A stretch of 62,392 bases of DNA from Myxococcota bacterium (lineage in GTDB: Bacteria; Myxococcota_A; Polyangia; Polyangiales; Houyiibacteriaceae), in NCBI GenBank assembly GCA_039030295.1, contig JBCCEK010000004.1, positions 1 through 62,392 of the forward strand, written 5' to 3'. Within the stretch, counting starts at the first letter, position 1; every line of letters starts with the position of its first letter. Positions 1 through 62,392 of the stretch are shown in pieces. A program made the translations under genes and the position numbers. The notes beneath the pieces are model-generated. The model saw only the letters and a program-made list of their open reading frames with translations. It did not search any database and had not been told where the DNA came from.

Positions 1-1068
1 ACACCGGGTACAGAGTTCGTTCCCTTGGGCTCGAAGCTTGGCCGTATGGGGTTCGTGGCAATCGCTGCAAATGACCCCGGCCTGGTACATCTTGCTCTGA
101 AGGAACGAGCCGTAGACATACACTTCGTCTCGAATCTGGCCATCGTCGAAATAGAGATCTCCGTCGAGCGTGGCCATGCGGTATCGGTTGTGGTAGCCAG
201 CCCGATCGTCGCCGAGGTCCGCGCGTCGAGAGTGACACGGGGCACATGTCTCGAGCTCATCGGTCTCCGGGGGTGTCGTCAGGACAGCGATGTCGCGCCC
301 GGGAACGAAGGACCACTGGCGCGTGTTTGCGTTCGGCAGCTTTGTCTCCAAACCAGCGCCATCGGAAAGCACACCGAGCTTGGCGTCCTTCACGTGGCGG
401 GAACCGGGGCCATGACACGCTTCACAGCCAACGCTGACCTCCGCGTAGGATGTGTCGTAGCGGCGGGTCTCGCGTTCGTACCCCTTGATCAGCCGCGTCG
501 AGTGACAGTCGGCACAGTTGTTGTTCCAATTGTAGAGTAGCCCCGTCCAGTGGAGTGGGTCCCCGGGTGCGATGTACTCTTCGGGCTGCAGGTGAAACCA
601 ACGCTGCCCGCCCTCGGGCTTCGGTCGGGTGTCCCAGGCGAAAGCGAAAGCCTGGAGCCGGCCAGGCTCTAGTTCGACGAGGTACTGCTGTAGGGGAGCC
701 GCCCCGAACGTGTAGCGAACAGGAAAGGTGCCCAGCTTCCCGTCGGGGCCAAGCGCAGACACAACGAAACTTTCGCCGCGCTTCTCGAAGCGAGCTTCTT
801 CGTCATAGTACGCAGCCGACGCCCCATCGAAGTCTCCAAGGACGGTCGCCTCGGTGGCGGGCTGCATCGCAAGGTCGTGGTGGGATCCTAGCCAAGCCTC
901 ATGCGCTGCCTCGTGACAGGAAGCACAGGTTTCGGTTCCGACGTAGCTGGGCGGGCCGGCTTCGATCGCCGGCGTGGGCTGAGAGGGCTTCGACTCTTTG
1001 TTCGAGCATCCAGCATGCGCGACGAGAACCGCGACGCACCCGATCACGCTTGCGGCGCGTGGCATCAT
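1..1068 (-). CDS. multihaem c-type cytochrome lipoprotein (cytochrome c554-like family); 3' end runs off the window
   Basis: Absent from the ORF track because no stop lies in the window. My reverse-strand translation from ATGATG (1068-1063) stays open to base 1. It reads MMPRAASVIGCVAVLVAHAGC (lipobox), then CxxCH motifs CASCH, CADCH, CEACH, CAPCH, CSDCH. Confidence 0.8.
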   Translation of the reverse strand, partial: MMPRAASVIGCVAVLVAHAGCSNKESKPSQPTPAIEAGPPSYVGTETCASCHEAAHEAWLGSHHDLAMQPATEATVLGDFDGASAAYYDEEARFEKRGESFVVSALGPDGKLGTFPVRYTFGAAPLQQYLVELEPGRLQAFAFAWDTRPKPEGGQRWFHLQPEEYIAPGDPLHWTGLLYNWNNNCADCHSTRLIKGYERETRRYDTSYAEVSVGCEACHGPGSRHVKDAKLGVLSDGAGLETKLPNANTRQWSFVPGRDIAVLTTPPETDELETCAPCHSRRADLGDDRAGYHNRYRMATLDGDLYFDDGQIRDEVYVYGSFLQSKMYQAGVICSDCHEPHTAKLRAQGNELCTRC

Positions 1069-1195
1069 GGCCCGCAATATCGCGGAATCGCCGAGAAGGA
1101 CAACCCGCGCTCGTGTCGCGTGTCGTCGGACGCGTTCGGGAGCGGGGGTCGGGAAAAAGCAGACTGCTCGCTCGCTCTCGGGATATCATCGCGGC

Positions 1196-2701
1196 ATGGC
1201 GATCACCACCAGCAGTGCGGTGCGAGGCGTGCGGTTCTTGGTGAGTCTCTTTTTTCGACGAGTGGAGGTGACCGGGACGGACAACGTGCCGCCAACAGGG
1301 GGCGGGATCCTGATCGCATGGCATCCCAACGGGCTTGTGGACCCAGCGTTGATCGTCAGTAGTTTCCCGCGGCGCGTGGTCTTTGGGGCGCGCCACGGTC
1401 TGTTTCGGTGGCCCCTCGTGGGACAGGTCATGCGGGCACTCGGCACGGTCCCTATCTATCGCGCAGTCGACCTCAAGAACGCGGACGACGAGGCGCGGCG
1501 TGCCGCCAATCGCAAGAGCTTGGATGCGCTCGCGCAGGCGATCTGCGACGGTGGTTTCGCGGCGCTGTTTCCCGAGGGCGTGAGCCACGACGAGCCTTTC
1601 TTACAAGAACTCAAAACGGGAGCGGCTCGCCTCTACTACCGTGCCAAGCAGCTCCGTCACGAAACGGGGGAACCGCCCGTCATCATTCCCGTAGGGCTTC
1701 ACTACGATGACAAGACGTCATTTCGTTCCGACGCGTTAGTGGAGTTTCATCGACCGCTGGCGCTGCCTCGGGAACTCGACACACCCATTCCGGACTTGGA
1801 CGACGAACTGCTTCGGGAGCGAAGCGCTGCGCTAACCACGCATCTCGAGCCGATTCTTCAGGAAGTGACTCATGCAACGGAGAGCTGGGAGCTCAACCGA
1901 CTGATGGGGCGGGTTCGATCGTTGATGCGGGCCGAGCGTGCCAAGCGCGCCGGCGCCAACCTGAAAGCCGCGGACATGACCGAGCGTGCACTCGGGATGG
2001 CCCGTGTGTGGAGAGCCTACCAGGCACGTTCGCTCACGGACCCTGGGATGGTTCAGCAGTTGCTCGGGCGAGTGGCGGCGTACGACGAAGCGCTCCGAGA
2101 GGTGAAGCTCGACGACAACGATCTCGACAAACCCCCTGCGATCGAGTCGAAGTGGCTCCCGCTCATTCTCGCCTTGCAGGCCGCGGTCGTGTTCCTGGTC
2201 TTCCCACCCGTGCTCGTCCTCGGGTCGTTGATCAACGCAGGGCCCTACTTCCTCTCGAACGCCATCGCCAAGCTCGCAGCCAAGCAGTACAAGGACACAG
2301 CCACGATCAAACTGATCGCAGGGCTCGTTCTGTTCCCGACGGCGTGGCTGCTTGCGGCTTTGCTGGTGGGGCTCGGCACGATCGAGATCCACGACTCGTT
2401 CCCGGGTATCCCCCGTGCACCGTGGGCCGCAGGCCTCACGACGTTCTTGATCGGCGCCTTCGGTGGTGCCCTCGCCTTGGTTTATCTCGAGTTGGTCCAG
2501 CGCACATGGAACTCGATCAAGATCCGCGCGAAACGTAAATGGGGCCCGACCATCATCGCGCGCCTCTCGGAGGAACGGAGCGCGCTGTTCGATGCGTTGC
2601 AGTCAATGAGCGAAGGCCTGGATCTACCCGGGCGAGTCCGAGACGACGGGCGCATCAGCGCGACGCCGGGCTTCAGCCTGGACACGGACGACGTGCCTTA
2701 G
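1196..2701 (+). CDS. PlsC-family lysophospholipid acyltransferase with hydrophobic C-terminal domain
   Basis: ORF 998..2701. Start trimmed to ATG 1196 (MAITTSS) because the upstream part would overlap the divergent cytochrome gene. Acyltransferase blocks WHPNGLVD (Hx4D) and LFPEGVSHD. The C-terminal third is membrane-like. Confidence 0.8.
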   Translation: MAITTSSAVRGVRFLVSLFFRRVEVTGTDNVPPTGGGILIAWHPNGLVDPALIVSSFPRRVVFGARHGLFRWPLVGQVMRALGTVPIYRAVDLKNADDEARRAANRKSLDALAQAICDGGFAALFPEGVSHDEPFLQELKTGAARLYYRAKQLRHETGEPPVIIPVGLHYDDKTSFRSDALVEFHRPLALPRELDTPIPDLDDELLRERSAALTTHLEPILQEVTHATESWELNRLMGRVRSLMRAERAKRAGANLKAADMTERALGMARVWRAYQARSLTDPGMVQQLLGRVAAYDEALREVKLDDNDLDKPPAIESKWLPLILALQAAVVFLVFPPVLVLGSLINAGPYFLSNAIAKLAAKQYKDTATIKLIAGLVLFPTAWLLAALLVGLGTIEIHDSFPGIPRAPWAAGLTTFLIGAFGGALALVYLELVQRTWNSIKIRAKRKWGPTIIARLSEERSALFDALQSMSEGLDLPGRVRDDGRISATPGFSLDTDDVP

Positions 2702-2787
2702 GCCGCCTCTCCCCCCTTCAGAGACATCAAAAACGAGTCCTAGGGCGTTCTTGCAGCCCGAAACTGCTGGTATTCCGGCTTGATCCG

Positions 2788-2808
2788 AAAGTAAAGTGAA
2801 TTTACTTT
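2788..2808. promoter_or_regulatory. AT-rich inverted repeat AAAGTAAA-GTGAA-TTTACTTT, candidate TetR operator
   Basis: Perfect 8-nt arms with a 5-nt spacer, ending 8 nt before the tetR ATG at 2816. It is an AT-rich island in a GC-rich context. Confidence 0.45.
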
Positions 2809-2815
2809 AGGGGCC

Positions 2816-3430
2816 ATGACGACGACGACCGTCGGGTCCGGCCGAACACGCCGAGGCCACGCGACCCATGACCGGCTGCTCAACGCAGCGCGGGCAGAGT
2901 TGATCGAGAACGAGGGTCAGATGGAGCTTGCGGCCGTCGCGCGGCGGGCAGGGGTCTCGCCCGGGCTTCCGTACCGGTACTTCGAATCGAAGAGCGCGTT
3001 GCTGGTCGCGGTGGTCGAAGGGTTCTTCGACTCGCTCGACGAGGTCGTCTATCGACCGGTGTTCGCGGAAGTCTCGGACGACTGGTGGGAGCGCGAGAAG
3101 GTGCGAATCGAGAAGATGGTCGAGTTCTTCTACGATGAACCGCTCGGCCCATACGTCGCAACCCAGCTCGCAGGGGACGCTGCCGTTGCTGCCACAAAGA
3201 CGCGGCGCGCGACGCAGCGTGTACGAGGAGCGACCGCCAACGTGGAAACCGGAAAGCGGTTGGGACGTGTCCCGGCGTTCATCGATGCAGAGCTCTCAGG
3301 TGCTTGCCTCATGGGAGGCGTGGAGCAAGCCATCCACCTCGCGCTGACGCACAGTCCGAAGATCGCTCGTGCTCGCGTCGTGGAACAGCTTCAAGCGTTT
3401 ATGCGCAATGTCTTGCAGATCGAGGAGTAG
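2816..3430 (+). CDS. TetR/AcrR family transcriptional regulator
   Basis: N-terminal HTH: RLLNAARAELIENEGQMELAAVARRAGVSPGLPYRYFESKSALLVAVV. ATG start verified. Confidence 0.9.
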   Translation: MTTTTVGSGRTRRGHATHDRLLNAARAELIENEGQMELAAVARRAGVSPGLPYRYFESKSALLVAVVEGFFDSLDEVVYRPVFAEVSDDWWEREKVRIEKMVEFFYDEPLGPYVATQLAGDAAVAATKTRRATQRVRGATANVETGKRLGRVPAFIDAELSGACLMGGVEQAIHLALTHSPKIARARVVEQLQAFMRNVLQIEE

Positions 3431-3433
3431 GCC

Positions 3434-4582
3434 ATGAAACAAGAGAAGGCGATCGAGCTGATTTCAGAATGCCTGGAGCTGATCGGCAAAGACGAGCCGT
3501 TCATGACGAATGACGAGATGAAGGTTCCCGTGAGGGAGTACCTAGACGAGCGCATGTTCGACGAGGAACGGGCCCAGCTGCTTCGCAGCTCAATGAACAT
3601 CGTCGCCCACGGGAGCCAAGTGTCGAAGCCCGGGGACTTCATCACGCGCGACGTCCTTGGGACGCCGGTCCTGCTGGCGCGACAGAAGGACGGCACTCTC
3701 AAGGCGTTCGTCAACGTCTGCAGGCACCGCGGCGCAACGGTAGAGACGCGATCGCACGGGAACTGCCGGCGTTTCGTCTGTCCGTACCATGCGTGGACCT
3801 ATCGGACCGACGGGGCTCTGGCTGCGGTTCGACACGAAGACGGGTTTCCGACGCTCGACGTCGCGAACACGCACTTGGTGGAGCTTCAATGCTACGAGGC
3901 CGCAGGTCTCGTATGGGTGTGCCCCGACCCTCAGGCACCAACTTGGTCACCCGACGAGGGTACCAGGACGCTGATCGCCGAGCTCGAGGGGCTTGGGTGC
4001 GGCTCGTCGGTCGTGTTCGCGTCGGACGATCGTGTCTGGCACGCAAACTGGAAGCTCATCGCCGACGGGGGTCTCGAGTCTTACCACTTCAAGATCTTGC
4101 ATCGCAACACCATCGCCGACTTCTTCACCGACAATATCTCCACGTTTGAGTTCCTTGGCGATCACATCCGCACCGTTCTCCCTCAGCGCTCGATCGTCGA
4201 GCTTCGAGAACAACCCGAGTCCACGTGGGACATCCGCAAGCACACGCATGTCGTGTACTTCGTCGCGCCGAATGCGACGATTCTGATTCAAGAAGGGCAC
4301 TACGAGCTGATCTTGACGACGCCGTTGTCGGTCGGCCAAACACGGATCGAGGTGCTGACTGTGGTACCCGCGCCGCGTGAGTCCGGCTTCAGCGACCGCG
4401 CGACGCAGTTCTGGACCGCCAATCATGATTTCACCAGGAAGACCCTATACGAAGACTTCGAGGTCGGCGAGCAGATCCAGCGAGGGATGCACACAGGCGC
4501 GAACGAGTTCTTTCGCTTTGCGCGCTTCGAGGGAGCTCTCACGCAATGGCATGAGCGGCTGGCCAACCGGCTCGGGCGTTAG
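3434..4582 (+). CDS. Rieske [2Fe-2S] non-haem-iron oxygenase, alpha-subunit type
   Basis: Rieske motif CRHRG..x..CPYHAWTY. Mononuclear iron motif DGGLESYHFKILH (D-x3-E-x2-H-x4-H). Starts 3 nt after the tetR stop. Confidence 0.9.
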   Translation: MKQEKAIELISECLELIGKDEPFMTNDEMKVPVREYLDERMFDEERAQLLRSSMNIVAHGSQVSKPGDFITRDVLGTPVLLARQKDGTLKAFVNVCRHRGATVETRSHGNCRRFVCPYHAWTYRTDGALAAVRHEDGFPTLDVANTHLVELQCYEAAGLVWVCPDPQAPTWSPDEGTRTLIAELEGLGCGSSVVFASDDRVWHANWKLIADGGLESYHFKILHRNTIADFFTDNISTFEFLGDHIRTVLPQRSIVELREQPESTWDIRKHTHVVYFVAPNATILIQEGHYELILTTPLSVGQTRIEVLTVVPAPRESGFSDRATQFWTANHDFTRKTLYEDFEVGEQIQRGMHTGANEFFRFARFEGALTQWHERLANRLGR

Positions 4583-4670
4583 GGCGCGAGACACATCGGT
4601 CCTCGGAGCGCGAAACTCCGATGCGGGTTCCGCGGTGCGAGGGGCGCCTTGAACCTAGGGGCGGAGGGGC

Positions 4671-4745
4671 GATTTGGGTTTTCGCGGTGCGGCCGGTAAA
4701 TGCTTGGAAATGAAGGGTTTTTGGGGGGCTAGCGTGACCCCGGGT
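4671..4745 (+). repeat. copy A of a ~74-nt conserved intergenic element (copy B at 30012..30086)
   Basis: The 20-mer TTTGGGTTTTCGCGGTGCGG at 4673-4692 is identical at 30014-30033. Downstream blocks TGGAA, TTTTnGGGGG and GTGACCCCG keep the same spacing. A degenerate half copy GGGTTCCGCGGTGCG lies at 4625-4639. Confidence 0.6.
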
Positions 4746-5283
4746 TCCAGGGGATGTCGGGGATGGCGTCTTGGTGGTTGGCGTAGCGTGCGAGGGTGAA
4801 GAGGAGGTCGCTCAGGCGGTTGAGGTAGCGCGAGACTTCGCCGCGCACGGGCTCTTCGGCACTGAGGGATACGACGGCGCGTTCGGCACGGCGGGCGACG
4901 CATCTTGCGACATGAAGGCGAGCGGCGTTCTCGCCTCCGCCCGGGAGTACGAACGAGGTGAGGGGCGGTGGGCCCTCTTCGAATCGGTCGATGGCTCGCT
5001 CGAGTACCTCGACTTGGCTCTCGTCGATCATCGGGAGTCCGCCTTTGTCGCTCCGGCCCGGTGCCGAACCGAGCTCGGCACCGACTTCGAAGAGCTCGGT
5101 CTGGATCTGGTTGAGCAAGGCGTCGATCTCGCGATCGGCGATGGGAACGCGTACCCATCCGAGCGTGCTGTTGAGCTCGTCGACCTCACCGTAAGCGGTG
5201 ACGCGCAGGGAGGCTTTCGAAACCCGCGTACCTCCGAACAGCCCAGTGTCTCCGGCGTCGCCGGTCTTCGTGTAGATCTTCAT
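4729..5283 (-). CDS. PduO-type ATP:cob(I)alamin adenosyltransferase
   Basis: N-terminus MKIYTKTGDAGDTGLFGGTRVSK is typical of the family. ATGA overlap with the fmt stop. Confidence 0.9.
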   Translation of the reverse strand: MKIYTKTGDAGDTGLFGGTRVSKASLRVTAYGEVDELNSTLGWVRVPIADREIDALLNQIQTELFEVGAELGSAPGRSDKGGLPMIDESQVEVLERAIDRFEEGPPPLTSFVLPGGGENAARLHVARCVARRAERAVVSLSAEEPVRGEVSRYLNRLSDLLFTLARYANHQDAIPDIPWNPGSR

Positions 5284-6230
5284 CGGTTGTTGACCTCCGC
5301 GGCCGAGAATCGGTCGCCTACCTTCACGCTGCGCCCCGAAATGAACGCCTGTGCATCAAGCCTCTTGCGCCCACTCTCCTGGAGCTCTTGAAGCTCGATC
5401 GTCCCCTCCGAACAGGCGACCAGGACCCCTTCGGGGTCGAGCGCGATGACCTCACCCGGCACTGCGGGTGCGGGGTCGAGGGTCGAGGGCTGCGCGCGGT
5501 AGACCTTGATTCGACGACCGTCGAGCTCGGCGTACGCGCCCGGCCATGGGTTCATTCCCCGTATCTGATTGTGGACATCGTTCGCGGTCCGGTTCCAGTC
5601 GATCCGCCCGTGGGTCTTGTCGAGCAAGGGCGCCATCGTGGCCGCGTCGTTGTTCTGAGGCACGGGCTCAAGCTGCCCGGCGACATGCTCTCGGAGCTTA
5701 CGCGCCAGAAGGTCGGCGCCGAGCGCAGACAGACGCTCGCTGAGCGAGGCCGCATCGTCATCGCGTTCTATGGGTGTGGTGGCGGTGGCAAGGATCGGGC
5801 CCGTATCCATGCCTTCGTCCATCTGCATGAGTGTGACACCCGTCTCAGTGTCGCCATGCACGATCGCCCACTGGATGGGAGCGGCGCCGCGCCAACGTGG
5901 GAGGAGCGACGCATGTACGTTCACGCAACCCATCCGCGGCGCTTCGAGGACCGCGAGCGGGAGAATCCGCCCATAGGCAACGACGACGCCGACGTCCGCC
6001 CCGAGCGATCGCAACCGATCGGCAAACTCAGGCGTTCGGACTCTGGTCGGTTGCCAGACGTCGAGCCCGAGTTCAAGAGCCCGTTGCTTCACGGCAGGCG
6101 CTCTCACGGACAACCCTCGGCCGGCGGGCCTGTCGGGCTGCGACACGACAGCAGCGACCTCGCTTATCCGGTGCAACGCATCGAGACACGGCACCGCGAA
6201 GTCGGGGCTACCGAAGAAGACCGTCCGCAC
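5280..6230 (-). CDS. fmt: methionyl-tRNA formyltransferase
   Basis: RTVFFGSPDFAV N-terminus and HASLLPRWRGAAPIQ motif. GTG start at 6230 verified. Confidence 0.95.
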   Translation of the reverse strand: MRTVFFGSPDFAVPCLDALHRISEVAAVVSQPDRPAGRGLSVRAPAVKQRALELGLDVWQPTRVRTPEFADRLRSLGADVGVVVAYGRILPLAVLEAPRMGCVNVHASLLPRWRGAAPIQWAIVHGDTETGVTLMQMDEGMDTGPILATATTPIERDDDAASLSERLSALGADLLARKLREHVAGQLEPVPQNNDAATMAPLLDKTHGRIDWNRTANDVHNQIRGMNPWPGAYAELDGRRIKVYRAQPSTLDPAPAVPGEVIALDPEGVLVACSEGTIELQELQESGRKRLDAQAFISGRSVKVGDRFSAAEVNNR

Positions 6231-6237
6231 GTGAGGC

Positions 6238-6756
6238 TCACTGAGCCGCGTCGGCCGATGCAGCGCGCTTGGTCATCGTCCGGTGCACGAGACGCTTTCG
6301 GAGAACGCTCAGGCGATCGATCATGAGCTTGCCTTCGAGATGATCGTTCTCGTGCTGAATCGCGATCGCCAACAGGCCGTCGGCTTCGAGTTCGAAAGGC
6401 TTGCCTTCGCGATCGAGCGCTCGGACCCTGACGCGCTCGGCACGGTCGATCTCTTCGCGGACGCCCGGGAATGACAAGCAGCCCTCACTAAACGTCGTCT
6501 CACCCTCGGTCTCGACAATCTCCGGGTTGATGAACACCCTGAGGTCACTCGGCTCGTCGTCCTCGGTGGCGACATCGACGATGAAGAGCCGTTTGGACAC
6601 GCCGATCTGCGGGGCGGCCAGCCCTACTCCTGGCGCGGCGTACATGGTCTCGGCCATGTCCTCGATGAGCGTCTGCAACTCCTCATCGAACTCGGTAACC
6701 TCTTGGCCCGGGTTGCGAAGACGCTTGTCTGGGTAAGCGAGAATCGGTCGAATCAC
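6238..6756 (-). CDS. def: peptide deformylase
   Basis: GVGLAAPQIG, EGCLSFPG and HENDHLEG motifs. GTG start at 6756. Confidence 0.95.
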   Translation of the reverse strand: MIRPILAYPDKRLRNPGQEVTEFDEELQTLIEDMAETMYAAPGVGLAAPQIGVSKRLFIVDVATEDDEPSDLRVFINPEIVETEGETTFSEGCLSFPGVREEIDRAERVRVRALDREGKPFELEADGLLAIAIQHENDHLEGKLMIDRLSVLRKRLVHRTMTKRAASADAAQ

Positions 6757-6804
6757 CTTCTTTTTCTAGCGCCGGGTGGGCGCGGTGGCAACGTCCACGG
6801 CGAG

Positions 6805-6858
6805 TTGACACGAGGACGTCGGTAGAACATGTTCTATTTTCACACACCGCACGGTGTG
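6805..6858 (+). promoter_or_regulatory. putative promoter/operator of the kstD-like gene
   Basis: TTGACA hexamer at 6805-6810. Perfect 14-bp palindrome TAGAACATGTTCTA at 6823-6836. Second inverted repeat CACACCG-CA-CGGTGTG at 6843-6858. RBS GAGGGAG lies before ATG 6872. Confidence 0.5.
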
Positions 6859-6871
6859 CGAGGGAGCGCCG

Positions 6872-8602
6872 ATGCCCGAATGGGACCAAAGTGTTGATTG
6901 GCTAGTCATGGGAAGCGGCGCCTCCGGGTTGTCGGGCGCCATCCGGGCACACGACCTCGGCCTAGACGTCTTGATCGCGGAGAAGAGCGATCTGTTCGGC
7001 GGGAACACGGCCATGTCCGGCGGGGTCTGCTGGGTGGCCAACAACCCCGGAATGGCTGCCGAGGGCATCGAGGACTCCGACGAAGATGGCTTCACCTACT
7101 TGAAGCACATCACTCGCGGTGAAGTCCCGGACGATCGGCTGCGACTCTACGTTCGCGAAAGCAAACGGGTGCTCGCATACTTGCATGACCACACGCACGT
7201 TCGATATGTGCCGCTCGCCAAGTACACCGACTACTACCCCGAAGCGCCAGGCGGAAGGCCTGGTGGCCGCTCGATGGACCCCCTACCCTTCGACGGATCG
7301 CGGCTCCGCGAACACCTCATTCAACTGCGTCGGCCGCACCCTCAATCGCAGATCCTCGGCAAGTTCGGGATCACGGCCAAAGAAGCGCACTCGGCCATCG
7401 GCGTCGGGTTCCGGACGATGCTCTTCATGGCGTGGCAGATGTTTCTGTACCTTCTGCGCTACGGTAAACGCAAACGCTGGGGCCGAGATACCAAGCTTTG
7501 CGCGGGCAACTCCCTGGTGGGCCGACTGCTGCTTTCCGTCAAGGAACGCAACATCCCAGCTTGGCTCAACACCGAGGTGAGCGAACTGGTCTTCGAGGGC
7601 GACCGCGTGGCTGGGGTGGTCCTGAACAAAGATGGCGAGACTCTGCGTGTCCAAGCCCGACGCGGAGTGCTCATCGCTGCGGGTGGCTTCTCACGCAACC
7701 TCGAGATGCGACGAAGGTACCAACGGCTCCCCATCGAGACCGATTGGACCGCCGGAAGCCCATCCAACACGGGCGACGGGATTCAACTCGGAGAGAAGGC
7801 TGGCGGCACACTCGACCTGATGGACGAAGCATGGTGGACCCCCGTTTCGCTAGTGCCGAAGTCGCCCTTCTCATGGGTGATGGTCGTCGAGAAGAGCCTC
7901 CCTCACGGCCTGTTCGTCAACCAAGAGGGCTGCCGCTTCACGAACGAGGCCGCTCCCTACATCGACGTGGTGCATGGCATGTACGAGGACGTGGCGCGCA
8001 CCAACACGGACGACCCCAGGTGGTACCACGTATTCGATGCGACCTATCGGCGCTCTTCGATCGCTGGCCCTGTCGGCCCGGGCAAGGTGATGCCCGACAA
8101 ACAGCTGCCACGACGCTACAAGAACGGCAATTATCTCTTCCGAGCCTCGTCGCTCGAAGAGCTCGCTTCGCAGATCGACGTTCCCGCGGATTCGCTTCGA
8201 CACACCATCGATCGCTTCAACGAGTACGCGGTCCGCGGCGAAGACCCCGACTTCAATCGCGGTTGGAGTTCGCAAGACCGCTACTATGGCGACCCACGCG
8301 TCAAACCCAACTGCGCGCTCGGCCCAGTCGAGACTGGGCCGTTCTACGCAGTACGGATCTATCCGGGCGACCTCGGCACCAAAGGGGGTCTCAGGACCGA
8401 CGACCAGAGCCGCGTCCTCAACGCCGAAGGCAAGTGGATCCCAGGGTTGTATGCCGCGGGCAACTCCACCGCCTCGATCATGGGTCGAACCTACCCGGGT
8501 GCTGGCGGTACGATCGGGCCGGCCCTGATGTTCGGGTTTCTTGCGGCGGAGGCAGCAGCGGCAGACTCGACTGGCGCCCATGAGATGGAAGCCGCCGAAT
8601 GA
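6872..8602 (+). CDS. kstD: FAD-dependent 3-oxosteroid 1-dehydrogenase family protein (KstD-like)
   Basis: ORF 6854..8602; ATG 6872 preferred because of the RBS. FAD fold VMGSGASGLSG..EKSDLFGGNTAMSGG. C-terminal GPFYAVRIYPGDLGTKGGLRTD..GLYAAGNSTASIMGRTYPGAGGTIGPALMFG closely parallels the actinobacterial KstD I recall. Confidence 0.85.
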   Translation: MPEWDQSVDWLVMGSGASGLSGAIRAHDLGLDVLIAEKSDLFGGNTAMSGGVCWVANNPGMAAEGIEDSDEDGFTYLKHITRGEVPDDRLRLYVRESKRVLAYLHDHTHVRYVPLAKYTDYYPEAPGGRPGGRSMDPLPFDGSRLREHLIQLRRPHPQSQILGKFGITAKEAHSAIGVGFRTMLFMAWQMFLYLLRYGKRKRWGRDTKLCAGNSLVGRLLLSVKERNIPAWLNTEVSELVFEGDRVAGVVLNKDGETLRVQARRGVLIAAGGFSRNLEMRRRYQRLPIETDWTAGSPSNTGDGIQLGEKAGGTLDLMDEAWWTPVSLVPKSPFSWVMVVEKSLPHGLFVNQEGCRFTNEAAPYIDVVHGMYEDVARTNTDDPRWYHVFDATYRRSSIAGPVGPGKVMPDKQLPRRYKNGNYLFRASSLEELASQIDVPADSLRHTIDRFNEYAVRGEDPDFNRGWSSQDRYYGDPRVKPNCALGPVETGPFYAVRIYPGDLGTKGGLRTDDQSRVLNAEGKWIPGLYAAGNSTASIMGRTYPGAGGTIGPALMFGFLAAEAAAADSTGAHEMEAAE

Positions 8603-9024
8603 GTGGCAGGGATTGGCGCTCGTTCGGGCGCTTCCACACGAAGCTCTATCGACTGCTCGGCGGCCGCTTCGTCGGTAGCTTGGGTGGCGGGCGCAAGGTT
8701 CTGCTACTCACGACGACGGGACGGAAGAGCGGCCTTGCTCGAACGTTACCGTTGATCTTCATGGACCACGAAGGCGCCTATATCGTGTATGCATCGAACG
8801 GCGGCCAGGAGTCCCCGCCTGCCTGGTGGCTCAATCTCCGTGCCAACCCCGAGGCGTCGGTCCAGATCGGAACGAGATCGGAGCCCGTCGTGGCAAGGGC
8901 CCTCAGCCAGGCCGAGTATGGTTCGGTATGGCCGAAGGCGGCGGCGTACAACAGCCATTGGCGAGGCTACCAGCAGAGCGTCGAGCGCGAGATCCCGCTC
9001 ATCGCACTCGAACCACGCCCATAA
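8599..9024 (+). CDS. deazaflavin(F420)-dependent nitroreductase family protein (Ddn/DUF385-like)
   Basis: KLYRLLGGRFVGSLGGGRKVLLLTTTGRKSGLARTLPL..YIVYASNGGQESPPAWWLNLRANPEASVQ. ATGA overlap with the kstD-like stop. Confidence 0.8.
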   Translation: MSGRDWRSFGRFHTKLYRLLGGRFVGSLGGGRKVLLLTTTGRKSGLARTLPLIFMDHEGAYIVYASNGGQESPPAWWLNLRANPEASVQIGTRSEPVVARALSQAEYGSVWPKAAAYNSHWRGYQQSVEREIPLIALEPRP

Positions 9025-9040
9025 GTTCGGTACCGGGGCG

Positions 9041-11362
9041 CTAGAGGGGATCGATGTCGAGCGAGGCTCTGGCTGGTGCGACCCCATCTTCGATCCTCGC
9101 AGCCAGCCCTGCGGCGACCGCGCGCAGGTTCTTTCGGACGGGCGACTTGAGAAGGACACGATAGTGGTAGCGGCCGCGCAAGCGAGCGAGAGGCGCAGGT
9201 GCCGGCCCGAGGACCTGCACCACCCCGTCGCGGGCGGCCTCATGTCGCTTGGCGACTTCAGCCAGGTGCGTGGCGGCGGCGCGTGCCTCCGATTCGGCTC
9301 CGGCGTGGACACGGACGGTCACGAGTCGGGCGAACGGTGGATAGCCAACCTGTTCCCGAGATGCGACCTCAGACGCAAAGAACGACTCGTAGTCGTGCCG
9401 CGCCGCGTACTGGATGGCAGGATGCTCCGGCTGGTAGGTCTGCAAGACGACTTTACCGGGCGTCTCGGCGCGCCCCGCCCTTCCCGCCACCTGAGCCAAC
9501 AACTGAAACGTTCGCTCCGAGGCGCGGAAGTCAGGAAAGGCGAGGCTTTGGTCGGCCGACACCACACCGACGAGGGTGACGCGCGCGATGTCGTGCCCTT
9601 TGGTGACCATCTGCGTGCCCACGAGAACGTCGACGTCCCCGCGCCGAAGCCGATCGAGAACTTCCTCGACCCCGATACCGGTCGCAGTGTCCCGATCGAG
9701 GCGGGCGACGCGTGCGGCTGGAAAACTCTCGACGATCGCCGCCTCGAGTTGCTCCGTCCCAAGCCCTAGACGTGCATGCTCGAGCCCTCCACAAGACTTG
9801 CACGGCGCGCCGACGTGCTGCCGGAAGTCGCAGTAGTGACAACGCAACGCGCGCTGGCTTCGATGCTCGGTCAACGCGACGCTGCATGCAGGACACTCGG
9901 CCACCGAACCGCAAGCAAGACAACGAACACTCGGAGAGAAGCCGCGACGATTCAAGAAGAGGATCGCTTGATACCCCGCCTCGAGGCAGTCCCCGATCGC
10001 CGAATGTAGCGGACCGGACAACAGACGGTGACCGGTCGGCCCCTGCCGATGTCGCCGCAAGTCGACCACCTCGACCTCTGGGAGCTTCTGGCCGGTGGCG
10101 CGCCGTGGAAGAGAAAGCAGCCGAAGCCCGCCATCGAGTGCTCGCTGATAGGTCTCGACGGCCGGCGTGGCGCTGCCGAGCACACACGTTGCACCGGCGT
10201 AGTGCGCGCGCAGCAGCGCCATGTCCCGTGCTTGGTACCGAAACCCATCATCTTGTTTGAAGGACGGGTCGTGCTCCTCGTCGACGACGATCATGCCGAG
10301 GTCGGCGACGGGGGCAAACAACGCCGAGCGTGCACCCACCGCAATCCGCACGCGACCCGATCGAAGAGACTGCCAGGCGTCGTCCCGCTGCCTGGCGGTG
10401 AGGGCGCTGTGGAGAACCGCGATCTCGTCGCCGAACCGAGCCCGGAACCGCCCGACGAGCTGAGGGGTGAGTGCGATCTCAGGAACCAGGAGGATCGCAC
10501 TGCGTTGGAGTCGACGCACTTCGTCGATCGTCCGAAGGTAGACCTCCGTCTTGCCCGATCCGGTGACACCGTGAAGCAGGAACGCGCCCGCGTCTCGCTC
10601 CCGCACCGCCTTCGTGATCGCGTCGATCGCAAGCTGCTGCTCGGCCGTGGGCGTTGGGGGCTCGTCGCGGGACACTTGGCTCAAGAAGAACGGGTCGCGG
10701 TGGGCGTCCACCTCCTCGACGGAAAGGAGACCGCGCTGCTCGAGCCCGCGAACGACTGCGCGTGGGTCCGAGACCAACTTGCGAACCTCGTCCAGCATGA
10801 GCGAGGGCCGTTCGTTGAACGCGTCGAGGACGCGAAGCTGGCGTGCTCCGAACCGCGTTTCGGGACGTTCAAGGGAAGTGCGCGAGATCTTCCATGTCTT
10901 CGGGCGGGCGACCCGTTGGCCGGGAAGGTTCTCCTCGGGGGCGAGAAACCCATCTTTGCGCAGCCGTTTCATCGCGCCCGAAGGAAGTGCTGGAGCGGCC
11001 GCGCGAAGGACCTCTCCGAGCGGGTGCATGTAGTACTTCGCGGCTTGCTCGAGGAAGTGGAAGAGCTCCCGCGTGAAGACCGGCTCGTCCTCGAGGAGAC
11101 CGGCAACGGGAAGTGCACGCTTGACGTCGGCTGGGAGCTCGCTTCTGAAGCGGACGACGAAGCCCGACAGCTTGCGACCACTGAATGGCACCGCGACCCG
11201 GCACCCCGGCGCCAAGTGCGCGCCAAGCGAGTCGGGAACGCGGTATGTGAAGGAGCGGCGGAGAGGAACCGGCAGTGCGACCTCGGCAAACGCGCGCGCG
11301 TTCGTCGCCACCGGCGGGACGACCGTTGGGCTACTTGGATTCGCGGGCAACGAGCGTTCCAT
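9041..11362 (-). CDS. priA: primosomal protein N' (replication restart helicase PriA)
   Basis: Walker A GVTGSGKT, VVDEEHD box, and Cys-rich zinc region CLACGSVAECPACSVALTEH..CHYCDF. The 5' end overlaps the tsaD 3' end by 32 nt, so a downstream start is possible. Confidence 0.92.
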   Translation of the reverse strand: MERSLPANPSSPTVVPPVATNARAFAEVALPVPLRRSFTYRVPDSLGAHLAPGCRVAVPFSGRKLSGFVVRFRSELPADVKRALPVAGLLEDEPVFTRELFHFLEQAAKYYMHPLGEVLRAAAPALPSGAMKRLRKDGFLAPEENLPGQRVARPKTWKISRTSLERPETRFGARQLRVLDAFNERPSLMLDEVRKLVSDPRAVVRGLEQRGLLSVEEVDAHRDPFFLSQVSRDEPPTPTAEQQLAIDAITKAVRERDAGAFLLHGVTGSGKTEVYLRTIDEVRRLQRSAILLVPEIALTPQLVGRFRARFGDEIAVLHSALTARQRDDAWQSLRSGRVRIAVGARSALFAPVADLGMIVVDEEHDPSFKQDDGFRYQARDMALLRAHYAGATCVLGSATPAVETYQRALDGGLRLLSLPRRATGQKLPEVEVVDLRRHRQGPTGHRLLSGPLHSAIGDCLEAGYQAILFLNRRGFSPSVRCLACGSVAECPACSVALTEHRSQRALRCHYCDFRQHVGAPCKSCGGLEHARLGLGTEQLEAAIVESFPAARVARLDRDTATGIGVEEVLDRLRRGDVDVLVGTQMVTKGHDIARVTLVGVVSADQSLAFPDFRASERTFQLLAQVAGRAGRAETPGKVVLQTYQPEHPAIQYAARHDYESFFASEVASREQVGYPPFARLVTVRVHAGAESEARAAATHLAEVAKRHEAARDGVVQVLGPAPAPLARLRGRYHYRVLLKSPVRKNLRAVAAGLAARIEDGVAPARASLDIDPL

Positions 11363-12404
11363 CGGCCCGAAACTTGCCGCGCCGCCTTTCCGGGTCGCGG
11401 GAGTAGATGGGAAAAGAGAGATCGTCCCGTTCGCCAGCCTGAAGTCGATGCAGGCCCGCGACCGCGATCATAGCCGCGTTGTCGGTGCATGAGACCGGGG
11501 GTGGCACATACAACTCGATTCCGGCAGCCTCGCACGCCTCCTTCGCGCGCGCGCGAAGGCCGCGGTTCGCTGCGACGCCGCCCGTGATCACCAGCTGGTT
11601 GAGGCCCTCTCGCTCGCACGCCAGCACGGACTTTCGAACGAGGCTCTCGACGATGACCCCTTGGAAAGAAGCACAGATATCGGCCAGGCGTCCTTCGTCT
11701 TCGGGGACTCCTTCCTGCTGCACATGGCGAGCGAGGGCGGTCTTCAAGCCCGAGAAGCTGAACTCGAGTGTCTTCTTGGACGCCATCGGCATCGGAAAGT
11801 GCACCGCCTTCGGGTCGCCCTTGGCCGATAGCTTGTCGATTACCGGCCCTCCCGGATACCCGAGACCGAGAATCTTCGCAGCCTTATCGAACGCCTCGCC
11901 CGCAGCGTCGTCGCGGGTCTGAGCAAGGAGCGCGATCTGCGCGAACCCCTCGACGCGGTAGAGCGCGGAGTGCCCGCCACTGACGAGAAGAGCGACATAA
12001 GGCATCTCGGGAACCGGATCGGCCTCGCGATCGGGGCGTTGCAGATAAACCGCGAACAGATGGCCGTCGAGATGGTTCACGCCGACGAGGGGCTTGTCGA
12101 GACTCCACGCGAGCGCTTTCGCAACTTGCACACCGACTAGGAGAGACCCGACGAGACCCGGACCTTGGGTGACCGCGATGGCGTCGATCGCGTCGAGGCC
12201 GCCCGGGACCGAGCCGAGCGCTTCCCGAACCACAGGGACCACCGCCTGCATGTGGGCGCGCGAGGCAAGCTCCGGAACGATCCCACCGTATGGACCGTGA
12301 GTCGCGATCTGACTTGCCACGACGTCGGCTAGCACCTGGCCATGTTCATCGACGATGGACGCAGCGGTCTCGTCGCACGAACTCTCAATGCCGAGAACGC
12401 GCAT
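11331..12404 (-). CDS. tsaD: tRNA N6-adenosine threonylcarbamoyltransferase
   Basis: ORF 11331..12449 trimmed to ATG 12404 (MRVLGIESSCDETAA). Kae1/TsaD family throughout. Confidence 0.93.
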   Translation of the reverse strand: MRVLGIESSCDETAASIVDEHGQVLADVVASQIATHGPYGGIVPELASRAHMQAVVPVVREALGSVPGGLDAIDAIAVTQGPGLVGSLLVGVQVAKALAWSLDKPLVGVNHLDGHLFAVYLQRPDREADPVPEMPYVALLVSGGHSALYRVEGFAQIALLAQTRDDAAGEAFDKAAKILGLGYPGGPVIDKLSAKGDPKAVHFPMPMASKKTLEFSFSGLKTALARHVQQEGVPEDEGRLADICASFQGVIVESLVRKSVLACEREGLNQLVITGGVAANRGLRARAKEACEAAGIELYVPPPVSCTDNAAMIAVAGLHRLQAGERDDLSFPIYSRDPERRRGKFRADGTLVARESK

Positions 12405-12976
12405 CAGAGAGCCTCCCTGTCGAGCGAAAAGAAGCCGTAGAAGTCGCAATCGCCAGCCTCGAGTTCAGCACAGTCGTTCGGATCACAAATGGTGAGGCCG
12501 GAGCCTGCCACCACGCGCACTTCGATCGAACCTCCACGTATCAGGGACATAAACACCATCGCGTCTCTTCCAGCGAGCGGTCCACTCTCAGGACGGGCGA
12601 CGAACATGTAGTTGCGGAGCCTCCCGCGGCCGGGGATTTCGTACAGCCCCAACTGGTCGTGCGCCAATGGTGGGATGGGCAGCAACGGAGTGTCCTCGAA
12701 GGTCGCGGCACAAGCCTCACCGCGTGTCGAGATCGTGCCTGGGTCGTCGAAGGCACTGAACGGATCGAAGCGGAGGTCGAGCGACGTCCCGAAAGGAAAG
12801 CCGCGCCGAATGAACGAGCAGTCCACGCCGTCCGGGCACACCTCGGGGTCGTTGACGCCGGCGACCGCACCTGTGTAGATCTCGTCGTCGCCGGTGTTGA
12901 ACTCACTCAGGGAGTCGCACCCGAGCACGGCGAGAACAACCCACAAGAACACACCAACCCGCATGCGGCGAATCAT
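12404..12976 (-). CDS. hypothetical lipoprotein
   Basis: Signal plus lipobox MIRRMRVGVFLWVVLAVLGC. No family recognised. Its TGA shares one base with the tsaD ATG (TGATG). Confidence 0.6.
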   Translation of the reverse strand: MIRRMRVGVFLWVVLAVLGCDSLSEFNTGDDEIYTGAVAGVNDPEVCPDGVDCSFIRRGFPFGTSLDLRFDPFSAFDDPGTISTRGEACAATFEDTPLLPIPPLAHDQLGLYEIPGRGRLRNYMFVARPESGPLAGRDAMVFMSLIRGGSIEVRVVAGSGLTICDPNDCAELEAGDCDFYGFFSLDREAL

Positions 12977-13031
12977 AGAGGAAGCCCGCGGCAGGGGCCA
13001 TCAGCCCGTCAGTGACTCGACCCTCGAGGCC

Positions 13032-16000
13032 CTAAATGCTAGCCCGCAGCGTCTTGCTGGCCGACAGCCAACGGCGATAACCCGGGGCGTCACCCGCTTG
13101 TGCCGCCAGCGAAGCGGCGTCCTCGTAACGGAGTTGGGCGTCTCGGGCGCGACCTGCCAGCTCGTCGATCGACCCCAGCATTCCAACGGCTCGCGCCACG
13201 ACGCTGAGTGAACCTCGACGACGGCCGTGCTCCTCGACTCGCGACAGCTCGCGAGCCGCGCCTTCGTGCTCCCCCGCGGCGGTCAGGGCATCAGCGAGCT
13301 CAAGTGTCGTCCGAGTGATCACGTCGGCCGGAGCCCCTGTCTCTCCAAAGAGCTCGAGTGCCCTTCGGTACGCGTTGGCCGCGTGTTGAGGGTCCCCCTC
13401 CATGCGACGGATCCGTCCGATCGCAACCTGGAGGTGCGACTCGATCTCCGGCTCGACCCCGGCCACCAACTCGAGCGCCTGGCCGAACTGTCGCATCGCG
13501 TCGCGTGGCCGATCACGGCGCGCGGCGATGCGTCCGAGCGCCAGCAGCATGCGCGCGCGGTCGGGACTTCGAGGGTCGGTGAGGTCGAGCGCCTCGCGCA
13601 AAACCCCGTCCGCGCCCGCCGGGTCCCCACCCCGAGACATCGCCTCGCCAAGCTTGCGGCTGAACGTGGAGATCGCGCGATCGAGGACCGTGTCACCACT
13701 CTCGAGGGTTTCTCTTCGGGCGAGCTCGAGGGCGCGTCGGTACTGCGCGACCGCACCGAGATGGTCACCGCGCACCATAGCCGCGTCTCCGGTTCGTTCG
13801 AGAACGACCAGGCTCGTGACGGCTTCGACGCCGCGGAAAGCATGGAGGGCTCGAACTTCTTCGGGAGCACGAAGTTCGCTCAGGACACCGTAGGCCGCGC
13901 GGTGCAGGTCTCGGCGCGCTTCGGCGGGAATCGAGGCCTCGACGAGCTCGGCGATGAAGGGATGAACGATGCTGCCCCGAGACCCGTTGAGTTGGATGAT
14001 CGAGTTGCCGGCCAACTCGTCGAGACCCTCGAGCTGGTCGTCTCCAGAGACTTCACGAAGCGCATCGAGATCACAGGTGCGGCCAAGCACCGCCGCGGCC
14101 TGAAGCAAGCGCTGGGCATCGACGTCGAGACGCTCGATCCGCTGGAGTACGGCATCCGCAAGCCGTGGCGGAGGTCCGTCATCAGGCGAGACGCCAAGCG
14201 CCTCGAGCTGCTCGAGGTGCAAAGGGAGCACTCTCCCGATCGCATCGGTGAGCCGGTGAAGGCCGGACACGAGTCGGAGCTGAAAGGAGCCCGCCAAGAA
14301 CCGCTGCGCGTCTTCGGAGCTCAGCCCGTCGAGCCTGACGAGTTCGTTGGCATGCACACCCCGATCGTCGTCCCCGGCGGTGACCAGCAAGACCGGCTCG
14401 TTCCCTAAGACTCGAGCCAACTCGACGACGGTACGTTGCGTCAGGCCATCGCAATAGGGGAGATCATCCACGATCAGCATCACGCGCCCGCTGACCGCAC
14501 GCCCACGCGCCCGCCGCACCGCACAAGCAAGCGCCTCGGCTACAGCACCGGTGCGAGAGCGCCCATCGCCACCGAAGAGCCCGGCGGGGTTGATGACCTC
14601 CTGTACCCCAGCGCCGGCGAGAGCAGACCCGAGTTCTTCGCCACGGTCAGCCATCCGCTTCAACTCTGAATCGTCGACCTCGAGGAGCTCGGCGAGGATG
14701 GTGCGTACTGCGGTGTAGGGAACGGGCGCGCCGGTGGGGTGAGCACCCGCGCCGACCACCAGGTCGCCTTCGGCAGCCGCGATCTCGGCGATCTCGGTCA
14801 GGAAGCGCGTCTTGCCGACCCCTGATTCTCCCCACACGTGAACCCAGTGACTCCCTTGGGACGCCGCGTGTCGCGCCTCCTTCAGTACCTGGAACTCGGC
14901 CTCGCGACCGATGAAATCTCGTTGTGACCCGAGCGGGGGGTAAAACGACGGTCGCAGCGAGTGGTGGCTTGCGTAGGAGGGACGAGCGCTGCCGAGGCGG
15001 GCTCCGCACTCGCCACAGAAGTTCTGGGAGAGCGTGACCTGCGCCCCACAGTTGGGACACGGGATGATCGAGGCCCGTTGGACACGCAGCTCTTCGAGAG
15101 CTTCGCGAAGGGCTTGCTGCATGTCTCGAGCCGTCTGATAGCGATCGTCGGCGTTCTTGGCGAGCGCTTTCATGGTGACTGCGGCGAGTCGATCCGGGAT
15201 GTTGCGATTCGGGCTGGCGAGCCGAGGATCAGGCACCGGGTCGTTCAGGTGCCGAAGCACGACACGCGTCGGGGTGTCGTCAATGAACGGAAGGTGTCCT
15301 ACCATCAACTCGAAGAGCACGACGCCGAGGGCGTAGATGTCGCCGCGACCGTCGACATCATCCCCTCGTCCCTGCTCTGGTGACATGTAGTCCGGCGTAC
15401 CGCAGACGAGGCCGGGCTTGGTGATCGAGCTCTCACCACCGACGATCGTCGCCAAGCCGAAGTCGACGACCTTCACCAGATCGTCGCCGGATCGAAGTGG
15501 CCGAAGGATGATATTCTCGGGCTTTAGATCGCGATGCACGATCCCAAGCTCGTGTGCCTCCCCAAGTGCATCGAGGCTGTTGACCAGGATGTTGCAGATG
15601 CGATCCGGCGCGAGCGGCCCTTCCTCATGCATGATGAGGGCGAGGTCCTTGCCGCTCAGAAACTCCATCGCGAGATAGAGGATGCCGTCATCGGTTCGGC
15701 CGAAGTCGATGATACTGACGCTGTTTGGGTGGTTGAGGCGACTCGAGGCCCGAGCTTCTTGGTAGAAGCGAGCCACGGTCTGCTCGTCCCCCAAGAGATG
15801 GGGGTGGATCACCTTGACGGCGACCGTACGACCGAGCGTCGATTGCTCAGCCTTGTAGACACGCCCCATCCCTCCGACGCCGACGACTTCCTGCAGAAGA
15901 TAGGTGCCCCCGACGATTCGACCGATCAACGGATCGGCGCCGCCGGCGCCCCCGCCTTCGTCAGACGGCGCCCCGCAGGCCGAGCAAAACCGGGCGTCGT

Positions 16001-16037
16001 CTTCGATGGCAGCGCCGCAGTGAAGGCAAAGGTGCAC
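13032..16037 (-). CDS. Ser/Thr protein kinase fused to zinc ribbons, a STAND-type P-loop ATPase and TPR repeats
   Basis: CLHCG..CSACG zinc ribbon. Kinase motifs GVGGMGRVYKA, VAVK, HRDLKPEN, DFGLA, YMSPEQ. Second ribbon CPNCG..CGECG. Walker A GESGVGKT. The C-terminal half is TPR-like. GTG start. Confidence 0.9.
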   Translation of the reverse strand: MHLCLHCGAAIEDDARFCSACGAPSDEGGGAGGADPLIGRIVGGTYLLQEVVGVGGMGRVYKAEQSTLGRTVAVKVIHPHLLGDEQTVARFYQEARASSRLNHPNSVSIIDFGRTDDGILYLAMEFLSGKDLALIMHEEGPLAPDRICNILVNSLDALGEAHELGIVHRDLKPENIILRPLRSGDDLVKVVDFGLATIVGGESSITKPGLVCGTPDYMSPEQGRGDDVDGRGDIYALGVVLFELMVGHLPFIDDTPTRVVLRHLNDPVPDPRLASPNRNIPDRLAAVTMKALAKNADDRYQTARDMQQALREALEELRVQRASIIPCPNCGAQVTLSQNFCGECGARLGSARPSYASHHSLRPSFYPPLGSQRDFIGREAEFQVLKEARHAASQGSHWVHVWGESGVGKTRFLTEIAEIAAAEGDLVVGAGAHPTGAPVPYTAVRTILAELLEVDDSELKRMADRGEELGSALAGAGVQEVINPAGLFGGDGRSRTGAVAEALACAVRRARGRAVSGRVMLIVDDLPYCDGLTQRTVVELARVLGNEPVLLVTAGDDDRGVHANELVRLDGLSSEDAQRFLAGSFQLRLVSGLHRLTDAIGRVLPLHLEQLEALGVSPDDGPPPRLADAVLQRIERLDVDAQRLLQAAAVLGRTCDLDALREVSGDDQLEGLDELAGNSIIQLNGSRGSIVHPFIAELVEASIPAEARRDLHRAAYGVLSELRAPEEVRALHAFRGVEAVTSLVVLERTGDAAMVRGDHLGAVAQYRRALELARRETLESGDTVLDRAISTFSRKLGEAMSRGGDPAGADGVLREALDLTDPRSPDRARMLLALGRIAARRDRPRDAMRQFGQALELVAGVEPEIESHLQVAIGRIRRMEGDPQHAANAYRRALELFGETGAPADVITRTTLELADALTAAGEHEGAARELSRVEEHGRRRGSLSVVARAVGMLGSIDELAGRARDAQLRYEDAASLAAQAGDAPGYRRWLSASKTLRASI

Positions 16038-16106
16038 CTATGCAGCATATCCCACCGCATGCAGGGCTCAAACTCGACAGGGCTTCGCTGAACACCTGGG
16101 AAGTGG

Positions 16107-18182
16107 CTAGCGAGCTTCTTCGTCCATGCGACGCATGGCCTCGAGGAGGAGGTGATGCGTCGGGACACCAATGCGATCATCGACGGGGCCGGTTCCCGGG
16201 TCGAGTTCAAACTCACCCACCGTCAAACGCAGAATCGCGTAGATCGCCTCCGCACCGGTGAGATCTCCGAAGATGGCGTCGTGGATCGAGCCTTCCTGGA
16301 ACATCATCTCGCCTTTGAGCGTTCCGCTGACGACGCGAAGGCTCCCGCTCTTTCGACCGTTGGCGAGGATCTGAATGACGTCGGGCAACCCCATCTCCTG
16401 GAGCGACCCGGAGATACCCCTAGGTCCTGACTTCTGGCTACGGGCCGCCTCGACGATCCGGCCCGCCTTGGCCGCGACGACCGCCGCCGATGCGGGCTTG
16501 ACGACGTAGTCCGCGGCGCCGAGCTGGAGCCCACGGTTCACCGAAGCCTGATCGCGGCGCGCCGTCAGGAACATGACGGGCACTTGCGTGTGACCTCGTT
16601 GGCGGATCTTGTGCAAGAGGTCGAAGCCGCTCTCGGCCCCGACGGCGACCTCACTGACGATGACATCGAACGTCTCGGCATCGATCCGTCGGAGCGCACC
16701 CTCGACGTCCCGCTCGATCGTGACCTCGTAACCCTGCTCGGCGAATCGGACTTCGAGGACGGAAGTTTCCTCGGGGTCAGGGTCGACGATGAGCACTCGA
16801 TGACTACTCGCGAGGATCTGCCGCTTGAGGCCGTCATCCAGAACGACGTGGCGGAGCCAGTCGACGACCGATGGATCGAACGTAGACCCCTTGCTGCGAT
16901 CGAGCATGTCGCATGCGTCCTCGGCGGCGAGGCGCCGGCCGGCCGCGTTGGTCTCGGTCTGCGTGAGGTCCACGTAACTCTCGGCCACCGCCAGAATGCG
17001 GGCACCCAAGGGAATCTGCTTCCCGCTCAACCGCTCGGGAAAGCCGGAGCCGTCGAAGCACTCGTAGCGGTGCCGCAGGGCACTGACCGCGGTGTCGGGC
17101 AAGTTGGCCGACTCGAGGAGTCGTAGTGGCGCGGTGTAGACACGGCGAGCGAGCTCGCGCTTGGCCGTCGATTCGGCGGCATCGAAAGGTGTGACGTGCG
17201 ACTCCGTGGGCACGCCCACATCGTGGAGGTAGGCCGCTGCCAGGATGCCTTGAACTTCGGGTTTGGTGAGCTGAATCCGCTCGGCGAGTTGCTCGCAAAG
17301 GCGCGCGACACGCGTGGAGTGCCCCCCGCGGTCACGCTTGAGCTGTTCGACCAACGTGACCAGCACGTTGAGTGTCTCGAGGTAGGCTTCCGGCGCAACC
17401 GCGAGTGCTCCCGGCTCCGCAGGGGCGTTCAACGCCTCCATCATCGCCGCACCTGCAGCAATTCGAGGATGTGTTTCCGGTGGTTCCGGTTCGAGGGACT
17501 CGGGATCGGGCACCGGGTCGGGATCGGGTACTGGATCATTGGCGGGCACCTGGCTGACGCGAGCCACGCCGGTCCGCTGAATGAGAAGCCCGTCTTCCTC
17601 TTCGAAGACTTGGCCCCATCCCGGAACGGGATCGGACTCGCGCTTGGGCTCGACGACCCGGGACGAGGCTCCACTCAAGAGCATCTCGAACGGTCGGTTG
17701 TCTTGGTCGTAGTGCTTCGAGATGAGCGCGCGAATCGCCGCCTCACGGGCGACGTAGATCCGCACGTCACGGGCCCCGGTGGTGAACAGCATCTGCTGGC
17801 GTACGTCGTCGTCCGTCACGTCGGCGGCGACCACAGAGAGCGTTCGGGAACGCGTGTCGAACAAGATCGGAAACGCCGTCAGCCGTTTCGCGAGCTTCCG
17901 AGGGACCTTCCGTAGCAGCGATGAATCGATCCCGGCCTTAGAGAGCTTCTCGGACCCGACGAACCGGGTCTGATACAGGTTCGCGATGAACTTCAGAAGC
18001 GGCGCTTCCTCGATGTAGCCGAGTTGAAGCATCGCTTCCTCGGCCGTCGACTGAGTCCGCTGGGCGTGGATCAGGACCTCGTCGTACCGCTCGGGCGGAA
18101 TCCTGCCGTCGACCACGAGGCGATCAAGAATCGCCACCCCGCGGATTCGCGCAGTTTGTTCATGTTGAGCCCCCCGACCCAT
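16107..18182 (-). CDS. multidomain signalling protein: T2SSE_N(MshEN-like) + HD-GYP-like + receiver-like + DUF4388
   Basis: ORF 16107..18224; ATG 18182 chosen. HD domain H..YLHDVG. HRYECFDGSGFPERLSGKQIPLGARILAVAESYVDL has GFP in place of GYP. Receiver has E at the phospho-Asp position (DVIVSEVAV), with T (MFLTA) and K (DYVVKP) kept. C-terminal SLQEMGLPDVIQILANGRKSGSLRV matches DUF4388. Confidence 0.8.
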   Translation of the reverse strand: MGRGAQHEQTARIRGVAILDRLVVDGRIPPERYDEVLIHAQRTQSTAEEAMLQLGYIEEAPLLKFIANLYQTRFVGSEKLSKAGIDSSLLRKVPRKLAKRLTAFPILFDTRSRTLSVVAADVTDDDVRQQMLFTTGARDVRIYVAREAAIRALISKHYDQDNRPFEMLLSGASSRVVEPKRESDPVPGWGQVFEEEDGLLIQRTGVARVSQVPANDPVPDPDPVPDPESLEPEPPETHPRIAAGAAMMEALNAPAEPGALAVAPEAYLETLNVLVTLVEQLKRDRGGHSTRVARLCEQLAERIQLTKPEVQGILAAAYLHDVGVPTESHVTPFDAAESTAKRELARRVYTAPLRLLESANLPDTAVSALRHRYECFDGSGFPERLSGKQIPLGARILAVAESYVDLTQTETNAAGRRLAAEDACDMLDRSKGSTFDPSVVDWLRHVVLDDGLKRQILASSHRVLIVDPDPEETSVLEVRFAEQGYEVTIERDVEGALRRIDAETFDVIVSEVAVGAESGFDLLHKIRQRGHTQVPVMFLTARRDQASVNRGLQLGAADYVVKPASAAVVAAKAGRIVEAARSQKSGPRGISGSLQEMGLPDVIQILANGRKSGSLRVVSGTLKGEMMFQEGSIHDAIFGDLTGAEAIYAILRLTVGEFELDPGTGPVDDRIGVPTHHLLLEAMRRMDEEAR

Positions 18183-18281
18183 CGTCTCCCACAGTCTAGC
18201 GGACGAAAATCGCCGGTGCCGCACTTCCGAGGGGGCTGTGCGAAATAGACAACAATCTGGGGCCTGCTAGAGTCTGCCCCC

Positions 18282-18815
18282 GTGAGGTGGCGGGCGCGAA
18301 CATGGCTCCTCGTGGCCCTTGTGACGATGGGTCCCGCCGCCTTCAGTGGCTGCGCCACCACAGGGACGCTCGAAAACAGCGTCTACAAGAGCCCCGAGAC
18401 CACCTACCAAGTCGGCCCGCTCGGGCCAGGCTGGACTCGGCTCGCGGTCAACGACCAAAACGACCTGGCCTTCCACAACGCGAGCAAAGAAGCCGTCATG
18501 CATGTGGATTCGCGCTGCGACCCGTCACTCGACATCCCTCTGACCGCACTCCGCGCCCACCTGATGATCGGGTTCACCGACCGGAACGTGATCTCGGAGC
18601 AGACCGTACCGATGGACGCTCGTGAAGCGCTTCGCACGCACTTCACTGCGAAGCTCGATGGCGTCGAACGCGAGATCGTCATGCAGATCCTCAAGAAGGA
18701 TGGCTGCGTCTACGACTTCGCGCTGATCACGCCTCCGGGTCCACCCTTCGAAGACGCGGTTGATGATTTCGACGCATTCGTCGACGGCTTCAATACGATC
18801 TCGGAAAAGTCATGA
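18282..18815 (+). CDS. hypothetical lipoprotein
   Basis: GTG start. Signal plus lipobox LLVALVTMGPAAFSGC. ATGA overlap with mlaE. No family recognised. Confidence 0.6.
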   Translation: MRWRARTWLLVALVTMGPAAFSGCATTGTLENSVYKSPETTYQVGPLGPGWTRLAVNDQNDLAFHNASKEAVMHVDSRCDPSLDIPLTALRAHLMIGFTDRNVISEQTVPMDAREALRTHFTAKLDGVEREIVMQILKKDGCVYDFALITPPGPPFEDAVDDFDAFVDGFNTISEKS

Positions 18816-19633
18816 GCTCCGTTCGTCCTTCCGTTGGACCAAGGACGCTGACGGCGTGGATCGACCACCAGATTCGTAGGCTGCGGTACTTCGTCGAAGA
18901 GATAGGTGATGCGACCTTGCTGGCGGGGCGGACGTTCAGAACCCTGTTCACGACTCGCTTCGACACCCAAGAGTTCATCTATCAGATCGAGCAGCTGGGG
19001 GTTCGGAGCATCGCGATTGCTTCCGCCACGGCGATCTTCGTCGGAATCGTCATGACGATTCAGTTCGCGGTATCGATGGAGGCGTTCGGGGCGAAGGACA
19101 CGCTTGGCCGAGTGATCGCCGTGTCTGAGGCACGTGAGCTCGCCCCGTCACTGACCGCGCTGGTGGTCGGCAGCCGGATCGCCGCAGGCATGGCCGCGGA
19201 GATCGGCTCGATGGCCGTGACCGAGCAGATCGACGCGATCCGTGCGCTCGGCGCAGACCCAATCCGTAAGCTCGTGGTCCCTCGCGTGGTCGCAGGCATC
19301 GTCATCATGCCCTTGATCACATTCATCGCGTTCATCCTCGGCATGGTGAGCTCGATGCTGGTCGCGGCGCTCTCCTACGGCATCCCGATGGAGTTCTTCT
19401 ACTCGACCGCGCTTGACACGCTTCGCCTTCAAGACTTCACGAGCGGGGTCTCGAAGACGCCGTTCTTCGGCTTCCTCATTGCAATGCTCGGTTGCTACTT
19501 CGGGCTTCAGACACGTGGCGGCACCGAAGGCGTCGGTCGGTCGACTACCCGAGCCGTGGTCGTCGTCTCGATCAGCATTCTCATGGCGGATGCCTTGCTG
19601 ACCCAGATATTCGTGAGCTTCGGCACGCTCTAG
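18812..19633 (+). CDS. mlaE: MlaE-family ABC transporter permease
   Basis: 273 aa. The stretch RELAPSLTALVVGSRIAAGMAAEIGSMAVTEQIDAIRALGADPIRKLVVPRV is typical of the MlaE/YrbE/Ttg2B family. Confidence 0.88.
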   Translation: MSSVRPSVGPRTLTAWIDHQIRRLRYFVEEIGDATLLAGRTFRTLFTTRFDTQEFIYQIEQLGVRSIAIASATAIFVGIVMTIQFAVSMEAFGAKDTLGRVIAVSEARELAPSLTALVVGSRIAAGMAAEIGSMAVTEQIDAIRALGADPIRKLVVPRVVAGIVIMPLITFIAFILGMVSSMLVAALSYGIPMEFFYSTALDTLRLQDFTSGVSKTPFFGFLIAMLGCYFGLQTRGGTEGVGRSTTRAVVVVSISILMADALLTQIFVSFGTL

Positions 19634-19689
19634 CGGGGCCGCGAATGGGAGGATTGGACCGATCGATGGGGTCGCGCGTCTACCGGAAG

Positions 19690-21855
19690 ATGTCAGTCCG
19701 AAGATGGTTGACCACCCTAGTTCTTGCGGGGGCATCGCTTGGCGCATGCGCCGAGGGTCCGGTGGAGGTCGACAATGGGCACAACCGGTACTCGCATCCC
19801 TCCTTCCTCGGAGCTCCTTCGACCACGGACCTTGCGAGGTTGGCCACGACGGAGGACTGCAAGACCTGTCATGCGGATGTGGCGTCGCAATGGGCCCACA
19901 GCGTTCATGCGCGTTCATCGTTCGACAACCCCTGGTACCGCGCCAGCGTGGACGCCTTTCGGGAGGCTCGAGGACCGGAGGCCAGCCGTTTCTGTGCGGG
20001 ATGCCATGACCCACTGCTCCTCGTGGCGGGAGACATCGACGTCGAGGTGGATCCGGGCAACGCGCTGGCGTATGCCGGGGTCACCTGCACCGTCTGCCAC
20101 AGCGTCCAGTCGTCGACCCCCGACGGAAACGGAAGCCTCTCGCTAAGTGACCAGGCCATCTTGATACCCGACCCGGCGGTCCCTGAAGAGATCGAGGCTC
20201 ACCGGCGGCGATTGACGCTTGCGCCCCTTCGAACCGAAGCCCTGTGTGGTTCCTGTCATCGATCGTTCTCTGGGCGCGCCATCGGCAACGAACACCACCT
20301 TGCTGGGATCGAAGACCTCGGGGACTGGCTCGACTCGGCATTCGGCGGCGGCGCCCCGGATCACGTCTTCGACGTTGAGACGGCTCGCTGTCAAGACTGT
20401 CACATGCCTGAGGTGCCGTCGGTCCTCGGCGATCTGGCTGGCATCGATGGCTCAGTTCGGGAGCACCGGTGGGCGTCGTCGCACACGGCGATGGCCTCGC
20501 AGCTCGATCCCGAGTCACTCGCCGGCGCGATCGAGACCCTGAGGGCCGCGGCGGTGGTTGACGTAGGAGCGGTAAGAGTGGGCGATGAACGGTACGTCCT
20601 TCCTGAGGAGGCCGTCGTGACGGGCGGGCATCCCCTCGTTCTGGATATCCTCCTCGAGAACAGGGGAGCCGGGCATCGTTTTCCTGGGGGCACGCGCGAC
20701 ATGCACGACGTTTGGGTCGAGGTCGAGATCGTCGACGCGTCAGGTCGCGTACTCGGCGTCTCCCAACCGGACGGCAACCAAGACGGGGTGTTCATTCTCC
20801 GGTCAACCCTGCTAGACGACCGCGGCGACCCCGAAACCCTTCACCAAGTGCACCGGTTTTCGACCGCCGCCTTTGATCGAACAATCCCCGCACACGGAAC
20901 ACAGGTCGTGCGCTACGAGATGCAGCTTCCGGCGCGGCCACGCCTTCCACTGCAAGTCAACGCACGCCTGATGCACCGTAAACACAGCCTCGCGTTCCAA
21001 CGACTCGCCTGCCTCGACAGTCAGAGCGAGCGCGGACGGGCGTTCGCTGAAGGCGCGGTCGCGCTTGGGAAGGTACCGCTCGATCCCTGCTTGCCCCAGC
21101 CGGTGACGACCATCGCCGACGCAACGGTGTGGCTCGGTCGCAACGACGCTCGACTCGACACGACTCCTCGCGGCGGTGCCGCGCGCGCGACCCAAGAGCG
21201 CCTCTTGTCGCAGGCGCGAGGCTTGCTTGGCGAGACGCAGGAGCGCACTGAACTGGCGCGCCCGAGCTTGAACAGAGTGATCGCGTCGGCTCGAAAGCAC
21301 GGGTCGACCGAGGCACTTGGACGCGGAGAGCTTCTCTTGGCGAGGCTCCACGCCCAACAAGGCCGACCGGAGCAAGCGGTCGAGGCGACGCGACGGGCGG
21401 AGACTGCGCTTGGCAAGAGCGCAACGCTCGATCGAGTCGTCGGGGACGCGTACGCGCAAGTCTGGCGCTGGCGGGAAGCCGTCGTCGCCTACGAGAAGGT
21501 CGTTCGACAAGCTCCGCGGAGCCCAGCCGCCTGGCGTAGTCTGGCGCACGCGTATGGAAGCCTGGCAGATGATTCCGAAGCGCTGAGGGCTGCGAACGAA
21601 GGTCTCCGATGGGCACCCCGAGATGAGGGCCTGCTGCGCACGCGCGCGTTGGCGCTGCGCGGGCTTGGAGACCCTGAAGCCGACGCCGCTGAAGAGAGAT
21701 GGCTCCGACATCGGGTTCCGGACTCGACCCCGGGACAACTTGCCCGATGCGAGCAAAAACATGTGCGATGCCAAACGGATAGGCAGCCAATTCCGCGCTA
21801 TCGGCTCGTCGAACCCCCCACAAAGGCGATTCCCGGACGCCCGATTTCTCGGTAG
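19690..21855 (+). CDS. multihaem c-type cytochrome lipoprotein with C-terminal TPR region
   Basis: ORF 19492..21855 trimmed so it does not overlap mlaE. ATG 19690 gives MSVRRWLTTLVLAGASLGAC; ATG 19645 and 19666 are alternatives. Five CxxCH motifs: CKTCH, CAGCH, CTVCH, CGSCH, CQDCH. C-terminal part is TPR-like. Confidence 0.8.
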   Translation: MSVRRWLTTLVLAGASLGACAEGPVEVDNGHNRYSHPSFLGAPSTTDLARLATTEDCKTCHADVASQWAHSVHARSSFDNPWYRASVDAFREARGPEASRFCAGCHDPLLLVAGDIDVEVDPGNALAYAGVTCTVCHSVQSSTPDGNGSLSLSDQAILIPDPAVPEEIEAHRRRLTLAPLRTEALCGSCHRSFSGRAIGNEHHLAGIEDLGDWLDSAFGGGAPDHVFDVETARCQDCHMPEVPSVLGDLAGIDGSVREHRWASSHTAMASQLDPESLAGAIETLRAAAVVDVGAVRVGDERYVLPEEAVVTGGHPLVLDILLENRGAGHRFPGGTRDMHDVWVEVEIVDASGRVLGVSQPDGNQDGVFILRSTLLDDRGDPETLHQVHRFSTAAFDRTIPAHGTQVVRYEMQLPARPRLPLQVNARLMHRKHSLAFQRLACLDSQSERGRAFAEGAVALGKVPLDPCLPQPVTTIADATVWLGRNDARLDTTPRGGAARATQERLLSQARGLLGETQERTELARPSLNRVIASARKHGSTEALGRGELLLARLHAQQGRPEQAVEATRRAETALGKSATLDRVVGDAYAQVWRWREAVVAYEKVVRQAPRSPAAWRSLAHAYGSLADDSEALRAANEGLRWAPRDEGLLRTRALALRGLGDPEADAAEERWLRHRVPDSTPGQLARCEQKHVRCQTDRQPIPRYRLVEPPTKAIPGRPISR

Positions 21856-21864
21856 GATGGGACC

Positions 21865-22107
21865 ATGTCCAAGCGGTACCAAAAGAAGAGCGCGACGAAG
21901 AAGAAGCGCAACAAGAGCGGTCACGGGCCATCACGCAACGCCGTCGGCGGCCAGACCACGGGCGTGATGGGCGGCATGGTTCATGGCTTCCGGCGAGCCG
22001 TAGGGTCCGAGGAAGACAAAGGTTCGAGCAAGGGTTCGAGCCTGCTGTGGACTGCGGTGCTGGTGACGGTCACGTTGGCCGTCGTCGCCTGGAACTTCGC
22101 CCAGTAG
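21865..22107 (+). CDS. small lysine-rich tail-anchored membrane protein (hypothetical)
   Basis: 80 aa: MSKRYQKKSATKKKRNKSGHG.. followed by one C-terminal hydrophobic helix LLWTAVLVTVTLAVVAWNF. It fills the gap between the cytochrome gene and aroC. Confidence 0.4.
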   Translation: MSKRYQKKSATKKKRNKSGHGPSRNAVGGQTTGVMGGMVHGFRRAVGSEEDKGSSKGSSLLWTAVLVTVTLAVVAWNFAQ

Positions 22108-22110
22108 CGT

Positions 22111-23211
22111 TCACTCGCGGATGGCGCGCCACCGCAGCCAGTGATCCGCCAGAACGAGTGCGACCATGGCTTCTGCCATCGGCACGAAGCGCGGCAGCAG
22201 ACATGGGTCATGACGACCGGTGGTTCGCACCGTCGTCGCCTCGCCCTCTGCATTCACGGTATCCTGGGCGCGCGGTAGGCTGCTGGTAGGCTTGACCGCA
22301 GCCCGCATCACGATTGGCATCCCACTCGAGATGCCGCCGAGCATGCCACCATGCCGATTCGTACGTGTCTGGACTCGTCCGCCGGCGTCGATCTCGAAGG
22401 CGTCGTTGTTCTCGCTCCCTTTGAGACGCGCCACGTCGAAGCCCGCGCCATACTCGACGCCCATGACCGCAGGAAGGCTGAAAAGGCCTTTCGCGAGGTC
22501 CGCCTTGAGCTTGTCGAAGACGGGCTCTCCGAGGCCCGCGGGAACATGGGTCGCGACGACCTCGGCGACACCCCCGATCGAGTCTTGCGCCTTCCGCATC
22601 TTCTCTATCAACGTGACCATGGCCGCACCCGCCTCTGGGTCAGGGCATCGAACGATGTTGGGTTCCCCGTTGGGCCACCGCTCGACTTGGTCCAGAGTGA
22701 CACCCTCAGGGATCTTCGCCTCGATCTCTCCAATCCGGATGACGTAGCCGACGACCACACCACCAAACGAGACTGCGAGCAGTTTCTTGGCCACAGCGCC
22801 GGCGGCGACGCGCGCGACAGTCTCTCGGGCGCTGCTTCGCCCACCGCCGCGGTAGTCGCGGCGGCCAAACTTCGCGTCGAATGTGTAGTCGGCATGGCCG
22901 GGTCGATAGACGTCTTTGATCTTGGTGTAGTCGCGTGAACGCTGGTCCTGGTTGCGGACCAAGATCGCGATCGGGGTCCCGGTCGTCTCGCCCTCGAACA
23001 CGCCGGAGAGGATCTCCGGGGCGTCGGGCTCCTTACGTTGGGTGACGATCTTGCTCTGTCCTGGGCGTCGTCGATCCAGATCGGCGGTGATGTCCTCTTC
23101 GCTCAGCGGGATCCCAGGCGGGCAGCCGTCGATGATGACCACATTCCCAGGCCCGTGACTCTCGCCGGCACTCGTGACGCGAAATGCAGAGCCGAACGTA
23201 CTACCCGCCAT
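22111..23211 (-). CDS. aroC: chorismate synthase
   Basis: [21 protein letters not shown]-terminus; family-wide similarity over 366 aa. Confidence 0.96.
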
Positions 23212-23217
23212 GGCGCG

Positions 23218-23961
23218 TCAGCCTCCGACGCCAGCGTGGTGGCCGATGGCGCGACCGACGAAGAACGGCCCCATCTGTTGGATGTACTTGGCGGTCTGAA
23301 CCGTGCCTCGCATCGCCTGGACCACGTGGGACAAGCGGTGGAGGTTCTCGCCGACGAGACCGATCACGAACTCGTTGTCGTTCGCATCGAGACCGTGGCA
23401 CGCAAGTCGCACATCGTGGGCGAGGTCCTGTGCTCCGTACGCACGACCGATCGTCGCGTGCTCGCGGAGGATCCCACCCTTTTCGCGACCTTCGAGTTGC
23501 TCGAAGGCCCCGGAACGGCGAAGCGGATACCAGACCGCCCACGGCCAACTCGGGTTCAGAACCGTCTTGCGCGGCCGATCCAAGAGCCAAAACGCGAGGT
23601 CTTGTTCATAGCCGCTGCTGTACGTGCGACCGATCATGGTGAGTTCAGGACGCAACACCCAGTCGCGAAGCTGTTCCTGCTCGAACAGCGGGCGAACGGA
23701 CTCGATGAACATGGCCGGGTCTTCGCCAAACGTGAGGAGCCCTACGCCCCGAGGATCGTTGGCGTCGGCGTACACGACACTTGGTAAACCAGCGGCTTCG
23801 GTAGCCGCGATGAGTGCCCCTTGGTTCTCTAGGATGGAGACGCCGGTGGGTATTTGGAACACCAAGAGCTGCATGAACAGCCGCCGATCCATCTGTTGGG
23901 GTTGCCCATCGCGGTGCGCCCCTCGTTCACGGATATCGATCAAGTCTCCGGATTCGCCCAT
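23218..23961 (-). CDS. chlorite dismutase family (Cld/HemQ-like) haem protein
   Basis: ORF 23218..24234 trimmed to ATG 23961. ILREHATIGRAY..DVRLACHGLDANDNEFVIGLVGENLHRLSHVVQAMRGTVQTAKYI..GPFFVG fits the family pattern. Confidence 0.78.
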   Translation of the reverse strand: MGESGDLIDIRERGAHRDGQPQQMDRRLFMQLLVFQIPTGVSILENQGALIAATEAAGLPSVVYADANDPRGVGLLTFGEDPAMFIESVRPLFEQEQLRDWVLRPELTMIGRTYSSGYEQDLAFWLLDRPRKTVLNPSWPWAVWYPLRRSGAFEQLEGREKGGILREHATIGRAYGAQDLAHDVRLACHGLDANDNEFVIGLVGENLHRLSHVVQAMRGTVQTAKYIQQMGPFFVGRAIGHHAGVGG

Positions 23962-24027
23962 GCCGCGTTCATAGCGCTTTTGCGCTCGCCCTGCACAGTG
24001 TAGGCTCCGTGCTCCCGAAGGAGGGCC

Positions 24028-24780
24028 ATGGGGTTTCTGAAAGTAATTGGGGCGGTGCTCGTCGGAGCGGTCGTGGTCTTGATGGGCGCCGCCTACTTCG
24101 CGAGCGACCCGAGGCCAGTCGGAATCCCCGGACCGGATGCCGAGGCGCTGGCAACCAAGATGGAGACGGCGGTCAACAAGCAGGCCTGGGACCGCACCGG
24201 TGCAGTGAGGTGGTCGTTCTTTGAGAAGCACCACTACGTGTGGGACCGCGCCCGACGAGTCGTGGAGGTGCGGTGGGGCGAGACCCGCGTCCTGCTCCGA
24301 ACCGATGACAAGACAGGGCTGGCTTGGGGAAAGGACGGCGCCATCACGGGCGAGGACGCGGACGCTGCGCTCGACAGAGCCTACAAGTTCTGGATCAACG
24401 ACTCCTTCTGGCTAAACCCCGTGGCCAAGTTACGCGACCCAGGTGTCACGTTGAGTGTGGTCACCGAAGAGGACGGCCAACAAGGCTTGTTGGTCAGCTA
24501 CAGCAGCGGCGGGGTCACACCAGGTGACGCGTACCTCTGGAACGTGGATCCGGACGGGCTTCCAGTGCGCTGGCGGATGTGGGTGAGCATCATTCCGATC
24601 GGAGGGATCTCCGTCACGTGGGAGAACTGGGTGGAGCTGAGCACCGGGGCGCTGGTCGCTACCGAACACGAGGGAGGCGGCCGCGTGATGACGTTCCTGA
24701 CGAACGTCGCGGGTGCCGAGTCGCTCGAAGCGCTCGACGGGGCGGACGCGTCGCTTTTCGACCCGCTGTTCCAGAGCTAG
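24028..24780 (+). CDS. hypothetical N-terminally anchored membrane protein
   Basis: GGAGG-type RBS just upstream. TM anchor VIGAVLVGAVVVLMGAAYF. No family recognised. Confidence 0.6.
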   Translation: MGFLKVIGAVLVGAVVVLMGAAYFASDPRPVGIPGPDAEALATKMETAVNKQAWDRTGAVRWSFFEKHHYVWDRARRVVEVRWGETRVLLRTDDKTGLAWGKDGAITGEDADAALDRAYKFWINDSFWLNPVAKLRDPGVTLSVVTEEDGQQGLLVSYSSGGVTPGDAYLWNVDPDGLPVRWRMWVSIIPIGGISVTWENWVELSTGALVATEHEGGGRVMTFLTNVAGAESLEALDGADASLFDPLFQS

Positions 24781-24791
24781 CCAAGTCCTGG

Positions 24792-26567
24792 CTACACGTC
24801 TTCGCGCGTGTCTCGTCCGGAGCTGCACTCCGCATCTTCCCCGAAGTCGATGTCACCGTCGCCGTCGTTGTCGATCCCGTCACTACACCCGGGGTTCGGG
24901 AACTCGCGGGTGTCATCGGGAAACGCGCAGCCTAGGTCGTCGGGGAAGTCGGTTTCCCCGTCGCCATCGTTGTCTACCCCATCACGGCACTCGGGCGTCG
25001 TGTCGGTTTCGTTGTCGTCGGTCGGGAAGCTGCAACCCGGGTCCTGCCCGTAGTCGATGAGGCCGTCGCCGTCGTTGTCGATCCCGTCCTGGCACCGGAT
25101 CTCGGGGAACTCGAAGAGGTCGAGAACGCTCGCGCAGCCCAGATCGTCAGGAAAATCGATGTTGCCGTCGCCGTCGTTGTCGATCCCGTCGCCGCACTCG
25201 AAAACGACCCCGCCGATCTCGTCGGCATCGAGAGGGCCCGAGCACTTCGGGTCTTCGCCGTAGTCGGTCAAGCCATCGCCGTCGTTGTCGATCCCGTCCT
25301 GGCACTGGATGTCGGGCGACTCCAGCGTGTCGTTGCTATTGGCGCAACCCTTGTCGTCCGGGAAGTCGATGGCGCCATCGCCATCGTTGTCGATCCCATC
25401 GCTGCATTCCACCACGGCTCCGGCACGTTCGTCAGAGTCGAGAGGGCTCGTGCACTTCGGGTCTTCGCCGTAATCGGTCAAGCCATCGCCGTCGTTGTCG
25501 ATCCCGTCTTGGCACTGGATGTCCGGGAACTCCTGCAAGTCGTTCCCGCTCCCGCAACCCTTGTCGTCCGGGAAGTCGATCGCGCCATCGCCATCGTTGT
25601 CGATCCCGTCGCTACACTCGACGACGACGCCGGCGACCTCGTCAGAGTCGAGCGGGCTCGAGCACTTGGGATCCTCGCCGTAGTCGGTCAGCCCGTTGCC
25701 ATCGTTGTCGATCCCGTCTTGGCACTGGATGTCCGGGAACTCCAGCGTGTCATTGCTGCTCAAACAGCCCTTGTCGTCGGGAAAGTCAATCGCACCGTCA
25801 CCGTCGTTGTCGATGCCGTCGCTGCACTCGGCCGCGGCTCCGCCAATCTCATCGGTATCGAGCGGGCTCGAGCACTTCGGGTCTTCGCCGTAGTCAGTCA
25901 ACCCGTTGCCGTCGTTGTCGATCCCGTCTTGGCACTGGATGTCCGGGAACTCCAGCGTGTCATTGCTACTCAGGCAGCCTTTATCGTCCGGGAAGTCGAT
26001 CGCGCCATCACCGTCGTTGTCCTCGCCGTCTTGGCATTCGGGGACGACGTCGGTTTCGTCAGCGTCGATGGCGCTGAGGCAGCCTGGGTCTTGCCCGTAG
26101 TCGATGAAGCCGTCGCCATCGTTGTCGACCCCGTCTTGGCAAGGAATGTCCGGAAACTCGAGGGTGTCTAGCGCACTCGAGCACCCTGCGTCGGCCGGGA
26201 AGTCCACTTCGCCGTCGCCGTCGTTGTCGACCCCGTCGCCGCATTCGGGCAGCGTGTCGACCTCACTGGCACCATCGGGGCTTCCACAGCCGATGTCGGA
26301 GCCATAGTCCGTGAACCCGTCGCCGTCGTTGTCGACGCCGTCCGAACAGACAGGGTTGCCTTCTTCGGAACCGGCCAACGGATTGCCAAAGCAACCAGGG
26401 TCGGCCAGGTCAACGAAGCCATCATTGTCGTTGTCGGCACCATCAGAGCATGGAAGCTGGTTGAAGTCGATCGTGGCCCCGCCGTCATCGCTGCAACCCA
26501 CGACCACGCTCGGGAGAGCCGCCACCCCGACGCCCACTAGAACCCAAGTAAACACCCGTGCCGACAT
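24792..26567 (-). CDS. acidic repeat lipoprotein with 16 Cys-bracketed DNDGDG (EF-hand/thrombospondin-type-3-like, MopE-like) modules
   Basis: ORF 24792..27155 trimmed to ATG 26567 (MSARVFTWVLVGVGVAALPSVVVGC lipobox). It carries 16 copies of C-x-D-G-x-D-N-D-G-D-G-x-x-D-[FY]-x-x-D-x-x-C. These alternate between the ..AIDFPDDKGC and ..LTDYGEDPKC types. Confidence 0.8.
   Translation of the reverse strand: MSARVFTWVLVGVGVAALPSVVVGCSDDGGATIDFNQLPCSDGADNDNDGFVDLADPGCFGNPLAGSEEGNPVCSDGVDNDGDGFTDYGSDIGCGSPDGASEVDTLPECGDGVDNDGDGEVDFPADAGCSSALDTLEFPDIPCQDGVDNDGDGFIDYGQDPGCLSAIDADETDVVPECQDGEDNDGDGAIDFPDDKGCLSSNDTLEFPDIQCQDGIDNDGNGLTDYGEDPKCSSPLDTDEIGGAAAECSDGIDNDGDGAIDFPDDKGCLSSNDTLEFPDIQCQDGIDNDGNGLTDYGEDPKCSSPLDSDEVAGVVVECSDGIDNDGDGAIDFPDDKGCGSGNDLQEFPDIQCQDGIDNDGDGLTDYGEDPKCTSPLDSDERAGAVVECSDGIDNDGDGAIDFPDDKGCANSNDTLESPDIQCQDGIDNDGDGLTDYGEDPKCSGPLDADEIGGVVFECGDGIDNDGDGNIDFPDDLGCASVLDLFEFPEIRCQDGIDNDGDGLIDYGQDPGCSFPTDDNETDTTPECRDGVDNDGDGETDFPDDLGCAFPDDTREFPNPGCSDGIDNDGDGDIDFGEDAECSSGRDTREDV
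24830..26460. repeat. in-frame tandem DNA repeats, ~210 bp super-unit (two ~105-bp modules)
   Basis: Antisense track ORFs recur at 25285, 25495, 25696 and 25906, a step of about 210 bp. Long near-identical stretches recur, e.g. gtcgatcccgtcttggcactggatgtccgggaactccagcgtgtcattgct in consecutive units. Confidence 0.75.
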
Positions 26568-26676
26568 GTCTCGCCCCTTACTTGCCCGAAACGACGCTAT
26601 CACGGGGGCCGAACCCTCGCGTAATCCTCTGCAAGCGGGTATGGTCACGCCCGAAACCGCAAGGAGGGATGCGCAC

Positions 26677-26898
26677 ATGAAGAAGTTCTTGCCCCTTATG
26701 TTTCTATTGGTGAGCGGGCTCGGCATGCTCGGATGCGAAGACGAAGTGTTTCTGTGCGAAGGCGGCGAGTGCGTCGACGACCAAGAGTGCTTCGACGAGT
26801 GCGCGAACACGTGTATCGAAGGAACCTTCAACCTCGCCGCGCTCGAATGCACGCTGGGAGGCAACTGCCTTTGCGAGTGCTTCGTCGGGTGTCGTTGA
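26677..26898 (+). CDS. 73-aa cysteine-rich lipoprotein (hypothetical)
   Basis: RBS AAGGAGGG 8 nt before ATG 26677. MKKFLPLMFLLVSGLGMLGC lipobox. The mature 54 aa hold 11 Cys (CEDEVFLCEGGECVDDQECFDECANTCIEG..CTLGGNCLCECFVGCR). The track lists it inside a longer ORF, 26311..26898. Confidence 0.55.
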   Translation: MKKFLPLMFLLVSGLGMLGCEDEVFLCEGGECVDDQECFDECANTCIEGTFNLAALECTLGGNCLCECFVGCR

Positions 26899-26902
26899 GC
26901 GC

Positions 26903-27805
26903 TTAGCCTGCGGTGGGCGAGCTCGGACGGCCACTGCGAGCCACGCTCAAAATACCAGCCGCGACCAGGACGGCACCAAACACGCTGAGCACGTTGGGGT
27001 ACTCGCCGAACAGCAGAACGCCCCAGCCGTAGGCGAGGATGATCTGCAGGTACGTGACTGAGGACGCGCGGCCCGCGGTCTCGAGCTTGTAGCCCTTGGT
27101 GATCTCGATCTGCCCAAGCTGAGCGGTGATGCCGATTCCCAGCAGGAGAAGCCACTCGATCGGCGTGGGGGGTACCAAGCCCTCCAAGGCGAGGACCGGG
27201 ATCGACGCCGGACCGGTGATCAGCGGAAAGTAGAAAACGACGACAAGGTGGTGCTCGGTCGCCCCGAGGCGACGGATGATCACGTAGGAGATGCCCGAGA
27301 AGATGGCGCCTAGAACGCCCACCACGACGGCCGTCGGGTCGAGGGACTCACCGGCGCCGAAGACGAAAGCGGGCTGCGCCACCAACACAACACCCACCAT
27401 GCAGAGCAGCAGCGCGAAGCCGTCCGACCGACGTAGCCGCTCGCGCAAGGCGATGGCCGCCACGACCGCCGCGATCATCGGATTCGAGAACTGGATCACC
27501 GTCGCGTCTGCCAGCGGCAGGTGCGTGATCGAGTAGAAGTAGCAGCTCAGCCCCGCGAAACCGACAAAGCCTCGAGCGAGCAGAAGGCGCCGGTTGTTTC
27601 CCCACGGGTTGATGCCCAGGTTCCAAAGCGCCCAAGCGCTCATCACGAAGGTGACGACGACACGCGCGAGCACGAGCTCCATCGTCGGAAGGTGCTCTCC
27701 TGCGGCCTTCGCGAATACGCTCATGACGCTGAAGAAGAGGGAGCCAACCACCATGTGTCGGAGCCCTTTCGACACACTGCGCCACGGTGGGAGTAAGCTC
27801 GCCAC
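26903..27805 (-). CDS. DMT-superfamily (EamA-like) transporter
   Basis: ORF 26903..28087. Start set to GTG 27805 to avoid overlapping the divergent gene; ATG 27754 is an alternative. Multiple hydrophobic helices in two EamA-like halves. Confidence 0.78.
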   Translation of the reverse strand: MASLLPPWRSVSKGLRHMVVGSLFFSVMSVFAKAAGEHLPTMELVLARVVVTFVMSAWALWNLGINPWGNNRRLLLARGFVGFAGLSCYFYSITHLPLADATVIQFSNPMIAAVVAAIALRERLRRSDGFALLLCMVGVVLVAQPAFVFGAGESLDPTAVVVGVLGAIFSGISYVIIRRLGATEHHLVVVFYFPLITGPASIPVLALEGLVPPTPIEWLLLLGIGITAQLGQIEITKGYKLETAGRASSVTYLQIILAYGWGVLLFGEYPNVLSVFGAVLVAAGILSVARSGRPSSPTAG

Positions 27806-27859
27806 GTCGCCGGTTGTGAACGCAAATGCACCAGGCGCAAGTGGGTGATAGGACCCAGC

Positions 27860-28459
27860 ATGAGAACAATCACGAGAAGCTTCGCTCAGGGTCTGCTCGT
27901 GCTCGCACCCGTTGCGATCACCGCGTGGATCGTCGTGTTCACCGTCACCAAGCTCGACGAGTGGCTCAACGCGCCGATCCCGGGCCTTGGGATCGTCATC
28001 GCCGCCGCCGGGATCACGTTGATCGGCTACCTCACGCGAAACGTGGTCGGAAGCCGACTGGTCTCGTTCTTGGAGGCGGGCCTCCAACGGGTGCCTATCA
28101 TTAAGCTCTTATATAACTCCCTGCGGGATCTCTTTGGAGCGTTCGTCGGGACACAGCGGAAGTTCGACAAACCGGTCGTCGTGGAGCTCAACGAACACGG
28201 TTGGAAGGTGATGGGGTTCCTGACGAGCGAGCACTTCGAGGATCCTCACCTCCGTGGTCACGTCGCGGTCTACCTGCCGGAGTCGTACAACTTCGCCGGG
28301 AACCTCGTGGTGGTCCCGCGTGAGCGTGTCCACGCGCTCGATGCGGACGGCGCCGAGTTCATGGCGTTCATCATGTCGGGCGGCGTGACTGCGATGCACG
28401 CCGCGAGGACGATCGCCGAGGGTGGCCATGAAGGCCTGTCTTCGCTTCGGGAGAGCTGA
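27860..28459 (+). CDS. DUF502-family membrane protein
   Basis: ATG 27860 gives MRTITRSFAQGLLVLAPVAITAWIV..; the track starts at GTG 27845. GLGIVIAAAGITLIGYLTRNVVGSRL..RVPIIKLLYNSLRDL is typical of DUF502. Confidence 0.8.
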   Translation: MRTITRSFAQGLLVLAPVAITAWIVVFTVTKLDEWLNAPIPGLGIVIAAAGITLIGYLTRNVVGSRLVSFLEAGLQRVPIIKLLYNSLRDLFGAFVGTQRKFDKPVVVELNEHGWKVMGFLTSEHFEDPHLRGHVAVYLPESYNFAGNLVVVPRERVHALDADGAEFMAFIMSGGVTAMHAARTIAEGGHEGLSSLRES

Positions 28460-28504
28460 CGCGCCAACGGCCGGCTCGCGCTCTTCGTGTCGTGTCCTCC
28501 GACG

Positions 28505-28966
28505 CTACTTCTTCGGGAAGTACAAGCTGACTGTGTCGGCAATGCACGCAGGTCGGTCTTCGCCTTCGATCTCGACGGTGACCCGAATCACGGCTTGAAT
28601 ACCGCCTTTGGCCTCGTCAGCCGAGATCAATTCGCCGCCACCGCGGACCCGCGCGCCAACCTTGACGGGTGCGGGGAACCGAACCTTGTTCGTCCCGTAG
28701 TTGACCGCAAACTCGAACCCCTCGATGACGGCGATCTGCGGCATGAAGTACGCGACGAGTGCAAGCGTGAGATACCCGTGCGCGATCGTCGCCCCGAACG
28801 GGCCTTCCTTCGCGCGTTCGACATCGACGTGGATCCACTGGTGGTCGCCTGTGGCCTCGGCGAACTGGTCGACTCTCGACTGCTCGATCGTTAGCCACTC
28901 GCTGTGGCCGAGGTGCTGACCCACGGCGTCTTTGAGGTCGAGGGGGGACTTGAACGTAACCGGCAT
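28505..28966 (-). CDS. MaoC-like (R)-specific enoyl-CoA hydratase/dehydratase (hot-dog fold)
   Basis: ORF trimmed to ATG 28966 (MPVTFKSP..). FAEATGDHQWIHVDVERAKEGPFGATIAHGYLTLAL motif. Confidence 0.88.
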   Translation of the reverse strand: MPVTFKSPLDLKDAVGQHLGHSEWLTIEQSRVDQFAEATGDHQWIHVDVERAKEGPFGATIAHGYLTLALVAYFMPQIAVIEGFEFAVNYGTNKVRFPAPVKVGARVRGGGELISADEAKGGIQAVIRVTVEIEGEDRPACIADTVSLYFPKK

Positions 28967-29103
28967 AGTTGGACTCCAGGGGCGAGCGTACCGAGGTCTG
29001 TTCGCGAACGCCACCCGGGAAAGGCGGGGCTTCCGAGCACGTCGGCGCGACGAGCTGCTGCGATCGGAGCGATATGTTACTTTGAAAGAACGCGGAGGGT
29101 GTC

Positions 29104-30003
29104 ATGAAGTGGCTTTGGTGCTTGGGAATCGTCGGGGCGTTCGCGATTGGCTGCGGAGACGCCGAGACCGGTGCCGGAGGACCAGACGGGTCCTTCTCGA
29201 TCAAGTGGGGCCCCACCGAGGTGCCCGCGCAGAGCGAGGCGACCGATTGCGTCGTGCGTAGACTTGGGAACCCAGAGGGAACCTTCATCCACGAGATCCA
29301 GAACGTCCTCGGAGCCACTTCTCACCACTTCATCGTGTACCGTGTGAACGACACGGTGGAGCAGCTTGAACCACAGCCCTGCCAGCCCTTCCTCGACGTC
29401 CTCGAGGACCCACCACTGATCATCACGCAACGCGCGGAGGACCGGCTGGTCTTGCCGGAAGGGGTTGCGTACCAGCTCGAGGCCGATCAGATGATCCGTC
29501 TCGAGCTCCACTACGTGAACCCGAGCGCGGCACCTCAGATGGCGGAGGCGACGTCGACGTTCGTGCCGATGCCGGCCGAAGAGGTCACCGATCTGGCAGA
29601 CGTCATGTTCTTGGGCGACGTGAACATCACTATCCCGCCCACGTCCCTTCACACGGTCGGACCAACCTACATTCGGATTCCGGAGCGCTTCAACGGCGTG
29701 AACTACTTCGCGATCACGGGGCACGAGCACCAGTGGGGCACGAACGTATTCGTCGAGGCAGTGCCGGATGCAGTGTCGCCGGGGACGCCCGTATACGACG
29801 TCGTTAACTTCAGGTGGGACGAGCCGGAAACCGTCACCCACGACCCCCCATTTCAGCTCCCGGACGGCGGTGGCTTCAACCTCACCTGCGACTGGAACAA
29901 CCAGAGCGGCAGCCGCGTGGAGTTCGGAACGGGCGTCGACGACGAGATGTGCTTCTTCTGGGCGTACTACTACCCAAGCCAGGGGCCGCTCGTTCTGTTC
30001 TGA
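29104..30003 (+). CDS. lipoprotein homologous to copper type II ascorbate-dependent monooxygenases (PHM/DBH fold)
   Basis: Lipobox MKWLWCLGIVGAFAIGC. SHHFIVY, LELHYVN, FAITGHEHQWG and DDEMCFFWAYYYP line up with PHM TVHHMLLF, LQVHYGD, YRVHTHHLG and SDEMCNLYIMYY (His/His/His plus His/His/Met copper ligands). Confidence 0.7.
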   Translation: MKWLWCLGIVGAFAIGCGDAETGAGGPDGSFSIKWGPTEVPAQSEATDCVVRRLGNPEGTFIHEIQNVLGATSHHFIVYRVNDTVEQLEPQPCQPFLDVLEDPPLIITQRAEDRLVLPEGVAYQLEADQMIRLELHYVNPSAAPQMAEATSTFVPMPAEEVTDLADVMFLGDVNITIPPTSLHTVGPTYIRIPERFNGVNYFAITGHEHQWGTNVFVEAVPDAVSPGTPVYDVVNFRWDEPETVTHDPPFQLPDGGGFNLTCDWNNQSGSRVEFGTGVDDEMCFFWAYYYPSQGPLVLF

Positions 30004-30011
30004 GCCTCTGC

Positions 30012-30086
30012 GTTTTGGGTTTTCGCGGTGCGGTGTGCAACGCGCTGGAACCAATGCGCTTTTCGGGGGGCGGAGTGACCCCGCTA
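30012..30086 (+). repeat. copy B of the ~74-nt conserved intergenic element
   Basis: Ungapped alignment to 4671..4745 matches 51 of 74 positions by my hand count, including the identical 20-mer at 30014-30033. It ends on the TAG stop (30084-30086) of the minus-strand Spt-like gene. Confidence 0.6.
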
Positions 30087-31313
30087 TTGGGCGGCGGCGG
30101 TGGGGGGGGTGTTTAGGAGGCCGAACTGGTGGCCGTACTGCTTGAGCAGGGTCAGAGCTCGGTCGATGTCTTCGTAGGAGTGGCCGCGTGTGACGTTGAG
30201 GCGGAGCCGTTCCTCACCCTGTTTGACCGCCGGGTACATGATCGGAACCATCAGGACGCCGTTCTCGAGCAGCGCGACGTGCATCATCATCGCTTTCATC
30301 TCGTCGCGGACCATGATGGGCATGATGTGCGTGTCACTGTCGCCGAGGTCAAAACCCATCTCGAGCAGGCCTTTGCGCATGTAGTCCGACTTGTCGTGGA
30401 GCTCCTTGACGAGAGCCTCGCCGTCGGCCTCGAGCATATCGAGGATGGTGCTCGCGACAGCCACGATGGGCACCGGCAGCGACGCGCTGAACAGGAACGA
30501 CCGCGCGTTGTGCTTGATGAAGTCGACGACGTCCTGGCTCCCAAGGAGAATCCCGCCGATCCCGCCGAAGGTCTTCGAGAAGGTGCTGATGACGATATCG
30601 ATCTTGCCCTCGAGGCCGTACTTCTCGATGATGCCCCGCCCCCCATTACCGAGGGTCCCGGTCCCATGTGCGTCGTCGCAGACGATGACGGTGTTCTCGT
30701 GCCTCGCGCAGACGTCGATGAACTCTTGAACCTTCCCTTCGTCTCCATCGAGCGAGTAAATCCCTTCGATGATCACGAGTGCGTTCTTGCGGTCCCGCTT
30801 GGTGAGCACCCGGTCGAGTGCCTTGGCGCTGTTGTGATTGAAGAACCGCACTTCGGGCGCCCTCATTGGAGTCCCCGCGGCGAGGAACGTGCCGTCGAGG
30901 ATGCAGGCGTGGCTGAGGTTGTCGAGGACGATCGTCGTGTCCTTGTCAGCCAGCGCCATGATCGTCCCGACCATCGCTTGGTAGCCGGTGGTGAAGGTCA
31001 GGCAGCTCTCGAAGCCGTACCAATTCGCCAAGCGCTCCTCGAGCTCGAGATGCGTCGTGGCTGTCGCCTGGACCCGCGAAGATCCGAGCCCACACGAGAA
31101 CTGCTCGACGGCCTTTTTGGCGGCCTCCTTGGCGTCCGGATGATTCGTGAGCCCCAAGTAATCGTTGGAACTGAAGTTGACGATCGCCTTGCCGTCGATG
31201 GTCGTGTGGAGACCACCCGACTCAAACGGACGGAAGTAGGGATAGACTTGCTGCCGTTGTGCGTCTCGGACGCGGCCTAGCTCGGCGACCGCCTTTTCGG
31301 TAATCCAACTCAT
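30084..31313 (-). CDS. PLP-dependent alpha-oxoamine synthase (serine palmitoyltransferase-like / AONS family)
   Basis: ORF 30084..31562 trimmed to ATG 31313 (MSWITEK..). NFSSNDYLGLTNHPD, TGYQAMVG, SHACILDG, and PLP-lysine context ISTFSKTFGG. Confidence 0.85.
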   Translation of the reverse strand: MSWITEKAVAELGRVRDAQRQQVYPYFRPFESGGLHTTIDGKAIVNFSSNDYLGLTNHPDAKEAAKKAVEQFSCGLGSSRVQATATTHLELEERLANWYGFESCLTFTTGYQAMVGTIMALADKDTTIVLDNLSHACILDGTFLAAGTPMRAPEVRFFNHNSAKALDRVLTKRDRKNALVIIEGIYSLDGDEGKVQEFIDVCARHENTVIVCDDAHGTGTLGNGGRGIIEKYGLEGKIDIVISTFSKTFGGIGGILLGSQDVVDFIKHNARSFLFSASLPVPIVAVASTILDMLEADGEALVKELHDKSDYMRKGLLEMGFDLGDSDTHIMPIMVRDEMKAMMMHVALLENGVLMVPIMYPAVKQGEERLRLNVTRGHSYEDIDRALTLLKQYGHQFGLLNTPPTAAAQ

Positions 31314-31382
31314 GAACTCTGCGGGCGGTTTATGGCGCGCGCGACGACTCGCGCAAGGTACCGTAGTTCCGACGAGAGACAA

Positions 31383-31417
31383 CATTTGAAACAGGTCGGC
31401 CGGCCAGTTTTCAAATG
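31383..31417. promoter_or_regulatory. AT-rich inverted repeat CATTTGAAA-N17-TTTCAAATG in the divergent Spt-like/ACP promoter region
   Basis: Perfect 9-nt arms at 31383-31391 and 31409-31417. The spacer contains the palindrome GGCCGGCC. It lies 39 nt upstream of the ACP ATG and 70 nt upstream of the Spt-like ATG. Confidence 0.45.
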
Positions 31418-31455
31418 CTTGACCGGATCCGGGAACCCAAGCATAAACGGGCGGC

Positions 31456-31689
31456 ATGTCGGAAACACTCAAAGAGGAGCTGCGGCAGATCATCGTCGAA
31501 GTCACCGAAGTGGAAGATATCCCGGAGGAAACCCCGTTCGCGGATCTGGGCATCGACAGCATGATGGCGATCGAGATCGTCGCCGATGTCGAGAAGAACT
31601 ACGACGTCACGATCGAGGAAGAAGAGCTCCCCGAGCTGATTCACCTCCAGGCCGTGTACGACAAGGTCAAAGAGAAACTCGGCTCCTAG
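31456..31689 (+). CDS. acyl carrier protein
   Basis: 77 aa, acidic, with phosphopantetheine attachment motif DLGIDSMMAIE. Confidence 0.88.
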   Translation: MSETLKEELRQIIVEVTEVEDIPEETPFADLGIDSMMAIEIVADVEKNYDVTIEEEELPELIHLQAVYDKVKEKLGS

Positions 31690-31715
31690 ACCGAGTTCAC
31701 GCTGACCTGGTCTAG
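31686..31715. terminator. hairpin between convergent ACP and acetyltransferase genes (possible bidirectional terminator)
   Basis: CTAGACC (31686-31692) pairs with GGTCTAG (31709-31715) across a 16-nt loop. No U tract, so this is weak. Confidence 0.3.
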
Positions 31716-31716
31716 C

Positions 31717-32610
31717 CTACTTGGCGCGGCCGAAGATCTTGGATCCTGGCGGCACCGATCGCGTCAGCCAGACGTTGCCGCCGATGACGCTGCCGCGCCC
31801 GATAACCGTGTCCCCGCCGTGGATCGAGGCGCCCGCGTAGATCGTGACGTCATCCTCGATCGTGGGGTGACGCTTCTGTCCCGGCCCGGATTCGATGTCG
31901 CCGCGCGAGACACTCAGCGCGCCCAGGGTGACACCCTGGTACAGCTTGACGTTGTTGCCGATGACGGCTGTCGCCCCGATGACCACCCCGGTGCCATGGT
32001 CAATGAAAAAGCTGTCTCCGATGCGAGCCCCGGGGTTGATGTCGATGCCGGTCTCGCTGTGTGCATGCTCCGTGATGATCCGAGGGATCATAGGCACGTT
32101 GGCGAGGTGCAACTCGTGGGCCACTCGGTACGCAGTGATCGCCTCGATGCTCGGGTAGCTGAACACGACTTCTTCGATGCCAGCGGCGGCCGGGTCGCCC
32201 TCGAAGGCTGCACGCACGTCTTTGTCGAGCGTCTTTCGGAGTTCTGGAATCTTCGCGAAGAGGCTCAGAACGACTTCCTCACTCCAACCCTCCGGACGCC
32301 GGCCTCCAAGTCGTCCGGTGCTCTCTTCGTATCGAACGGCGCGATCGATCTGCTCGACTAGGATGTCTTGCGCCGGGTAGACGTGCTCGCTGATCGCGTA
32401 GCGTAGGTTGGTTCGGTTGAGAGAGCGCGTGCTGTAGAAGCCCATGTAGAGAACGGGCTTGATGTGATGAAACGCAGTGATGACGGCCCGCTTGTTTGGC
32501 AAGGCAGCGCTGTCGAGATTGTTGATCTCGTCCTCGCCGTCATACGACTTCGCAATGAGATCGATGACGTTCTCGAGGTCCTGATGACGCTTCGGTTTCT
32601 CTGCCGTCAT
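31717..32610 (-). CDS. serine O-acetyltransferase (long, EpsC/CysE-like hexapeptide transferase)
   Basis: Hexapeptide-repeat C-terminus GIDINPGARIGDSFFIDHGTGVVIGATAVIGNNVKLYQGVTLG..HPTIEDDVTIYAGASI. Helical N-terminal domain. Confidence 0.85.
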   Translation of the reverse strand: MTAEKPKRHQDLENVIDLIAKSYDGEDEINNLDSAALPNKRAVITAFHHIKPVLYMGFYSTRSLNRTNLRYAISEHVYPAQDILVEQIDRAVRYEESTGRLGGRRPEGWSEEVVLSLFAKIPELRKTLDKDVRAAFEGDPAAAGIEEVVFSYPSIEAITAYRVAHELHLANVPMIPRIITEHAHSETGIDINPGARIGDSFFIDHGTGVVIGATAVIGNNVKLYQGVTLGALSVSRGDIESGPGQKRHPTIEDDVTIYAGASIHGGDTVIGRGSVIGGNVWLTRSVPPGSKIFGRAK

Positions 32611-32659
32611 GGCTCGTCTATGTGTAGCATGGGCGCCCCGTCAACGGCGAAATCGCCGG

Positions 32660-33643
32660 CTACTCGATCAACCAGCCCTCCGCCTCGTAAAACTCAACCG
32701 ACGCCGCAAGGGACTCGCGCAACGGACGAATCGTGTAGCCAAGCTCGCGCTCAGCCTTGTCCCTGTGGACCACGGCATTGGAGACGCTGGCACGCAGGAT
32801 GTCCGGCGTAATCATGGGTTCGGTGCGGGTCACCAAGCTCCCTGCGAGCACGAACGGAAGGACCGCCCAACCAACCCAGAGCGGCAGCACCCTAGTCGGC
32901 ATCGGTTTCCCGGTGAGCTCTCCGAAGAGCGATACCATCTCGAGGATCGGGATCACCTCACCCGTCAGGAAATAGCGCTCACCAACCCGGCCGTGCTCGG
33001 CTGCAAGGATTGCACCCTTGGCAACGTCGCGGGCATCGACGTAGTCGCTCAGAAGGTGCAGGAGAACCGGTACACGACCGAAGTACATGTCGAGCAACGC
33101 GGCGCCGATCATCGATGGCTCGTAGTCGTGAGGTCCGATCATCGAACCCGGGCTGATGATGCACGCGTCGAGTCCCCGCTCGCACGCCTCGAGTACGACG
33201 GTTTCGCCGATGGCTTTGGACCGGTGGTAGTCACACTTCTCATCGAGTGCGAGAGGGCGTTCCTCGGTCAGAGGCTGCGAAAGAGGCCTCCGCTCTACCG
33301 CGTGGTGCGAGCTCGTGTGGACCAGGCGCAGCCCTCGCAAGAGGCAAGCCTCCACCACGTTGCGAGTTCCGTCGACGTTGATCGCCGCCATCGACGGGTC
33401 TTTCTTGATGCGGAGATCGATCTTGGCGGCAAGGTGGTAGACCTGGTCGACCTCCCCCTCGAGCGCTCGCGCTACATCGCGCATCTCGAGGACCGACCCT
33501 TGAACGAACTCGATGTCCAGGCCCTCGAGCGAACGCGGTCGCTCTCCCGGTTCGAGGACCCGCACACGATCGCCCCTGTCGAGCAACTGCCGGACCAACA
33601 CGTTGCCTAGGCGGCCGCCGCCACCCGTCACCACGGTAAGCAC
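32660..33643 (-). CDS. NAD-dependent epimerase/dehydratase-family SDR
   Basis: ORF 32660..33820. Start set to GTG 33643, just before the Rossmann motif VVTGGGGRLGNVLV, because the upstream part would overlap the pgm 3' end. Catalytic YHRSK. Confidence 0.8.
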   Translation of the reverse strand: MLTVVTGGGGRLGNVLVRQLLDRGDRVRVLEPGERPRSLEGLDIEFVQGSVLEMRDVARALEGEVDQVYHLAAKIDLRIKKDPSMAAINVDGTRNVVEACLLRGLRLVHTSSHHAVERRPLSQPLTEERPLALDEKCDYHRSKAIGETVVLEACERGLDACIISPGSMIGPHDYEPSMIGAALLDMYFGRVPVLLHLLSDYVDARDVAKGAILAAEHGRVGERYFLTGEVIPILEMVSLFGELTGKPMPTRVLPLWVGWAVLPFVLAGSLVTRTEPMITPDILRASVSNAVVHRDKAERELGYTIRPLRESLAASVEFYEAEGWLIE

Positions 33644-33675
33644 GCGGCGGAGTGAAACACGATTCGCTGGGGTAC

Positions 33676-35325
33676 TCAACCAGACTCGGAGAGCTCGAAG
33701 ACTCGACCCACGAGGCGCTTGGCTTCGCTTTGGATCATCGCGAGATGCTCGCGTCCAGAGAAGCTCTCGGCGTAGATTTTGTAGACGTCCTCGGTGCCCG
33801 AAGGCCGCGCGGCAAACCACCCGCTTTCGGTTGTGACCTTCAACCCCCCCAGGGGCGCGTCGTTGTGGGGTGCGCGTGTCAGCACTTCGCGGATGGGCTC
33901 GCCTGCCAACTCATCGGCGTCGAGGCTCGAAGCGTCCATCGATTTCAGTGCGCGTTTTTGCTGTGCCGTCGCGGGCGCGTCGATGCGTTCGTAGACCGGA
34001 CTTCCGAACTCTTGCGCGAGTGCCTGGTAGCGCTCGCCCGGGTCTTGCCCGGTCGTCGCCGTGATCTCCGCCGCGAGCAGGTTCAAAAGAATGCCGTCTT
34101 TGTCAGTCGTCCACGCCCCGCCGTCTTTGCGCAGGAAGGAGGCACCCGCACTCTCTTCACCGCCGAAACCGAGGGACCCGTCGTTGAGGCCTTCGACGAA
34201 CCACTTGAACCCCACGGGAACCTCAGCGAGCTTCCGGCCGAGGCTGGCGGCGACACGATCGATCATCGCGCTGCTGACGAGGGTCTTGCCGACGGCCGCA
34301 CCTCCCGACCACTGTCGGTGCGTGAACAAGTAGTGCACCGCAACGGCCAAATAGTGGTTCGGATTGAGGAGCCCCCAACTCTGGGTGACGATCCCGTGCC
34401 GATCAAAGTCTGTGTCGTTCGCGAAGGCAATGTCGTATTGGTCGCGGTGATCGACCAAGCGCGCCATCGCGTACGGCGATGAACAGTCCATCCGGACCTT
34501 GCCGTCATGGTCGAGGGGCATGAACGAGAAAGTCGGGTCGATCTTGTCATTGACGACTTCCAGTCGGAGCCGATAGCGCTCAGCAATCCGTGGCCAGTAG
34601 GCGACGCCCGCCCCTCCCATCGGGTCCGCACCAATTCGGAGGCCGGACTCCGACACCGCCTCGAGGTCGATCGCCGCGCCAAGGGCCTCGACGTACGGCG
34701 ATAGGAAGTCGTGAAAGTGTGTGGTGTCGGCCGCCAACGCCGCTTCGAGTCCAACCCGTCGAACGTCTCGAAGGCCGTCGGCAAGCAACTGATTGGCTCG
34801 GCGCTCGATCCAGCCGGTCACCTCGGTATCGGCGGGGCCGCCGTGCGGCGGATTGTATTTGAAGCCCCCGTCTTCGGGTGGGTTGTGTGACGGAGTGACG
34901 ACGATTCCGTCTGCCTCCCTTGCGTGATTCCGGTTGTACTCGAGAATCGCGAAGGACACTGCAGGCGTTGGGGTGAAGTGCCCCTCTCTGGCGCAACACA
35001 CCTCCACCGAGTTGGCCGCAAGGACCTCGAGGGCTGTCCGACTCGCCGGCGCCGACAGAGCATGCGTGTCGATCCCGATGAAGAGAGGACCGTCGATGCC
35101 CTCGGCCACGCGGTAGTCGCAGATCGCCTGAGTGGTGGCGAGGATGTGCGCCTCGTTGAAGCTCAGTCGTAATGATGAGCCACGGTGCCCAGACGTTCCG
35201 AAACTGACGCGCTGGGCAGGCTCATTGGGATCGGGAGCTTCGTCGAAGTACGCCCGAAGGAGCGCGTCGACATCGACGAGCATCTCTTTGGGCACGACGC
35301 TTCCGGCAAGCGGGTGCACGGGCAT
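33676..35325 (-). CDS. pgm: phosphoglucomutase (alpha-D-glucose phosphate-specific)
   Basis: ORF trimmed to ATG 35325 (MPVHPLAG..). Active-site loop [15 protein letters not shown] and metal loop [11 protein letters not shown]. Confidence 0.93.
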
Positions 35326-35332
35326 CGGCGGT

Positions 35333-35812
35333 TTAGTTGGTCCCTTCGCCCATCTGTTCAGAGAGATAGCGCTCCGGCCCGATCGTCTTGACCAGGTGGA
35401 GCTGCGTTTCGAGCCAGTCGATGCCCTCCTCCTCTTGCTGGAGGATTCCTTCGAGGAGTTCGCGCGTGCCGTTGTCTCCGTGCTCGCGCGCGAGGGCGAT
35501 CCCTTCGTTGAGTCGGCGGACAGCTTCAAACTCGAGCTCGAGGTCGAGCTTGTGCTGTTCGATCGGATCCTCGCCGACTTTGACCGGGAAGTAACGCTGC
35601 ATGTTTGGAACGCCATCGAGGAAGAGGATCCTCGCGATCACGGCGTCAGCGTGTTTCATTTCCTCGATCGATTCCTCACGCTTCTTGGCGGACAAGACAT
35701 GAAACCCCCAGTCCTCGCACATCTTGTGATGAATGAAGTACTGGTTGATCGCAGTCAGCTCCGAAGTGAGGACCTGGTTGAGTAGCTCGATGACGTCTTT
35801 GTTGCCCTGCAT
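35333..35812 (-). CDS. bfr: bacterioferritin
   Basis: [37 protein letters not shown]; 159 aa. Confidence 0.95.
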
Positions 35813-35868
35813 GCTCGATTCCTTCGTGCGAGCATAAGGACGCGGCTTGGGTGTGGCAAACCCAATGC

Positions 35869-35890
35869 GTGAAGTTGAAATGCGTTATCA
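35869..35890 (-). promoter_or_regulatory. Fur-box-like AT-rich site upstream of bfr
   Basis: The minus strand reads TGATAACGCATTTCAACTTCAC. It shares the 10-mer TTTCAACTTC (plus strand GAAGTTGAAA, 35871-35880) with the bfd upstream region. Confidence 0.4.
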
Positions 35891-35892
35891 CT

Positions 35893-36090
35893 TCAAGTGC
35901 GTGTGTGTGCACGCGCCGTGGTCTCCGCACTGTCTTGCGACTGGATCAAACGATCGATGATCGGCCGGCAACCGCCGCACGCGCCGCCCGCGCCACAGGC
36001 CTCGCGGACTTCGCTTCCGCTTCGTGCGCCCTCGGCAACGCAGCGGCGGATCGTGGTGTCGTTGACGGCATGGCAGTGGCACACGAGCAT
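35893..36090 (-). CDS. bfd: bacterioferritin-associated ferredoxin ([2Fe-2S])
   Basis: 65 aa with MLVCHCHAV..CGAGGACGGC cysteine pattern. Confidence 0.85.
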   Translation of the reverse strand: MLVCHCHAVNDTTIRRCVAEGARSGSEVREACGAGGACGGCRPIIDRLIQSQDSAETTARAHTRT

Positions 36091-36109
36091 GTCTTCTTTA
36101 TAGATGTTG

Positions 36110-36134
36110 GAAGTTGAAAATCAAATTCAATATT
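36110..36134 (-). promoter_or_regulatory. Fur-box-like AT-rich site upstream of bfd
   Basis: The minus strand reads AATATTGAATTTGATTTTCAACTTC. That is three (A/G)AT(A/T)TT hexamers, 12/19 to the E. coli Fur consensus by my count. The same 10-mer GAAGTTGAAA sits at 36110-36119. Confidence 0.45.
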
Positions 36135-36176
36135 GCCCGAGGCGCGAAAGAACACGAACTCCCGGCTCAACTTGGC

Positions 36177-37190
36177 CTATTCGGCTGCGTTTTCAGGTAG
36201 TTCCGCAGCCCGAGCCACCGTCCCCTGAGCGACGTCTCCGGGATCCAGCGCGGAAAGCCCGGCGTCCCGCAAGAGCGCGAGGTCGGCTTCGTGATCGGGA
36301 TTGCCCGTAGTCAGGAGCTTGTCGCCGAAGAAGATACTGTTGGCACCCGCCATGAAACACAGAAGCTGGGCCTCTCGGTTGAGTTCGCTGCGGCCCGCGG
36401 AGAGGCGAACGCGTGCGGCGGGGATCATGATGCGCGCGACCGCGCACAGCCGTACGAGCTCGAGCGACTCGACTGGATCCTGATCGGCGAGGGGTGTCCC
36501 TTCGACACGGACCAACGCATTGATCGGTACGCTCTCTGGCTGAGGCGAGAGATTGGCCAGGGTGACGAGCATGCCGATGCGATCGACGATGCCCTCCCCC
36601 ATCCCGATGATACCCCCCGCGCACACGGAAATCCCGGCGTCGGCAACGCGCTGGATCGTTTGCAGCCGGTCGGCGTAGGTCCGCGTCGTGATGATCTCGC
36701 CGTAGTAGTCTTCGGAAGTGTCCAGATTGTGGTTGTAGGCCGTGAGACCAGCGTCTTTGAGTTGTTGGGTTTGCTCATCGTCGAGCATCCCGAGGGTGGC
36801 GCAGGCCTCGAGGCCGAGCGCACGAACACCGCGTACCATCTCGAGCACGCGATTGAACTGCTCGCTTCCCTTCTTGGGGCTGCGCCACGCGGCGCCCATG
36901 CAAAAACGACTGGCGCCGGCATCCTTGGCCTGTCGTGCTTTGCTCAGGACCTCGGAGACATCCATGAGTCGCTCCGCCTCGACGCCCGTGTCGTAGCGAG
37001 CGCTCTGAGGACAATACGCGCAGTCTTCAGGGCAGGCGCCGGTCTTGATGGAGAGCAGCGTACACAGCTGCACCGAATCGGGCGGTTGATGGGCGCGATG
37101 GACCTCCTGAGCACGAAAGAGGAGATCGGTCAGCGGGAGGTCGTACAGTTCCCGCGCCTGTTCGCGCGTCCAATACTGGGCTTCGGTCAT
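36177..37190 (-). CDS. bioB: biotin synthase
   Basis: Radical-SAM motif [11 protein letters not shown]; family similarity across 337 aa. Confidence 0.95.
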
Positions 37191-37293
37191 GACGCGGTGT
37201 CTTAGCGCCTGCGCGCGTAGCGGCGCAAGGTGAGGTCGCTACGGCTGGGCAGCGCCTTGAAACACCCGAAACTGGGACTACGTTGCGGGCACC

Positions 37294-38349
37294 TTGTCCG
37301 AAGGCCTCGACTCAGCCCTCCCCGCCGTGGCGAGCACGGAACCCTCCGCGCGGCGTCGATCGTGGCCTCTCGGACTGGCTCCACCCCTCACGTGGATGGC
37401 CGTCGTCGGATGCGCGGCTGATTTGGTCATCAACCGGGTGCTCCTCCGGTCGTCGAACGAAACGCTTTCGCAAGAAGCGTTCTTCGCCCTCGATCGTGCG
37501 GGCGCGTTCAGCCGAAACCTCGCGGCCGTCAGCGCACTGATTGCGGTCGCCATCTGCCTTGCCGCGTTCGGCTCTCGCAAGAGTGGTCTCCCGCTCTCGG
37601 CCAGAATCGGCATCCTCGGCTTCGGCTGGGCCTTCGTCCCGATCGTCACGCTGATGACCTTCTTGCCGTTGGCTTGGACCCGCGTCGAGCTCGTCCTCAT
37701 CGTGGCGGGCCTTGCCCATGCCCTCATCCTTCTCGTCATCCTCGCGGGGATCCACTGGCGCTCGACCAAGCCTGTCTCGGCCGCGTTGGGGCTTCTCATG
37801 GTCGCCTACGTCAGTGGCATCGCCTCCTTGATCGTCAGCCTGGCCGGCGGACGGGTCATGTGGGAACACACCGAACGGCTAGCCTTTGCGTTCCGCTGGT
37901 CGGGAGAGCTCGCGTACTTGGCCGCCGCGTTCGCACTCGTGCCGACTCTTGGAATTCGGTGGGGTGAAGCACGGGGAAGGTGGCGCGGCCTCGCGGCGGT
38001 CGCCGGATTCGTGGCCGTCTGTGCCGCGGTCTTCGTGTGGCGGCAAGCTGCGGGCAACGAGCTTCCGGACCTGTTCTATGGAGCGCTCCGTCTCGACCTG
38101 TTCGCCGAGTACGGCAACGTCATGTGGTACGCCGTACCGCTTGGGGTTCTCGGGGGCGTGAGTGTCGCTGCAACCTTGTCCGAAGACCCCACGCAGCGAC
38201 AGCTTGGCGCGGCGCTCCTGCTCCTCTTGTTCACCGGGTACACGCCGCGGACCCCGTTGGCGCTCTTGACTTCAGTCTTGGCGGTCGCGCTGATCGCACG
38301 CGTCGCCCTGTCGCTGGCCCACCGCCGAGCCGACGGCCAGGCACCGTGA
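37294..38349 (+). CDS. hypothetical polytopic membrane protein
   Basis: Many hydrophobic helices and no family recognised. The track start is TTG 37294; ATG 37396 (MAVVGC..) is an alternative. Confidence 0.55.
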   Translation: MSEGLDSALPAVASTEPSARRRSWPLGLAPPLTWMAVVGCAADLVINRVLLRSSNETLSQEAFFALDRAGAFSRNLAAVSALIAVAICLAAFGSRKSGLPLSARIGILGFGWAFVPIVTLMTFLPLAWTRVELVLIVAGLAHALILLVILAGIHWRSTKPVSAALGLLMVAYVSGIASLIVSLAGGRVMWEHTERLAFAFRWSGELAYLAAAFALVPTLGIRWGEARGRWRGLAAVAGFVAVCAAVFVWRQAAGNELPDLFYGALRLDLFAEYGNVMWYAVPLGVLGGVSVAATLSEDPTQRQLGAALLLLLFTGYTPRTPLALLTSVLAVALIARVALSLAHRRADGQAP

Positions 38350-38402
38350 GACTGCCGCAAGCATCCTCAAAAGACCCGCGGCGGATCAGTTCGAGGTGAG
38401 TG

Positions 38403-39611
38403 CTACGCGAGCTTCGACACGGCTTCGCCCATGCGGGAGAGGCCTTCACGAATCATATCGTTGGAAGCCGCGTACGAGATCCGCACGTACCCCGGCGCAC
38501 CGAACGCGGTCCCTGGAACGACCGCGCAGCGCGCCTCTTCAAGCAGGTAGCCGGCAACGTCGAGATCGGTCTCGAGGAGCTGATCGCCAGCTCGCTTCCC
38601 GATGAGGCCGGAAACGCTCGCAAACGCATAGAAAGCCCCCTCCGGAAGACGACATGACATGCCGTCGATCGCGTTGATGCCATCGATGATGATGGTCCGA
38701 CGTGCTTCGAACGCCTGCCGCATCTCTTCGATCGGTGCCCATGGACCGCGCAGCGCGGCAATTGCCGCGTGCTGTGCGACCGCGGCAGGATTGGTTGTCG
38801 CCTGCCCCTGTATCTTGTCGCATGCCTTGGCCACGTAGTCCGGGCCGAGCATCCAACCGATCCGCCAACCGGTCATGGCGAACGTCTTGCTGACCCCGTC
38901 GACGATGATGATGCGATCGCGCAGTTCCGGAGCCACCTCGAGGATCGACTTCTGCTCGAAGTCTCCGTAGACCAGCTGACCGTAGATCTCGTCCACGATG
39001 ATCCAGAACGAATGCTCGGCGGCCACGTCGGCGAGCGCACGAAGGTCGGCCGCCGAATACGCTGCACCGGTCGGGTTCGACGGCGAGCACAGGATCAGAG
39101 CTTTGGTCTTCGGCGTGATCGCGGCACGCAGGGCCTCGCTGGTGACGCGGAAGCCTTGTTCTTCGGTCGTGTCGATGATCACTGGCGTCGCCCCCGCGAG
39201 CCGTACCTGCTCTGGGTAGCTGACCCAGTAGGGCGCCGGGATGAGAATCTCGTCGCCTTCGTCGTAGAGCGCGAGAGCCAAGTTGAAAAGCGTGTGCTTC
39301 GCGCCGACCGAAACGACGACACCGGTTGGATCGTGAGTCACGCCTCCGCGCCGGGCGGCCGAGGTCTCGCAGATCGCGTCGCGCAGTTCCACGATGCCTC
39401 GTGCGGCCGTGTAGCGCGTCGCCCCCTCGTCGATCGACTTCTTGGCCGCTTCGATGATGTGGGCGGGCGTGTCGAAGTCGGGTTCTCCGACACTGAAGGA
39501 GAGGACGTCGATCCCCTGCGCTTTCAGCTCCCGCGCGCGCTGCGCGACGGCGACGGTGGCGGACGGTTTGACGGCACTAAGCCGCTCGGCGACTGGAATG
39601 CTCTCGGTCAT
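38403..39611 (-). CDS. class I pyridoxal-phosphate aminotransferase (aspartate aminotransferase-like)
   Basis: ORF trimmed to ATG 39611 (MTESIPVAERL..). SVGEPDFDTP and PLP-lysine context GVSKTFAMTGWRIGW. Confidence 0.9.
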   Translation of the reverse strand: MTESIPVAERLSAVKPSATVAVAQRARELKAQGIDVLSFSVGEPDFDTPAHIIEAAKKSIDEGATRYTAARGIVELRDAICETSAARRGGVTHDPTGVVVSVGAKHTLFNLALALYDEGDEILIPAPYWVSYPEQVRLAGATPVIIDTTEEQGFRVTSEALRAAITPKTKALILCSPSNPTGAAYSAADLRALADVAAEHSFWIIVDEIYGQLVYGDFEQKSILEVAPELRDRIIIVDGVSKTFAMTGWRIGWMLGPDYVAKACDKIQGQATTNPAAVAQHAAIAALRGPWAPIEEMRQAFEARRTIIIDGINAIDGMSCRLPEGAFYAFASVSGLIGKRAGDQLLETDLDVAGYLLEEARCAVVPGTAFGAPGYVRISYAASNDMIREGLSRMGEAVSKLA

Positions 39612-39642
39612 TCGGCGCCAATAACACCGAACCCTGGCGGCA

Positions 39643-40239
39643 TCAACGGGCCGCGGTACGATTCGTAGCCACGAAGCGGAGGTCTCGCTCGAGCTCGGCG
39701 ATCCCGTCGTTGTTGGCGCGATAGTACCCACGGACCTGCGCCTGATCGTCGACCAGGACGAAGTGGTTCGAGTGCATGACCGCCTCACTTGCCGAGGATC
39801 CGTCCCCTTCGGCGAGCCCAACCTTGAACCCATTGCGGACAACATCGACGATGACGTCCTGTTCGCCGGTCACGAACCGCCAATTGACCTCGGAAAGGTC
39901 GTTGTCGGTCATGTAGGCCTTGATCACTTCAGGGGTGTCGTTCCGGGGGTCGACGCTCACGGACAGGAACTCGACGTCAGGAACGTCCCCAAGTCGGGTC
40001 TGAAGCCCCTTCATGTGCGCGGTGAGCCGAGGACAGCTCGACTTGCAGTGCGTGAAGATGAAGTCGGCCACCCAGACGCGGCCGTCCAGGGCGTCGCGTT
40101 CGAACGCCTCGCCGTTCTGATCGACCAGCGAGAACGACCCGATCTGGCTCAGCACAGGAGGAGGATCGACCTTCTTGGTGCACCCCACCACTGGCAGCAG
40201 CGCCGCGACGAAGACGAGCGACCGAAGCCTACAGCGCAT
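39643..40239 (-). CDS. SCO1/SenC-family copper chaperone lipoprotein
   Basis: ORF trimmed to ATG 40239 (MRCRLRSLVFVAALLPVVGC lipobox). CxxxC motif FTHCKSSCP and downstream His (MHSNHFVLVD). Confidence 0.88.
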   Translation of the reverse strand: MRCRLRSLVFVAALLPVVGCTKKVDPPPVLSQIGSFSLVDQNGEAFERDALDGRVWVADFIFTHCKSSCPRLTAHMKGLQTRLGDVPDVEFLSVSVDPRNDTPEVIKAYMTDNDLSEVNWRFVTGEQDVIVDVVRNGFKVGLAEGDGSSASEAVMHSNHFVLVDDQAQVRGYYRANNDGIAELERDLRFVATNRTAAR

Positions 40240-41110
40240 CGACGATGAGCGCCGCGAACAGCACGGTGAGGTAGATGAGGGAGCCGACGAAGAGCTTCTT
40301 GGCCCAGACCTTGGAGTCTGGCGCCCGAAAGCCTCGGAGAGACTCGGCGAAGAACAAACCGCCCGCGACGACCGCCGTCGCCAAGTAGATCGGGCCCGCC
40401 AAGCCATACGGCACCAACAGGATGGACACGCCCCATAGGGCGAAGCTGTAGGCCGCCGCCTGGACTTTGGCCGACTCTATGCCCCGGACCGACGGCAGTA
40501 CCTTGAGGCCGGCGCGCTCGTATTCCTCCTGGCGGAAGATCGAAATCGCGATGAAGTGGGGGATCTGCCAGAAGAACAGGATGCCGAAGAGGACGAGGCC
40601 CGGCGCGTCGATGGTGCCCGTGACGGCGGTCCACCCCATCAGCGGGGGGAGCGCCCCAGGAATTGCCCCGACGAAAAGCGCGGCGGGCGTCCACTGCTTC
40701 ATCGGCGTGTAGATGGCGACGTAGCTGAGCAGAGCGATGAGGCCGAGGAAGCCGGTCATCGGGTTTACGGCCGTCCACAAGATCGGAACCGAGAGCAGCC
40801 CCATGCCAATGCCAAGGACCAGGGCCCAGGCGGGCTGAAGCCGGCCGTCGGGGAGCGGACGGTTCGCGGTACGCGCCATCAGTCGGTCGCTATCGCGCTC
40901 GAGGTAGCAGTTGAGCGCATTTGCGGCGCCCACGACCATGGCCGTGGTGACGAGCATGACCGTCATCGAGCGAAGGCTCAGCGAGCCCGGCGCCATCCAC
41001 ATGCCACCGGCGGCCGTTACCAGTACCATCAACGTGATACGTGGCTTGGTGAGCGCGATGAGGTCGCGCACCGTGAGCAGTGCAGTGGCTGGTCGAGTCG
41101 CAGCGGTCAT
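40229..41110 (-). CDS. ctaB: protohaem IX farnesyltransferase (haem O synthase)
   Basis: UbiA-type motif NCYLERDSDRLMARTANRPLPDGRL. Polytopic. 11-nt overlap with the sco start. Confidence 0.93.
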   Translation of the reverse strand: MTAATRPATALLTVRDLIALTKPRITLMVLVTAAGGMWMAPGSLSLRSMTVMLVTTAMVVGAANALNCYLERDSDRLMARTANRPLPDGRLQPAWALVLGIGMGLLSVPILWTAVNPMTGFLGLIALLSYVAIYTPMKQWTPAALFVGAIPGALPPLMGWTAVTGTIDAPGLVLFGILFFWQIPHFIAISIFRQEEYERAGLKVLPSVRGIESAKVQAAAYSFALWGVSILLVPYGLAGPIYLATAVVAGGLFFAESLRGFRAPDSKVWAKKLFVGSLIYLTVLFAALIVDAL

Positions 41111-41203
41111 AGGGACTTCGCCTCGGACGGTCGCCCACTCTGACGCCGGGTCGAAAGCAGGTCAAGCTCCGTCAAAGGCGGGTAGGGTCAGGCCCCCAGG
41201 CGG

Positions 41204-42286
41204 TCAAGAACCGCGGCCGAAAGAGGCCCAAAGGGCCACGGCGCCGGCCAGGGCGAGGATGATGCCGATGCCGAGAACCAGCCAGGAGCCCCGCTGCTGC
41301 GATTGCGGCTGCGAATAATCGTGGCGAACGGGCGGAGGTGGTTCGAAGGACTCTGCGCTTTCAACCGGGGGCGCCGGCGCGGGAAGGCTCACAGGAGCGA
41401 CCACATCCTGGCTCTCGCGAGGTGCGACGACGGCTTCGAGGGCGATCGCGAACTCAGCGGCTGAGGCGTAGCGGTCCTCGGGTGCTTTCTCGAGGGCCTT
41501 CATGACCGCGGCCTCGAGGCCTGGGGGGTAGTCGATGTCGGGCCGGCGCTCTTCGAGAGGGATCGGCTCGGCGTTGACGTGGAGGTCGATGAATTCGATC
41601 GGCTGTTTGGCGTCGAACGGGAGCTTCCCGGTCAGCAGCTCGTAGAGGATGATCCCAAGCGAGTAGATGTCGGATCGCGCATCGAGCGTTTTACCGTGGG
41701 CTTGCTCTGGGCTCATGAACTCCGGTGTTCCGAAGACCATTCCCTGCTGCGTCAGGACCATCGACCCTGGTCGCATCTGCCTCTCGGTGACCTTGGCCAG
41801 CCCGAAATCGAGGACCTTGGGGAAGTCGGCGATCCCTCCTTGCGTCGTGATGAAGATGTTCTCGGGCTTCAGGTCGCGATGGACGATCCCCGCCTGGTGG
41901 GCCTCTTCGAGCGCCCCACAGACCTGGACCATGATCCGGACGGCGCGCTCGGGACTCATCGCACCCTCGGCCCGGACCCGCTGTGCCAGATTACTGCCGA
42001 CCAGGTGCTCCATGACGAAGTAGCAGGCGCCGTCGTCGAGCTGCCCGTAAAGGAAGACGCGAGCGGTGTTGGGATGGGAGAGCTGACTCATCGCCCGCGC
42101 CTCTCTCCGAAAGCGGGACACCAAGTCGCTGCGAGAAAGGTAGCGAGAGTGCAGGATCTTGATCGCGACATTGCGATTCATGTCGGGCTGCTCGGCACGG
42201 TAGACGGCACCCATGCCGCCTTTGCCGATCTTCTCGACGATACGGAACTGCCCGGCCACCTCTTTGCCCAGATAGGACTCGCTCAC
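41204..42286 (-). CDS. Hanks-type Ser/Thr protein kinase with C-terminal transmembrane anchor
   Basis: GKGGMGAVYRA, VAIK, HRDLKPEN, DFGLAK, FMSPEQ. Pro-rich linker. C-terminal helix WLVLGIGIILALAGAVALWASF. The GTG start overlaps the ctaA stop (GTGA). Confidence 0.9.
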   Translation of the reverse strand: MSESYLGKEVAGQFRIVEKIGKGGMGAVYRAEQPDMNRNVAIKILHSRYLSRSDLVSRFRREARAMSQLSHPNTARVFLYGQLDDGACYFVMEHLVGSNLAQRVRAEGAMSPERAVRIMVQVCGALEEAHQAGIVHRDLKPENIFITTQGGIADFPKVLDFGLAKVTERQMRPGSMVLTQQGMVFGTPEFMSPEQAHGKTLDARSDIYSLGIILYELLTGKLPFDAKQPIEFIDLHVNAEPIPLEERRPDIDYPPGLEAAVMKALEKAPEDRYASAAEFAIALEAVVAPRESQDVVAPVSLPAPAPPVESAESFEPPPPVRHDYSQPQSQQRGSWLVLGIGIILALAGAVALWASFGRGS

Positions 42287-43215
42287 GAAGCCAGGTTAGC
42301 ACTCGAAGTCGCGGCCGGTGAGGAAAGTGCGAGCAGCGAGAGCGTGATCCAAATCGCGTCGGCGATGAGCAGATGCGCCAGCTGGAGCCAAACCGGCGCC
42401 AGGAGTGCGACGTTGAAGAAACCCACTGCTAGTTGGATCAGCGCCAAGCCCGCAAGGCTCCAGACCTTAATCCGCCCAAGACTCGGGGAGTTCCGACGTC
42501 CAAACACGCTCGCGAGCCACAAGAGATACCCCGCTGCGAAGATCGCGATGACCGGATGCCAAATCCGAAGTCGAAGAAAGATGTGTGACGTGGGTGATAG
42601 GTCGGCGGCGAGCGCTTCAGCAAGGCTGCCGGCCGGAAAAAGGGTATCCCCGAGGGCCGCAACCGCACCGCTTACTCCAGCGAGCAGCAGGAGAAAGGCC
42701 GCACCCCCAAACCACATTCGGACCTGCCGTTCGGCTGGCCATCGCACGCCGTGCTCCCGCCAGGCGCTGACCGCGAGCCAGGTTAGCGCGGCAAGCAAGA
42801 GGAATGTGTTGACCAAATGGGCCGACATCCACCCTGCGCGTGCTGTCGAGGGGTTATCGGCAACCATGCGGAACAGGACGAGGCCCGCCCCGACGAGCGC
42901 TTCGGTCGTCATGAAGAAGAGGCTCCAGCCGGCGGCCGACCGGGTAGCATGCCCGCGCGCGAAGAGTCGACGCGACACGGTGTACATCACGAGGGTCCAC
43001 AACCAGCAAAGCCCAGAGGTCACGCGATGCGTGAGCTCGACGACAGTCTTGGTGGATGGCTCGACCGGCAGCACCAGGCCGTTACACAGAGGCCAGTGGT
43101 CGCCGCACCCGTCTCCCGACAGCGAAGCGCGAACGAACGCGCCCCACAAGACGACGGCGACCGTATAGGGCAACAGTGCAGTCGCGGCGACGGCGAAACG
43201 CTTGTGGACACCCAC
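42283..43215 (-). CDS. ctaA: haem A synthase (COX15/CtaA family)
   Basis: GVHKRFAVAATALLPYTVAVVLWGAFVRASLSGDGCGDHWPLCNG and a polytopic body with conserved His. GTG start. Confidence 0.85.
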   Translation of the reverse strand: MGVHKRFAVAATALLPYTVAVVLWGAFVRASLSGDGCGDHWPLCNGLVLPVEPSTKTVVELTHRVTSGLCWLWTLVMYTVSRRLFARGHATRSAAGWSLFFMTTEALVGAGLVLFRMVADNPSTARAGWMSAHLVNTFLLLAALTWLAVSAWREHGVRWPAERQVRMWFGGAAFLLLLAGVSGAVAALGDTLFPAGSLAEALAADLSPTSHIFLRLRIWHPVIAIFAAGYLLWLASVFGRRNSPSLGRIKVWSLAGLALIQLAVGFFNVALLAPVWLQLAHLLIADAIWITLSLLALSSPAATSSANLAS

Positions 43216-43236
43216 GCCGGGACGATGGAGTCGAAC

Positions 43237-43794
43237 TCAGCCGGCGTCAACGATCACGAACCGCATCGTTCGCTCCGCCGAGCCGCGCTGGTAGTCCACT
43301 GTCAGGTCCGAGGCGGTGCGAAGCCCTTCCCAAACCTGAGAGGCCTGCTCTGGCCGAGAGATCGGTCGCCCGTTGACACGCGTGACCACATCGCCAGGCC
43401 TTAGGTCGAGCGACGCGTAGACGAGGTCGCCTGGGAACAGCTTCACGATCCGAAAGCCGATGAACCGACCGCGATCGAAAGCGGGCTCCGTCTCGACGTT
43501 CTGGAGGTAGTCACCGAGCCCTCGATCGAGCACCTTGTCGAGCTGGGCTCGTTGGATCACGCCGTTGGTGCGCCGGGGGGTCATCTGACTCTCCGCTCCG
43601 GGGGGCGAGTTCTCGTCCTCCCATTCTTCGTCGACACCTTTTTGGCGCTCAGCGGGTTCCCAAGGGGCCTCGTCGCCTGAGGTCTCCCAAGTCGAGTCTT
43701 CCAACATGTCGCGCTGAAGCTTGGTGGTGCGGTCGCACGCGGAGCTCGCGGTAAAGGCGGCGATCATCAAGATGGGTAGGTACAGACGAGTCAT
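43237..43794 (-). CDS. PDZ-domain lipoprotein (GspC-like PDZ)
   Basis: Lipobox ILMIAAFTASSAC. C-terminal GFRIVKLFPGDLVYASLDLRPGDVVTRVNGRPI. ATGA overlap with the tmk stop. Confidence 0.7.
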   Translation of the reverse strand: MTRLYLPILMIAAFTASSACDRTTKLQRDMLEDSTWETSGDEAPWEPAERQKGVDEEWEDENSPPGAESQMTPRRTNGVIQRAQLDKVLDRGLGDYLQNVETEPAFDRGRFIGFRIVKLFPGDLVYASLDLRPGDVVTRVNGRPISRPEQASQVWEGLRTASDLTVDYQRGSAERTMRFVIVDAG

Positions 43795-44444
43795 GGAGTC
43801 TCTCCTCGGAGCGCTGCGACCTCAGCCCATATCGCGTCGGCCACGCCCTCGATGTCGCGGTTGGCGTCGATGTGACGAATTCTATCATCGGGGAAAAGCT
43901 CCTCGATCGTCGAATAAAACGCAGCCAACTCGACCTGCATGGCGTCGGTTTCGTAGAGTTCCGGGCTGCCGGAACGCGAACCTCGTCGCTTCGCCGCAAC
44001 CTCGGGCGACACATCGAGAATGAGCGTCAGGTCCGGCCTCCGAGCCTTTCGATTGAGCTCGCGGACCCAACGCGCCGCGTCGGGGCCACCGCCGCTGCTC
44101 ACCGTTTGGTAGGCGACCGAGGAGTAGTCGTAGCGGTCGCTGATGATCGTCACGCCGTCGGTCAGGTTGGGAACGATTTCGGAGTCGAGGTGATCGAGTC
44201 GGTCGGCCGCAAAGAGGGTCGCCATCATGGCCCAGCCCGGCGGGCGCGGCCCATGCCGACCCGGCACGACCACTCGACCAGTGAGGATCTGCCGAATCAT
44301 TACGCCTACCGGCCCGTCGCTCGGCTCGCGCGTGATGTGAACCGGAAGCCCCTTGGCGGCGAGGCGATCGCTGAGAAGAGCGCAGTGGGTCGTGGTGCCG
44401 GACCCGTCAATGCCGTCGAGAACGATGAACAGGCCTTCGATCAT
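43791..44444 (-). CDS. tmk: dTMP kinase
   Basis: P-loop FIVLDGIDGSGTTT. ATGA overlaps at both ends. Confidence 0.92.
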   Translation of the reverse strand: MIEGLFIVLDGIDGSGTTTHCALLSDRLAAKGLPVHITREPSDGPVGVMIRQILTGRVVVPGRHGPRPPGWAMMATLFAADRLDHLDSEIVPNLTDGVTIISDRYDYSSVAYQTVSSGGGPDAARWVRELNRKARRPDLTLILDVSPEVAAKRRGSRSGSPELYETDAMQVELAAFYSTIEELFPDDRIRHIDANRDIEGVADAIWAEVAALRGETP

Positions 44445-46345
44445 CGTGTCGTCGCCTTCGCTTCGCCGAACTTAAACGTCGCGCCGGCCTGCGCATAGAT
44501 CCGCGTGTCGGAGCGGCCGCCTCCGAACACGTCGCCAAGGATTCGTCGATCACGGCCGGCCACGATTCCTTCCACTTCGACCCATACGTTCCATTTGCGC
44601 GTCACAACCACCTCGAGGGAACCACCGAGCCGTCCACGAACCAGGTTCTGGCGGGAGTCTGCCACGACCACCGTGTCGTTGGCACCCGCGAAGTCCCAGC
44701 GGTCGCTGTTGAAGTCCATCGCCATCCAAAGAGAGAGCGCGCCGCGCGGCGGAAAGTGAAGGCTGAAGATCCCGTCGAGGCTGAAGAAGAAGTTGTTGGT
44801 CGGGTGCTTATCACCGAGGAGGTCTCGTTGGGCTGGCCCCGCACCGCCACCGATGGTCAAGTCGGCACCCAGCGAGAAGTTGTCGCTCACCCGCCATCCT
44901 GCTTTGGTACTGACCGCGACATCGGTAAGACGGCCGAACGTGCCTATCCAGAGGCCGACGTCGAGGAACCGGGTGAGGCCGGTTCGAAAGCCCACCGACG
45001 CGATGAAAGGCCAGCCGGCCGAGAAGTCGAGCGCGGAAACGCCGACGGGTACCGGGGCGCCCGTGTGCGTGACGGTGTTGCGCAGGGGATCCTTGCGGCG
45101 CGCTTCCTTGTCGAGGTCTACGGGGTCATCGCTGGCGGTCGAAGCGGAGAGAATCACCTGAATGAGGCGCACGGTGCCGGTCTTTTCGAGGCGGACTTGT
45201 TCGGTGTGCGGCAGGTACCCCTCCGCGCGCACCTCGATCCTGTGGGAGCCAGCGGGGAGATCGCCCTCCCAGGGGACGGGCCCGCGGAGTTCGCCGTCGA
45301 CGAAGAGTTGGGCGTCGGAGACGTTGGCTTCGACGCGAACCGGCACCCCGAGGGGATAGAGCTCTGCGTAGATGTCGCAGTTGCGCGACGGACTCACCGA
45401 GCAGGAGCGCCTGACTTCCCGGTAACCGGGCGCGGTCACGACGATGGTGTGCGTTCCGAGCTCGGCCGGCTCGATCGTCACAGGTGGCGCCCCGTAGTCG
45501 ACGCCATCGATGATGATCGAAGACTCGGCGATGTTGGTGCGGACCAGGATACGGGCGGCGTCGGAACTCGCAGTGGTGAACCGGACCGAGACGACCCGCT
45601 CCCGCCCCGCCACGACGGTGACGGGCTGCTCGACCGGCTCGTATCCAGTGGCACGCGCCATCACGATGTGCTCGCCCGGCGTGAGGCCTCCCTTGGCGGC
45701 GGGGGAGACACCGATGTCCACACCGTCGAGGCTCACGATCGCGCCGGGCACGTTCGTGATCACGCGGAGGCTACCGAGGTCCGGCTCGACCCGAATGGTC
45801 GCTTCCAAGGTCGTGCGGGCGCCGGCCTCGATGGTGGCGACCTTGGCGAACGGGACGTACCCTTCGCCGGGGCTCCGTATTTCGACGAGGTGCTCTCCTT
45901 CGGTCAGACCATCAACGACCAGCGGGGTGGCGCCGCGCTTCTGACCGTCGATGTACACCGGGATGCCGGTGACGTCGGCAGTGACCAGCAGTGAGCCGGT
46001 TGGGGTGTCTTGGGGTTGCAGGGTGACCGAAATCGTCTCGACTTGGCCGCTCGTGAGGGTCACCCACTTCGAGAACGTGACGAAACCGCGTTTGCCGACC
46101 TGGACGAGGTGTCGCCCGGGCGGCAGCGTTTGGCGCAGCGGGACGTTGCCTGAAGGTTGTCCGTCGAGGCGGATCGAGGCGCCGTCGGTGGCCTCATCGC
46201 CCGCGGTGATCACGATGACACCCGGCTGCGCGTCTTCTGGGTCTGGTGCTTGCGCGTGGACGGCGGCCGCCGCGAAGGCAGCCCACACCGTGACGAAGAC
46301 CATCACGATCCGCGCCATCCCGCTCACCCTAAGCCACCGTTGCAT
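44441..46345 (-). CDS. PEGA-repeat secreted protein with beta-rich C-terminal domain
   Basis: ORF 44441..46486. ATG 46345 or 46318 gives the signal peptide MARIVMVFVTVWAAFAAAAVHAQA. Repeated PEGA-like units (..SPGEGYVP.., ..ATGYEPV.., ..APGYREV.., ..AEGYLPH..). Confidence 0.8.
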   Translation of the reverse strand: MQRWLRVSGMARIVMVFVTVWAAFAAAAVHAQAPDPEDAQPGVIVITAGDEATDGASIRLDGQPSGNVPLRQTLPPGRHLVQVGKRGFVTFSKWVTLTSGQVETISVTLQPQDTPTGSLLVTADVTGIPVYIDGQKRGATPLVVDGLTEGEHLVEIRSPGEGYVPFAKVATIEAGARTTLEATIRVEPDLGSLRVITNVPGAIVSLDGVDIGVSPAAKGGLTPGEHIVMARATGYEPVEQPVTVVAGRERVVSVRFTTASSDAARILVRTNIAESSIIIDGVDYGAPPVTIEPAELGTHTIVVTAPGYREVRRSCSVSPSRNCDIYAELYPLGVPVRVEANVSDAQLFVDGELRGPVPWEGDLPAGSHRIEVRAEGYLPHTEQVRLEKTGTVRLIQVILSASTASDDPVDLDKEARRKDPLRNTVTHTGAPVPVGVSALDFSAGWPFIASVGFRTGLTRFLDVGLWIGTFGRLTDVAVSTKAGWRVSDNFSLGADLTIGGGAGPAQRDLLGDKHPTNNFFFSLDGIFSLHFPPRGALSLWMAMDFNSDRWDFAGANDTVVVADSRQNLVRGRLGGSLEVVVTRKWNVWVEVEGIVAGRDRRILGDVFGGGRSDTRIYAQAGATFKFGEAKATTR

Positions 46346-46489
46346 AAACCCTCGGACGTGTGCGGTTGTGGCCGATTCACCGGCACGCGCACCCCTCCGG
46401 TGTTTACCCTCAGCCTGCGCGCACGCTAAGAAAGTGACCGAACACTTCGCAGCTGCCTCCGATGAGGCGAGAATTTTCGAGCTCAAGGG

Positions 46490-48889
46490 TCACGGCGCAA
46501 CGAACAATGCTTCGAAGGGATCCGGGTCTTCAGGCGCCTCGACCGCGACGCCCAGCGGGGGCAAAGCGCGCGCCAGTGGCAGTGGCTCGCCGGCCTGTCG
46601 GAAGTCGAAGGCGTCGATCTCGGCGAGGCCATAGTCCAGGGCTTCGGGGCCAATGCGCTCGCGATTCGACATGTGCTCGAGCAGACGGGTCATCTTCCCG
46701 CGCATCCCACGCGTCAGCGCGTCTCGCTCATAAGAGACGTGGTAGCGCTTGGGCGAGGGCAGGATGCACGCAAGGAACGCGGCCTCGGCCGGGCTCAGTG
46801 CATCGGGTGTGCGCCCGAAGTAGTACGCTGCTCCGTTGCGGAGCCCGTAGATCGCGGGCCCGTACTCGATCACGTTCACGTAGAGTTCGAGGATCTCGTC
46901 CTTGTTGAGCGCGTTCTCGAGCCACCAGGTGAGAATGACCTCCTGCACCTTGCGGGCGATCGTTTTCTCTCGCTTGAGGTAGAGGTTCTTGGCCAGCTGC
47001 ATGGAGATCGTACTGGCGCCGACGACGTAGCGGCCTTCCTTCAGATTGCGCACCAGGGCGTCTCGGATGGCCCACGGTGCAAACCCACCGTGATCGTAGA
47101 AGCGGGCATCCTCGTGACTGAGAACGGCTTCGACGAGGAACGGGCTGACCTCTTCGAACGGTACCCAGTTCTCGGTCTCCGGGCCAGTGACCATTTGGAA
47201 GGTGGTCTCGTCGGGCTCGACCACGGTGTGGCGAAAGGGCTCCTGAAACCGTTCAACGCGGACCCAGCGTGGCGCGCGGACGAACTCGCAGAGATCCCGG
47301 ACCCGCATGGAGAGCTCCGTCGCATCGAGGTCACGCGAATCGACAACCAAGTGACCCATGCCTCCCCAGGTTCCCTTCCACGAGAAACCCGCGAGGGGGC
47401 CGAACACGTCTTTCGGGATGGCGCTGATCACATCGTTGCATGGCGTCGGGGGCATTCTCGCGGTGAGGTCGACCCGATAGTGCTCGTGCGTCCGCTCGAG
47501 CTCTCCTTCGACGAGGACCCGGGCGGCGCCAGTGCGGAGCTGGGCCTCCTCGATACCGAGGCGTCGTTCGGCCGGATACCAGACGCCCTTCCCCCGGACG
47601 CTCGCGCTGAGCGACTCGATCGGGTTGGGGGCCAAGCGCTCTGAGAACAGTGACGCGTTGCGAAGCGCGACGACGCCATCGAGGTGAATCTCGCCGGTTT
47701 GGTCGGCTTCGAGGGCAAGTTCGGCCGTGACCACCCCTTCCTCAGGGTTGTAGAGGGGGACCTCCGGGACCAGAGGCGCCAGCAACGCGAGCGACACACC
47801 ACGGATGGTGACGTTGCCCTCGGCACGCGCCTGCATGGGCTGGAGCTTGAGATCGACATTGACCTCACCGGAGTTCGAGGTGCGGCCAGTGGTTCGCATC
47901 CGAAACCAGCCCTCTCCGAGTCCCTTCAAGGCAAAGGTGAGATCCTCGACGCGCTCGACGTGCCCGCCTGGGGTACGGCTTTCGACGTCGAGATCGGAGA
48001 CCGTGACGGTTCCATTCGGGCTGAGGCGCGACAGAAACGCGCGACGATCCGGGATCGAGTCGCCGACAGGCGCATCTTGCGGTGCGGGGTCTTGCGGTGC
48101 GGGGTCGGCGTCAGGAACGTTCCGCGAATTGCGTGCCTCGATCACGACGCGCGCGGCCTCGCGCAGCCGGAGCGCCAGGGGTTCGTCACCTTCGACCGCG
48201 GTTCCCAACCAACGCACGCTGCCTTGCTCGACCGCCAAGGTCTCGAGTGCCCAGCTTCCATCGCTGCGAACGAGTTCGCCCCGCACAGGGCCAACCCGGG
48301 CGTGGTCTCCGCCGGCATCGCCGACAAGCGACTTCGCGACCGAACCTGTAACGTGGTTTCCCTCTTTGCGGAGTTCGAGATCGCTCATGCGAACCAAGGG
48401 GCCATGCGCGTCCCGAACCTCGAGGACCATGTCGCTCACGACGTATGTACGCCCGGCCCCGGCATCGGCCGAGGACGAGGGCTTGGCTGAGCCGGGAGGT
48501 GCAAGGGTAGACAAGAGTTGGCGCAGTGACGCATCGGTGTCGGCTTGGCTGAGGTCGACGGAGACTTGCACCGTTTCGGCGCGGACGGCGCGAACGGCGC
48601 GGGCGCCTTTCCAGAGGGCAGACAGTAGTGACGCTTCGGCGTGAACCGTGTCGATCTGGACGGAGAGCGTCCCGTTCTCGTCGCGAAGTCGAACGCCGTC
48701 GAGTGTAACGGCGCCGAGGCCGATGTCCGCGTCGTCGATCTCCGCGGTCACCGGAAGACGTGACTCGATGAGTCGGGCGATCCGGGCGGGAGCCCGTCGG
48801 ACACCCACGAACCACATCGAGCCGAGGGCCAGACCCAACGCGGCTGCGCCGAACGCCCATGCGCGCCTGTCGGTGAACACCCGCCGCAT
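46490..48889 (-). CDS. glycosyltransferase-51 peptidoglycan transglycosylase domain protein with a ~520-aa N-terminal domain of unknown type
   Basis: C-terminal HEDARFYDHGGF, STISMQLAKNLYL, KVQEVILTWWLE. N-terminal membrane anchor. No transpeptidase module. Confidence 0.85.
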   Translation of the reverse strand: MRRVFTDRRAWAFGAAALGLALGSMWFVGVRRAPARIARLIESRLPVTAEIDDADIGLGAVTLDGVRLRDENGTLSVQIDTVHAEASLLSALWKGARAVRAVRAETVQVSVDLSQADTDASLRQLLSTLAPPGSAKPSSSADAGAGRTYVVSDMVLEVRDAHGPLVRMSDLELRKEGNHVTGSVAKSLVGDAGGDHARVGPVRGELVRSDGSWALETLAVEQGSVRWLGTAVEGDEPLALRLREAARVVIEARNSRNVPDADPAPQDPAPQDAPVGDSIPDRRAFLSRLSPNGTVTVSDLDVESRTPGGHVERVEDLTFALKGLGEGWFRMRTTGRTSNSGEVNVDLKLQPMQARAEGNVTIRGVSLALLAPLVPEVPLYNPEEGVVTAELALEADQTGEIHLDGVVALRNASLFSERLAPNPIESLSASVRGKGVWYPAERRLGIEEAQLRTGAARVLVEGELERTHEHYRVDLTARMPPTPCNDVISAIPKDVFGPLAGFSWKGTWGGMGHLVVDSRDLDATELSMRVRDLCEFVRAPRWVRVERFQEPFRHTVVEPDETTFQMVTGPETENWVPFEEVSPFLVEAVLSHEDARFYDHGGFAPWAIRDALVRNLKEGRYVVGASTISMQLAKNLYLKREKTIARKVQEVILTWWLENALNKDEILELYVNVIEYGPAIYGLRNGAAYYFGRTPDALSPAEAAFLACILPSPKRYHVSYERDALTRGMRGKMTRLLEHMSNRERIGPEALDYGLAEIDAFDFRQAGEPLPLARALPPLGVAVEAPEDPDPFEALFVAP

Positions 48890-48924
48890 TCGGCAACGAT
48901 TATGCCGCTTCTCAAACCGGAAGC

Positions 48925-49374
48925 CTAATAAAGCTTGGTGCTGTCGATCTGGATGGTGACGGGGCCATCGCCCGACGATTCGACGCGCATCGTCGCTCGA
49001 AATTGGCCGGTTTCAACGGGGAGGCCTCTGGCTCGCAGGCCCTCGACGACCTCTAGGTATTGTTGTTCGGCGGGTTCGGGAGGCGCCGCGTCTTCGAAGG
49101 AGGGTCGCCGTCCGCGTCGGACGTCGCCGAACAAGGTGAACTGCGAGACGACGAGCACGGCACCTTCGACCTCGACGACCGATAGCGACATGCGCCCGTC
49201 GTCGTTTGGGAAGATGCGCAGGCCCGCGATCTTGTCGACCATGTAGCGAACGTCATGCGAGGTGTCCTCTTTGCCGGCGGCGAGATAGACCAAGAGTCCA
49301 CGCTCGATGGCACCGACGACTTTCCCGCCGACAACGACTCTCGCGTCGTGAACGCGCTGCACGACTGCACGCAT
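48925..49374 (-). CDS. dtd: D-aminoacyl-tRNA deacylase
   Basis: ORF trimmed to ATG 49374. MRAVVQRV.., SQFTLFGD, RRPSF. Confidence 0.93.
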   Translation of the reverse strand: MRAVVQRVHDARVVVGGKVVGAIERGLLVYLAAGKEDTSHDVRYMVDKIAGLRIFPNDDGRMSLSVVEVEGAVLVVSQFTLFGDVRRGRRPSFEDAAPPEPAEQQYLEVVEGLRARGLPVETGQFRATMRVESSGDGPVTIQIDSTKLY

Positions 49375-49438
49375 CGTCGCGGCGTAGCACGCGGACAATC
49401 GTCTTGCCCGACCGAAGTGATGGCGAATACTCCTCGCG

Positions 49439-50056
49439 ATGAAACCAGTCGTGGGGCTAACGGGGGGTATTGCCTGCGGGAAGACCACCGTAGCGAGCAT
49501 GTTTGGGGAGCTCGGCATCCCCGTGATCGACGCGGACGATTTAGCACGCGAAGTCGTGGAGCCCGGGACGCCGGGCCTTGCGCGCGTCGTCGCCGAGTTC
49601 GGTGAGCAAGTTCTCGATGGCGCGGGTCAACTGGACCGCAAACGCCTCGCCGATGTGGTGTTCGACGACGATGATGCGAGAAAGAGACTCAACGCAATCT
49701 TGCATCCCCTGATCGGTGCTGCAGGGGCGACACACATCGCAGAGCTCCAGACGCACCCTGCTCCGTACATTCTCTATGAGGCCGCACTTTTGGTCGAAAC
49801 GGGCTCCTACAAAGCGTTTGGGGCGTTGGTCGTCGTGAGCGCCGACCCTCGCGTCCAGAAAGAACGCTTGGTGAAGCGAGACGGGCTCTCGGACGAAGAG
49901 GCCGACGCGAGGATCGCCTCACAGCTGCCTTTGTCGGAGAAGGAGGCGGTAGCCGACTACGTGGTGGCGAACGACGGTGTGCTGGCAGACACGCAAGCGC
50001 GGGTCTCGGAAGTGCATGCCGCGCTGGTCGCCCGCTTCGAGGCGCAAGAACGATGA
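49439..50056 (+). CDS. coaE: dephospho-CoA kinase
   Basis: P-loop VVGLTGGIACGKTT; 205 aa. Confidence 0.92.
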   Translation: MKPVVGLTGGIACGKTTVASMFGELGIPVIDADDLAREVVEPGTPGLARVVAEFGEQVLDGAGQLDRKRLADVVFDDDDARKRLNAILHPLIGAAGATHIAELQTHPAPYILYEAALLVETGSYKAFGALVVVSADPRVQKERLVKRDGLSDEEADARIASQLPLSEKEAVADYVVANDGVLADTQARVSEVHAALVARFEAQER

Positions 50057-51111
50057 TAGAGCGTGCGAAAACGAATGTCTTGGTCACCGGGTTCCCTGGA
50101 CGTCAGCTCGCTACGCACATCGTTCGAGGGTTGAGCCATGATCCGAACGTCTCGCTTTGGTGCCTCACCACCGCCTCCCAAGAGGAGCGCGCTCGCGAGC
50201 TGTTGGCGTCGATGGAGACGACGGCTGGCGGGGGCGCAACGCTTCTCGTGGGCGATCCGCGGGCCCTCGACCTTGGCCTTAGTGGTGAAGAGTTCCGGAG
50301 TCTCACCGCCGACCTCCATGTGATTCACCACGGCGCGTGCATCACGGATCCCGCAGGCACCAAAGAGGAAGGTGTTGGCAACATCAAAGCGTCAGCGGAG
50401 ATTCTCGAAGTCGCCGAGAATGCGCCCTCAGTACGACGTCTGGTGTGTTGGTCGAGTGCGATCGTCTCCGGGAACCGAGAGGGCTTCGTCATGGAAGGGG
50501 ATCTCCGCGACACCGACGGCTTCCGAAACCCCATTGAGGAGTCGCTCTATCAAGTGGAGCGAATGATGCAGGAGTCCATGGAGGAGTTCCCGATCGTGGT
50601 CGTTCGGCCCGCGTTGTTGGTCGGAGACTCCGTCACCGGTGAAACCGAGGAACTCAACGGGATCTATTTGCTCATACGCTTTCTCTTGAGCGCACCCGAG
50701 GACTACCGCTTGCCAAGCCCGTCTCGAAGCGGTGTTCGCATCAGCGCCGTGCCAGTCGACTACGCGGCCAAAGCGGGCCTGCAGATCGCGGCGGACGAGA
50801 GATCGGTTGGACGCACCTTTCACGTCGTGGATCCCAAACCGATCACCGTCCAGCATGCGCTGCACCTGTTCGCCGAAGCCACCGGTCGCCCGCTTCCACG
50901 GGAACACGATCCACTCAATCTCGCGACCGCCCTCCTTCGCGCCCCGGGCCTCCAGCGCTTCACACACGCCACCCGCGCCTTCCTCGACCACCTCAAGACC
51001 GACGTCATCTACGACGATCGCAACGCGCGCGAGCTCCTCACCGACACCGGCATCGCCTGCCCCCCGCTAGAAGACTACGTAGACCTCATGGTCCGCCACG
51101 CCCAGCAATAA
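50053..51111 (+). CDS. atypical SDR, thioester-reductase/NAD(P)-binding-4-like
   Basis: NVLVTGFPGRQLA, VIHHGA, and WSSAIVSG with YQVER where YxxxK is expected. ATGA overlap with the coaE stop. Confidence 0.7.
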   Translation: MIERAKTNVLVTGFPGRQLATHIVRGLSHDPNVSLWCLTTASQEERARELLASMETTAGGGATLLVGDPRALDLGLSGEEFRSLTADLHVIHHGACITDPAGTKEEGVGNIKASAEILEVAENAPSVRRLVCWSSAIVSGNREGFVMEGDLRDTDGFRNPIEESLYQVERMMQESMEEFPIVVVRPALLVGDSVTGETEELNGIYLLIRFLLSAPEDYRLPSPSRSGVRISAVPVDYAAKAGLQIAADERSVGRTFHVVDPKPITVQHALHLFAEATGRPLPREHDPLNLATALLRAPGLQRFTHATRAFLDHLKTDVIYDDRNARELLTDTGIACPPLEDYVDLMVRHAQQ

Positions 51112-51120
51112 CGGGGCACC

Positions 51121-51531
51121 CTAGGATTCGAAGGCTTGGATGCGGGTGCGGAGTTGGTCGGGGATGGGGGTGGTTTCTCGGGTGGTGGGGTCGACGCAGA
51201 CGCTGGTGACCGAGGCCTTGGCGAGGGTGTTGCCTTGGTCGTCGCGGACGGTGAACTCGGTTGTGATGCTCGTGCGACCGAGGCGGGTCACATGGGTTTC
51301 GATCTTGACCTCGTCTTCGTAGAGCGCACTCCCGGAGTACTCGCACTGCGCGTTCACGTAATAGGTATCGACCCCGAGCTTGGCCAAGTCTTGGTAGGGG
51401 AACCCGATGTGCCGCATGTACGCACCCCAGGCCTCATCGCAGAACACGAGGTAGTTCGCGAAGTAGACGTGGCCTTGTGCATCGGTGTCGCGAAAGCGAA
51501 CGTGCATTCTGTAGATGTGGGGATCGGGCAT
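51121..51531 (-). CDS. 4HBT/YbgC-type acyl-CoA thioesterase
   Basis: YRMHVRFRDTDAQGHVYFANYLVF; 136 aa hot-dog protein. Confidence 0.88.
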   Translation of the reverse strand: MPDPHIYRMHVRFRDTDAQGHVYFANYLVFCDEAWGAYMRHIGFPYQDLAKLGVDTYYVNAQCEYSGSALYEDEVKIETHVTRLGRTSITTEFTVRDDQGNTLAKASVTSVCVDPTTRETTPIPDQLRTRIQAFES

Positions 51532-51559
51532 GGCCGTAGTCTAGTGCCGATCGATCCCG

Positions 51560-52408
51560 TCACCCAGCCGGCGGGCGTTCGAAGATCCCGGCGAGTTGCC
51601 TCGACCGCGCGACGAACTGGCCGTCCGGGGCCCACAGTGATGCATCGAAGCTGGTGTAGCCGTCACTCACGAAAGAACTCTCGGCGCGAAAATACCACCA
51701 CTCGTCAAGTCGGCAGTCGGGGCGCGCCGTGAGCAGGTCCACGTTCCAAGTGATTGAGCTTCCAGGCACGGGCACGCGGAGCATCGTGAGTGCGGGTGAA
51801 GGCCACGCATCGATGAGGCCAAACATCGCTGCGTCGTCGACCGGCAGTGCGTCTTCCCGAAAACGAAACCAGCCTGCGATCGATGAAGACTCACTGCCGG
51901 AGAATGGATGGTTCCCTTCCGTGTAACGCGTCTCGAGCCATTGGGTGAAAGGCGGCATCAACCCGTCGATGTAGGGCAAGGAGCCGATGGACTCGACAGG
52001 AGTCGTCTCAGGACGCGGCGGGCCGGACACCGGTACGCTCGAATGTCGCGCGCGTGCGTAGGTGGTCGTGGCGAGCGCGCGGGTGGTGCCCTCCTGGATG
52101 AGCTTGGCCACCACGAAGCTTGCAGACTTGCCCTCTCGAATCACCTCCGTCTCGCACTCGAGGGCCCCTGCGACCACCGGACCGACGAACGTGATCGATG
52201 CCGAGCGGAGCTCGCGGTCATCCGGGACATGGTGTCGGGAGACCCGGACCATCCCTGCGCCGACCACCCCGCCGAAGACGGCTCGGCCTTGGCCCCAGGA
52301 GCCGTCGACATGTCCTGCGAACCGGTTCGAGTCGACGGGCGCCCAAGTGGTCGCTTCGAGAAATGACTGACGGGGCTGGGTCTTCCTGGCGGGCTCGGAT
52401 GACGACAT
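51560..52408 (-). CDS. double hot-dog thioesterase family protein (TesB-like)
   Basis: ORF trimmed to ATG 52408. GRAVFGGVVGAGM.. N-terminal half and a second hot-dog half ending ..LWAPDGQFVARSRQL. Confidence 0.72.
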   Translation of the reverse strand: MSSSEPARKTQPRQSFLEATTWAPVDSNRFAGHVDGSWGQGRAVFGGVVGAGMVRVSRHHVPDDRELRSASITFVGPVVAGALECETEVIREGKSASFVVAKLIQEGTTRALATTTYARARHSSVPVSGPPRPETTPVESIGSLPYIDGLMPPFTQWLETRYTEGNHPFSGSESSSIAGWFRFREDALPVDDAAMFGLIDAWPSPALTMLRVPVPGSSITWNVDLLTARPDCRLDEWWYFRAESSFVSDGYTSFDASLWAPDGQFVARSRQLAGIFERPPAG

Positions 52409-52563
52409 GAAGCTCTTTCTAGCGCCGCGCGTCGGCTCGTCACCGTGCAAAACCGCAGCCAAGCCCCTTTGTCGACGCGGGGTCGCTCGAGCGAGCCGGA
52501 GCGCGGCCCGCGATCGCCAGGGGCGCTTGCCCCGCGCACCGTTCCCTCCCACACCAGACCCCT

Positions 52564-55176
52564 ATGCCGGACAACGAGCACGCGCGGATCTACCGCCTCG
52601 ACTACGCCCCCCCAACCTTTTCGATCGACACCGTGGACCTGACGTTCTTACTGGACGAGACCCGAACGTCGGTGCGCGCGACGCTCGAGATCAGAAGACG
52701 CGAGGACGCCCCCGCCGACGCCACCGACCTGGTCCTCGACGGCGACGAGCTGGAGTTGACATCGATCGCGCTCGACGGCGCCGCCCTCGACGCTGCACGT
52801 TACGAGGCGACCCCGGAACGCCTCCTGGTCCGAGACGTGCCCGACCGTTTCAAGCTCGAAACTGAGGTCGCCATTCGGCCGAGCGCCAACACCAAGCTGA
52901 TGGGGCTCTTCATGTCAGGCGGCTCGTTCTGCACGCAGTGCGAAGCCGAAGGGTTCCGCCGCATCACCTACTTCTTGGACCGACCCGACGTCATGGCGCG
53001 GTTCACGACCCGTATCGAAGCCGACCGCGCGCGCTTTCCGGTCTTGCTCTCAAACGGAAACCGCGTGGACGGAGGCGAGCTCCCTGACAACCGGCACTGG
53101 GTCACCTGGGAGGATCCATTCGCGAAACCGAGCTACCTCTTCGCGCTCGTGGCGGGCGAACTGTCGTGTCACCGGGGTTCCTACACGACCCGATCGGGTC
53201 GCGACGTGGCGCTCGAGATCTGGGTCGAGCCGCAGAACGCAGACAAATGCGAGCACGCGATGAACTCGCTCCGCGCGGCCATGAAATGGGACGAAGACAC
53301 CTACGGCCTGGAGTACGACCTCGACATCTACATGATCGTCGCCGTCGACGACTTCAACATGGGCGCGATGGAGAACAAGGGCCTCAACGTCTTCAACTCC
53401 ATGTACGTACTCGCCAAACCCACAACCGCCACGGATGACGACTACGAGGGCATCGAAGGCGTCGTCGCGCACGAGTACTTTCACAACTGGACCGGGAATC
53501 GTGTGACCTGTCGCGATTGGTTTCAGCTGACGCTCAAAGAGGGACTGACGGTCTACCGCGACCAGGAGTTCTCCGCGGACATGACGTCCCGACCCGTCCA
53601 GCGCATCAAGGACGTCAATCGACTTCGATCGGCCCAGTTCGCGGAAGACGCAGGTCCACTCGCGCATCCGATCCGACCGGAGTCGTACATCGAGATGAAC
53701 AACTTCTACACCGCGACGGTCTACGAAAAGGGCGCCGAGGTCGTCCGCCTGTATGAGACCTTCCTCGGAAAGGCCGGGTTCCGACAAGGGCTCCGCAACT
53801 ACCTGAGCAAGCACGATGGGTCCGCGGTCACCTGTGATGATTTTCGGATCGCGATGGGTGAGGCGAACGACACCGACTTCACGGATCTCGAACGGTGGTA
53901 CTCCCAGGCGGGCACGCCCGTGGTTCGCGGGCAGGGAACCTGGAACGAGGTCGACCGCCGCTACACGCTCGCCCTGTCGCAGTCGCAGCGCGCGGCCGGT
54001 CAGGAATCCACGCCCGAGCCCCTTCCCATCCCCATCCGCGTGGGCCTCCTGGGAACCAGCGGCGACGAGCTTCCGGGCACCGCCCAAACGCTCGTGCTCC
54101 GCGATCGCGAGGCCTCCTTCGCCTTCGAAGACGTCCAGGAGCGACCGGTGCTGTCGATCGGCCGAGGCTTCTCGGCACCGATCAAGCTCGAAGTCGAGCG
54201 GACCCATGAGGAGCTCGCTTTTTTGCTCGCAAACGACACCGACGCGTTCAGCCGCTGGGAAGCCGGGCAAGTGTTGGGAGAGAGGGTCCTGCTCGATCTC
54301 GTCGGCAGAGTCGGGGGCGAAGAGCCGCTCGCGCTCGATCCAAGTCTCACCGACGCCTTCGCGGCAGTCCTCGACGACGACGCGCTCGACGGTTCCATCA
54401 AGAGCCTGACGGTGACCCTTCCGTCCGAAGAAAGGCTCGCGCAAGCGATCGACTCGGTCGACCCGGAGGCCGTCCACCGGGCCCGACGCTTCGCCGTGCG
54501 TGCCCTGGCGGCGGCCCTCCAGGACAAGTGGATGCAGTTGTACCAACGGCACTCGCAAGGGCACGACACGATCGACAAGCCCGAAGTCGACCGACGGCGA
54601 CTCAAGAACCGAGCGCTTCGGTACTTGGCCGCGCTCGAGACGAACGAGACGACCGCGCTCGCCAAGCAGCAGTTCGATGCGGCAACCACGATGACGGAGT
54701 ACGAAGGCGCGTTCGCCGCCTTGCTCGACACGCCAACGCCCGAAGCGGACGACGCGATCGCAGCGTTCTACGCGCGCTGGAAAGGGGAACGGCTGGTCTT
54801 GGACAAGTGGTTTCGGATGCAGGCCATGTCGACCGCCGCGGGCTCGTTCGAACGAGTGATCGCACTGGCCGAGCACCCAGACTTCAACCTCACCAATCCG
54901 AACCGTGTGCGGTCCCTTGTATACGCATTCGCAGCGGGGAACCCCATTGGCTTTCACCGCCTCGATGGCGCGGGCTACGAGTTCGTGGCGGACCACGTCC
55001 TTCGCCTGGACGGGATCAACCCCCAGGTGGCGTCGCGCATCGTGTCGAGCTTCAACCAGTGGAAGCGTTACGACCCACCGAGGCAGGAACTGATGCGGGC
55101 CACGCTCGAACGCATCTCGAAAGAGCCGACGTTGTCGAAAGACGTCGCCGAGATCGTAGGCCAGGCACTCCGCTGA
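52564..55176 (+). CDS. pepN: aminopeptidase N (M1 family)
   Basis: GAMENKGLNVF, HEYFHNWTGNRVT (HExxH), LKEGLTVYRD; 870 aa. Confidence 0.96.
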   Translation: MPDNEHARIYRLDYAPPTFSIDTVDLTFLLDETRTSVRATLEIRRREDAPADATDLVLDGDELELTSIALDGAALDAARYEATPERLLVRDVPDRFKLETEVAIRPSANTKLMGLFMSGGSFCTQCEAEGFRRITYFLDRPDVMARFTTRIEADRARFPVLLSNGNRVDGGELPDNRHWVTWEDPFAKPSYLFALVAGELSCHRGSYTTRSGRDVALEIWVEPQNADKCEHAMNSLRAAMKWDEDTYGLEYDLDIYMIVAVDDFNMGAMENKGLNVFNSMYVLAKPTTATDDDYEGIEGVVAHEYFHNWTGNRVTCRDWFQLTLKEGLTVYRDQEFSADMTSRPVQRIKDVNRLRSAQFAEDAGPLAHPIRPESYIEMNNFYTATVYEKGAEVVRLYETFLGKAGFRQGLRNYLSKHDGSAVTCDDFRIAMGEANDTDFTDLERWYSQAGTPVVRGQGTWNEVDRRYTLALSQSQRAAGQESTPEPLPIPIRVGLLGTSGDELPGTAQTLVLRDREASFAFEDVQERPVLSIGRGFSAPIKLEVERTHEELAFLLANDTDAFSRWEAGQVLGERVLLDLVGRVGGEEPLALDPSLTDAFAAVLDDDALDGSIKSLTVTLPSEERLAQAIDSVDPEAVHRARRFAVRALAAALQDKWMQLYQRHSQGHDTIDKPEVDRRRLKNRALRYLAALETNETTALAKQQFDAATTMTEYEGAFAALLDTPTPEADDAIAAFYARWKGERLVLDKWFRMQAMSTAAGSFERVIALAEHPDFNLTNPNRVRSLVYAFAAGNPIGFHRLDGAGYEFVADHVLRLDGINPQVASRIVSSFNQWKRYDPPRQELMRATLERISKEPTLSKDVAEIVGQALR

Positions 55177-55179
55177 CGC

Positions 55180-56175
55180 CTAGGGCTTGCCCAGGATCTC
55201 CTGCACACGCGTGAGTAGCGCGCGCGAATACAGACGACCGACGAGGGACTCGCGAGCCTCGAGATTGGCCGCCTCCCAAGCCTGCTGGTAGCGCCAAAGA
55301 TTGACACCCTTGAGCCGCTTCGTGAGCGCCTTGTACGCCTCTTCATCGAGCTTGCGCCCCGCCTGCCGAAACTCAGAAGCAGAATCGCGCGCGCTCTGCA
55401 CGATGTAGTCGCGTGCCGCTTGCGGCAGCGCAGCCAGTTTGTCGGAGCGGATCACGTACGCCCCGACGACGATGCCGCCCGCCTGCTTGCTCATCGTCTT
55501 GAGGCGTGTGAACCACTGAAACCCGAGGACGCCGATCGAAGAAGCGATCACGGTGTCGATCATACCGGTCTGCAACGCGCCATACACCTCAGGCAGCGCA
55601 AGGCTGACCCCGTTCGCGCCGGCGGCCTCGATGAATGCGCGCATCGTCGGCGACCCACGCCACACCCAAGGACGGACGCGCTTCAGGTCCGAGGGTTGCT
55701 GAACCTTTTGTTGCGAGAAGATTCGAATGCGACCCGAGTCACCCCATGTGATGAGCTCGTAGCCGGCCTTGCGAAAAAGCTCACCGAACTCGGGGGCGAG
55801 CGCATCTCGCACTTCATCGAGCTCGGGGTAGCTGCCGATCAACCCGGGCGCCTGCAGCACCAAAACCTGCCGGACCAGTGCACCAAGCCCATGCGAGGTG
55901 AGTAAGGCACCGTCGAGCTGACCGGCTCGCATCTTTCGCACGACCGTCAGCTCATCCCCCGCGACACCGCCGAAGTACATCTTGAGCTCGACCTGCCCCT
56001 CGGTTCGCTTGCGCAGCTCTTCCCCGAGGTAGCGGAACGCTTGCCCAAGACCCGAGTCTCGGGGCGCCAGGGTTGCCAATCGCAACGATTGGACTTCGTC
56101 GGCGCGCGCCTCCGCGTTGAGTACGTCTCCGCTCGCCAGCAGCCCAAGGAGTGCAAGAACAACGACGTTTCGCAT
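55180..56175 (-). CDS. TRAP-transporter solute-binding protein (DctP family)
   Basis: Signal MRNVVVLALLGLLASG. LRLATLAPRDSGLGQAFRYLGEELRKRTEGQVELKMYFGGVAGDE fits the family pattern. Confidence 0.82.
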   Translation of the reverse strand: MRNVVVLALLGLLASGDVLNAEARADEVQSLRLATLAPRDSGLGQAFRYLGEELRKRTEGQVELKMYFGGVAGDELTVVRKMRAGQLDGALLTSHGLGALVRQVLVLQAPGLIGSYPELDEVRDALAPEFGELFRKAGYELITWGDSGRIRIFSQQKVQQPSDLKRVRPWVWRGSPTMRAFIEAAGANGVSLALPEVYGALQTGMIDTVIASSIGVLGFQWFTRLKTMSKQAGGIVVGAYVIRSDKLAALPQAARDYIVQSARDSASEFRQAGRKLDEEAYKALTKRLKGVNLWRYQQAWEAANLEARESLVGRLYSRALLTRVQEILGKP

Positions 56176-56285
56176 CGATAGGATAAACCACAGGGTCGGG
56201 TCAGGTTCAAGATCCCTCAGGGCGGCCGATTCTCCCCTACGCGCCCCGGCCTACCTGGGATATCCTTTGTGAAGGGGAGGTTCGA

Positions 56286-56717
56286 ATGAGTCCTGATGAA
56301 CACGTTGCTTACGCGGTCGCTGCTTGGGCCCGCTTCCATGCGGAGGTCTCAGACGACCTGCTGCGCGCACTCTCCGGGGCGTTTGCCCTCGTGGCCGCAG
56401 CCGATGGCGAGTTGGCGACGTCCGAGGTGGAAGCATTCGTGACCCTTTTGCGGAACCAGCAGTCCGTGTTCTCGAACCTCGACTTCGACGCGCTTGAAAC
56501 GAGCTTCCGAGAGTTGACCGATGCACTTATCGCCAACCCGGAGGACGGGCGCCTTCGTGCCCTCGACTGCGTCGCAGGTGTTCGAGGCGACGCGACGAAG
56601 AGCGAACTCGTGCGGAGCGCCGCAGCCATTGCGCTCGCTGCAGACGGTCGCGCCCGGGCGCCCGAAGAGGCGGCTGTCCGAGAGATCACGCGCGTGCTCG
56701 GCCTCGAGAACCTGTGA
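56286..56717 (+). CDS. TerB-like tellurite-resistance-domain protein
   Basis: GGAGG RBS. LSGAFALVAAADGELATSEVEAFVTLL.. repeated as ..AAAIALAADGRARAPEEAAVREI. Confidence 0.65.
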   Translation: MSPDEHVAYAVAAWARFHAEVSDDLLRALSGAFALVAAADGELATSEVEAFVTLLRNQQSVFSNLDFDALETSFRELTDALIANPEDGRLRALDCVAGVRGDATKSELVRSAAAIALAADGRARAPEEAAVREITRVLGLENL

Positions 56718-56734
56718 GTGCGGCGGAGCGACGC

Positions 56735-57385
56735 TCAATCGCAGTAGGCGTCGTAGTGCGGAACCGACGGGGAGCGCTGGGCAAGCTCGGCCCACTCTTC
56801 CACCGCGGGATGGGCCCACATGTGTGAAGCCCATGCTTGAACGGGTTCCGGCAAGGCAACCCCATAGGTTCGAAAGCGGCTGAGCACCGGCATGTACATG
56901 CAGTCAGCGATGCCAAACCCACCGAAGAGGAACGCGCCTGGCGATGTCGTCAGCGAGGCGTTCCAAATGTCGAAGATGCGATCGATCTCGCGCTGAGTGT
57001 CGGCACTTGGTTCGAATGCCGAAGCGCGGCCCCGGCAGTTCATCGGCATCTCGCCCCTGACGTTCAGGAAACCCGCGCTCATCTCGGCACTGATGGCGCG
57101 GGCGCGTGCCCGGAGCTGGATGTCGTCCGGCCACAACCCGGCCGCCGGATATCGTTCGGCGACGTACTCGCAGATCGCAAGCGACTCGTGGATGCTCAAC
57201 TGATCGTCGACCAGAATCGGGACCTTTCCCGCACCAGAGAATCGCAGGATCTGCTCTCGGTAGTCGGGCTCTACGAACAAGGCGATCTCATGCGTCTTGA
57301 AGTCGGCCCCGGCATGCTTGAGCGCGAGCCAAGGTCTGAGTGACCACGAAGAGTAGTTCAACGGGCCTACGACGAGCCTCATCAT
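56735..57385 (-). CDS. glutathione S-transferase family protein
   Basis: 216 aa. N-terminal thioredoxin-like SSWSLRPWLALKHAG..VPILVD..ESLAICEY and a helical C-terminal domain. Confidence 0.85.
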   Translation of the reverse strand: MMRLVVGPLNYSSWSLRPWLALKHAGADFKTHEIALFVEPDYREQILRFSGAGKVPILVDDQLSIHESLAICEYVAERYPAAGLWPDDIQLRARARAISAEMSAGFLNVRGEMPMNCRGRASAFEPSADTQREIDRIFDIWNASLTTSPGAFLFGGFGIADCMYMPVLSRFRTYGVALPEPVQAWASHMWAHPAVEEWAELAQRSPSVPHYDAYCD

Positions 57386-57472
57386 CGGCGGTGGCCTACC
57401 ACAGCAGGTCGTGGGCCGCGACCACCAAGCCCACCCGCGAACGCGTTGCGTGGTGGGTGCTAAGGTCTACCG

Positions 57473-57841
57473 ATGCGATGGATCTGGATTGCGTTGGGCT
57501 GTCTGGTCGGTTGCGGGAGCAGTGGTGCGCCTGAGGTCGGGGTCGATGCTGGCGCCGGCGGCGTCGGTGGGGAGCCCGTGCGGGCGGCGCCAGAAGACTC
57601 ATGCGAGGCGTTCTGCGGAACGAGTTGTCCGAGTGTGTTCGGGATCAGCCTGAGTATCTTCAACTTCAGTGACTGCGTGATCCAGTGCCGGGAGACGCAA
57701 CTCGGAAACGATGGCTGCGGCGACGTCGCCCAGGCGTTCATCGAGTGCCTCGAGGAGGCAGGGTGCAGCGAGTCGCGCGCCGCCGCCGAATGCGACAGTG
57801 AGGAAGCGGTGCTCACCGAATGCAACGTCGAGAGCCGGTAG
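57473..57841 (+). CDS. 122-aa cysteine-rich lipoprotein (hypothetical)
   Basis: Lipobox MRWIWIALGCLVGC. The mature part holds 11 Cys including the lipid-modified one. No family recognised. Confidence 0.5.
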   Translation: MRWIWIALGCLVGCGSSGAPEVGVDAGAGGVGGEPVRAAPEDSCEAFCGTSCPSVFGISLSIFNFSDCVIQCRETQLGNDGCGDVAQAFIECLEEAGCSESRAAAECDSEEAVLTECNVESR

Positions 57842-58031
57842 ACGGAGTCGACCTGGCTAGAAACACCCTTCTGGAGAAAGCGACAGCTGCTCGGTCGTGC
57901 CGTCCTCCGTGGTGCAAGTACAGGAGAATGGTTGATTGGATGTTTGGCACGAATCCGACGCGCTTGCCTCGTGTCATCTTTGTGATCGCGCATTGTTCAG
58001 CGTTCCGGTACAAAGATGCGCACTGTTGGCC

Positions 58032-59288
58032 ATGCCGAAGCTCTATGGATGGACGCCCCCGACCCGACCGGCGTGGGTCGAGCACCTCAACGCGATGGGA
58101 GAGGCACTGGGCGACGCGGACGCCCTCATCCCGATCCACGCCGAAGAGATGATCGCCTCGGCATGTGCGAGTACTGGGTTGTCTGACTTCGGTCCGCCCT
58201 CGTGGCGCGCGCACTACGACGTGCTGGTGAAGTCGATCCAGACCGAAGCCCGGCTCACGCCAGCGGGGCGATTGCTCACGCGCTCCGAGCTGATGCGCAG
58301 CCTGCGAAACCGCCTCTTCGTCGAAGAGTATCTGGGAACGCACCCCGAGGCTCTCGAGACCCCGGTCACGGCGCCGATCGTCGTTTGCGGTTACGGCCGA
58401 AGTGGGACGTCGATTACGCATGAGCTCCTCGCGCTCGACCCCGCGCTGCGTGCGCCGATGGCCTGGGAGCTCTTCAACGTGTCGCCCTTGCAAGACGCGG
58501 TGGGCGCGCGCCGGCAGGATCGGATCCGATATGCCAATGGCGAGCAGCTCTATTACGAGGACGTCGTTCCAGAGTTCAAGACCATGCACGAGAACGGCGC
58601 CGAGCTGCCGGTCGAATGCTTGATGTTCCAGATGCACGAGTTCTTGAGCGCGCAGTACTTTGGGACCCTGGACGTCCCCAGCTACATGATGCACACGATG
58701 GCGGCTGATCGAACCTCCGCCTACGAGTACGAGTACCGAATGCTGCAGGTGATGCAGCACCAACGGCCCGGCACTCGCTGGGTACTCAAGGGGCCGACCC
58801 ATCAGGAGAGGCTCGAGGTCCTGTTCTCCGTCTTTCCAGACGCATCGGTGGTCCATCTCCACCGCGACCCGCGCAAAATGATCCCGTCGAGCTACTCGTT
58901 GATGGGTACTCTACGGTTCATGCGAAGCGATCACGTGGATCTCTCGGCGCTCGAGTTCATGCCGATGAGCATGCAGATGACGTTCGACAAAGGGATGCAG
59001 CAAAGGGCCGACGGGACCGTGCCAACGAAACAGATCTGCGACTTGCTCTACGCGGACCTGGTCCGGGACCCGGCCGAAGCACTCAGCCGCTGCTACGCGA
59101 AGCTCGCCCTTCCCTTCTCAAACGAGCGGGCCGGGGCGATCACCCGGTACCTCGAGGAGAAGCCCAAGGGCAAGCACGGGGCTCACGAGTACACGCCCGA
59201 GGAGTTCGGGCTCGACGGCGGGGCTCTCGGCGCGATGTTCTCCCGCTATCAGGCGCACTATGGGGTTCCAGACGAGGTCACATCGTGA
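58032..59288 (+). CDS. sulfotransferase family protein
   Basis: ORF 57936..59288 trimmed to ATG 58032. PAPS 5'-phosphosulfate loop CGYGRSGTSITHELL and 3'-phosphate motif LHRDPRKMIPSSYS. Confidence 0.8.
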   Translation: MPKLYGWTPPTRPAWVEHLNAMGEALGDADALIPIHAEEMIASACASTGLSDFGPPSWRAHYDVLVKSIQTEARLTPAGRLLTRSELMRSLRNRLFVEEYLGTHPEALETPVTAPIVVCGYGRSGTSITHELLALDPALRAPMAWELFNVSPLQDAVGARRQDRIRYANGEQLYYEDVVPEFKTMHENGAELPVECLMFQMHEFLSAQYFGTLDVPSYMMHTMAADRTSAYEYEYRMLQVMQHQRPGTRWVLKGPTHQERLEVLFSVFPDASVVHLHRDPRKMIPSSYSLMGTLRFMRSDHVDLSALEFMPMSMQMTFDKGMQQRADGTVPTKQICDLLYADLVRDPAEALSRCYAKLALPFSNERAGAITRYLEEKPKGKHGAHEYTPEEFGLDGGALGAMFSRYQAHYGVPDEVTS

Positions 59289-60481
59289 CGGACGACGATT
59301 GCGACGACAAAGGCGCCGTGACCCTTGCCACCGAGTGGGCGGCGTTTTGCGAGCGAATGAAGGCGCTCGGTCAACGCATGATGTCGGAGGACTTTCCTCA
59401 AGACCCCGAGGACCAGGCCGAAGGTATTCGGCACCTGTCGCGGATGGTGACCCTCGGGCTCAACCTCTTCGTCGAATATGACGACCCCGAGTTTCCGAGG
59501 TTCCTGCGGCACAACGACGACATCAGCCAGTGGGGTGGAAACAACCCCGACAACACCTATCTGTACGCGCGGATCGACGCCAGAAGCACATACCGGCTCT
59601 ACGGCAACGCGAGCACAACTTCGGGCTTCATCATTTCGCTCCGCGACGGGTTCATGCACGAAGGCGACGAGGGCGTCGCCGACTTGTCGTCAGACGACAT
59701 CACCACCGACGCCGATGGCAACTTCGAAGTCATCCTGAGCGCCGAAGAGCATCCCAACAACTGGATGCCGATGCTGCCGAACGCGACACAGGTGGGGATC
59801 CGCACGTACTTCGATGATTGGGCCACGCAAACGCCACCGGTCTTTCACATCGTCAAGGTCGGCCACGAAGGAAGATCACCCGCGAGACTTGATGCAGGCA
59901 CGCTCGCACGTAGCTTCGACCGCGCCGCACAATGGATCGAGTCCAACCTCGTCTATTGGAACGACTGGCTGAAGCTGCGCCTCCCGTTCCTGCCGGTCAA
60001 CGCGATCTCGCCCCCGATGAAAGTGGCGGGCGGCTCGAACGAAGTGATCACCTACGCGGGAGGCCGACTCGAACTGGAACAGAACGACGCGCTGGTACTG
60101 ACGGTCGAGCCGATTCGAGCCGACTACATCGGCCTCGTTTACTACACGCAGGCATGGTTCGAGACCGGCGACCTGGCGAACCGGACGACGAGCCTCAACC
60201 AAGGGCAGCTGCACATCGATGGGGACGGTAGGATCCGGATCGTCGTTTCTCCGACCGACCCACGCCACACGAACTGGCTCGACACGGAGGGCCGAGGCCA
60301 TGGCCTTCTGGTCATGCGGACCCTCAACGGAGACGCACTGCCGACGGTGTCGGCAGCGTGTTTCAAGCATTCAGAGCTTCGAACGGCGCTCCCAGCCGAC
60401 ACAGTATGGATCTCGCCAGCGGCGCGACGCGACCAGGTGATCCGGCGCCGCGAACACATCGAGAGCCGCTTCCACCGGTGA
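59285..60481 (+). CDS. hypothetical protein (possibly DUF1214-like)
   Basis: The GTG start overlaps the sulfotransferase stop (GTGA). 398 aa with no signal peptide. The segment GGNNPDNTYLYARID resembles DUF1214-type proteins, but this is from memory only. Confidence 0.55.
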   Translation: MTDDDCDDKGAVTLATEWAAFCERMKALGQRMMSEDFPQDPEDQAEGIRHLSRMVTLGLNLFVEYDDPEFPRFLRHNDDISQWGGNNPDNTYLYARIDARSTYRLYGNASTTSGFIISLRDGFMHEGDEGVADLSSDDITTDADGNFEVILSAEEHPNNWMPMLPNATQVGIRTYFDDWATQTPPVFHIVKVGHEGRSPARLDAGTLARSFDRAAQWIESNLVYWNDWLKLRLPFLPVNAISPPMKVAGGSNEVITYAGGRLELEQNDALVLTVEPIRADYIGLVYYTQAWFETGDLANRTTSLNQGQLHIDGDGRIRIVVSPTDPRHTNWLDTEGRGHGLLVMRTLNGDALPTVSAACFKHSELRTALPADTVWISPAARRDQVIRRREHIESRFHR

Positions 60482-60657
60482 GGCCTAGAACCCAAACGGG
60501 AAAGAGCGATTCGTCCTTTGGGATGCATTCACGATCCCGATCGTGACGACGCACGTGAGGTCGCTCACCCGGATGATCTCTACCCTGGGATCGCGTTGCT
60601 GCGACTGTTATCGTCGTAGACGCGGTGCCTGAGGGCCCGCTCCCCCCCTCTCCTCGA

Positions 60658-62392
60658 ATGAAACCAACCCACCCTCACTCGCTCGGCCTGGCCGGGCTAG
60701 GCATCCTATTCTGTTGGGTCGCCGCGCTGTCCCTCGTCGCCGGTCCGGTGTCCGCCCAAGGGCCCGAAGTCGTCGGTGAGTGGACCCCAGTCATCGCGTG
60801 GCCTCACATCCCTGTATCGGCTGCCAACCTGCCCGACGGGCGCATCGTCACATGGTCGGCCAGTCGAGAAACGGCGTTCCCCAACAACGGCGAGTTCTTC
60901 ACGCATTCGGCGGTGTACGACCCGGTGTCAGGCGACTTCACCACAACCAATAACCCACACAACGACGTGTTCTGTGCAGGAATCTCGTTGATGGAGGACG
61001 GCGCGGTGATGGTCTCCGGGGGGAGGCAGGTCAATCGGCGTACCGCGGCGTTCGATCCCCAAACACTGGTGTGGTCACGACGATCCGACATGGGGTTCCC
61101 TCGCTGGTACGGGACGCAACTGACCCTGGCGAACGACGAAGTCATGTCCGTGTTCGCTCAGGGCGCCGGTCCCGTGGTCGAACGCTACGCGCTCCCGGTG
61201 GATCGCTGGACGCCGCTCCCCGGTATGGAGATGACCACCGCGGCGAGCGAGCAGGCGGCGACGAACTCGGGCGGTGCCAACAACGGTGGAACGAACTCGC
61301 AATGGTGGTCGTTCCTCCACGTCGCACCAGACGGGCGCGTGTTCCACTCAGGTCCCTGGCCGACCATGCACTGGTACGATCCGGTCGGCTCGGGCGATAT
61401 CGAACCTGCGGGTTCTCGGCTCGGCGGAGATCAAACGCGCGCGTTCGGCACTGCGACGATGTACGACGTCGGCAAGGTCCTCGTCATCGGGGGTCAGGAT
61501 CGAAAGGCGCCCGAGGCATCCTCTAGGGAGGCCATCACGATCGACATCACCGGTGCTGCGCCGATCGTCACGCGTGCCGCCGACATGGCCTACAAGCGAA
61601 CCAACCACGACACCGTGCTCCTGCCCGACGGTCGGGTGATGGTGATCGGCGGCAACGAGAACGCCAAGCTCTTCAACGACCAAACGAGCGTGTTCGAGCC
61701 TGAGGTCTGGGACCCGGCCACCGACGAGTGGACGCCGATGGCGTCGCACAGCATCCCCAGGAACTACCATTCGATTGGGTTGTTGTTGAAGGACGGACGC
61801 GTGATCTCGGGGGGCGGCGGCCTGTGCGGAAACTGCGCAGCCAACCATCAAGACGCGGAGATTTTCTCCCCTCCGTACCTATTCACGGCTGGAGGGGCAC
61901 CTGCAGTTCGTCCTGTGATCTCCGCGAGCGCTCCGAGTGCGCGCGCAGGGGACGATCACCCAGTGACGGCGACCCCCGGTGTGCAGGCGTTCAACTTGAT
62001 CCGCCTCTCGGGAGTGACCCACTCGATCAACACCGACGCCCGCTTCGTCCCGGTGGAATTCGCCGAAGACACCCCCGGGGAGTACACGCTCTTCCTCCAC
62101 GACAATCCCAACGTACTGTTGCCGGGCTACTACTGGCTCTTTGCGATCGACGCGCAGGGTGTGCCCTCCGTGGGTGAGACGGTCCAGATCGTCCGAGACG
62201 TGGTGCCGCCCGAGACCCCAATCAGCTACGAGGTCTTTCACGGGACGTGGACGGCGCTACCCGACATGGACGCGTTGACACCCGAAGCCACAGGCGCGAC
62301 CGACGACTTCACGCTGCAAGTACGGCTGCGGGACAACGATTACGCGTTGCGATTCACCGCGCGGTTCTTCGTGGACACCGACGGCGACTACA
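60658..62392 (+). CDS. galactose oxidase-like copper radical oxidase (kelch propeller + DUF1929-like domain) with C-terminal PA14-like start; 3' end off window
   Basis: Absent from the track because it has no stop in the window. I translated it by hand from ATG 60658 with the frame open to 62392. Signal MKPTHPHSLGLAGLGILFCWVAALSLVAGPVSAQG. VFCAGISLMEDGAVMVSGG, RWYGT, RNYHSIGLLLKDGRVISGGGGLCGNCAANHQDAEIFSPPYL and VTHSINTD. Confidence 0.88.
   Translation, partial: MKPTHPHSLGLAGLGILFCWVAALSLVAGPVSAQGPEVVGEWTPVIAWPHIPVSAANLPDGRIVTWSASRETAFPNNGEFFTHSAVYDPVSGDFTTTNNPHNDVFCAGISLMEDGAVMVSGGRQVNRRTAAFDPQTLVWSRRSDMGFPRWYGTQLTLANDEVMSVFAQGAGPVVERYALPVDRWTPLPGMEMTTAASEQAATNSGGANNGGTNSQWWSFLHVAPDGRVFHSGPWPTMHWYDPVGSGDIEPAGSRLGGDQTRAFGTATMYDVGKVLVIGGQDRKAPEASSREAITIDITGAAPIVTRAADMAYKRTNHDTVLLPDGRVMVIGGNENAKLFNDQTSVFEPEVWDPATDEWTPMASHSIPRNYHSIGLLLKDGRVISGGGGLCGNCAANHQDAEIFSPPYLFTAGGAPAVRPVISASAPSARAGDDHPVTATPGVQAFNLIRLSGVTHSINTDARFVPVEFAEDTPGEYTLFLHDNPNVLLPGYYWLFAIDAQGVPSVGETVQIVRDVVPPETPISYEVFHGTWTALPDMDALTPEATGATDDFTLQVRLRDNDYALRFTARFFVDTDGDY

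Follow-up and report, generated by a model that had tools for sequence, protein, structure and literature searches.

A KstR-type operator and a translationally coupled kstD-like/FDOR-A gene pair in marine Myxococcota

Background

Control of steroid catabolism by the repressor KstR is regarded as an actinobacterial trait. A perfect KstR-type palindrome in front of a kstD-like gene in a marine Myxococcota bacterium, of a lineage that includes 'Myxococcales bacterium SG8_38', raises the question of whether a KstR-type regulatory unit operates in this phylum, or whether the palindrome reflects chance, another regulator or DNA imported from elsewhere. Full-text literature searches found no papers linking KstR to Myxococcota, and myxobacteria and Deltaproteobacteria go unmentioned in a 2016 genomic survey of steroid degraders (PMC4810484).

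Anatomy of the locus

In the window (the whole stretch of DNA analysed, 62,392 nucleotides) the kstD-like gene and its downstream partner form a two-gene operon between a divergent def-fmt operon and a convergent priA gene. The pair's slot, def-fmt on one side and priA-tsaD on the other, recurs in about 46 Myxococcota species, and the flanks are myxobacterial housekeeping genes, in line with an earlier impression. The -35 hexamer, palindrome, start codon at 6872 and ATGA overlap of the original prediction are all present where it placed them, and the features of the locus are as follows.

6805-6810, plus strand: -35 hexamer TTGACA of the kstD promoter, a perfect consensus, conserved at orthologous loci
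6823-6836, no strand assigned: KstR-type operator TAGAACATGTTCTA, a 14-bp perfect palindrome with invariant half-sites that matches the published motif
6828-6833, plus strand: putative -10 element CATGTT within the operator, placed from its spacing only, 17 nt past the -35 hexamer
6843-6858, plus strand: leader inverted repeat CACACCG-CA-CGGTGTG, a lineage-specific 5'-UTR hairpin by RNA folding
6861-6866, plus strand: ribosome-binding site AGGGAG, 5 nt before the ATG
6872-8602, plus strand: kstD-like gene of 576 aa with ATG at 6872, an AcmB-type homologue (PF00890, NCBIfam, 7P18)
8599-8602, plus strand: ATGA start/stop overlap, translational coupling; the junction is kept in FDOR-containing orthologous loci
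8599-9024, plus strand: gene of 141 aa of the FDOR-A (Ddn-like) deazaflavin-dependent oxidoreductase family (PF04075, TIGR00026)

A consensus promoter/terminator scan found no terminator after the operon, and profile searches of the window revealed no genes for KshA, HsaA-D or side-chain degradation. No RNA sequencing runs were found to cover the region; the single run that contains it is a marine metagenome whose listing as DNA is a guess.

Conservation of the operator

The palindrome is not significant by itself. Perfect 14-bp palindromes number 8 in the window against 7.6 in Markov simulations, and the degenerate core motif published for KstR, TnnAACnnGTTnnA, which TAGAACATGTTCTA matches (PMC1995591), is found once where 0.29 matches are expected, with at least one match in 25 of 100 shuffles; chance can thus account for the palindrome as such. 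Its conservation exceeds chance. In an alignment of orthologous promoters from 47 Myxococcota species all 12 half-site bases are invariant: TAGAACATGTTCTA itself is present in 40 of the 47 species-level loci, and the remaining seven vary solely at the two central bases. Neither the 12-nt spacer between the -35 hexamer and the operator nor the leader is conserved in the same alignment. Across 553 kb of the family's DNA there are 46 copies of the strict motif, every one at a kstD promoter. The window holds a single operator site by motif scan, and one further copy was seen in a genome of the same family (locus L192, from the same MAG as orthologous locus L048). The prediction of a KstR-type operator in this promoter, which hinged in part on conservation at orthologous loci and on further copies of the motif, is upheld by the 47-species alignment and the match to the published motif.

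Between the perfect, conserved -35 hexamer and the operator are 12 nt, and another 35 nt separate the operator from the ATG. In the printed alignment, 45 of 47 rows have TTGACA at exactly this 12-nt distance from the operator; in the other two (L043 and L045) it stands 24 nt upstream. A consensus scan of the kstD promoter detected neither a sigma-70 promoter nor a consensus -10 element. At a spacing of 17 nt from the -35 hexamer the -10 element would fall within the operator, where the candidate CATGTT has the A-11 and T-7 bases; the mycobacterial KstR site likewise overlaps the -10 region (PMC1995591).

A second inverted repeat, at 6843-6858, had also been pointed out. It is present there, and as RNA it folds with -12.5 kcal/mol (z -1.6), but it is not conserved in the family. 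In L001, which is 97% identical, a hairpin of different sequence stands at the same place (-16.9, z -2.1); L004 and all other members of the family lack the repeat, and L001 alone has a hairpin there. A role for the repeat as a second operator is rejected, as it is unconserved and replaced by a different hairpin in L001. At the position of the ribosome-binding site most orthologous loci have AAGGAG, versus AGGGAG in the window.

The kstD-like gene

Both genes had been assigned to families from the letters alone, and the PF00890 and KstD models for the first and PF04075 and TIGR00026 for the second confirm these assignments. The product of ORF 6872-8602 matches PF00890 over residues 9-547 (E 6e-81), and its N-terminal dinucleotide-binding motif, VMGSGASG...E, is that of the FAD_binding_2 fold. 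Its top NCBIfam matches are 3-ketosteroid delta-1-dehydrogenase models, with 570.9 bits against a cut-off of 789 (NF009478) and 567.7 against 788 (NF005882). Since these scores lie below the equivalog cut-offs, substrate identity is not guaranteed, and the protein is best filed as a KstD-family homologue, not a proven isofunctional KstD. Models for 4-oxocyclohexanecarboxylate dehydrogenase match as well, at 336 and 325 bits.

Among solved structures the best match is AcmB (7P18), aligned over the full length with E 4e-139 and 42.5% identity, in agreement with the predicted KstD homology. The alignment passes the AcmB-specific insertion without large gaps and places tyrosines at AcmB Y118, Y363 and Y536, of which Y363 is the catalytic base and the other two also have assigned roles (PMC9736390). 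In a sister clade (L049) the kstD gene adjoins a homologue of HsaA that scores 442.6 bits, just under the cut-off of 450. An exact-sequence look-up of the window's protein gave no match.

The coupled FDOR gene

The product of ORF 8599-9024 scores 113 bits on PF04075 (cut-off 22) and 95.3 bits on TIGR00026 (cut-off 46.35), and the best solved structures for it are those of M. tuberculosis Ddn (E 2e-21, 41.7% identity). The two proteins share the stretches LLTTTGRK(S/T)G and P-x-W-(W/Y)-LNL-x-ANP in alignment, which we take to be those lining the cofactor site in Ddn. About half of the orthologous loci contain the gene, every one of these with an ATGA or GTGA junction, and deletion remnants are found in three others; FDOR has been deleted repeatedly within the family and is coupled wherever it is present. 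The original reading of the second gene as a Ddn-type enzyme translationally coupled to the first thus stands on the family models and on the conserved junction. The basal loci L043-L045 lack FDOR, as do all KstD loci outside the family, so that FDOR alone looks like a lineage-specific addition. The matches of a protein search with FDOR were orthologues only, all of at least 60% identity, and a genome pattern scan for its relatives returned two loci with over-specific patterns. A 2021 review of F420 gives FDORs for Actinobacteria and Chloroflexi only. The FDOR sequence was also located on one 1.7-kb contig.

KstR-type sites and KstR-like regulators elsewhere

In 11 Nocardia loci the exact 14-mer precedes a TetR gene by 60-100 bp, and one of the Nocardia regulators behind it, named KstR by NCBI, scores 336 bits on the NCBIfam KstR model, above the cut-off of 280. 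In Myxococcota, KstR-type sites precede SCP2-NMO-aldehyde dehydrogenase and ChsH2-like genes (L081, L086), an acyl-CoA dehydrogenase gene (L172), an enoyl-CoA hydratase gene (L139) and an NMO gene (L192), and in L107 the palindrome lies between a kstD homologue and a divergent gene for a KstR-like TetR protein. Such proteins are numerous outside Actinobacteria (1811 at E <= 1e-25 in a protein search). They share 34-35% identity with actinobacterial KstR over the full length, with a near-identical helix-turn-helix, and their best NCBIfam match is KstR, with 108-118 bits across the whole model. Because these scores compare with a cut-off of 280, the related Myxococcota regulators constitute a separate subfamily. 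Their clusters hold genes for KshA, KstD, FadD, ACAD, ChsH2, thiolase and MlaE, and one cluster of 16.6 kb carries five sites; the four gene-neighbourhood look-ups that returned steroid clusters all concern genomes outside the window's family. Within that family the regulon members seen are kstD and, in L192, NMO, each an isolated gene.

A profile search of the 62-kb window found no KstR-like regulator, and none from the window's family was found among the matches listed by a genome scan and protein searches. The scan, made with a TetR alignment, listed mostly Actinobacteria, and the best 120 matches were examined for the two protein searches.

Vertical inheritance of the unit

KstR, its operator and the FDOR-A enzymes are best known from Actinobacteria, and the pair was originally taken for an actinobacterial-style module acquired horizontally. 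The gain of FDOR within the lineage could be read in the same way. Synteny is kept over about 46 species, however, and the identity of KstD across the def-fmt/priA-tsaD loci, 69-97%, tracks that of the neighbouring housekeeping genes. The pair has no anomaly of composition, its GC and GC3 being those of its surroundings. In the tree the KstD clade groups with sequences from uncultured 'Proteobacteria', Anaerolineae and Binatia and has no actinobacterial sister group, and the protein is about equally far from proteobacterial AcmB (42.5%) and actinobacterial KstDs (40-45%). KstR-type sites and KstR-like TetR genes are, moreover, widespread in other Myxococcota. Synteny, composition and the KstD tree all speak against recent horizontal transfer, which is rejected, and the proposal of a horizontally acquired actinobacterial module, unsupported as a recent or local event, is altogether quite improbable. 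The kstD unit has been inherited vertically: 47 related species keep its operator unaltered, and the unit is therefore a long-standing resident of the lineage, not a newcomer. An ancient transfer between phyla, of the whole regulatory system or of FDOR alone, is conceivable.

A model for the operon, and its alternatives

The best explanation overall, and probably the correct one, is a genuine KstR-type regulatory unit in a phylum new to such control, together with a novel pairing of KstD and FDOR. A KstR-like TetR repressor, encoded elsewhere in the genome, would bind the palindrome as a dimer and block RNA polymerase, the operator covering the presumed position of the -10 element, and a ligand, presumably derived from a steroid, would free the repressor from its site. 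In mycobacteria the ligand of KstR is a 3-oxo-steroid CoA thioester. The first product would be an AcmB-type FAD enzyme that puts a C1-C2 double bond into what are probably 3-ketosteroids, and coupled translation would yield the second, a Ddn-like split-barrel reductase whose expected substrate is a quinone or an enone and whose likely cofactor is reduced F420. Since many sister species have deleted it, FDOR may be an accessory partner. A more specific version of this scheme, in which the operon is a two-enzyme ring-A redox module whose KstD makes a 1,4-dien-3-one and whose F420H2-dependent FDOR-A reduces one of its double bonds, e.g. delta-4, is a long shot. The 2,3-seco route of steroid degradation, which is independent of oxygen, requires double-bond reduction of this kind.

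It is unlikely that the conserved palindrome serves a regulator that is not KstR-like, whether the window's own TetR protein or a non-TetR protein, and matches the KstR consensus by convergence. That reading draws on the result, described above, of the search for a KstR-like gene among the family's listed matches, and on the presence of a TetR gene (2816-3430), the only one in the window, 3.4 kb upstream of the operator. This regulator gives no match to the KstR model (NF033703), its best match being BetI at 26 bits, and its weak similarity to solved KstR structures (E 0.003) covers the helix-turn-helix only. Together with its Rieske partner it is confined to the window and L001, versus an operator kept in 47 species, and directly upstream of its start codon it has a different, 18-bp palindrome of its own, TAAAGTGAATTTACTTTA (2792-2809), which L001 retains. 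On these grounds the window TetR is rejected as the operator's regulator, and against convergence more generally stands the physical pairing of the identical 14-mer with KstR-like TetR and steroid genes elsewhere in Myxococcota.

A flavoprotein whose substrate is a cyclic ketone other than a steroid, or some other enone-forming compound, in a unit unrelated to steroids in this host, is likewise rather unlikely. The unreached KstD equivalog cut-offs, the matches to the 4-oxocyclohexanecarboxylate dehydrogenase models, the lack of other steroid genes in the window and the scattering of the family's regulon members as single genes are all consistent with it. The KstD models and the AcmB structure are nevertheless by far the best matches (571 versus 336 bits for the models), and the protein does not cluster with non-steroid reductases, as might have been feared at the outset. 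The alignment of the three catalytic tyrosines and of the AcmB-specific insertion, the HsaA homologue beside the nearest outgroup genes and the association of this type of operator with steroid clusters in both phyla likewise favour a steroid substrate.

Significance

The operator, a related TetR subfamily and target genes of steroid type are now seen across Myxococcota, which adds to the organisms in marine sediments that are likely to transform steroids, and TAGAAC-NN-GTTCTA provides a simple sequence marker for finding myxobacterial steroid regulons. The conserved coupling of KstD and FDOR, together with the repeated loss of FDOR, constitutes a natural experiment in which species with and without the gene could reveal the physiology of FDOR-A enzymes and the use of F420 beyond the known phyla. 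Should the ring-A module be real, a steroid would for the first time be known as a physiological substrate of an FDOR-A enzyme, and marine Myxococcota would for the first time show a sign of using F420, all under a KstR-type switch.

Comparison with known systems

The closest regulatory parallel is the KstR regulon of Mycobacterium, Rhodococcus and Nocardia, governed by the TetR protein Rv3574. The operator is identical, the 14-mer preceding kstR in Nocardia, and the target is a kstD gene; in the window, too, the site would lie over or next to the -10 region. Other Myxococcota encode related TetR proteins (PF00440 and PF17925), each with its own upstream site. The systems differ in phylum, in the scores of the related TetR proteins on the KstR model, which fall short of its cut-off, and in the targets in the window's family, which are isolated genes among housekeeping genes and not part of a large catabolic cluster.

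For the first enzyme the model is AcmB of Sterolibacterium denitrificans (PDB 7P18), with which it shares a full-length alignment, an FAD-binding N-terminus, the three tyrosines and the long form with a membrane-associated domain. The window protein differs in scoring below the NCBIfam KstD cut-offs and in the translational coupling of its gene to FDOR, a coupling found at none of the KstD loci examined outside the window's family. The second enzyme belongs to the same Pfam and TIGRFAM families as Ddn (Rv3547) and the FDOR-A1 F420H2-dependent quinone reductases, and its identity to Ddn approaches 42%. Unlike Ddn it is found in Myxococcota, beyond the range of Actinobacteria and Chloroflexi given in the 2021 review, and its gene is predicted to share a KstR-type operator and a transcript with that of a steroid dehydrogenase.

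Organization of the kstD-FDOR promoter

The kstD-like gene (ORF1) and its deazaflavin-dependent oxidoreductase neighbor (ORF2, FDOR-A) are arranged as follows, and each element of the original prediction (TTGACA, palindrome, inverted repeat, AGGGAG, ATG and ORF overlap) is found in the sequence exactly where it was placed:

5280-6230, opposite strand, upstream of kstD: methionyl-tRNA formyltransferase (fmt)
6238-6756, opposite strand, upstream of kstD: peptide deformylase (def)
6805-6810, plus strand: -35 hexamer TTGACA, read in the sequence
6823-6836: perfect 14-bp palindrome TAGAACATGTTCTA, putative KstR-type operator
6843-6858: inverted repeat CACACCG-CA-CGGTGTG, between operator and ribosome-binding site
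6861-6866, plus strand: AGGGAG, ribosome-binding site
6872-8602, plus strand: ORF1, kstD-like, ATG at 6872, 576 codons
8599-9024, plus strand: ORF2, FDOR-A, 141 codons; its ATG (8599) is overlapped by the ORF1 TGA
9041-11362, convergent, downstream of the pair: priA
11331-12449, convergent, downstream of the pair: tsaD

The nearest genome record is a "MAG: Myxococcota bacterium" (L001; protein identity 97%), and the sole sequencing run containing the kstD region is a marine metagenome. Elsewhere in the window, a 787-residue ORF (24792-27155, minus strand) with many tandem Cys-/Asp-rich modules, C-x-DG-x-DNDGDG-x-x-D-(F/Y), resembles a secreted calcium-binding repeat protein, and a sulfotransferase (PF13469) and a DUF1214 protein (57936-60481) are apparently co-transcribed.

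By itself the palindrome is not beyond chance: chance would give 0.29 matches to a degenerate KstR motif across the window, which holds 8 perfect 14-bp palindromes versus 7.6 in simulations. The operator is judged real because of cross-species comparison, not palindrome frequency. A one-genome-per-species search gave 80 loci, about 48 of them orthologous, and 47 were anchored on the palindrome for alignment. All 12 half-site positions are invariant in these 47, the two central bases vary (AT 40, AA 4, AC 2, GT 1), and the 12-nt spacer and 25-45-nt leader carry nearly no information. Reading the printed alignment row by row puts TTGACA exactly 12 nt upstream of the palindrome at 45 of the 47 loci and 24 nt upstream at L043 and L045. 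The strict motif occurs 46 times in 553 kb of family DNA, once per locus and always at the kstD promoter. This pattern is a classic phylogenetic footprint, left by a protein binding site within a promoter. The inverted repeat at 6843-6858 was rejected as part of the footprint, since a hairpin recurs only in L001, with a different sequence (-12.5 kcal/mol in the window; -16.9 kcal/mol at L001 5970-5990), and is absent from all other family members, including the next relative. Most family members also conserve an element, CGCAAGATC, about 10 nt before the -35 box of kstD (GGCAACGTC in the window, ~6785-6800), which on the other strand could be the -35 region of a divergent def-fmt promoter.

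Operator identity and the candidate repressor

The kstD operator sequence fits the KstR core motif, a site that in mycobacteria extends over part of the -10 region (PMC1995591). The exact 14-mer has at least 120 matching loci in the genome collection. Among the matches listed, many are from Nocardia, Rhodococcus, Gordonia and Mycobacterium; 11 Nocardia loci carry the site 60-100 bp upstream of a TetR gene, and one such TetR, named KstR by NCBI, scores 336 bits on the NCBIfam KstR model (cut-off 280). The predicted KstR-type operator is thus backed by the footprint, the motif fit and the same 14-mer upstream of Nocardia kstR. About a dozen of the listed matches are from Myxococcota, and sites in this phylum include:

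L081: before an SCP2/NMO/aldehyde dehydrogenase operon and a ChsH2-like gene
L086: before another ChsH2-like gene
L172: before an acyl-CoA dehydrogenase
L139: two sites, before an enoyl-CoA hydratase
L155 (MAG shared with orthologous locus L043): before an amidohydrolase
L184, 2920-3831 (Myxococcales MAG): exact palindrome adjoining the start of a TIGR03619 F420-dependent luciferase-like oxidoreductase (186 bits, cut-off 167)
L192, 5703-6868 (MAG shared with orthologous locus L048): exact palindrome before an isolated NMO/FabK-like gene, with unrelated genes around

L184 is a second link of the operator with predicted F420 enzymes in Myxococcota. The original prediction had made further motif copies in the genome a check on the operator; L192 lies in the MAG of L048, and therefore at least one genome of the window's family carries a further copy. 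As the gene at L192 is isolated, the family regulon looks scattered, not clustered; so far it comprises two isolated genes, unlike the large clusters elsewhere.

At L107, a Kofleriaceae MAG locus, a kstD homologue and a TetR gene diverge from either side of the palindrome. The TetR protein aligns along its whole length with actinobacterial KstR (34-35% identity), its helix-turn-helix is almost the same, and the two share one Pfam architecture (PF00440 + PF17925). The best NCBIfam match of this TetR is KstR (113 bits over the full model length, under the 280 cut-off), as it is for three relatives, from Polyangiaceae and other MAGs, which also stay below the cut-off. The KstR-like TetR subfamily numbers 1811 proteins at E <= 1e-25. 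In four context look-ups, all in genomes outside the window's family, these genes cluster with KshA (Rieske + KshA_C), KstD-like, NMO and acyl-CoA dehydrogenase genes, and with acyl-CoA synthetases, ChsH2/thiolase pairs and MlaE-type transporters. In the 16.6-kb steroid-catabolic cluster L287 (ERZ25039495 contig_6675, 1-16597), operons begin at five TAGAACATGTTTCA-type sites, one of them 30 bp before the TetR gene; the cluster holds a KstR-like TetR, KshA, aldehyde dehydrogenase, a ChsH2 pair, thiolases, acyl-CoA synthetases and an ACAD. No such TetR gene turned up in the window or among the matches listed for its family; a KstR-like repressor of the window's kstD promoter is therefore inferred.

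The TetR gene inside the window (2816-3430) was considered for this role and rejected: it has no match to the NCBIfam KstR model, belongs to an insertion found in the window and L001 only, and is directly preceded by an 18-bp palindrome of its own with a different sequence. This near-palindrome, TAAAGTGAATTTACTTTA (2792-2809), is probably the operator of that TetR itself, because it immediately precedes the TetR start and L001 retains it. The insertion (2816-4582), between the acyltransferase and PduO genes, also carries a Rieske/Ring_hydroxyl_A oxygenase (3434-4582) that is not KshA-like; its best NCBIfam match is GbcA (101 bits), with a faint 35-bit match to the sterol demethylase SdmA.

KstD and the question of transfer

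The KstD-like character of the first gene is borne out. Two KstD models are its best NCBIfam matches (571 and 568 bits, short of cut-offs 789 and 788), and its best solved relative, AcmB of Sterolibacterium denitrificans (7P18), aligns end-to-end (E 4e-139, 42.5% identity), including the region that sets apart the AcmB subgroup with a membrane-associated domain; Rhodococcus KstD1 scores 281 bits. The AcmB catalytic tyrosines, base and stabilizers Y363, Y118 and Y536 (PMC9736390), all align with Tyr in ORF1, a KstD-family flavoprotein.

The suggestion that an actinobacterial module was acquired horizontally is not supported. About 46 species share the order acyltransferase - PduO - fmt - def - [kstD - (FDOR)] - priA - tsaD, KstD identity (69-97%) runs in step with def and priA, and the GC and GC3 of the pair are those of its neighbors. 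In a neighbor-joining tree, family KstD groups first with three genes from uncultured "Proteobacteria" MAGs; these genes have the same operator, and one adjoins an HsaA homologue (442.6 bits, slightly short of the 450 cut-off); Anaerolineae, Binatia and Chloroflexi follow, and Actinobacteria and Steroidobacteraceae are farthest. Nothing in the tree points to a recent, or a specifically actinobacterial, origin of kstD or its operator.

An accessory FDOR

ORF2 is an FDOR-A protein, as first proposed: it exceeds both curated family cut-offs, is 41.7% identical to M. tuberculosis Ddn and keeps the LLTTTGRKSG stretch. About half of the core family has the gene, in every case with an ATGA or GTGA overlap, and it is absent from several sub-clades, three basal loci and every KstD locus outside the family. 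In-frame remnants persist at L012 (residues 120-138), L020 (1-23) and L036 (113-138), and the ATGA junction persists in several FDOR-less loci, which indicates independent internal deletions. This distribution therefore argues for one gain within the lineage and repeated deletion, and FDOR is taken to be an accessory, not an obligate, partner of KstD.

A model for the operon

The reading as KstR-type operator, KstD and FDOR is supported by these comparisons, and strong comparative evidence argues for KstR-type repression of the operon. A KstR-like dimer would occupy 6823-6836, within which the -10 element should fall, given the perfect -35 box 12 nt upstream, and would silence the operon until a steroid-derived ligand dislodges the dimer. 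KstD would then desaturate ring A of a 3-ketosteroid, a reversible chemistry (PMC9736390), and the coupled reductase, where present, might draw on F420H2 to reduce a quinone or the enone system. Both substrate classes are reduced by FDOR-A enzymes in vitro (PMC8498797); the role of the reductase in the module is conjecture. A 2021 review of F420 gives FDORs for Actinobacteria and Chloroflexi only (PMC8498797), and full-text searches turned up no publication that ties KstR, steroid catabolism or F420 metabolism to Myxococcota. The locus is a known kind of regulatory unit, here in an unexpected phylum and with a previously unreported KstD-FDOR coupling.

Follow-up and report, generated by a model that had tools for sequence, protein, structure and literature searches.

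Among the described bacterial systems closest to the locus analysed here is the AasR-AcpR-Spt system with CerR and bCerS of Caulobacter crescentus and E. coli BL21(DE3), wherein a PLP-dependent alpha-oxoamine synthase (AONS) likewise stands beside a private, stand-alone acyl carrier protein (ACP), and for which YghO is listed as a homologue of Caulobacter CC_1154 (PMC9386255; locus L061 of our comparison). In Pseudomonas fluorescens MYb115, sphingolipids are made by SgaAB, an iterative type I PKS and an AONS with Spt activity, which sets a precedent for sphingoid bases whose acyl chain a ketosynthase assembles on a carrier and an AONS then releases, and which is described as secondary metabolism (PMC12134224). 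In the same myxobacterial order as the DNA studied here, canonical Spt-bCerS-CerR clusters are present (loci L056, L057, L051 and L041), in which the Spt has no adjoining ACP, KS or FAAL and is usually linked directly to bCerS and CerR. To predict which bacteria make sphingolipids, one usually looks for homologues of Spt, bCerS and CerR. Related chemistry is performed by fused enzymes of the prodiginine pigment pathways, RedL (A-ACP-KS-AT-ACP-OAS) and PigJ/PigH, and in the RedL type an acid is activated, the carrier is loaded, one KS extension follows and the AONS condenses the chain with an amino acid.

Here we analysed a stretch of 62,392 nt (the window) from an uncultured marine Polyangia myxobacterium. 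Based on sequence comparison, we propose that an Spt-like AONS and the ACP divergent from it probably perform the first step of a ceramide pathway, namely long-chain-base synthesis.

Results

The AONS gene lies at 30084..31313 on the minus strand and encodes a 409-aa PLP enzyme (Pfam Aminotran_1_2, 160 bits) with the motif STFSKTFGG; its start was taken at MSWITEK, as the 492-aa ORF reaching 31562 is over-long and would overlap the ACP gene. Divergent from it, the stand-alone ACP gene at 31456..31689 on the plus strand encodes 77 aa (PP-binding, 49.5 bits) with the phosphopantetheine Ser in GIDSM. Convergent with the ACP gene runs a minus-strand series of pgm (phosphoglucomutase, 33676..35325; TIGR01132, 862 bits against a cut-off of 778), an extended SDR of the HpnA / 3-beta-HSD type (32660..33643; Epimerase Pfam, 99.6 bits; motifs GGGGRLG and YHRSK) and a serine O-acetyltransferase-like (SAT) hexapeptide protein of 297 aa (31717..32610; cysE TIGR01172, 150 bits, and EpsC, 142 bits, both below cut-off). 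An earlier sequence-only reading had described these genes and motifs correctly, with their coordinates, and had taken them for a candidate sphingoid-lipid module.

The AONS falls below the cut-offs of all three NCBIfam Spt equivalogs (SerpalmtaseCFB/NF047600, 317 against 640 bits; NF047599, 285 against 500; NF047603, 233 against 670) and of the bioF model TIGR00858 (314.6 against 426.45 bits). Among PDB structures, it matches the Sphingobacterium Spt best (241 bits), and a cysteate acyltransferase structure scores 219 bits. In the alignment, the residues matching E. coli BioF H133, S179, E175, D204, H207, T233 and K236 are kept; its TFSK is common to E. coli Spt, a CFB-like Spt and the bCerS-linked myxobacterial Spts, whereas BioF and Kbl have T[FL]GK, and the two Arg common to E. 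coli BioF and the genome's own BioF are Tyr and Met or Thr in the window enzyme. It is 33% identical to E. coli Spt and 35-41% identical to the canonical Spts of sister genomes. Most genomes of the order, from some 22 families, have an orthologue with 62-98% identity, which is a single-copy gene surrounded by housekeeping genes, and the other Myxococcota AONS are all at most 41% identical to it. A relative with 52% identity carries a fused domain of the classical short-chain reductase type, which fits a ketone product that is reduced afterwards.

FastTree separated the window clade from the BioF and Kbl groups with a support of 100 and placed it as sister (support 85) to a 64-row clade of E. 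coli Spt, the CFB-like representative P0154 (625 bits) and the bCerS-linked Spts. In the IQ-TREE run, the window clade lies outside both the BioF group (SH-aLRT 95) and the Kbl group (SH-aLRT 85) and takes no resolved position relative to the validated Spts; both trees were made without named reference sequences for CFB Spt, CapB, ALAS and CqsA. When the window clade was forced together with BioF, the AU test did not formally reject the grouping (delta lnL 37.4, p 0.07). The phylogenetic placement that the sequence-only reading had suggested as a check sets the synthase apart from BioF and Kbl in the best trees, and does not nest it among the validated Spts. The AONS is a lineage of its own, specific to this myxobacterial order.

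The ACP reaches just 28-29 bits against the AcpP model TIGR00517 (cut-off 70), and the true AcpP of the genome is encoded beside FabF on another contig (C44:2544-2771); the window ACP is therefore a second, non-AcpP carrier. Its proposed dedication to the synthase is borne out by the conserved pairing, as an orthologous ACP gene is near the AONS in 20 of 20 whole-genome orthologous loci examined. Similarity of the window ACP to E. coli AcpR (23-26% over about 30 residues, E 0.001-0.004) is no better than to the genome's own AcpP.

Almost every other genus of the order has the AONS in last position of an operon (KS / CLF-like / AONS), mostly opposite a FAAL-ACP pair, and in these relatives the acyl chain would be activated and then extended on the private ACP. 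KS, CLF and FAAL have been lost in the window's genus, which retains the ACP-AONS core only. A sister AONS lineage is encoded within a complete dissociated set of KS, KR, DH, MAT, ACP and PPTase.

The genome search yielded one of the two partners that had been suggested for it. A full-length bCerS/YghO homologue is encoded at C30:2531-3667 (40% identity to E. coli BL21 YghO, E 8e-80), and, as the sequence-only reading had noted, no bCerS is inside the window; an acyl-ACP synthetase for the window ACP was not identifiable in the genus, where the best AMP-binding matches are 25-29% identical. A candidate CerR-like SDR is encoded at C180:7521-8507, which scores up to 160 bits and is only 33% identical to the bCerS-linked CerRs.

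Among the order's 49 genomes in a sample of the phylum, 38 carry the window-type AONS, 11 carry a type about 38% identical to it, none carries both, and 47 have bCerS. The latter AONS type lies within 7.2 kb of bCerS in nine of its 11 genomes and less than 150 bp from it in five, the clusters examined also contain CerR, and it is owing to this linkage that we regard it as the canonical Spt. In a sample of the order, the window type is found in about 52 of 61 genomes (two partial matches counted), the canonical type only in five and both types in a single one (G340), with bCerS present in 58. Therefore, the window AONS type and the canonical Spt are almost exclusive of each other in genomes that nearly all keep bCerS, although the genomes, being related, do not count as independent, and this exclusivity may go back to just one or a few events in their evolution. 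In one genome (G095), bCerS and CerR are adjacent, no AONS lies closer to them than about 8 kb, and the sole Spt-like gene of the genome is of the window type; in another (G302), a window-type AONS of 70% identity is divergent from bCerS with 252 bp between them.

Discussion

In the pathway that we propose, the ACP would be converted to its holo form, for which an Sfp-type PPTase gene is present on contig C105, and would bear a long acyl chain. The PLP enzyme could then use the acyl-ACP and an amino acid, L-serine being the likeliest, in a decarboxylative condensation that yields a 3-keto long-chain base, which would be N-acylated by the unlinked bCerS/YghO-type acyltransferase and reduced by a CerR-like extended SDR, the C180 protein being the best candidate. 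Here we infer the amino-acid substrate, the acyl chain, the product, the ACP loading in this genus and the order of acylation and reduction.

Comparison with the described systems shows both shared and differing parts. The Sphingomonas/Caulobacter AcpR-Spt parallel drawn by the sequence-only reading stands by analogy: an acyl-AMP ligase is likewise beside the ACP in most relatives, and the window genome likewise holds a bCerS homologue and an epimerase-family SDR resembling CerR. However, the AONS lies outside the validated Spt clade, the ACP is without specific similarity to AcpR, bCerS and CerR lie away from the AONS, and no acyl-AMP ligase is at this genus's locus. The canonical myxobacterial clusters have a bCerS orthologous to that of the window genome (about 50% identity), and their Spt apparently takes the same place in the pathway as the window AONS, because genomes carry one or the other; nevertheless, the window type is usually unlinked to bCerS and CerR. 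The additional KS / CLF-like pair of the relatives is in no described bacterial sphingolipid cluster. Whereas SgaA is one multidomain type I PKS, the relatives have separate KS, CLF-like, FAAL and ACP proteins, of which the window has the ACP alone, and, where SgaAB was assigned to secondary metabolism, the window-type AONS is near-universal in its order. The cassette of the relatives may also match RedL and PigJ/PigH in the order of chemistry, by analogy, although pyrrole-pathway genes are absent here and the KS step is absent from the window's genus.

Three other readings of the locus have to be weighed. As bioB (36255-37175, minus strand; 401 bits, exceeding the cut-off) is 5 kb off, and lies close to the cassette in a further family as well (locus L025), the AONS might be a second BioF-type enzyme for biotin synthesis, and its bioF score, almost level with that of the best Spt model, and the AU result would agree with this. 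We consider it most improbable, since the biotin pathway is completed elsewhere, the AONS is below the bioF cut-off, it has TFSK and other residues in place of the BioF Arg pair, and the best trees set it apart from the BioF group. Neither bioA nor bioD is within the window; as the sequence-only reading had noticed, bioB has neither adjacent to it, bioA being on contig C361 and bioD adjoining a gene on contig C29 that scores 426.4 bits with TIGR00858, at the cut-off, and is the genome's BioF, so that with bioB in the window the separate biotin gene set is complete. In this genome, which is 96% complete, the only AONS genes found are that BioF and the window AONS, and the latter as BioF, which the sequence-only reading had already doubted, is ruled out by this gene set, the bioF score and the absent Arg pair. 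Equally, the module could be larger than we propose, with the adjoining SDR as 3-keto-base reductase and the SAT modifying the substrate or product, both working with ACP and AONS, as first suggested. All seven complete loci that we examined from this genus keep the order pgm-SDR-SAT-ACP-AONS, the SDR and CerR both fall within the broad epimerase / 3-beta-HSD superfamily, and the linkage arises in the very genus without KS, CLF and FAAL. This is nonetheless very unlikely, as these neighbours are missing from all 18 orthologous loci of other genera, and the orthologues of the SDR with at least 72% identity are confined to the genus, with at most 47% identity or no match elsewhere and no match at E <=1e-30 in many AONS-carrying genomes. 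Against four bCerS-linked CerRs and E. coli CerR, the window SDR scores 49-84 and 32 bits, and the C180 SDR, itself conserved in the genus (61% identity in G017), 124-160 and 75 bits; the top NCBIfam match of the window SDR is HpnA (217 bits, cut-off 368). It was thus rejected as CerR. The SAT is the sole cysE-like gene of the genome, and in a sister genus (G240) its orthologue (65% identity) is at 0.27 Mb and the AONS at 4.7 Mb, about 4.4 Mb apart. Therefore, of the candidate module, AONS and ACP remain, with bCerS and the CerR-like SDR elsewhere in the genome, and we judge SDR, SAT and pgm to be mere neighbours outside the pathway, pgm being housekeeping.

More weight, though still an unlikely case in our view, is due to a different product. 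The ACP-AONS pair could make another amino-ketone or amino-alcohol, such as a CqsA-like signal, a pyrroline precursor of the RedL type, or a lipid built from glycine, alanine or cysteate, and bCerS would then act on something else, or on that product, and not on a classical sphingoid base. In keeping with this, the window clade is outside the validated Spt clade, every Spt equivalog score is below cut-off, and the cysteate acyltransferase structure almost equals Spt as a match; moreover, the relatives' AONS follows the KS / CLF-like pair opposite FAAL and ACP, like a dissociated RedL, the sister lineage has its own dissociated set, and these ancestral partners recall the logic of amino-ketone natural products (RedL, PigJ/PigH) as much as lipid synthesis. 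However, a single-copy gene so conserved over some 22 families, in housekeeping surroundings, is unlike a variable secondary-metabolite cluster; the window type alternates with the canonical Spt where bCerS and CerR are kept, bCerS adjoins it in G302, and the window's genus does without KS, CLF and FAAL.

For the order as a whole, a wider proposal is nearly, but not quite, an even bet: most of the order may have swapped the canonical Spt for an AONS lineage recruited independently and supplied with its acyl chain by a private ACP, the chain being ancestrally activated by FAAL and extended by the KS / CLF-like pair, and so would make sphingoid bases with a small, dissociated polyketide- or fatty-acid-like machine, of which the window's genus, with ACP and AONS, would be a natural minimal version. 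If so, the sphingoid base could be unusual, namely longer, keto-bearing or otherwise modified, and the minimal version would show the essential parts. Chain building on a carrier would then supply sphingoid-base synthesis in two systems, the type I PKS of SgaAB being the first, and homology screens would under-call such an Spt replacement, about 38% identical and with other partners, or file it as "BioF/Kbl-like". The window's genus, without KS, CLF and FAAL, offers a natural experiment on the contribution of those genes to the lipid. In annotation, the window SDR, SAT and pgm should carry no sphingolipid label.

The divergent intergenic region between AONS and ACP (31314..31455; 142 bp, read from the sequence) presumably contains the promoters of both genes, although a search of it for a sigma-70-like site found none. 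It holds a 9-17-9 palindrome at 31383-31417, which is missing from every related locus examined.

Gene layout of the synthase locus

The window, contig C4, belongs to an assembly (4.8 Mb, 96% complete) from an uncultured Myxococcota/Polyangia bacterium. The alpha-oxoamine synthase (AONS) family PLP enzyme is encoded at 30084-31313 on the minus strand and has 409 aa from the start MSWITEK, most likely the true one; a longer ORF of 492 aa would overlap the ACP gene. The 77-aa ACP (31456-31689, plus strand) is divergent from the AONS, with 142 bp between them, and three minus-strand genes converge on it, namely those for a SAT-like hexapeptide protein of 297 aa (31717-32610), an extended SDR (32660-33643) and pgm (33676-35325), while bioB is located at 36255-37175. 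This layout was borne out and all the quoted motifs were found in the window sequence, so that the observation made in the sequence-only reading is confirmed, and its interpretation of the synthase, ACP, SDR and SAT as a sphingoid-lipid module is supported in part, as set out below.

The perfect 9-17-9 palindrome at 31383-31417 (CATTTGAAA ... TTTCAAATG) in the divergent AONS/ACP region, considered earlier as a possible operator, is present at none of the 28 related loci searched, nine same-genus loci included, and is therefore no conserved regulatory site; in simple scans, neither promoters nor terminators stood out above shuffled expectation. On the other side of the synthase, a PHM/DBH-type copper monooxygenase lipoprotein gene (29104-30003) converges on the AONS; several loci of the same genus (L003, L004, L005, L008 and L012) have its homologue within about 0.1-3 kb of the synthase gene, and loci of other genera lack it.

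The synthase is distinct from BioF

Only two AONS genes were detected in the genome by tblastn and family search. The second, on contig C29, reaches 426.4 bits with the bioF equivalog model (cut-off 426.45) and is directly followed by bioD, and bioA is located on contig C361; with bioB, all the biotin genes are thus accounted for without the window AONS. This separate set, a score below the bioF cut-off and the absence of two BioF arginines mark the synthase as something other than BioF, the identity that the sequence-only reading had held to be less likely. The window AONS falls below every curated equivalog cut-off, with nearly equal scores for Spt(CFB) (317 bits) and bioF (315 bits). In the alignment it keeps all catalytic residues and has the TFSK lysine motif in common with the serine palmitoyltransferases (Spts), and it lacks two arginines common to the BioF proteins of E. 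coli and C29, which we take to be those binding the pimeloyl carboxylate. Among solved structures, the Sphingobacterium Spt matches it best (241 bits), followed by a thermostable AOS (220), a cysteate acyltransferase (219), and BioF and the Sphingomonas Spt (206 each). Two different families have a bioB gene close to the cassette on its ACP side, at 36255-37175 in the window and at L025:858-1778 in genome G185; it was not seen there at the 17 remaining loci of other genera. This proximity may explain the recurring suspicion of a role in biotin synthesis.

The trees comprised the myxobacterial loci, 150 representatives at 50% identity and three E. coli proteins (BioF, Kbl and the BL21 Spt). In place of named sequences for CFB Spt, CapB, ALAS, CqsA and SgaB, the anchors were these three proteins, the NCBIfam scores of the representatives and linkage to bCerS, the ceramide N-acyltransferase. 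With FastTree, the window clade, which also contains four metagenomic representatives of 42-55% identity, lies inside a 160-row clade (support 100) with the BioF and Kbl groups outside, and is sister (support 85) to a clade with three kinds of Spt: E. coli Spt, the CFB-like P0154 (625 bits on NF047600) and the bCerS-linked myxobacterial Spts. With IQ-TREE under a mixture model, the window clade is again apart from the BioF group (SH-aLRT 95) and Kbl (85), and has no supported placement relative to validated Spts. Both trees keep the window clade apart from BioF and Kbl; in the AU test its grouping with BioF was not rejected (p 0.07). Taken alone, phylogeny points to a "Spt-like, separate lineage", and the functional call therefore rests on genome logic.

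Two synthase types alternate within the order

In a sample of the phylum with 300 Myxococcota genomes, the window AONS has orthologues (at least 64% identical) in the window's order only, all other sequences being at most 41% identical. The order's 49 genomes in this sample, the window's included, comprise 38 with the window type, 11 with a type about 38% identical to it and none with both, although genome counts here and below may mean only a few replacement events because related genomes are not independent. The gene for bCerS is present in 47 of the 49, lies within 7.2 kb of the ~38% type in 9/11 genomes and within less than 150 bp in 5/11, and CerR, the ceramide reductase (an SDR), is also within this cluster at the loci examined; by its linkage to bCerS and CerR, the ~38% type is the canonical Spt.

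In the order sample (61 genomes, 24 families), about 52 genomes have the window type (two partial matches counted), five, all of one family, have the canonical type alone, and 58 have bCerS. Both AONS types occur together in a single genome of the order samples, G340 (C321:1139-2350 and C477:5057-6208). The window-type copy there contains a TGA in frame, and the assembly is 6% contaminated; the copy may be decaying, or the bin may mix two organisms. At two loci the window type is tied directly to ceramide genes. In genome G095, bCerS and CerR are adjacent with no AONS within about 8 kb, and the sole Spt-like gene, about 1 Mb from this pair, is of the window type; in G302, a window-type AONS (70% identical) is divergent from bCerS, with 252 bp between.

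Candidate ceramide genes lie elsewhere in the genome

The reference was the E. coli BL21(DE3) sphingolipid cluster, which comprises YghO, a fatty acyl-AMP ligase, an epimerase-family SDR, an ACP and spt. Its YghO (ECD_02850) is listed as homologous to bCerS, the Caulobacter N-acyltransferase CC_1154 (PMC9386255). In the window's genome, the product of C30:2531-3667, a gene flanked by comEC and fumC, is homologous to YghO over its full length (40% identical, E 8e-80). The best match to the bCerS-linked CerRs of sister genomes is the SDR at C180:7521-8507 (124-160 bits), whereas the window SDR reaches 49-84 bits against the same proteins.

The window SDR had been suggested as the keto-reductase of the module; the C180 SDR is the better CerR match, and close orthologues of the window SDR were found in the window's genus only. 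The genes pgm, SDR and SAT adjoin the ACP in all complete same-genus loci examined and in none of 18 orthologous loci of other genera, and in a sister genus the SAT orthologue is 4.4 Mb from the AONS. Membership of the SAT in the module, also proposed, is not supported by this genus-only linkage, and we conclude that all three genes, SDR, SAT and pgm, are genus-specific neighbours and take no part in the pathway. The SAT-like gene is the sole cysE-like gene in the genome (tblastn), and its product, which has an N-terminal extension of ~110 residues and scores under the cut-offs for cysE and EpsC, probably serves the organism as a long-form serine acetyltransferase.

In other genera, the AONS closes an operon whose preceding genes encode a ketosynthase (KS, about 436 aa) and a chain-length-factor-like protein (CLF-like, about 384 aa); the operon faces an ACP gene and, in 12 of the 18 loci, a fatty acyl-AMP ligase (FAAL) type gene as well. 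The CLF-like gene occurs in 49 of the 61 order genomes, almost every one that has the window-type AONS and belongs to another genus, and was not found in the window's genus or in the canonical-Spt family of the order sample; no KS, CLF or FAAL orthologue was found in the window's genome.

A proposed route to dihydroceramide

Based on these genomic associations, we propose that a long acyl chain would be carried by the holo-ACP, that the AONS would condense the ACP-bound chain with serine to a 3-keto base, and that bCerS and a CerR-like SDR would finish the dihydroceramide, while in the relatives a fatty acid could be loaded onto the ACP by the FAAL and then extended by the KS/CLF pair. Proteobacteria are known to have Spt systems with a dedicated ACP as well as the bCerS/CerR pathway (PMC9386255, PMC11324152), PKS-fed sphingolipids are known in Pseudomonas (PMC12134224), and metagenomes have yielded broad "Spt-like" clades (PMC11334938); our literature search found no published KS/CLF/FAAL/ACP/AONS sphingolipid cassette or its reduced form.

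Related synthases in other contexts

Several Spt-like AONSs of 35-40% identity (P0137, P0139 and P0153 being the representatives) carry an N-terminal PilZ (c-di-GMP-binding) domain, one as a PilZ-AONS-FemAB_like/GNAT fusion of 933 aa, and their architecture suggests second-messenger control of an amino-lipid synthase. In the window's order, no PilZ domain was found on canonical Spts, and the PilZ-AONS fusions belong to other clades. Because of the FemAB_like fusion, a strong FemAB_like (PF04339) protein of the window's genome (C105:13084-15144, locus L037; 463 bits) was considered as bCerS and rejected, as E. coli YghO has no Pfam match and the true YghO homologue is on C30; the C105 protein is outside the bCerS family. 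Two genes from it lies an Sfp-type phosphopantetheinyl transferase, cut by the contig end, which is a candidate activator of the window ACP.

In another representative, P0123, the AONS forms one protein with a classical short-chain reductase domain. At the P0124 locus (L067:5379-10874; GCA_030590865.1, contig JAUVCD010000029.1), the compact, dissociated gene set around a sister-lineage AONS (48% identical) encodes a KS, three KR-type SDRs, an ACP, a PPTase, a malonyl transferase-like protein and a FabA/ApeI-like dehydratase, and by its gene content is a putative, uncharacterised carrier-based amino-lipid cluster.
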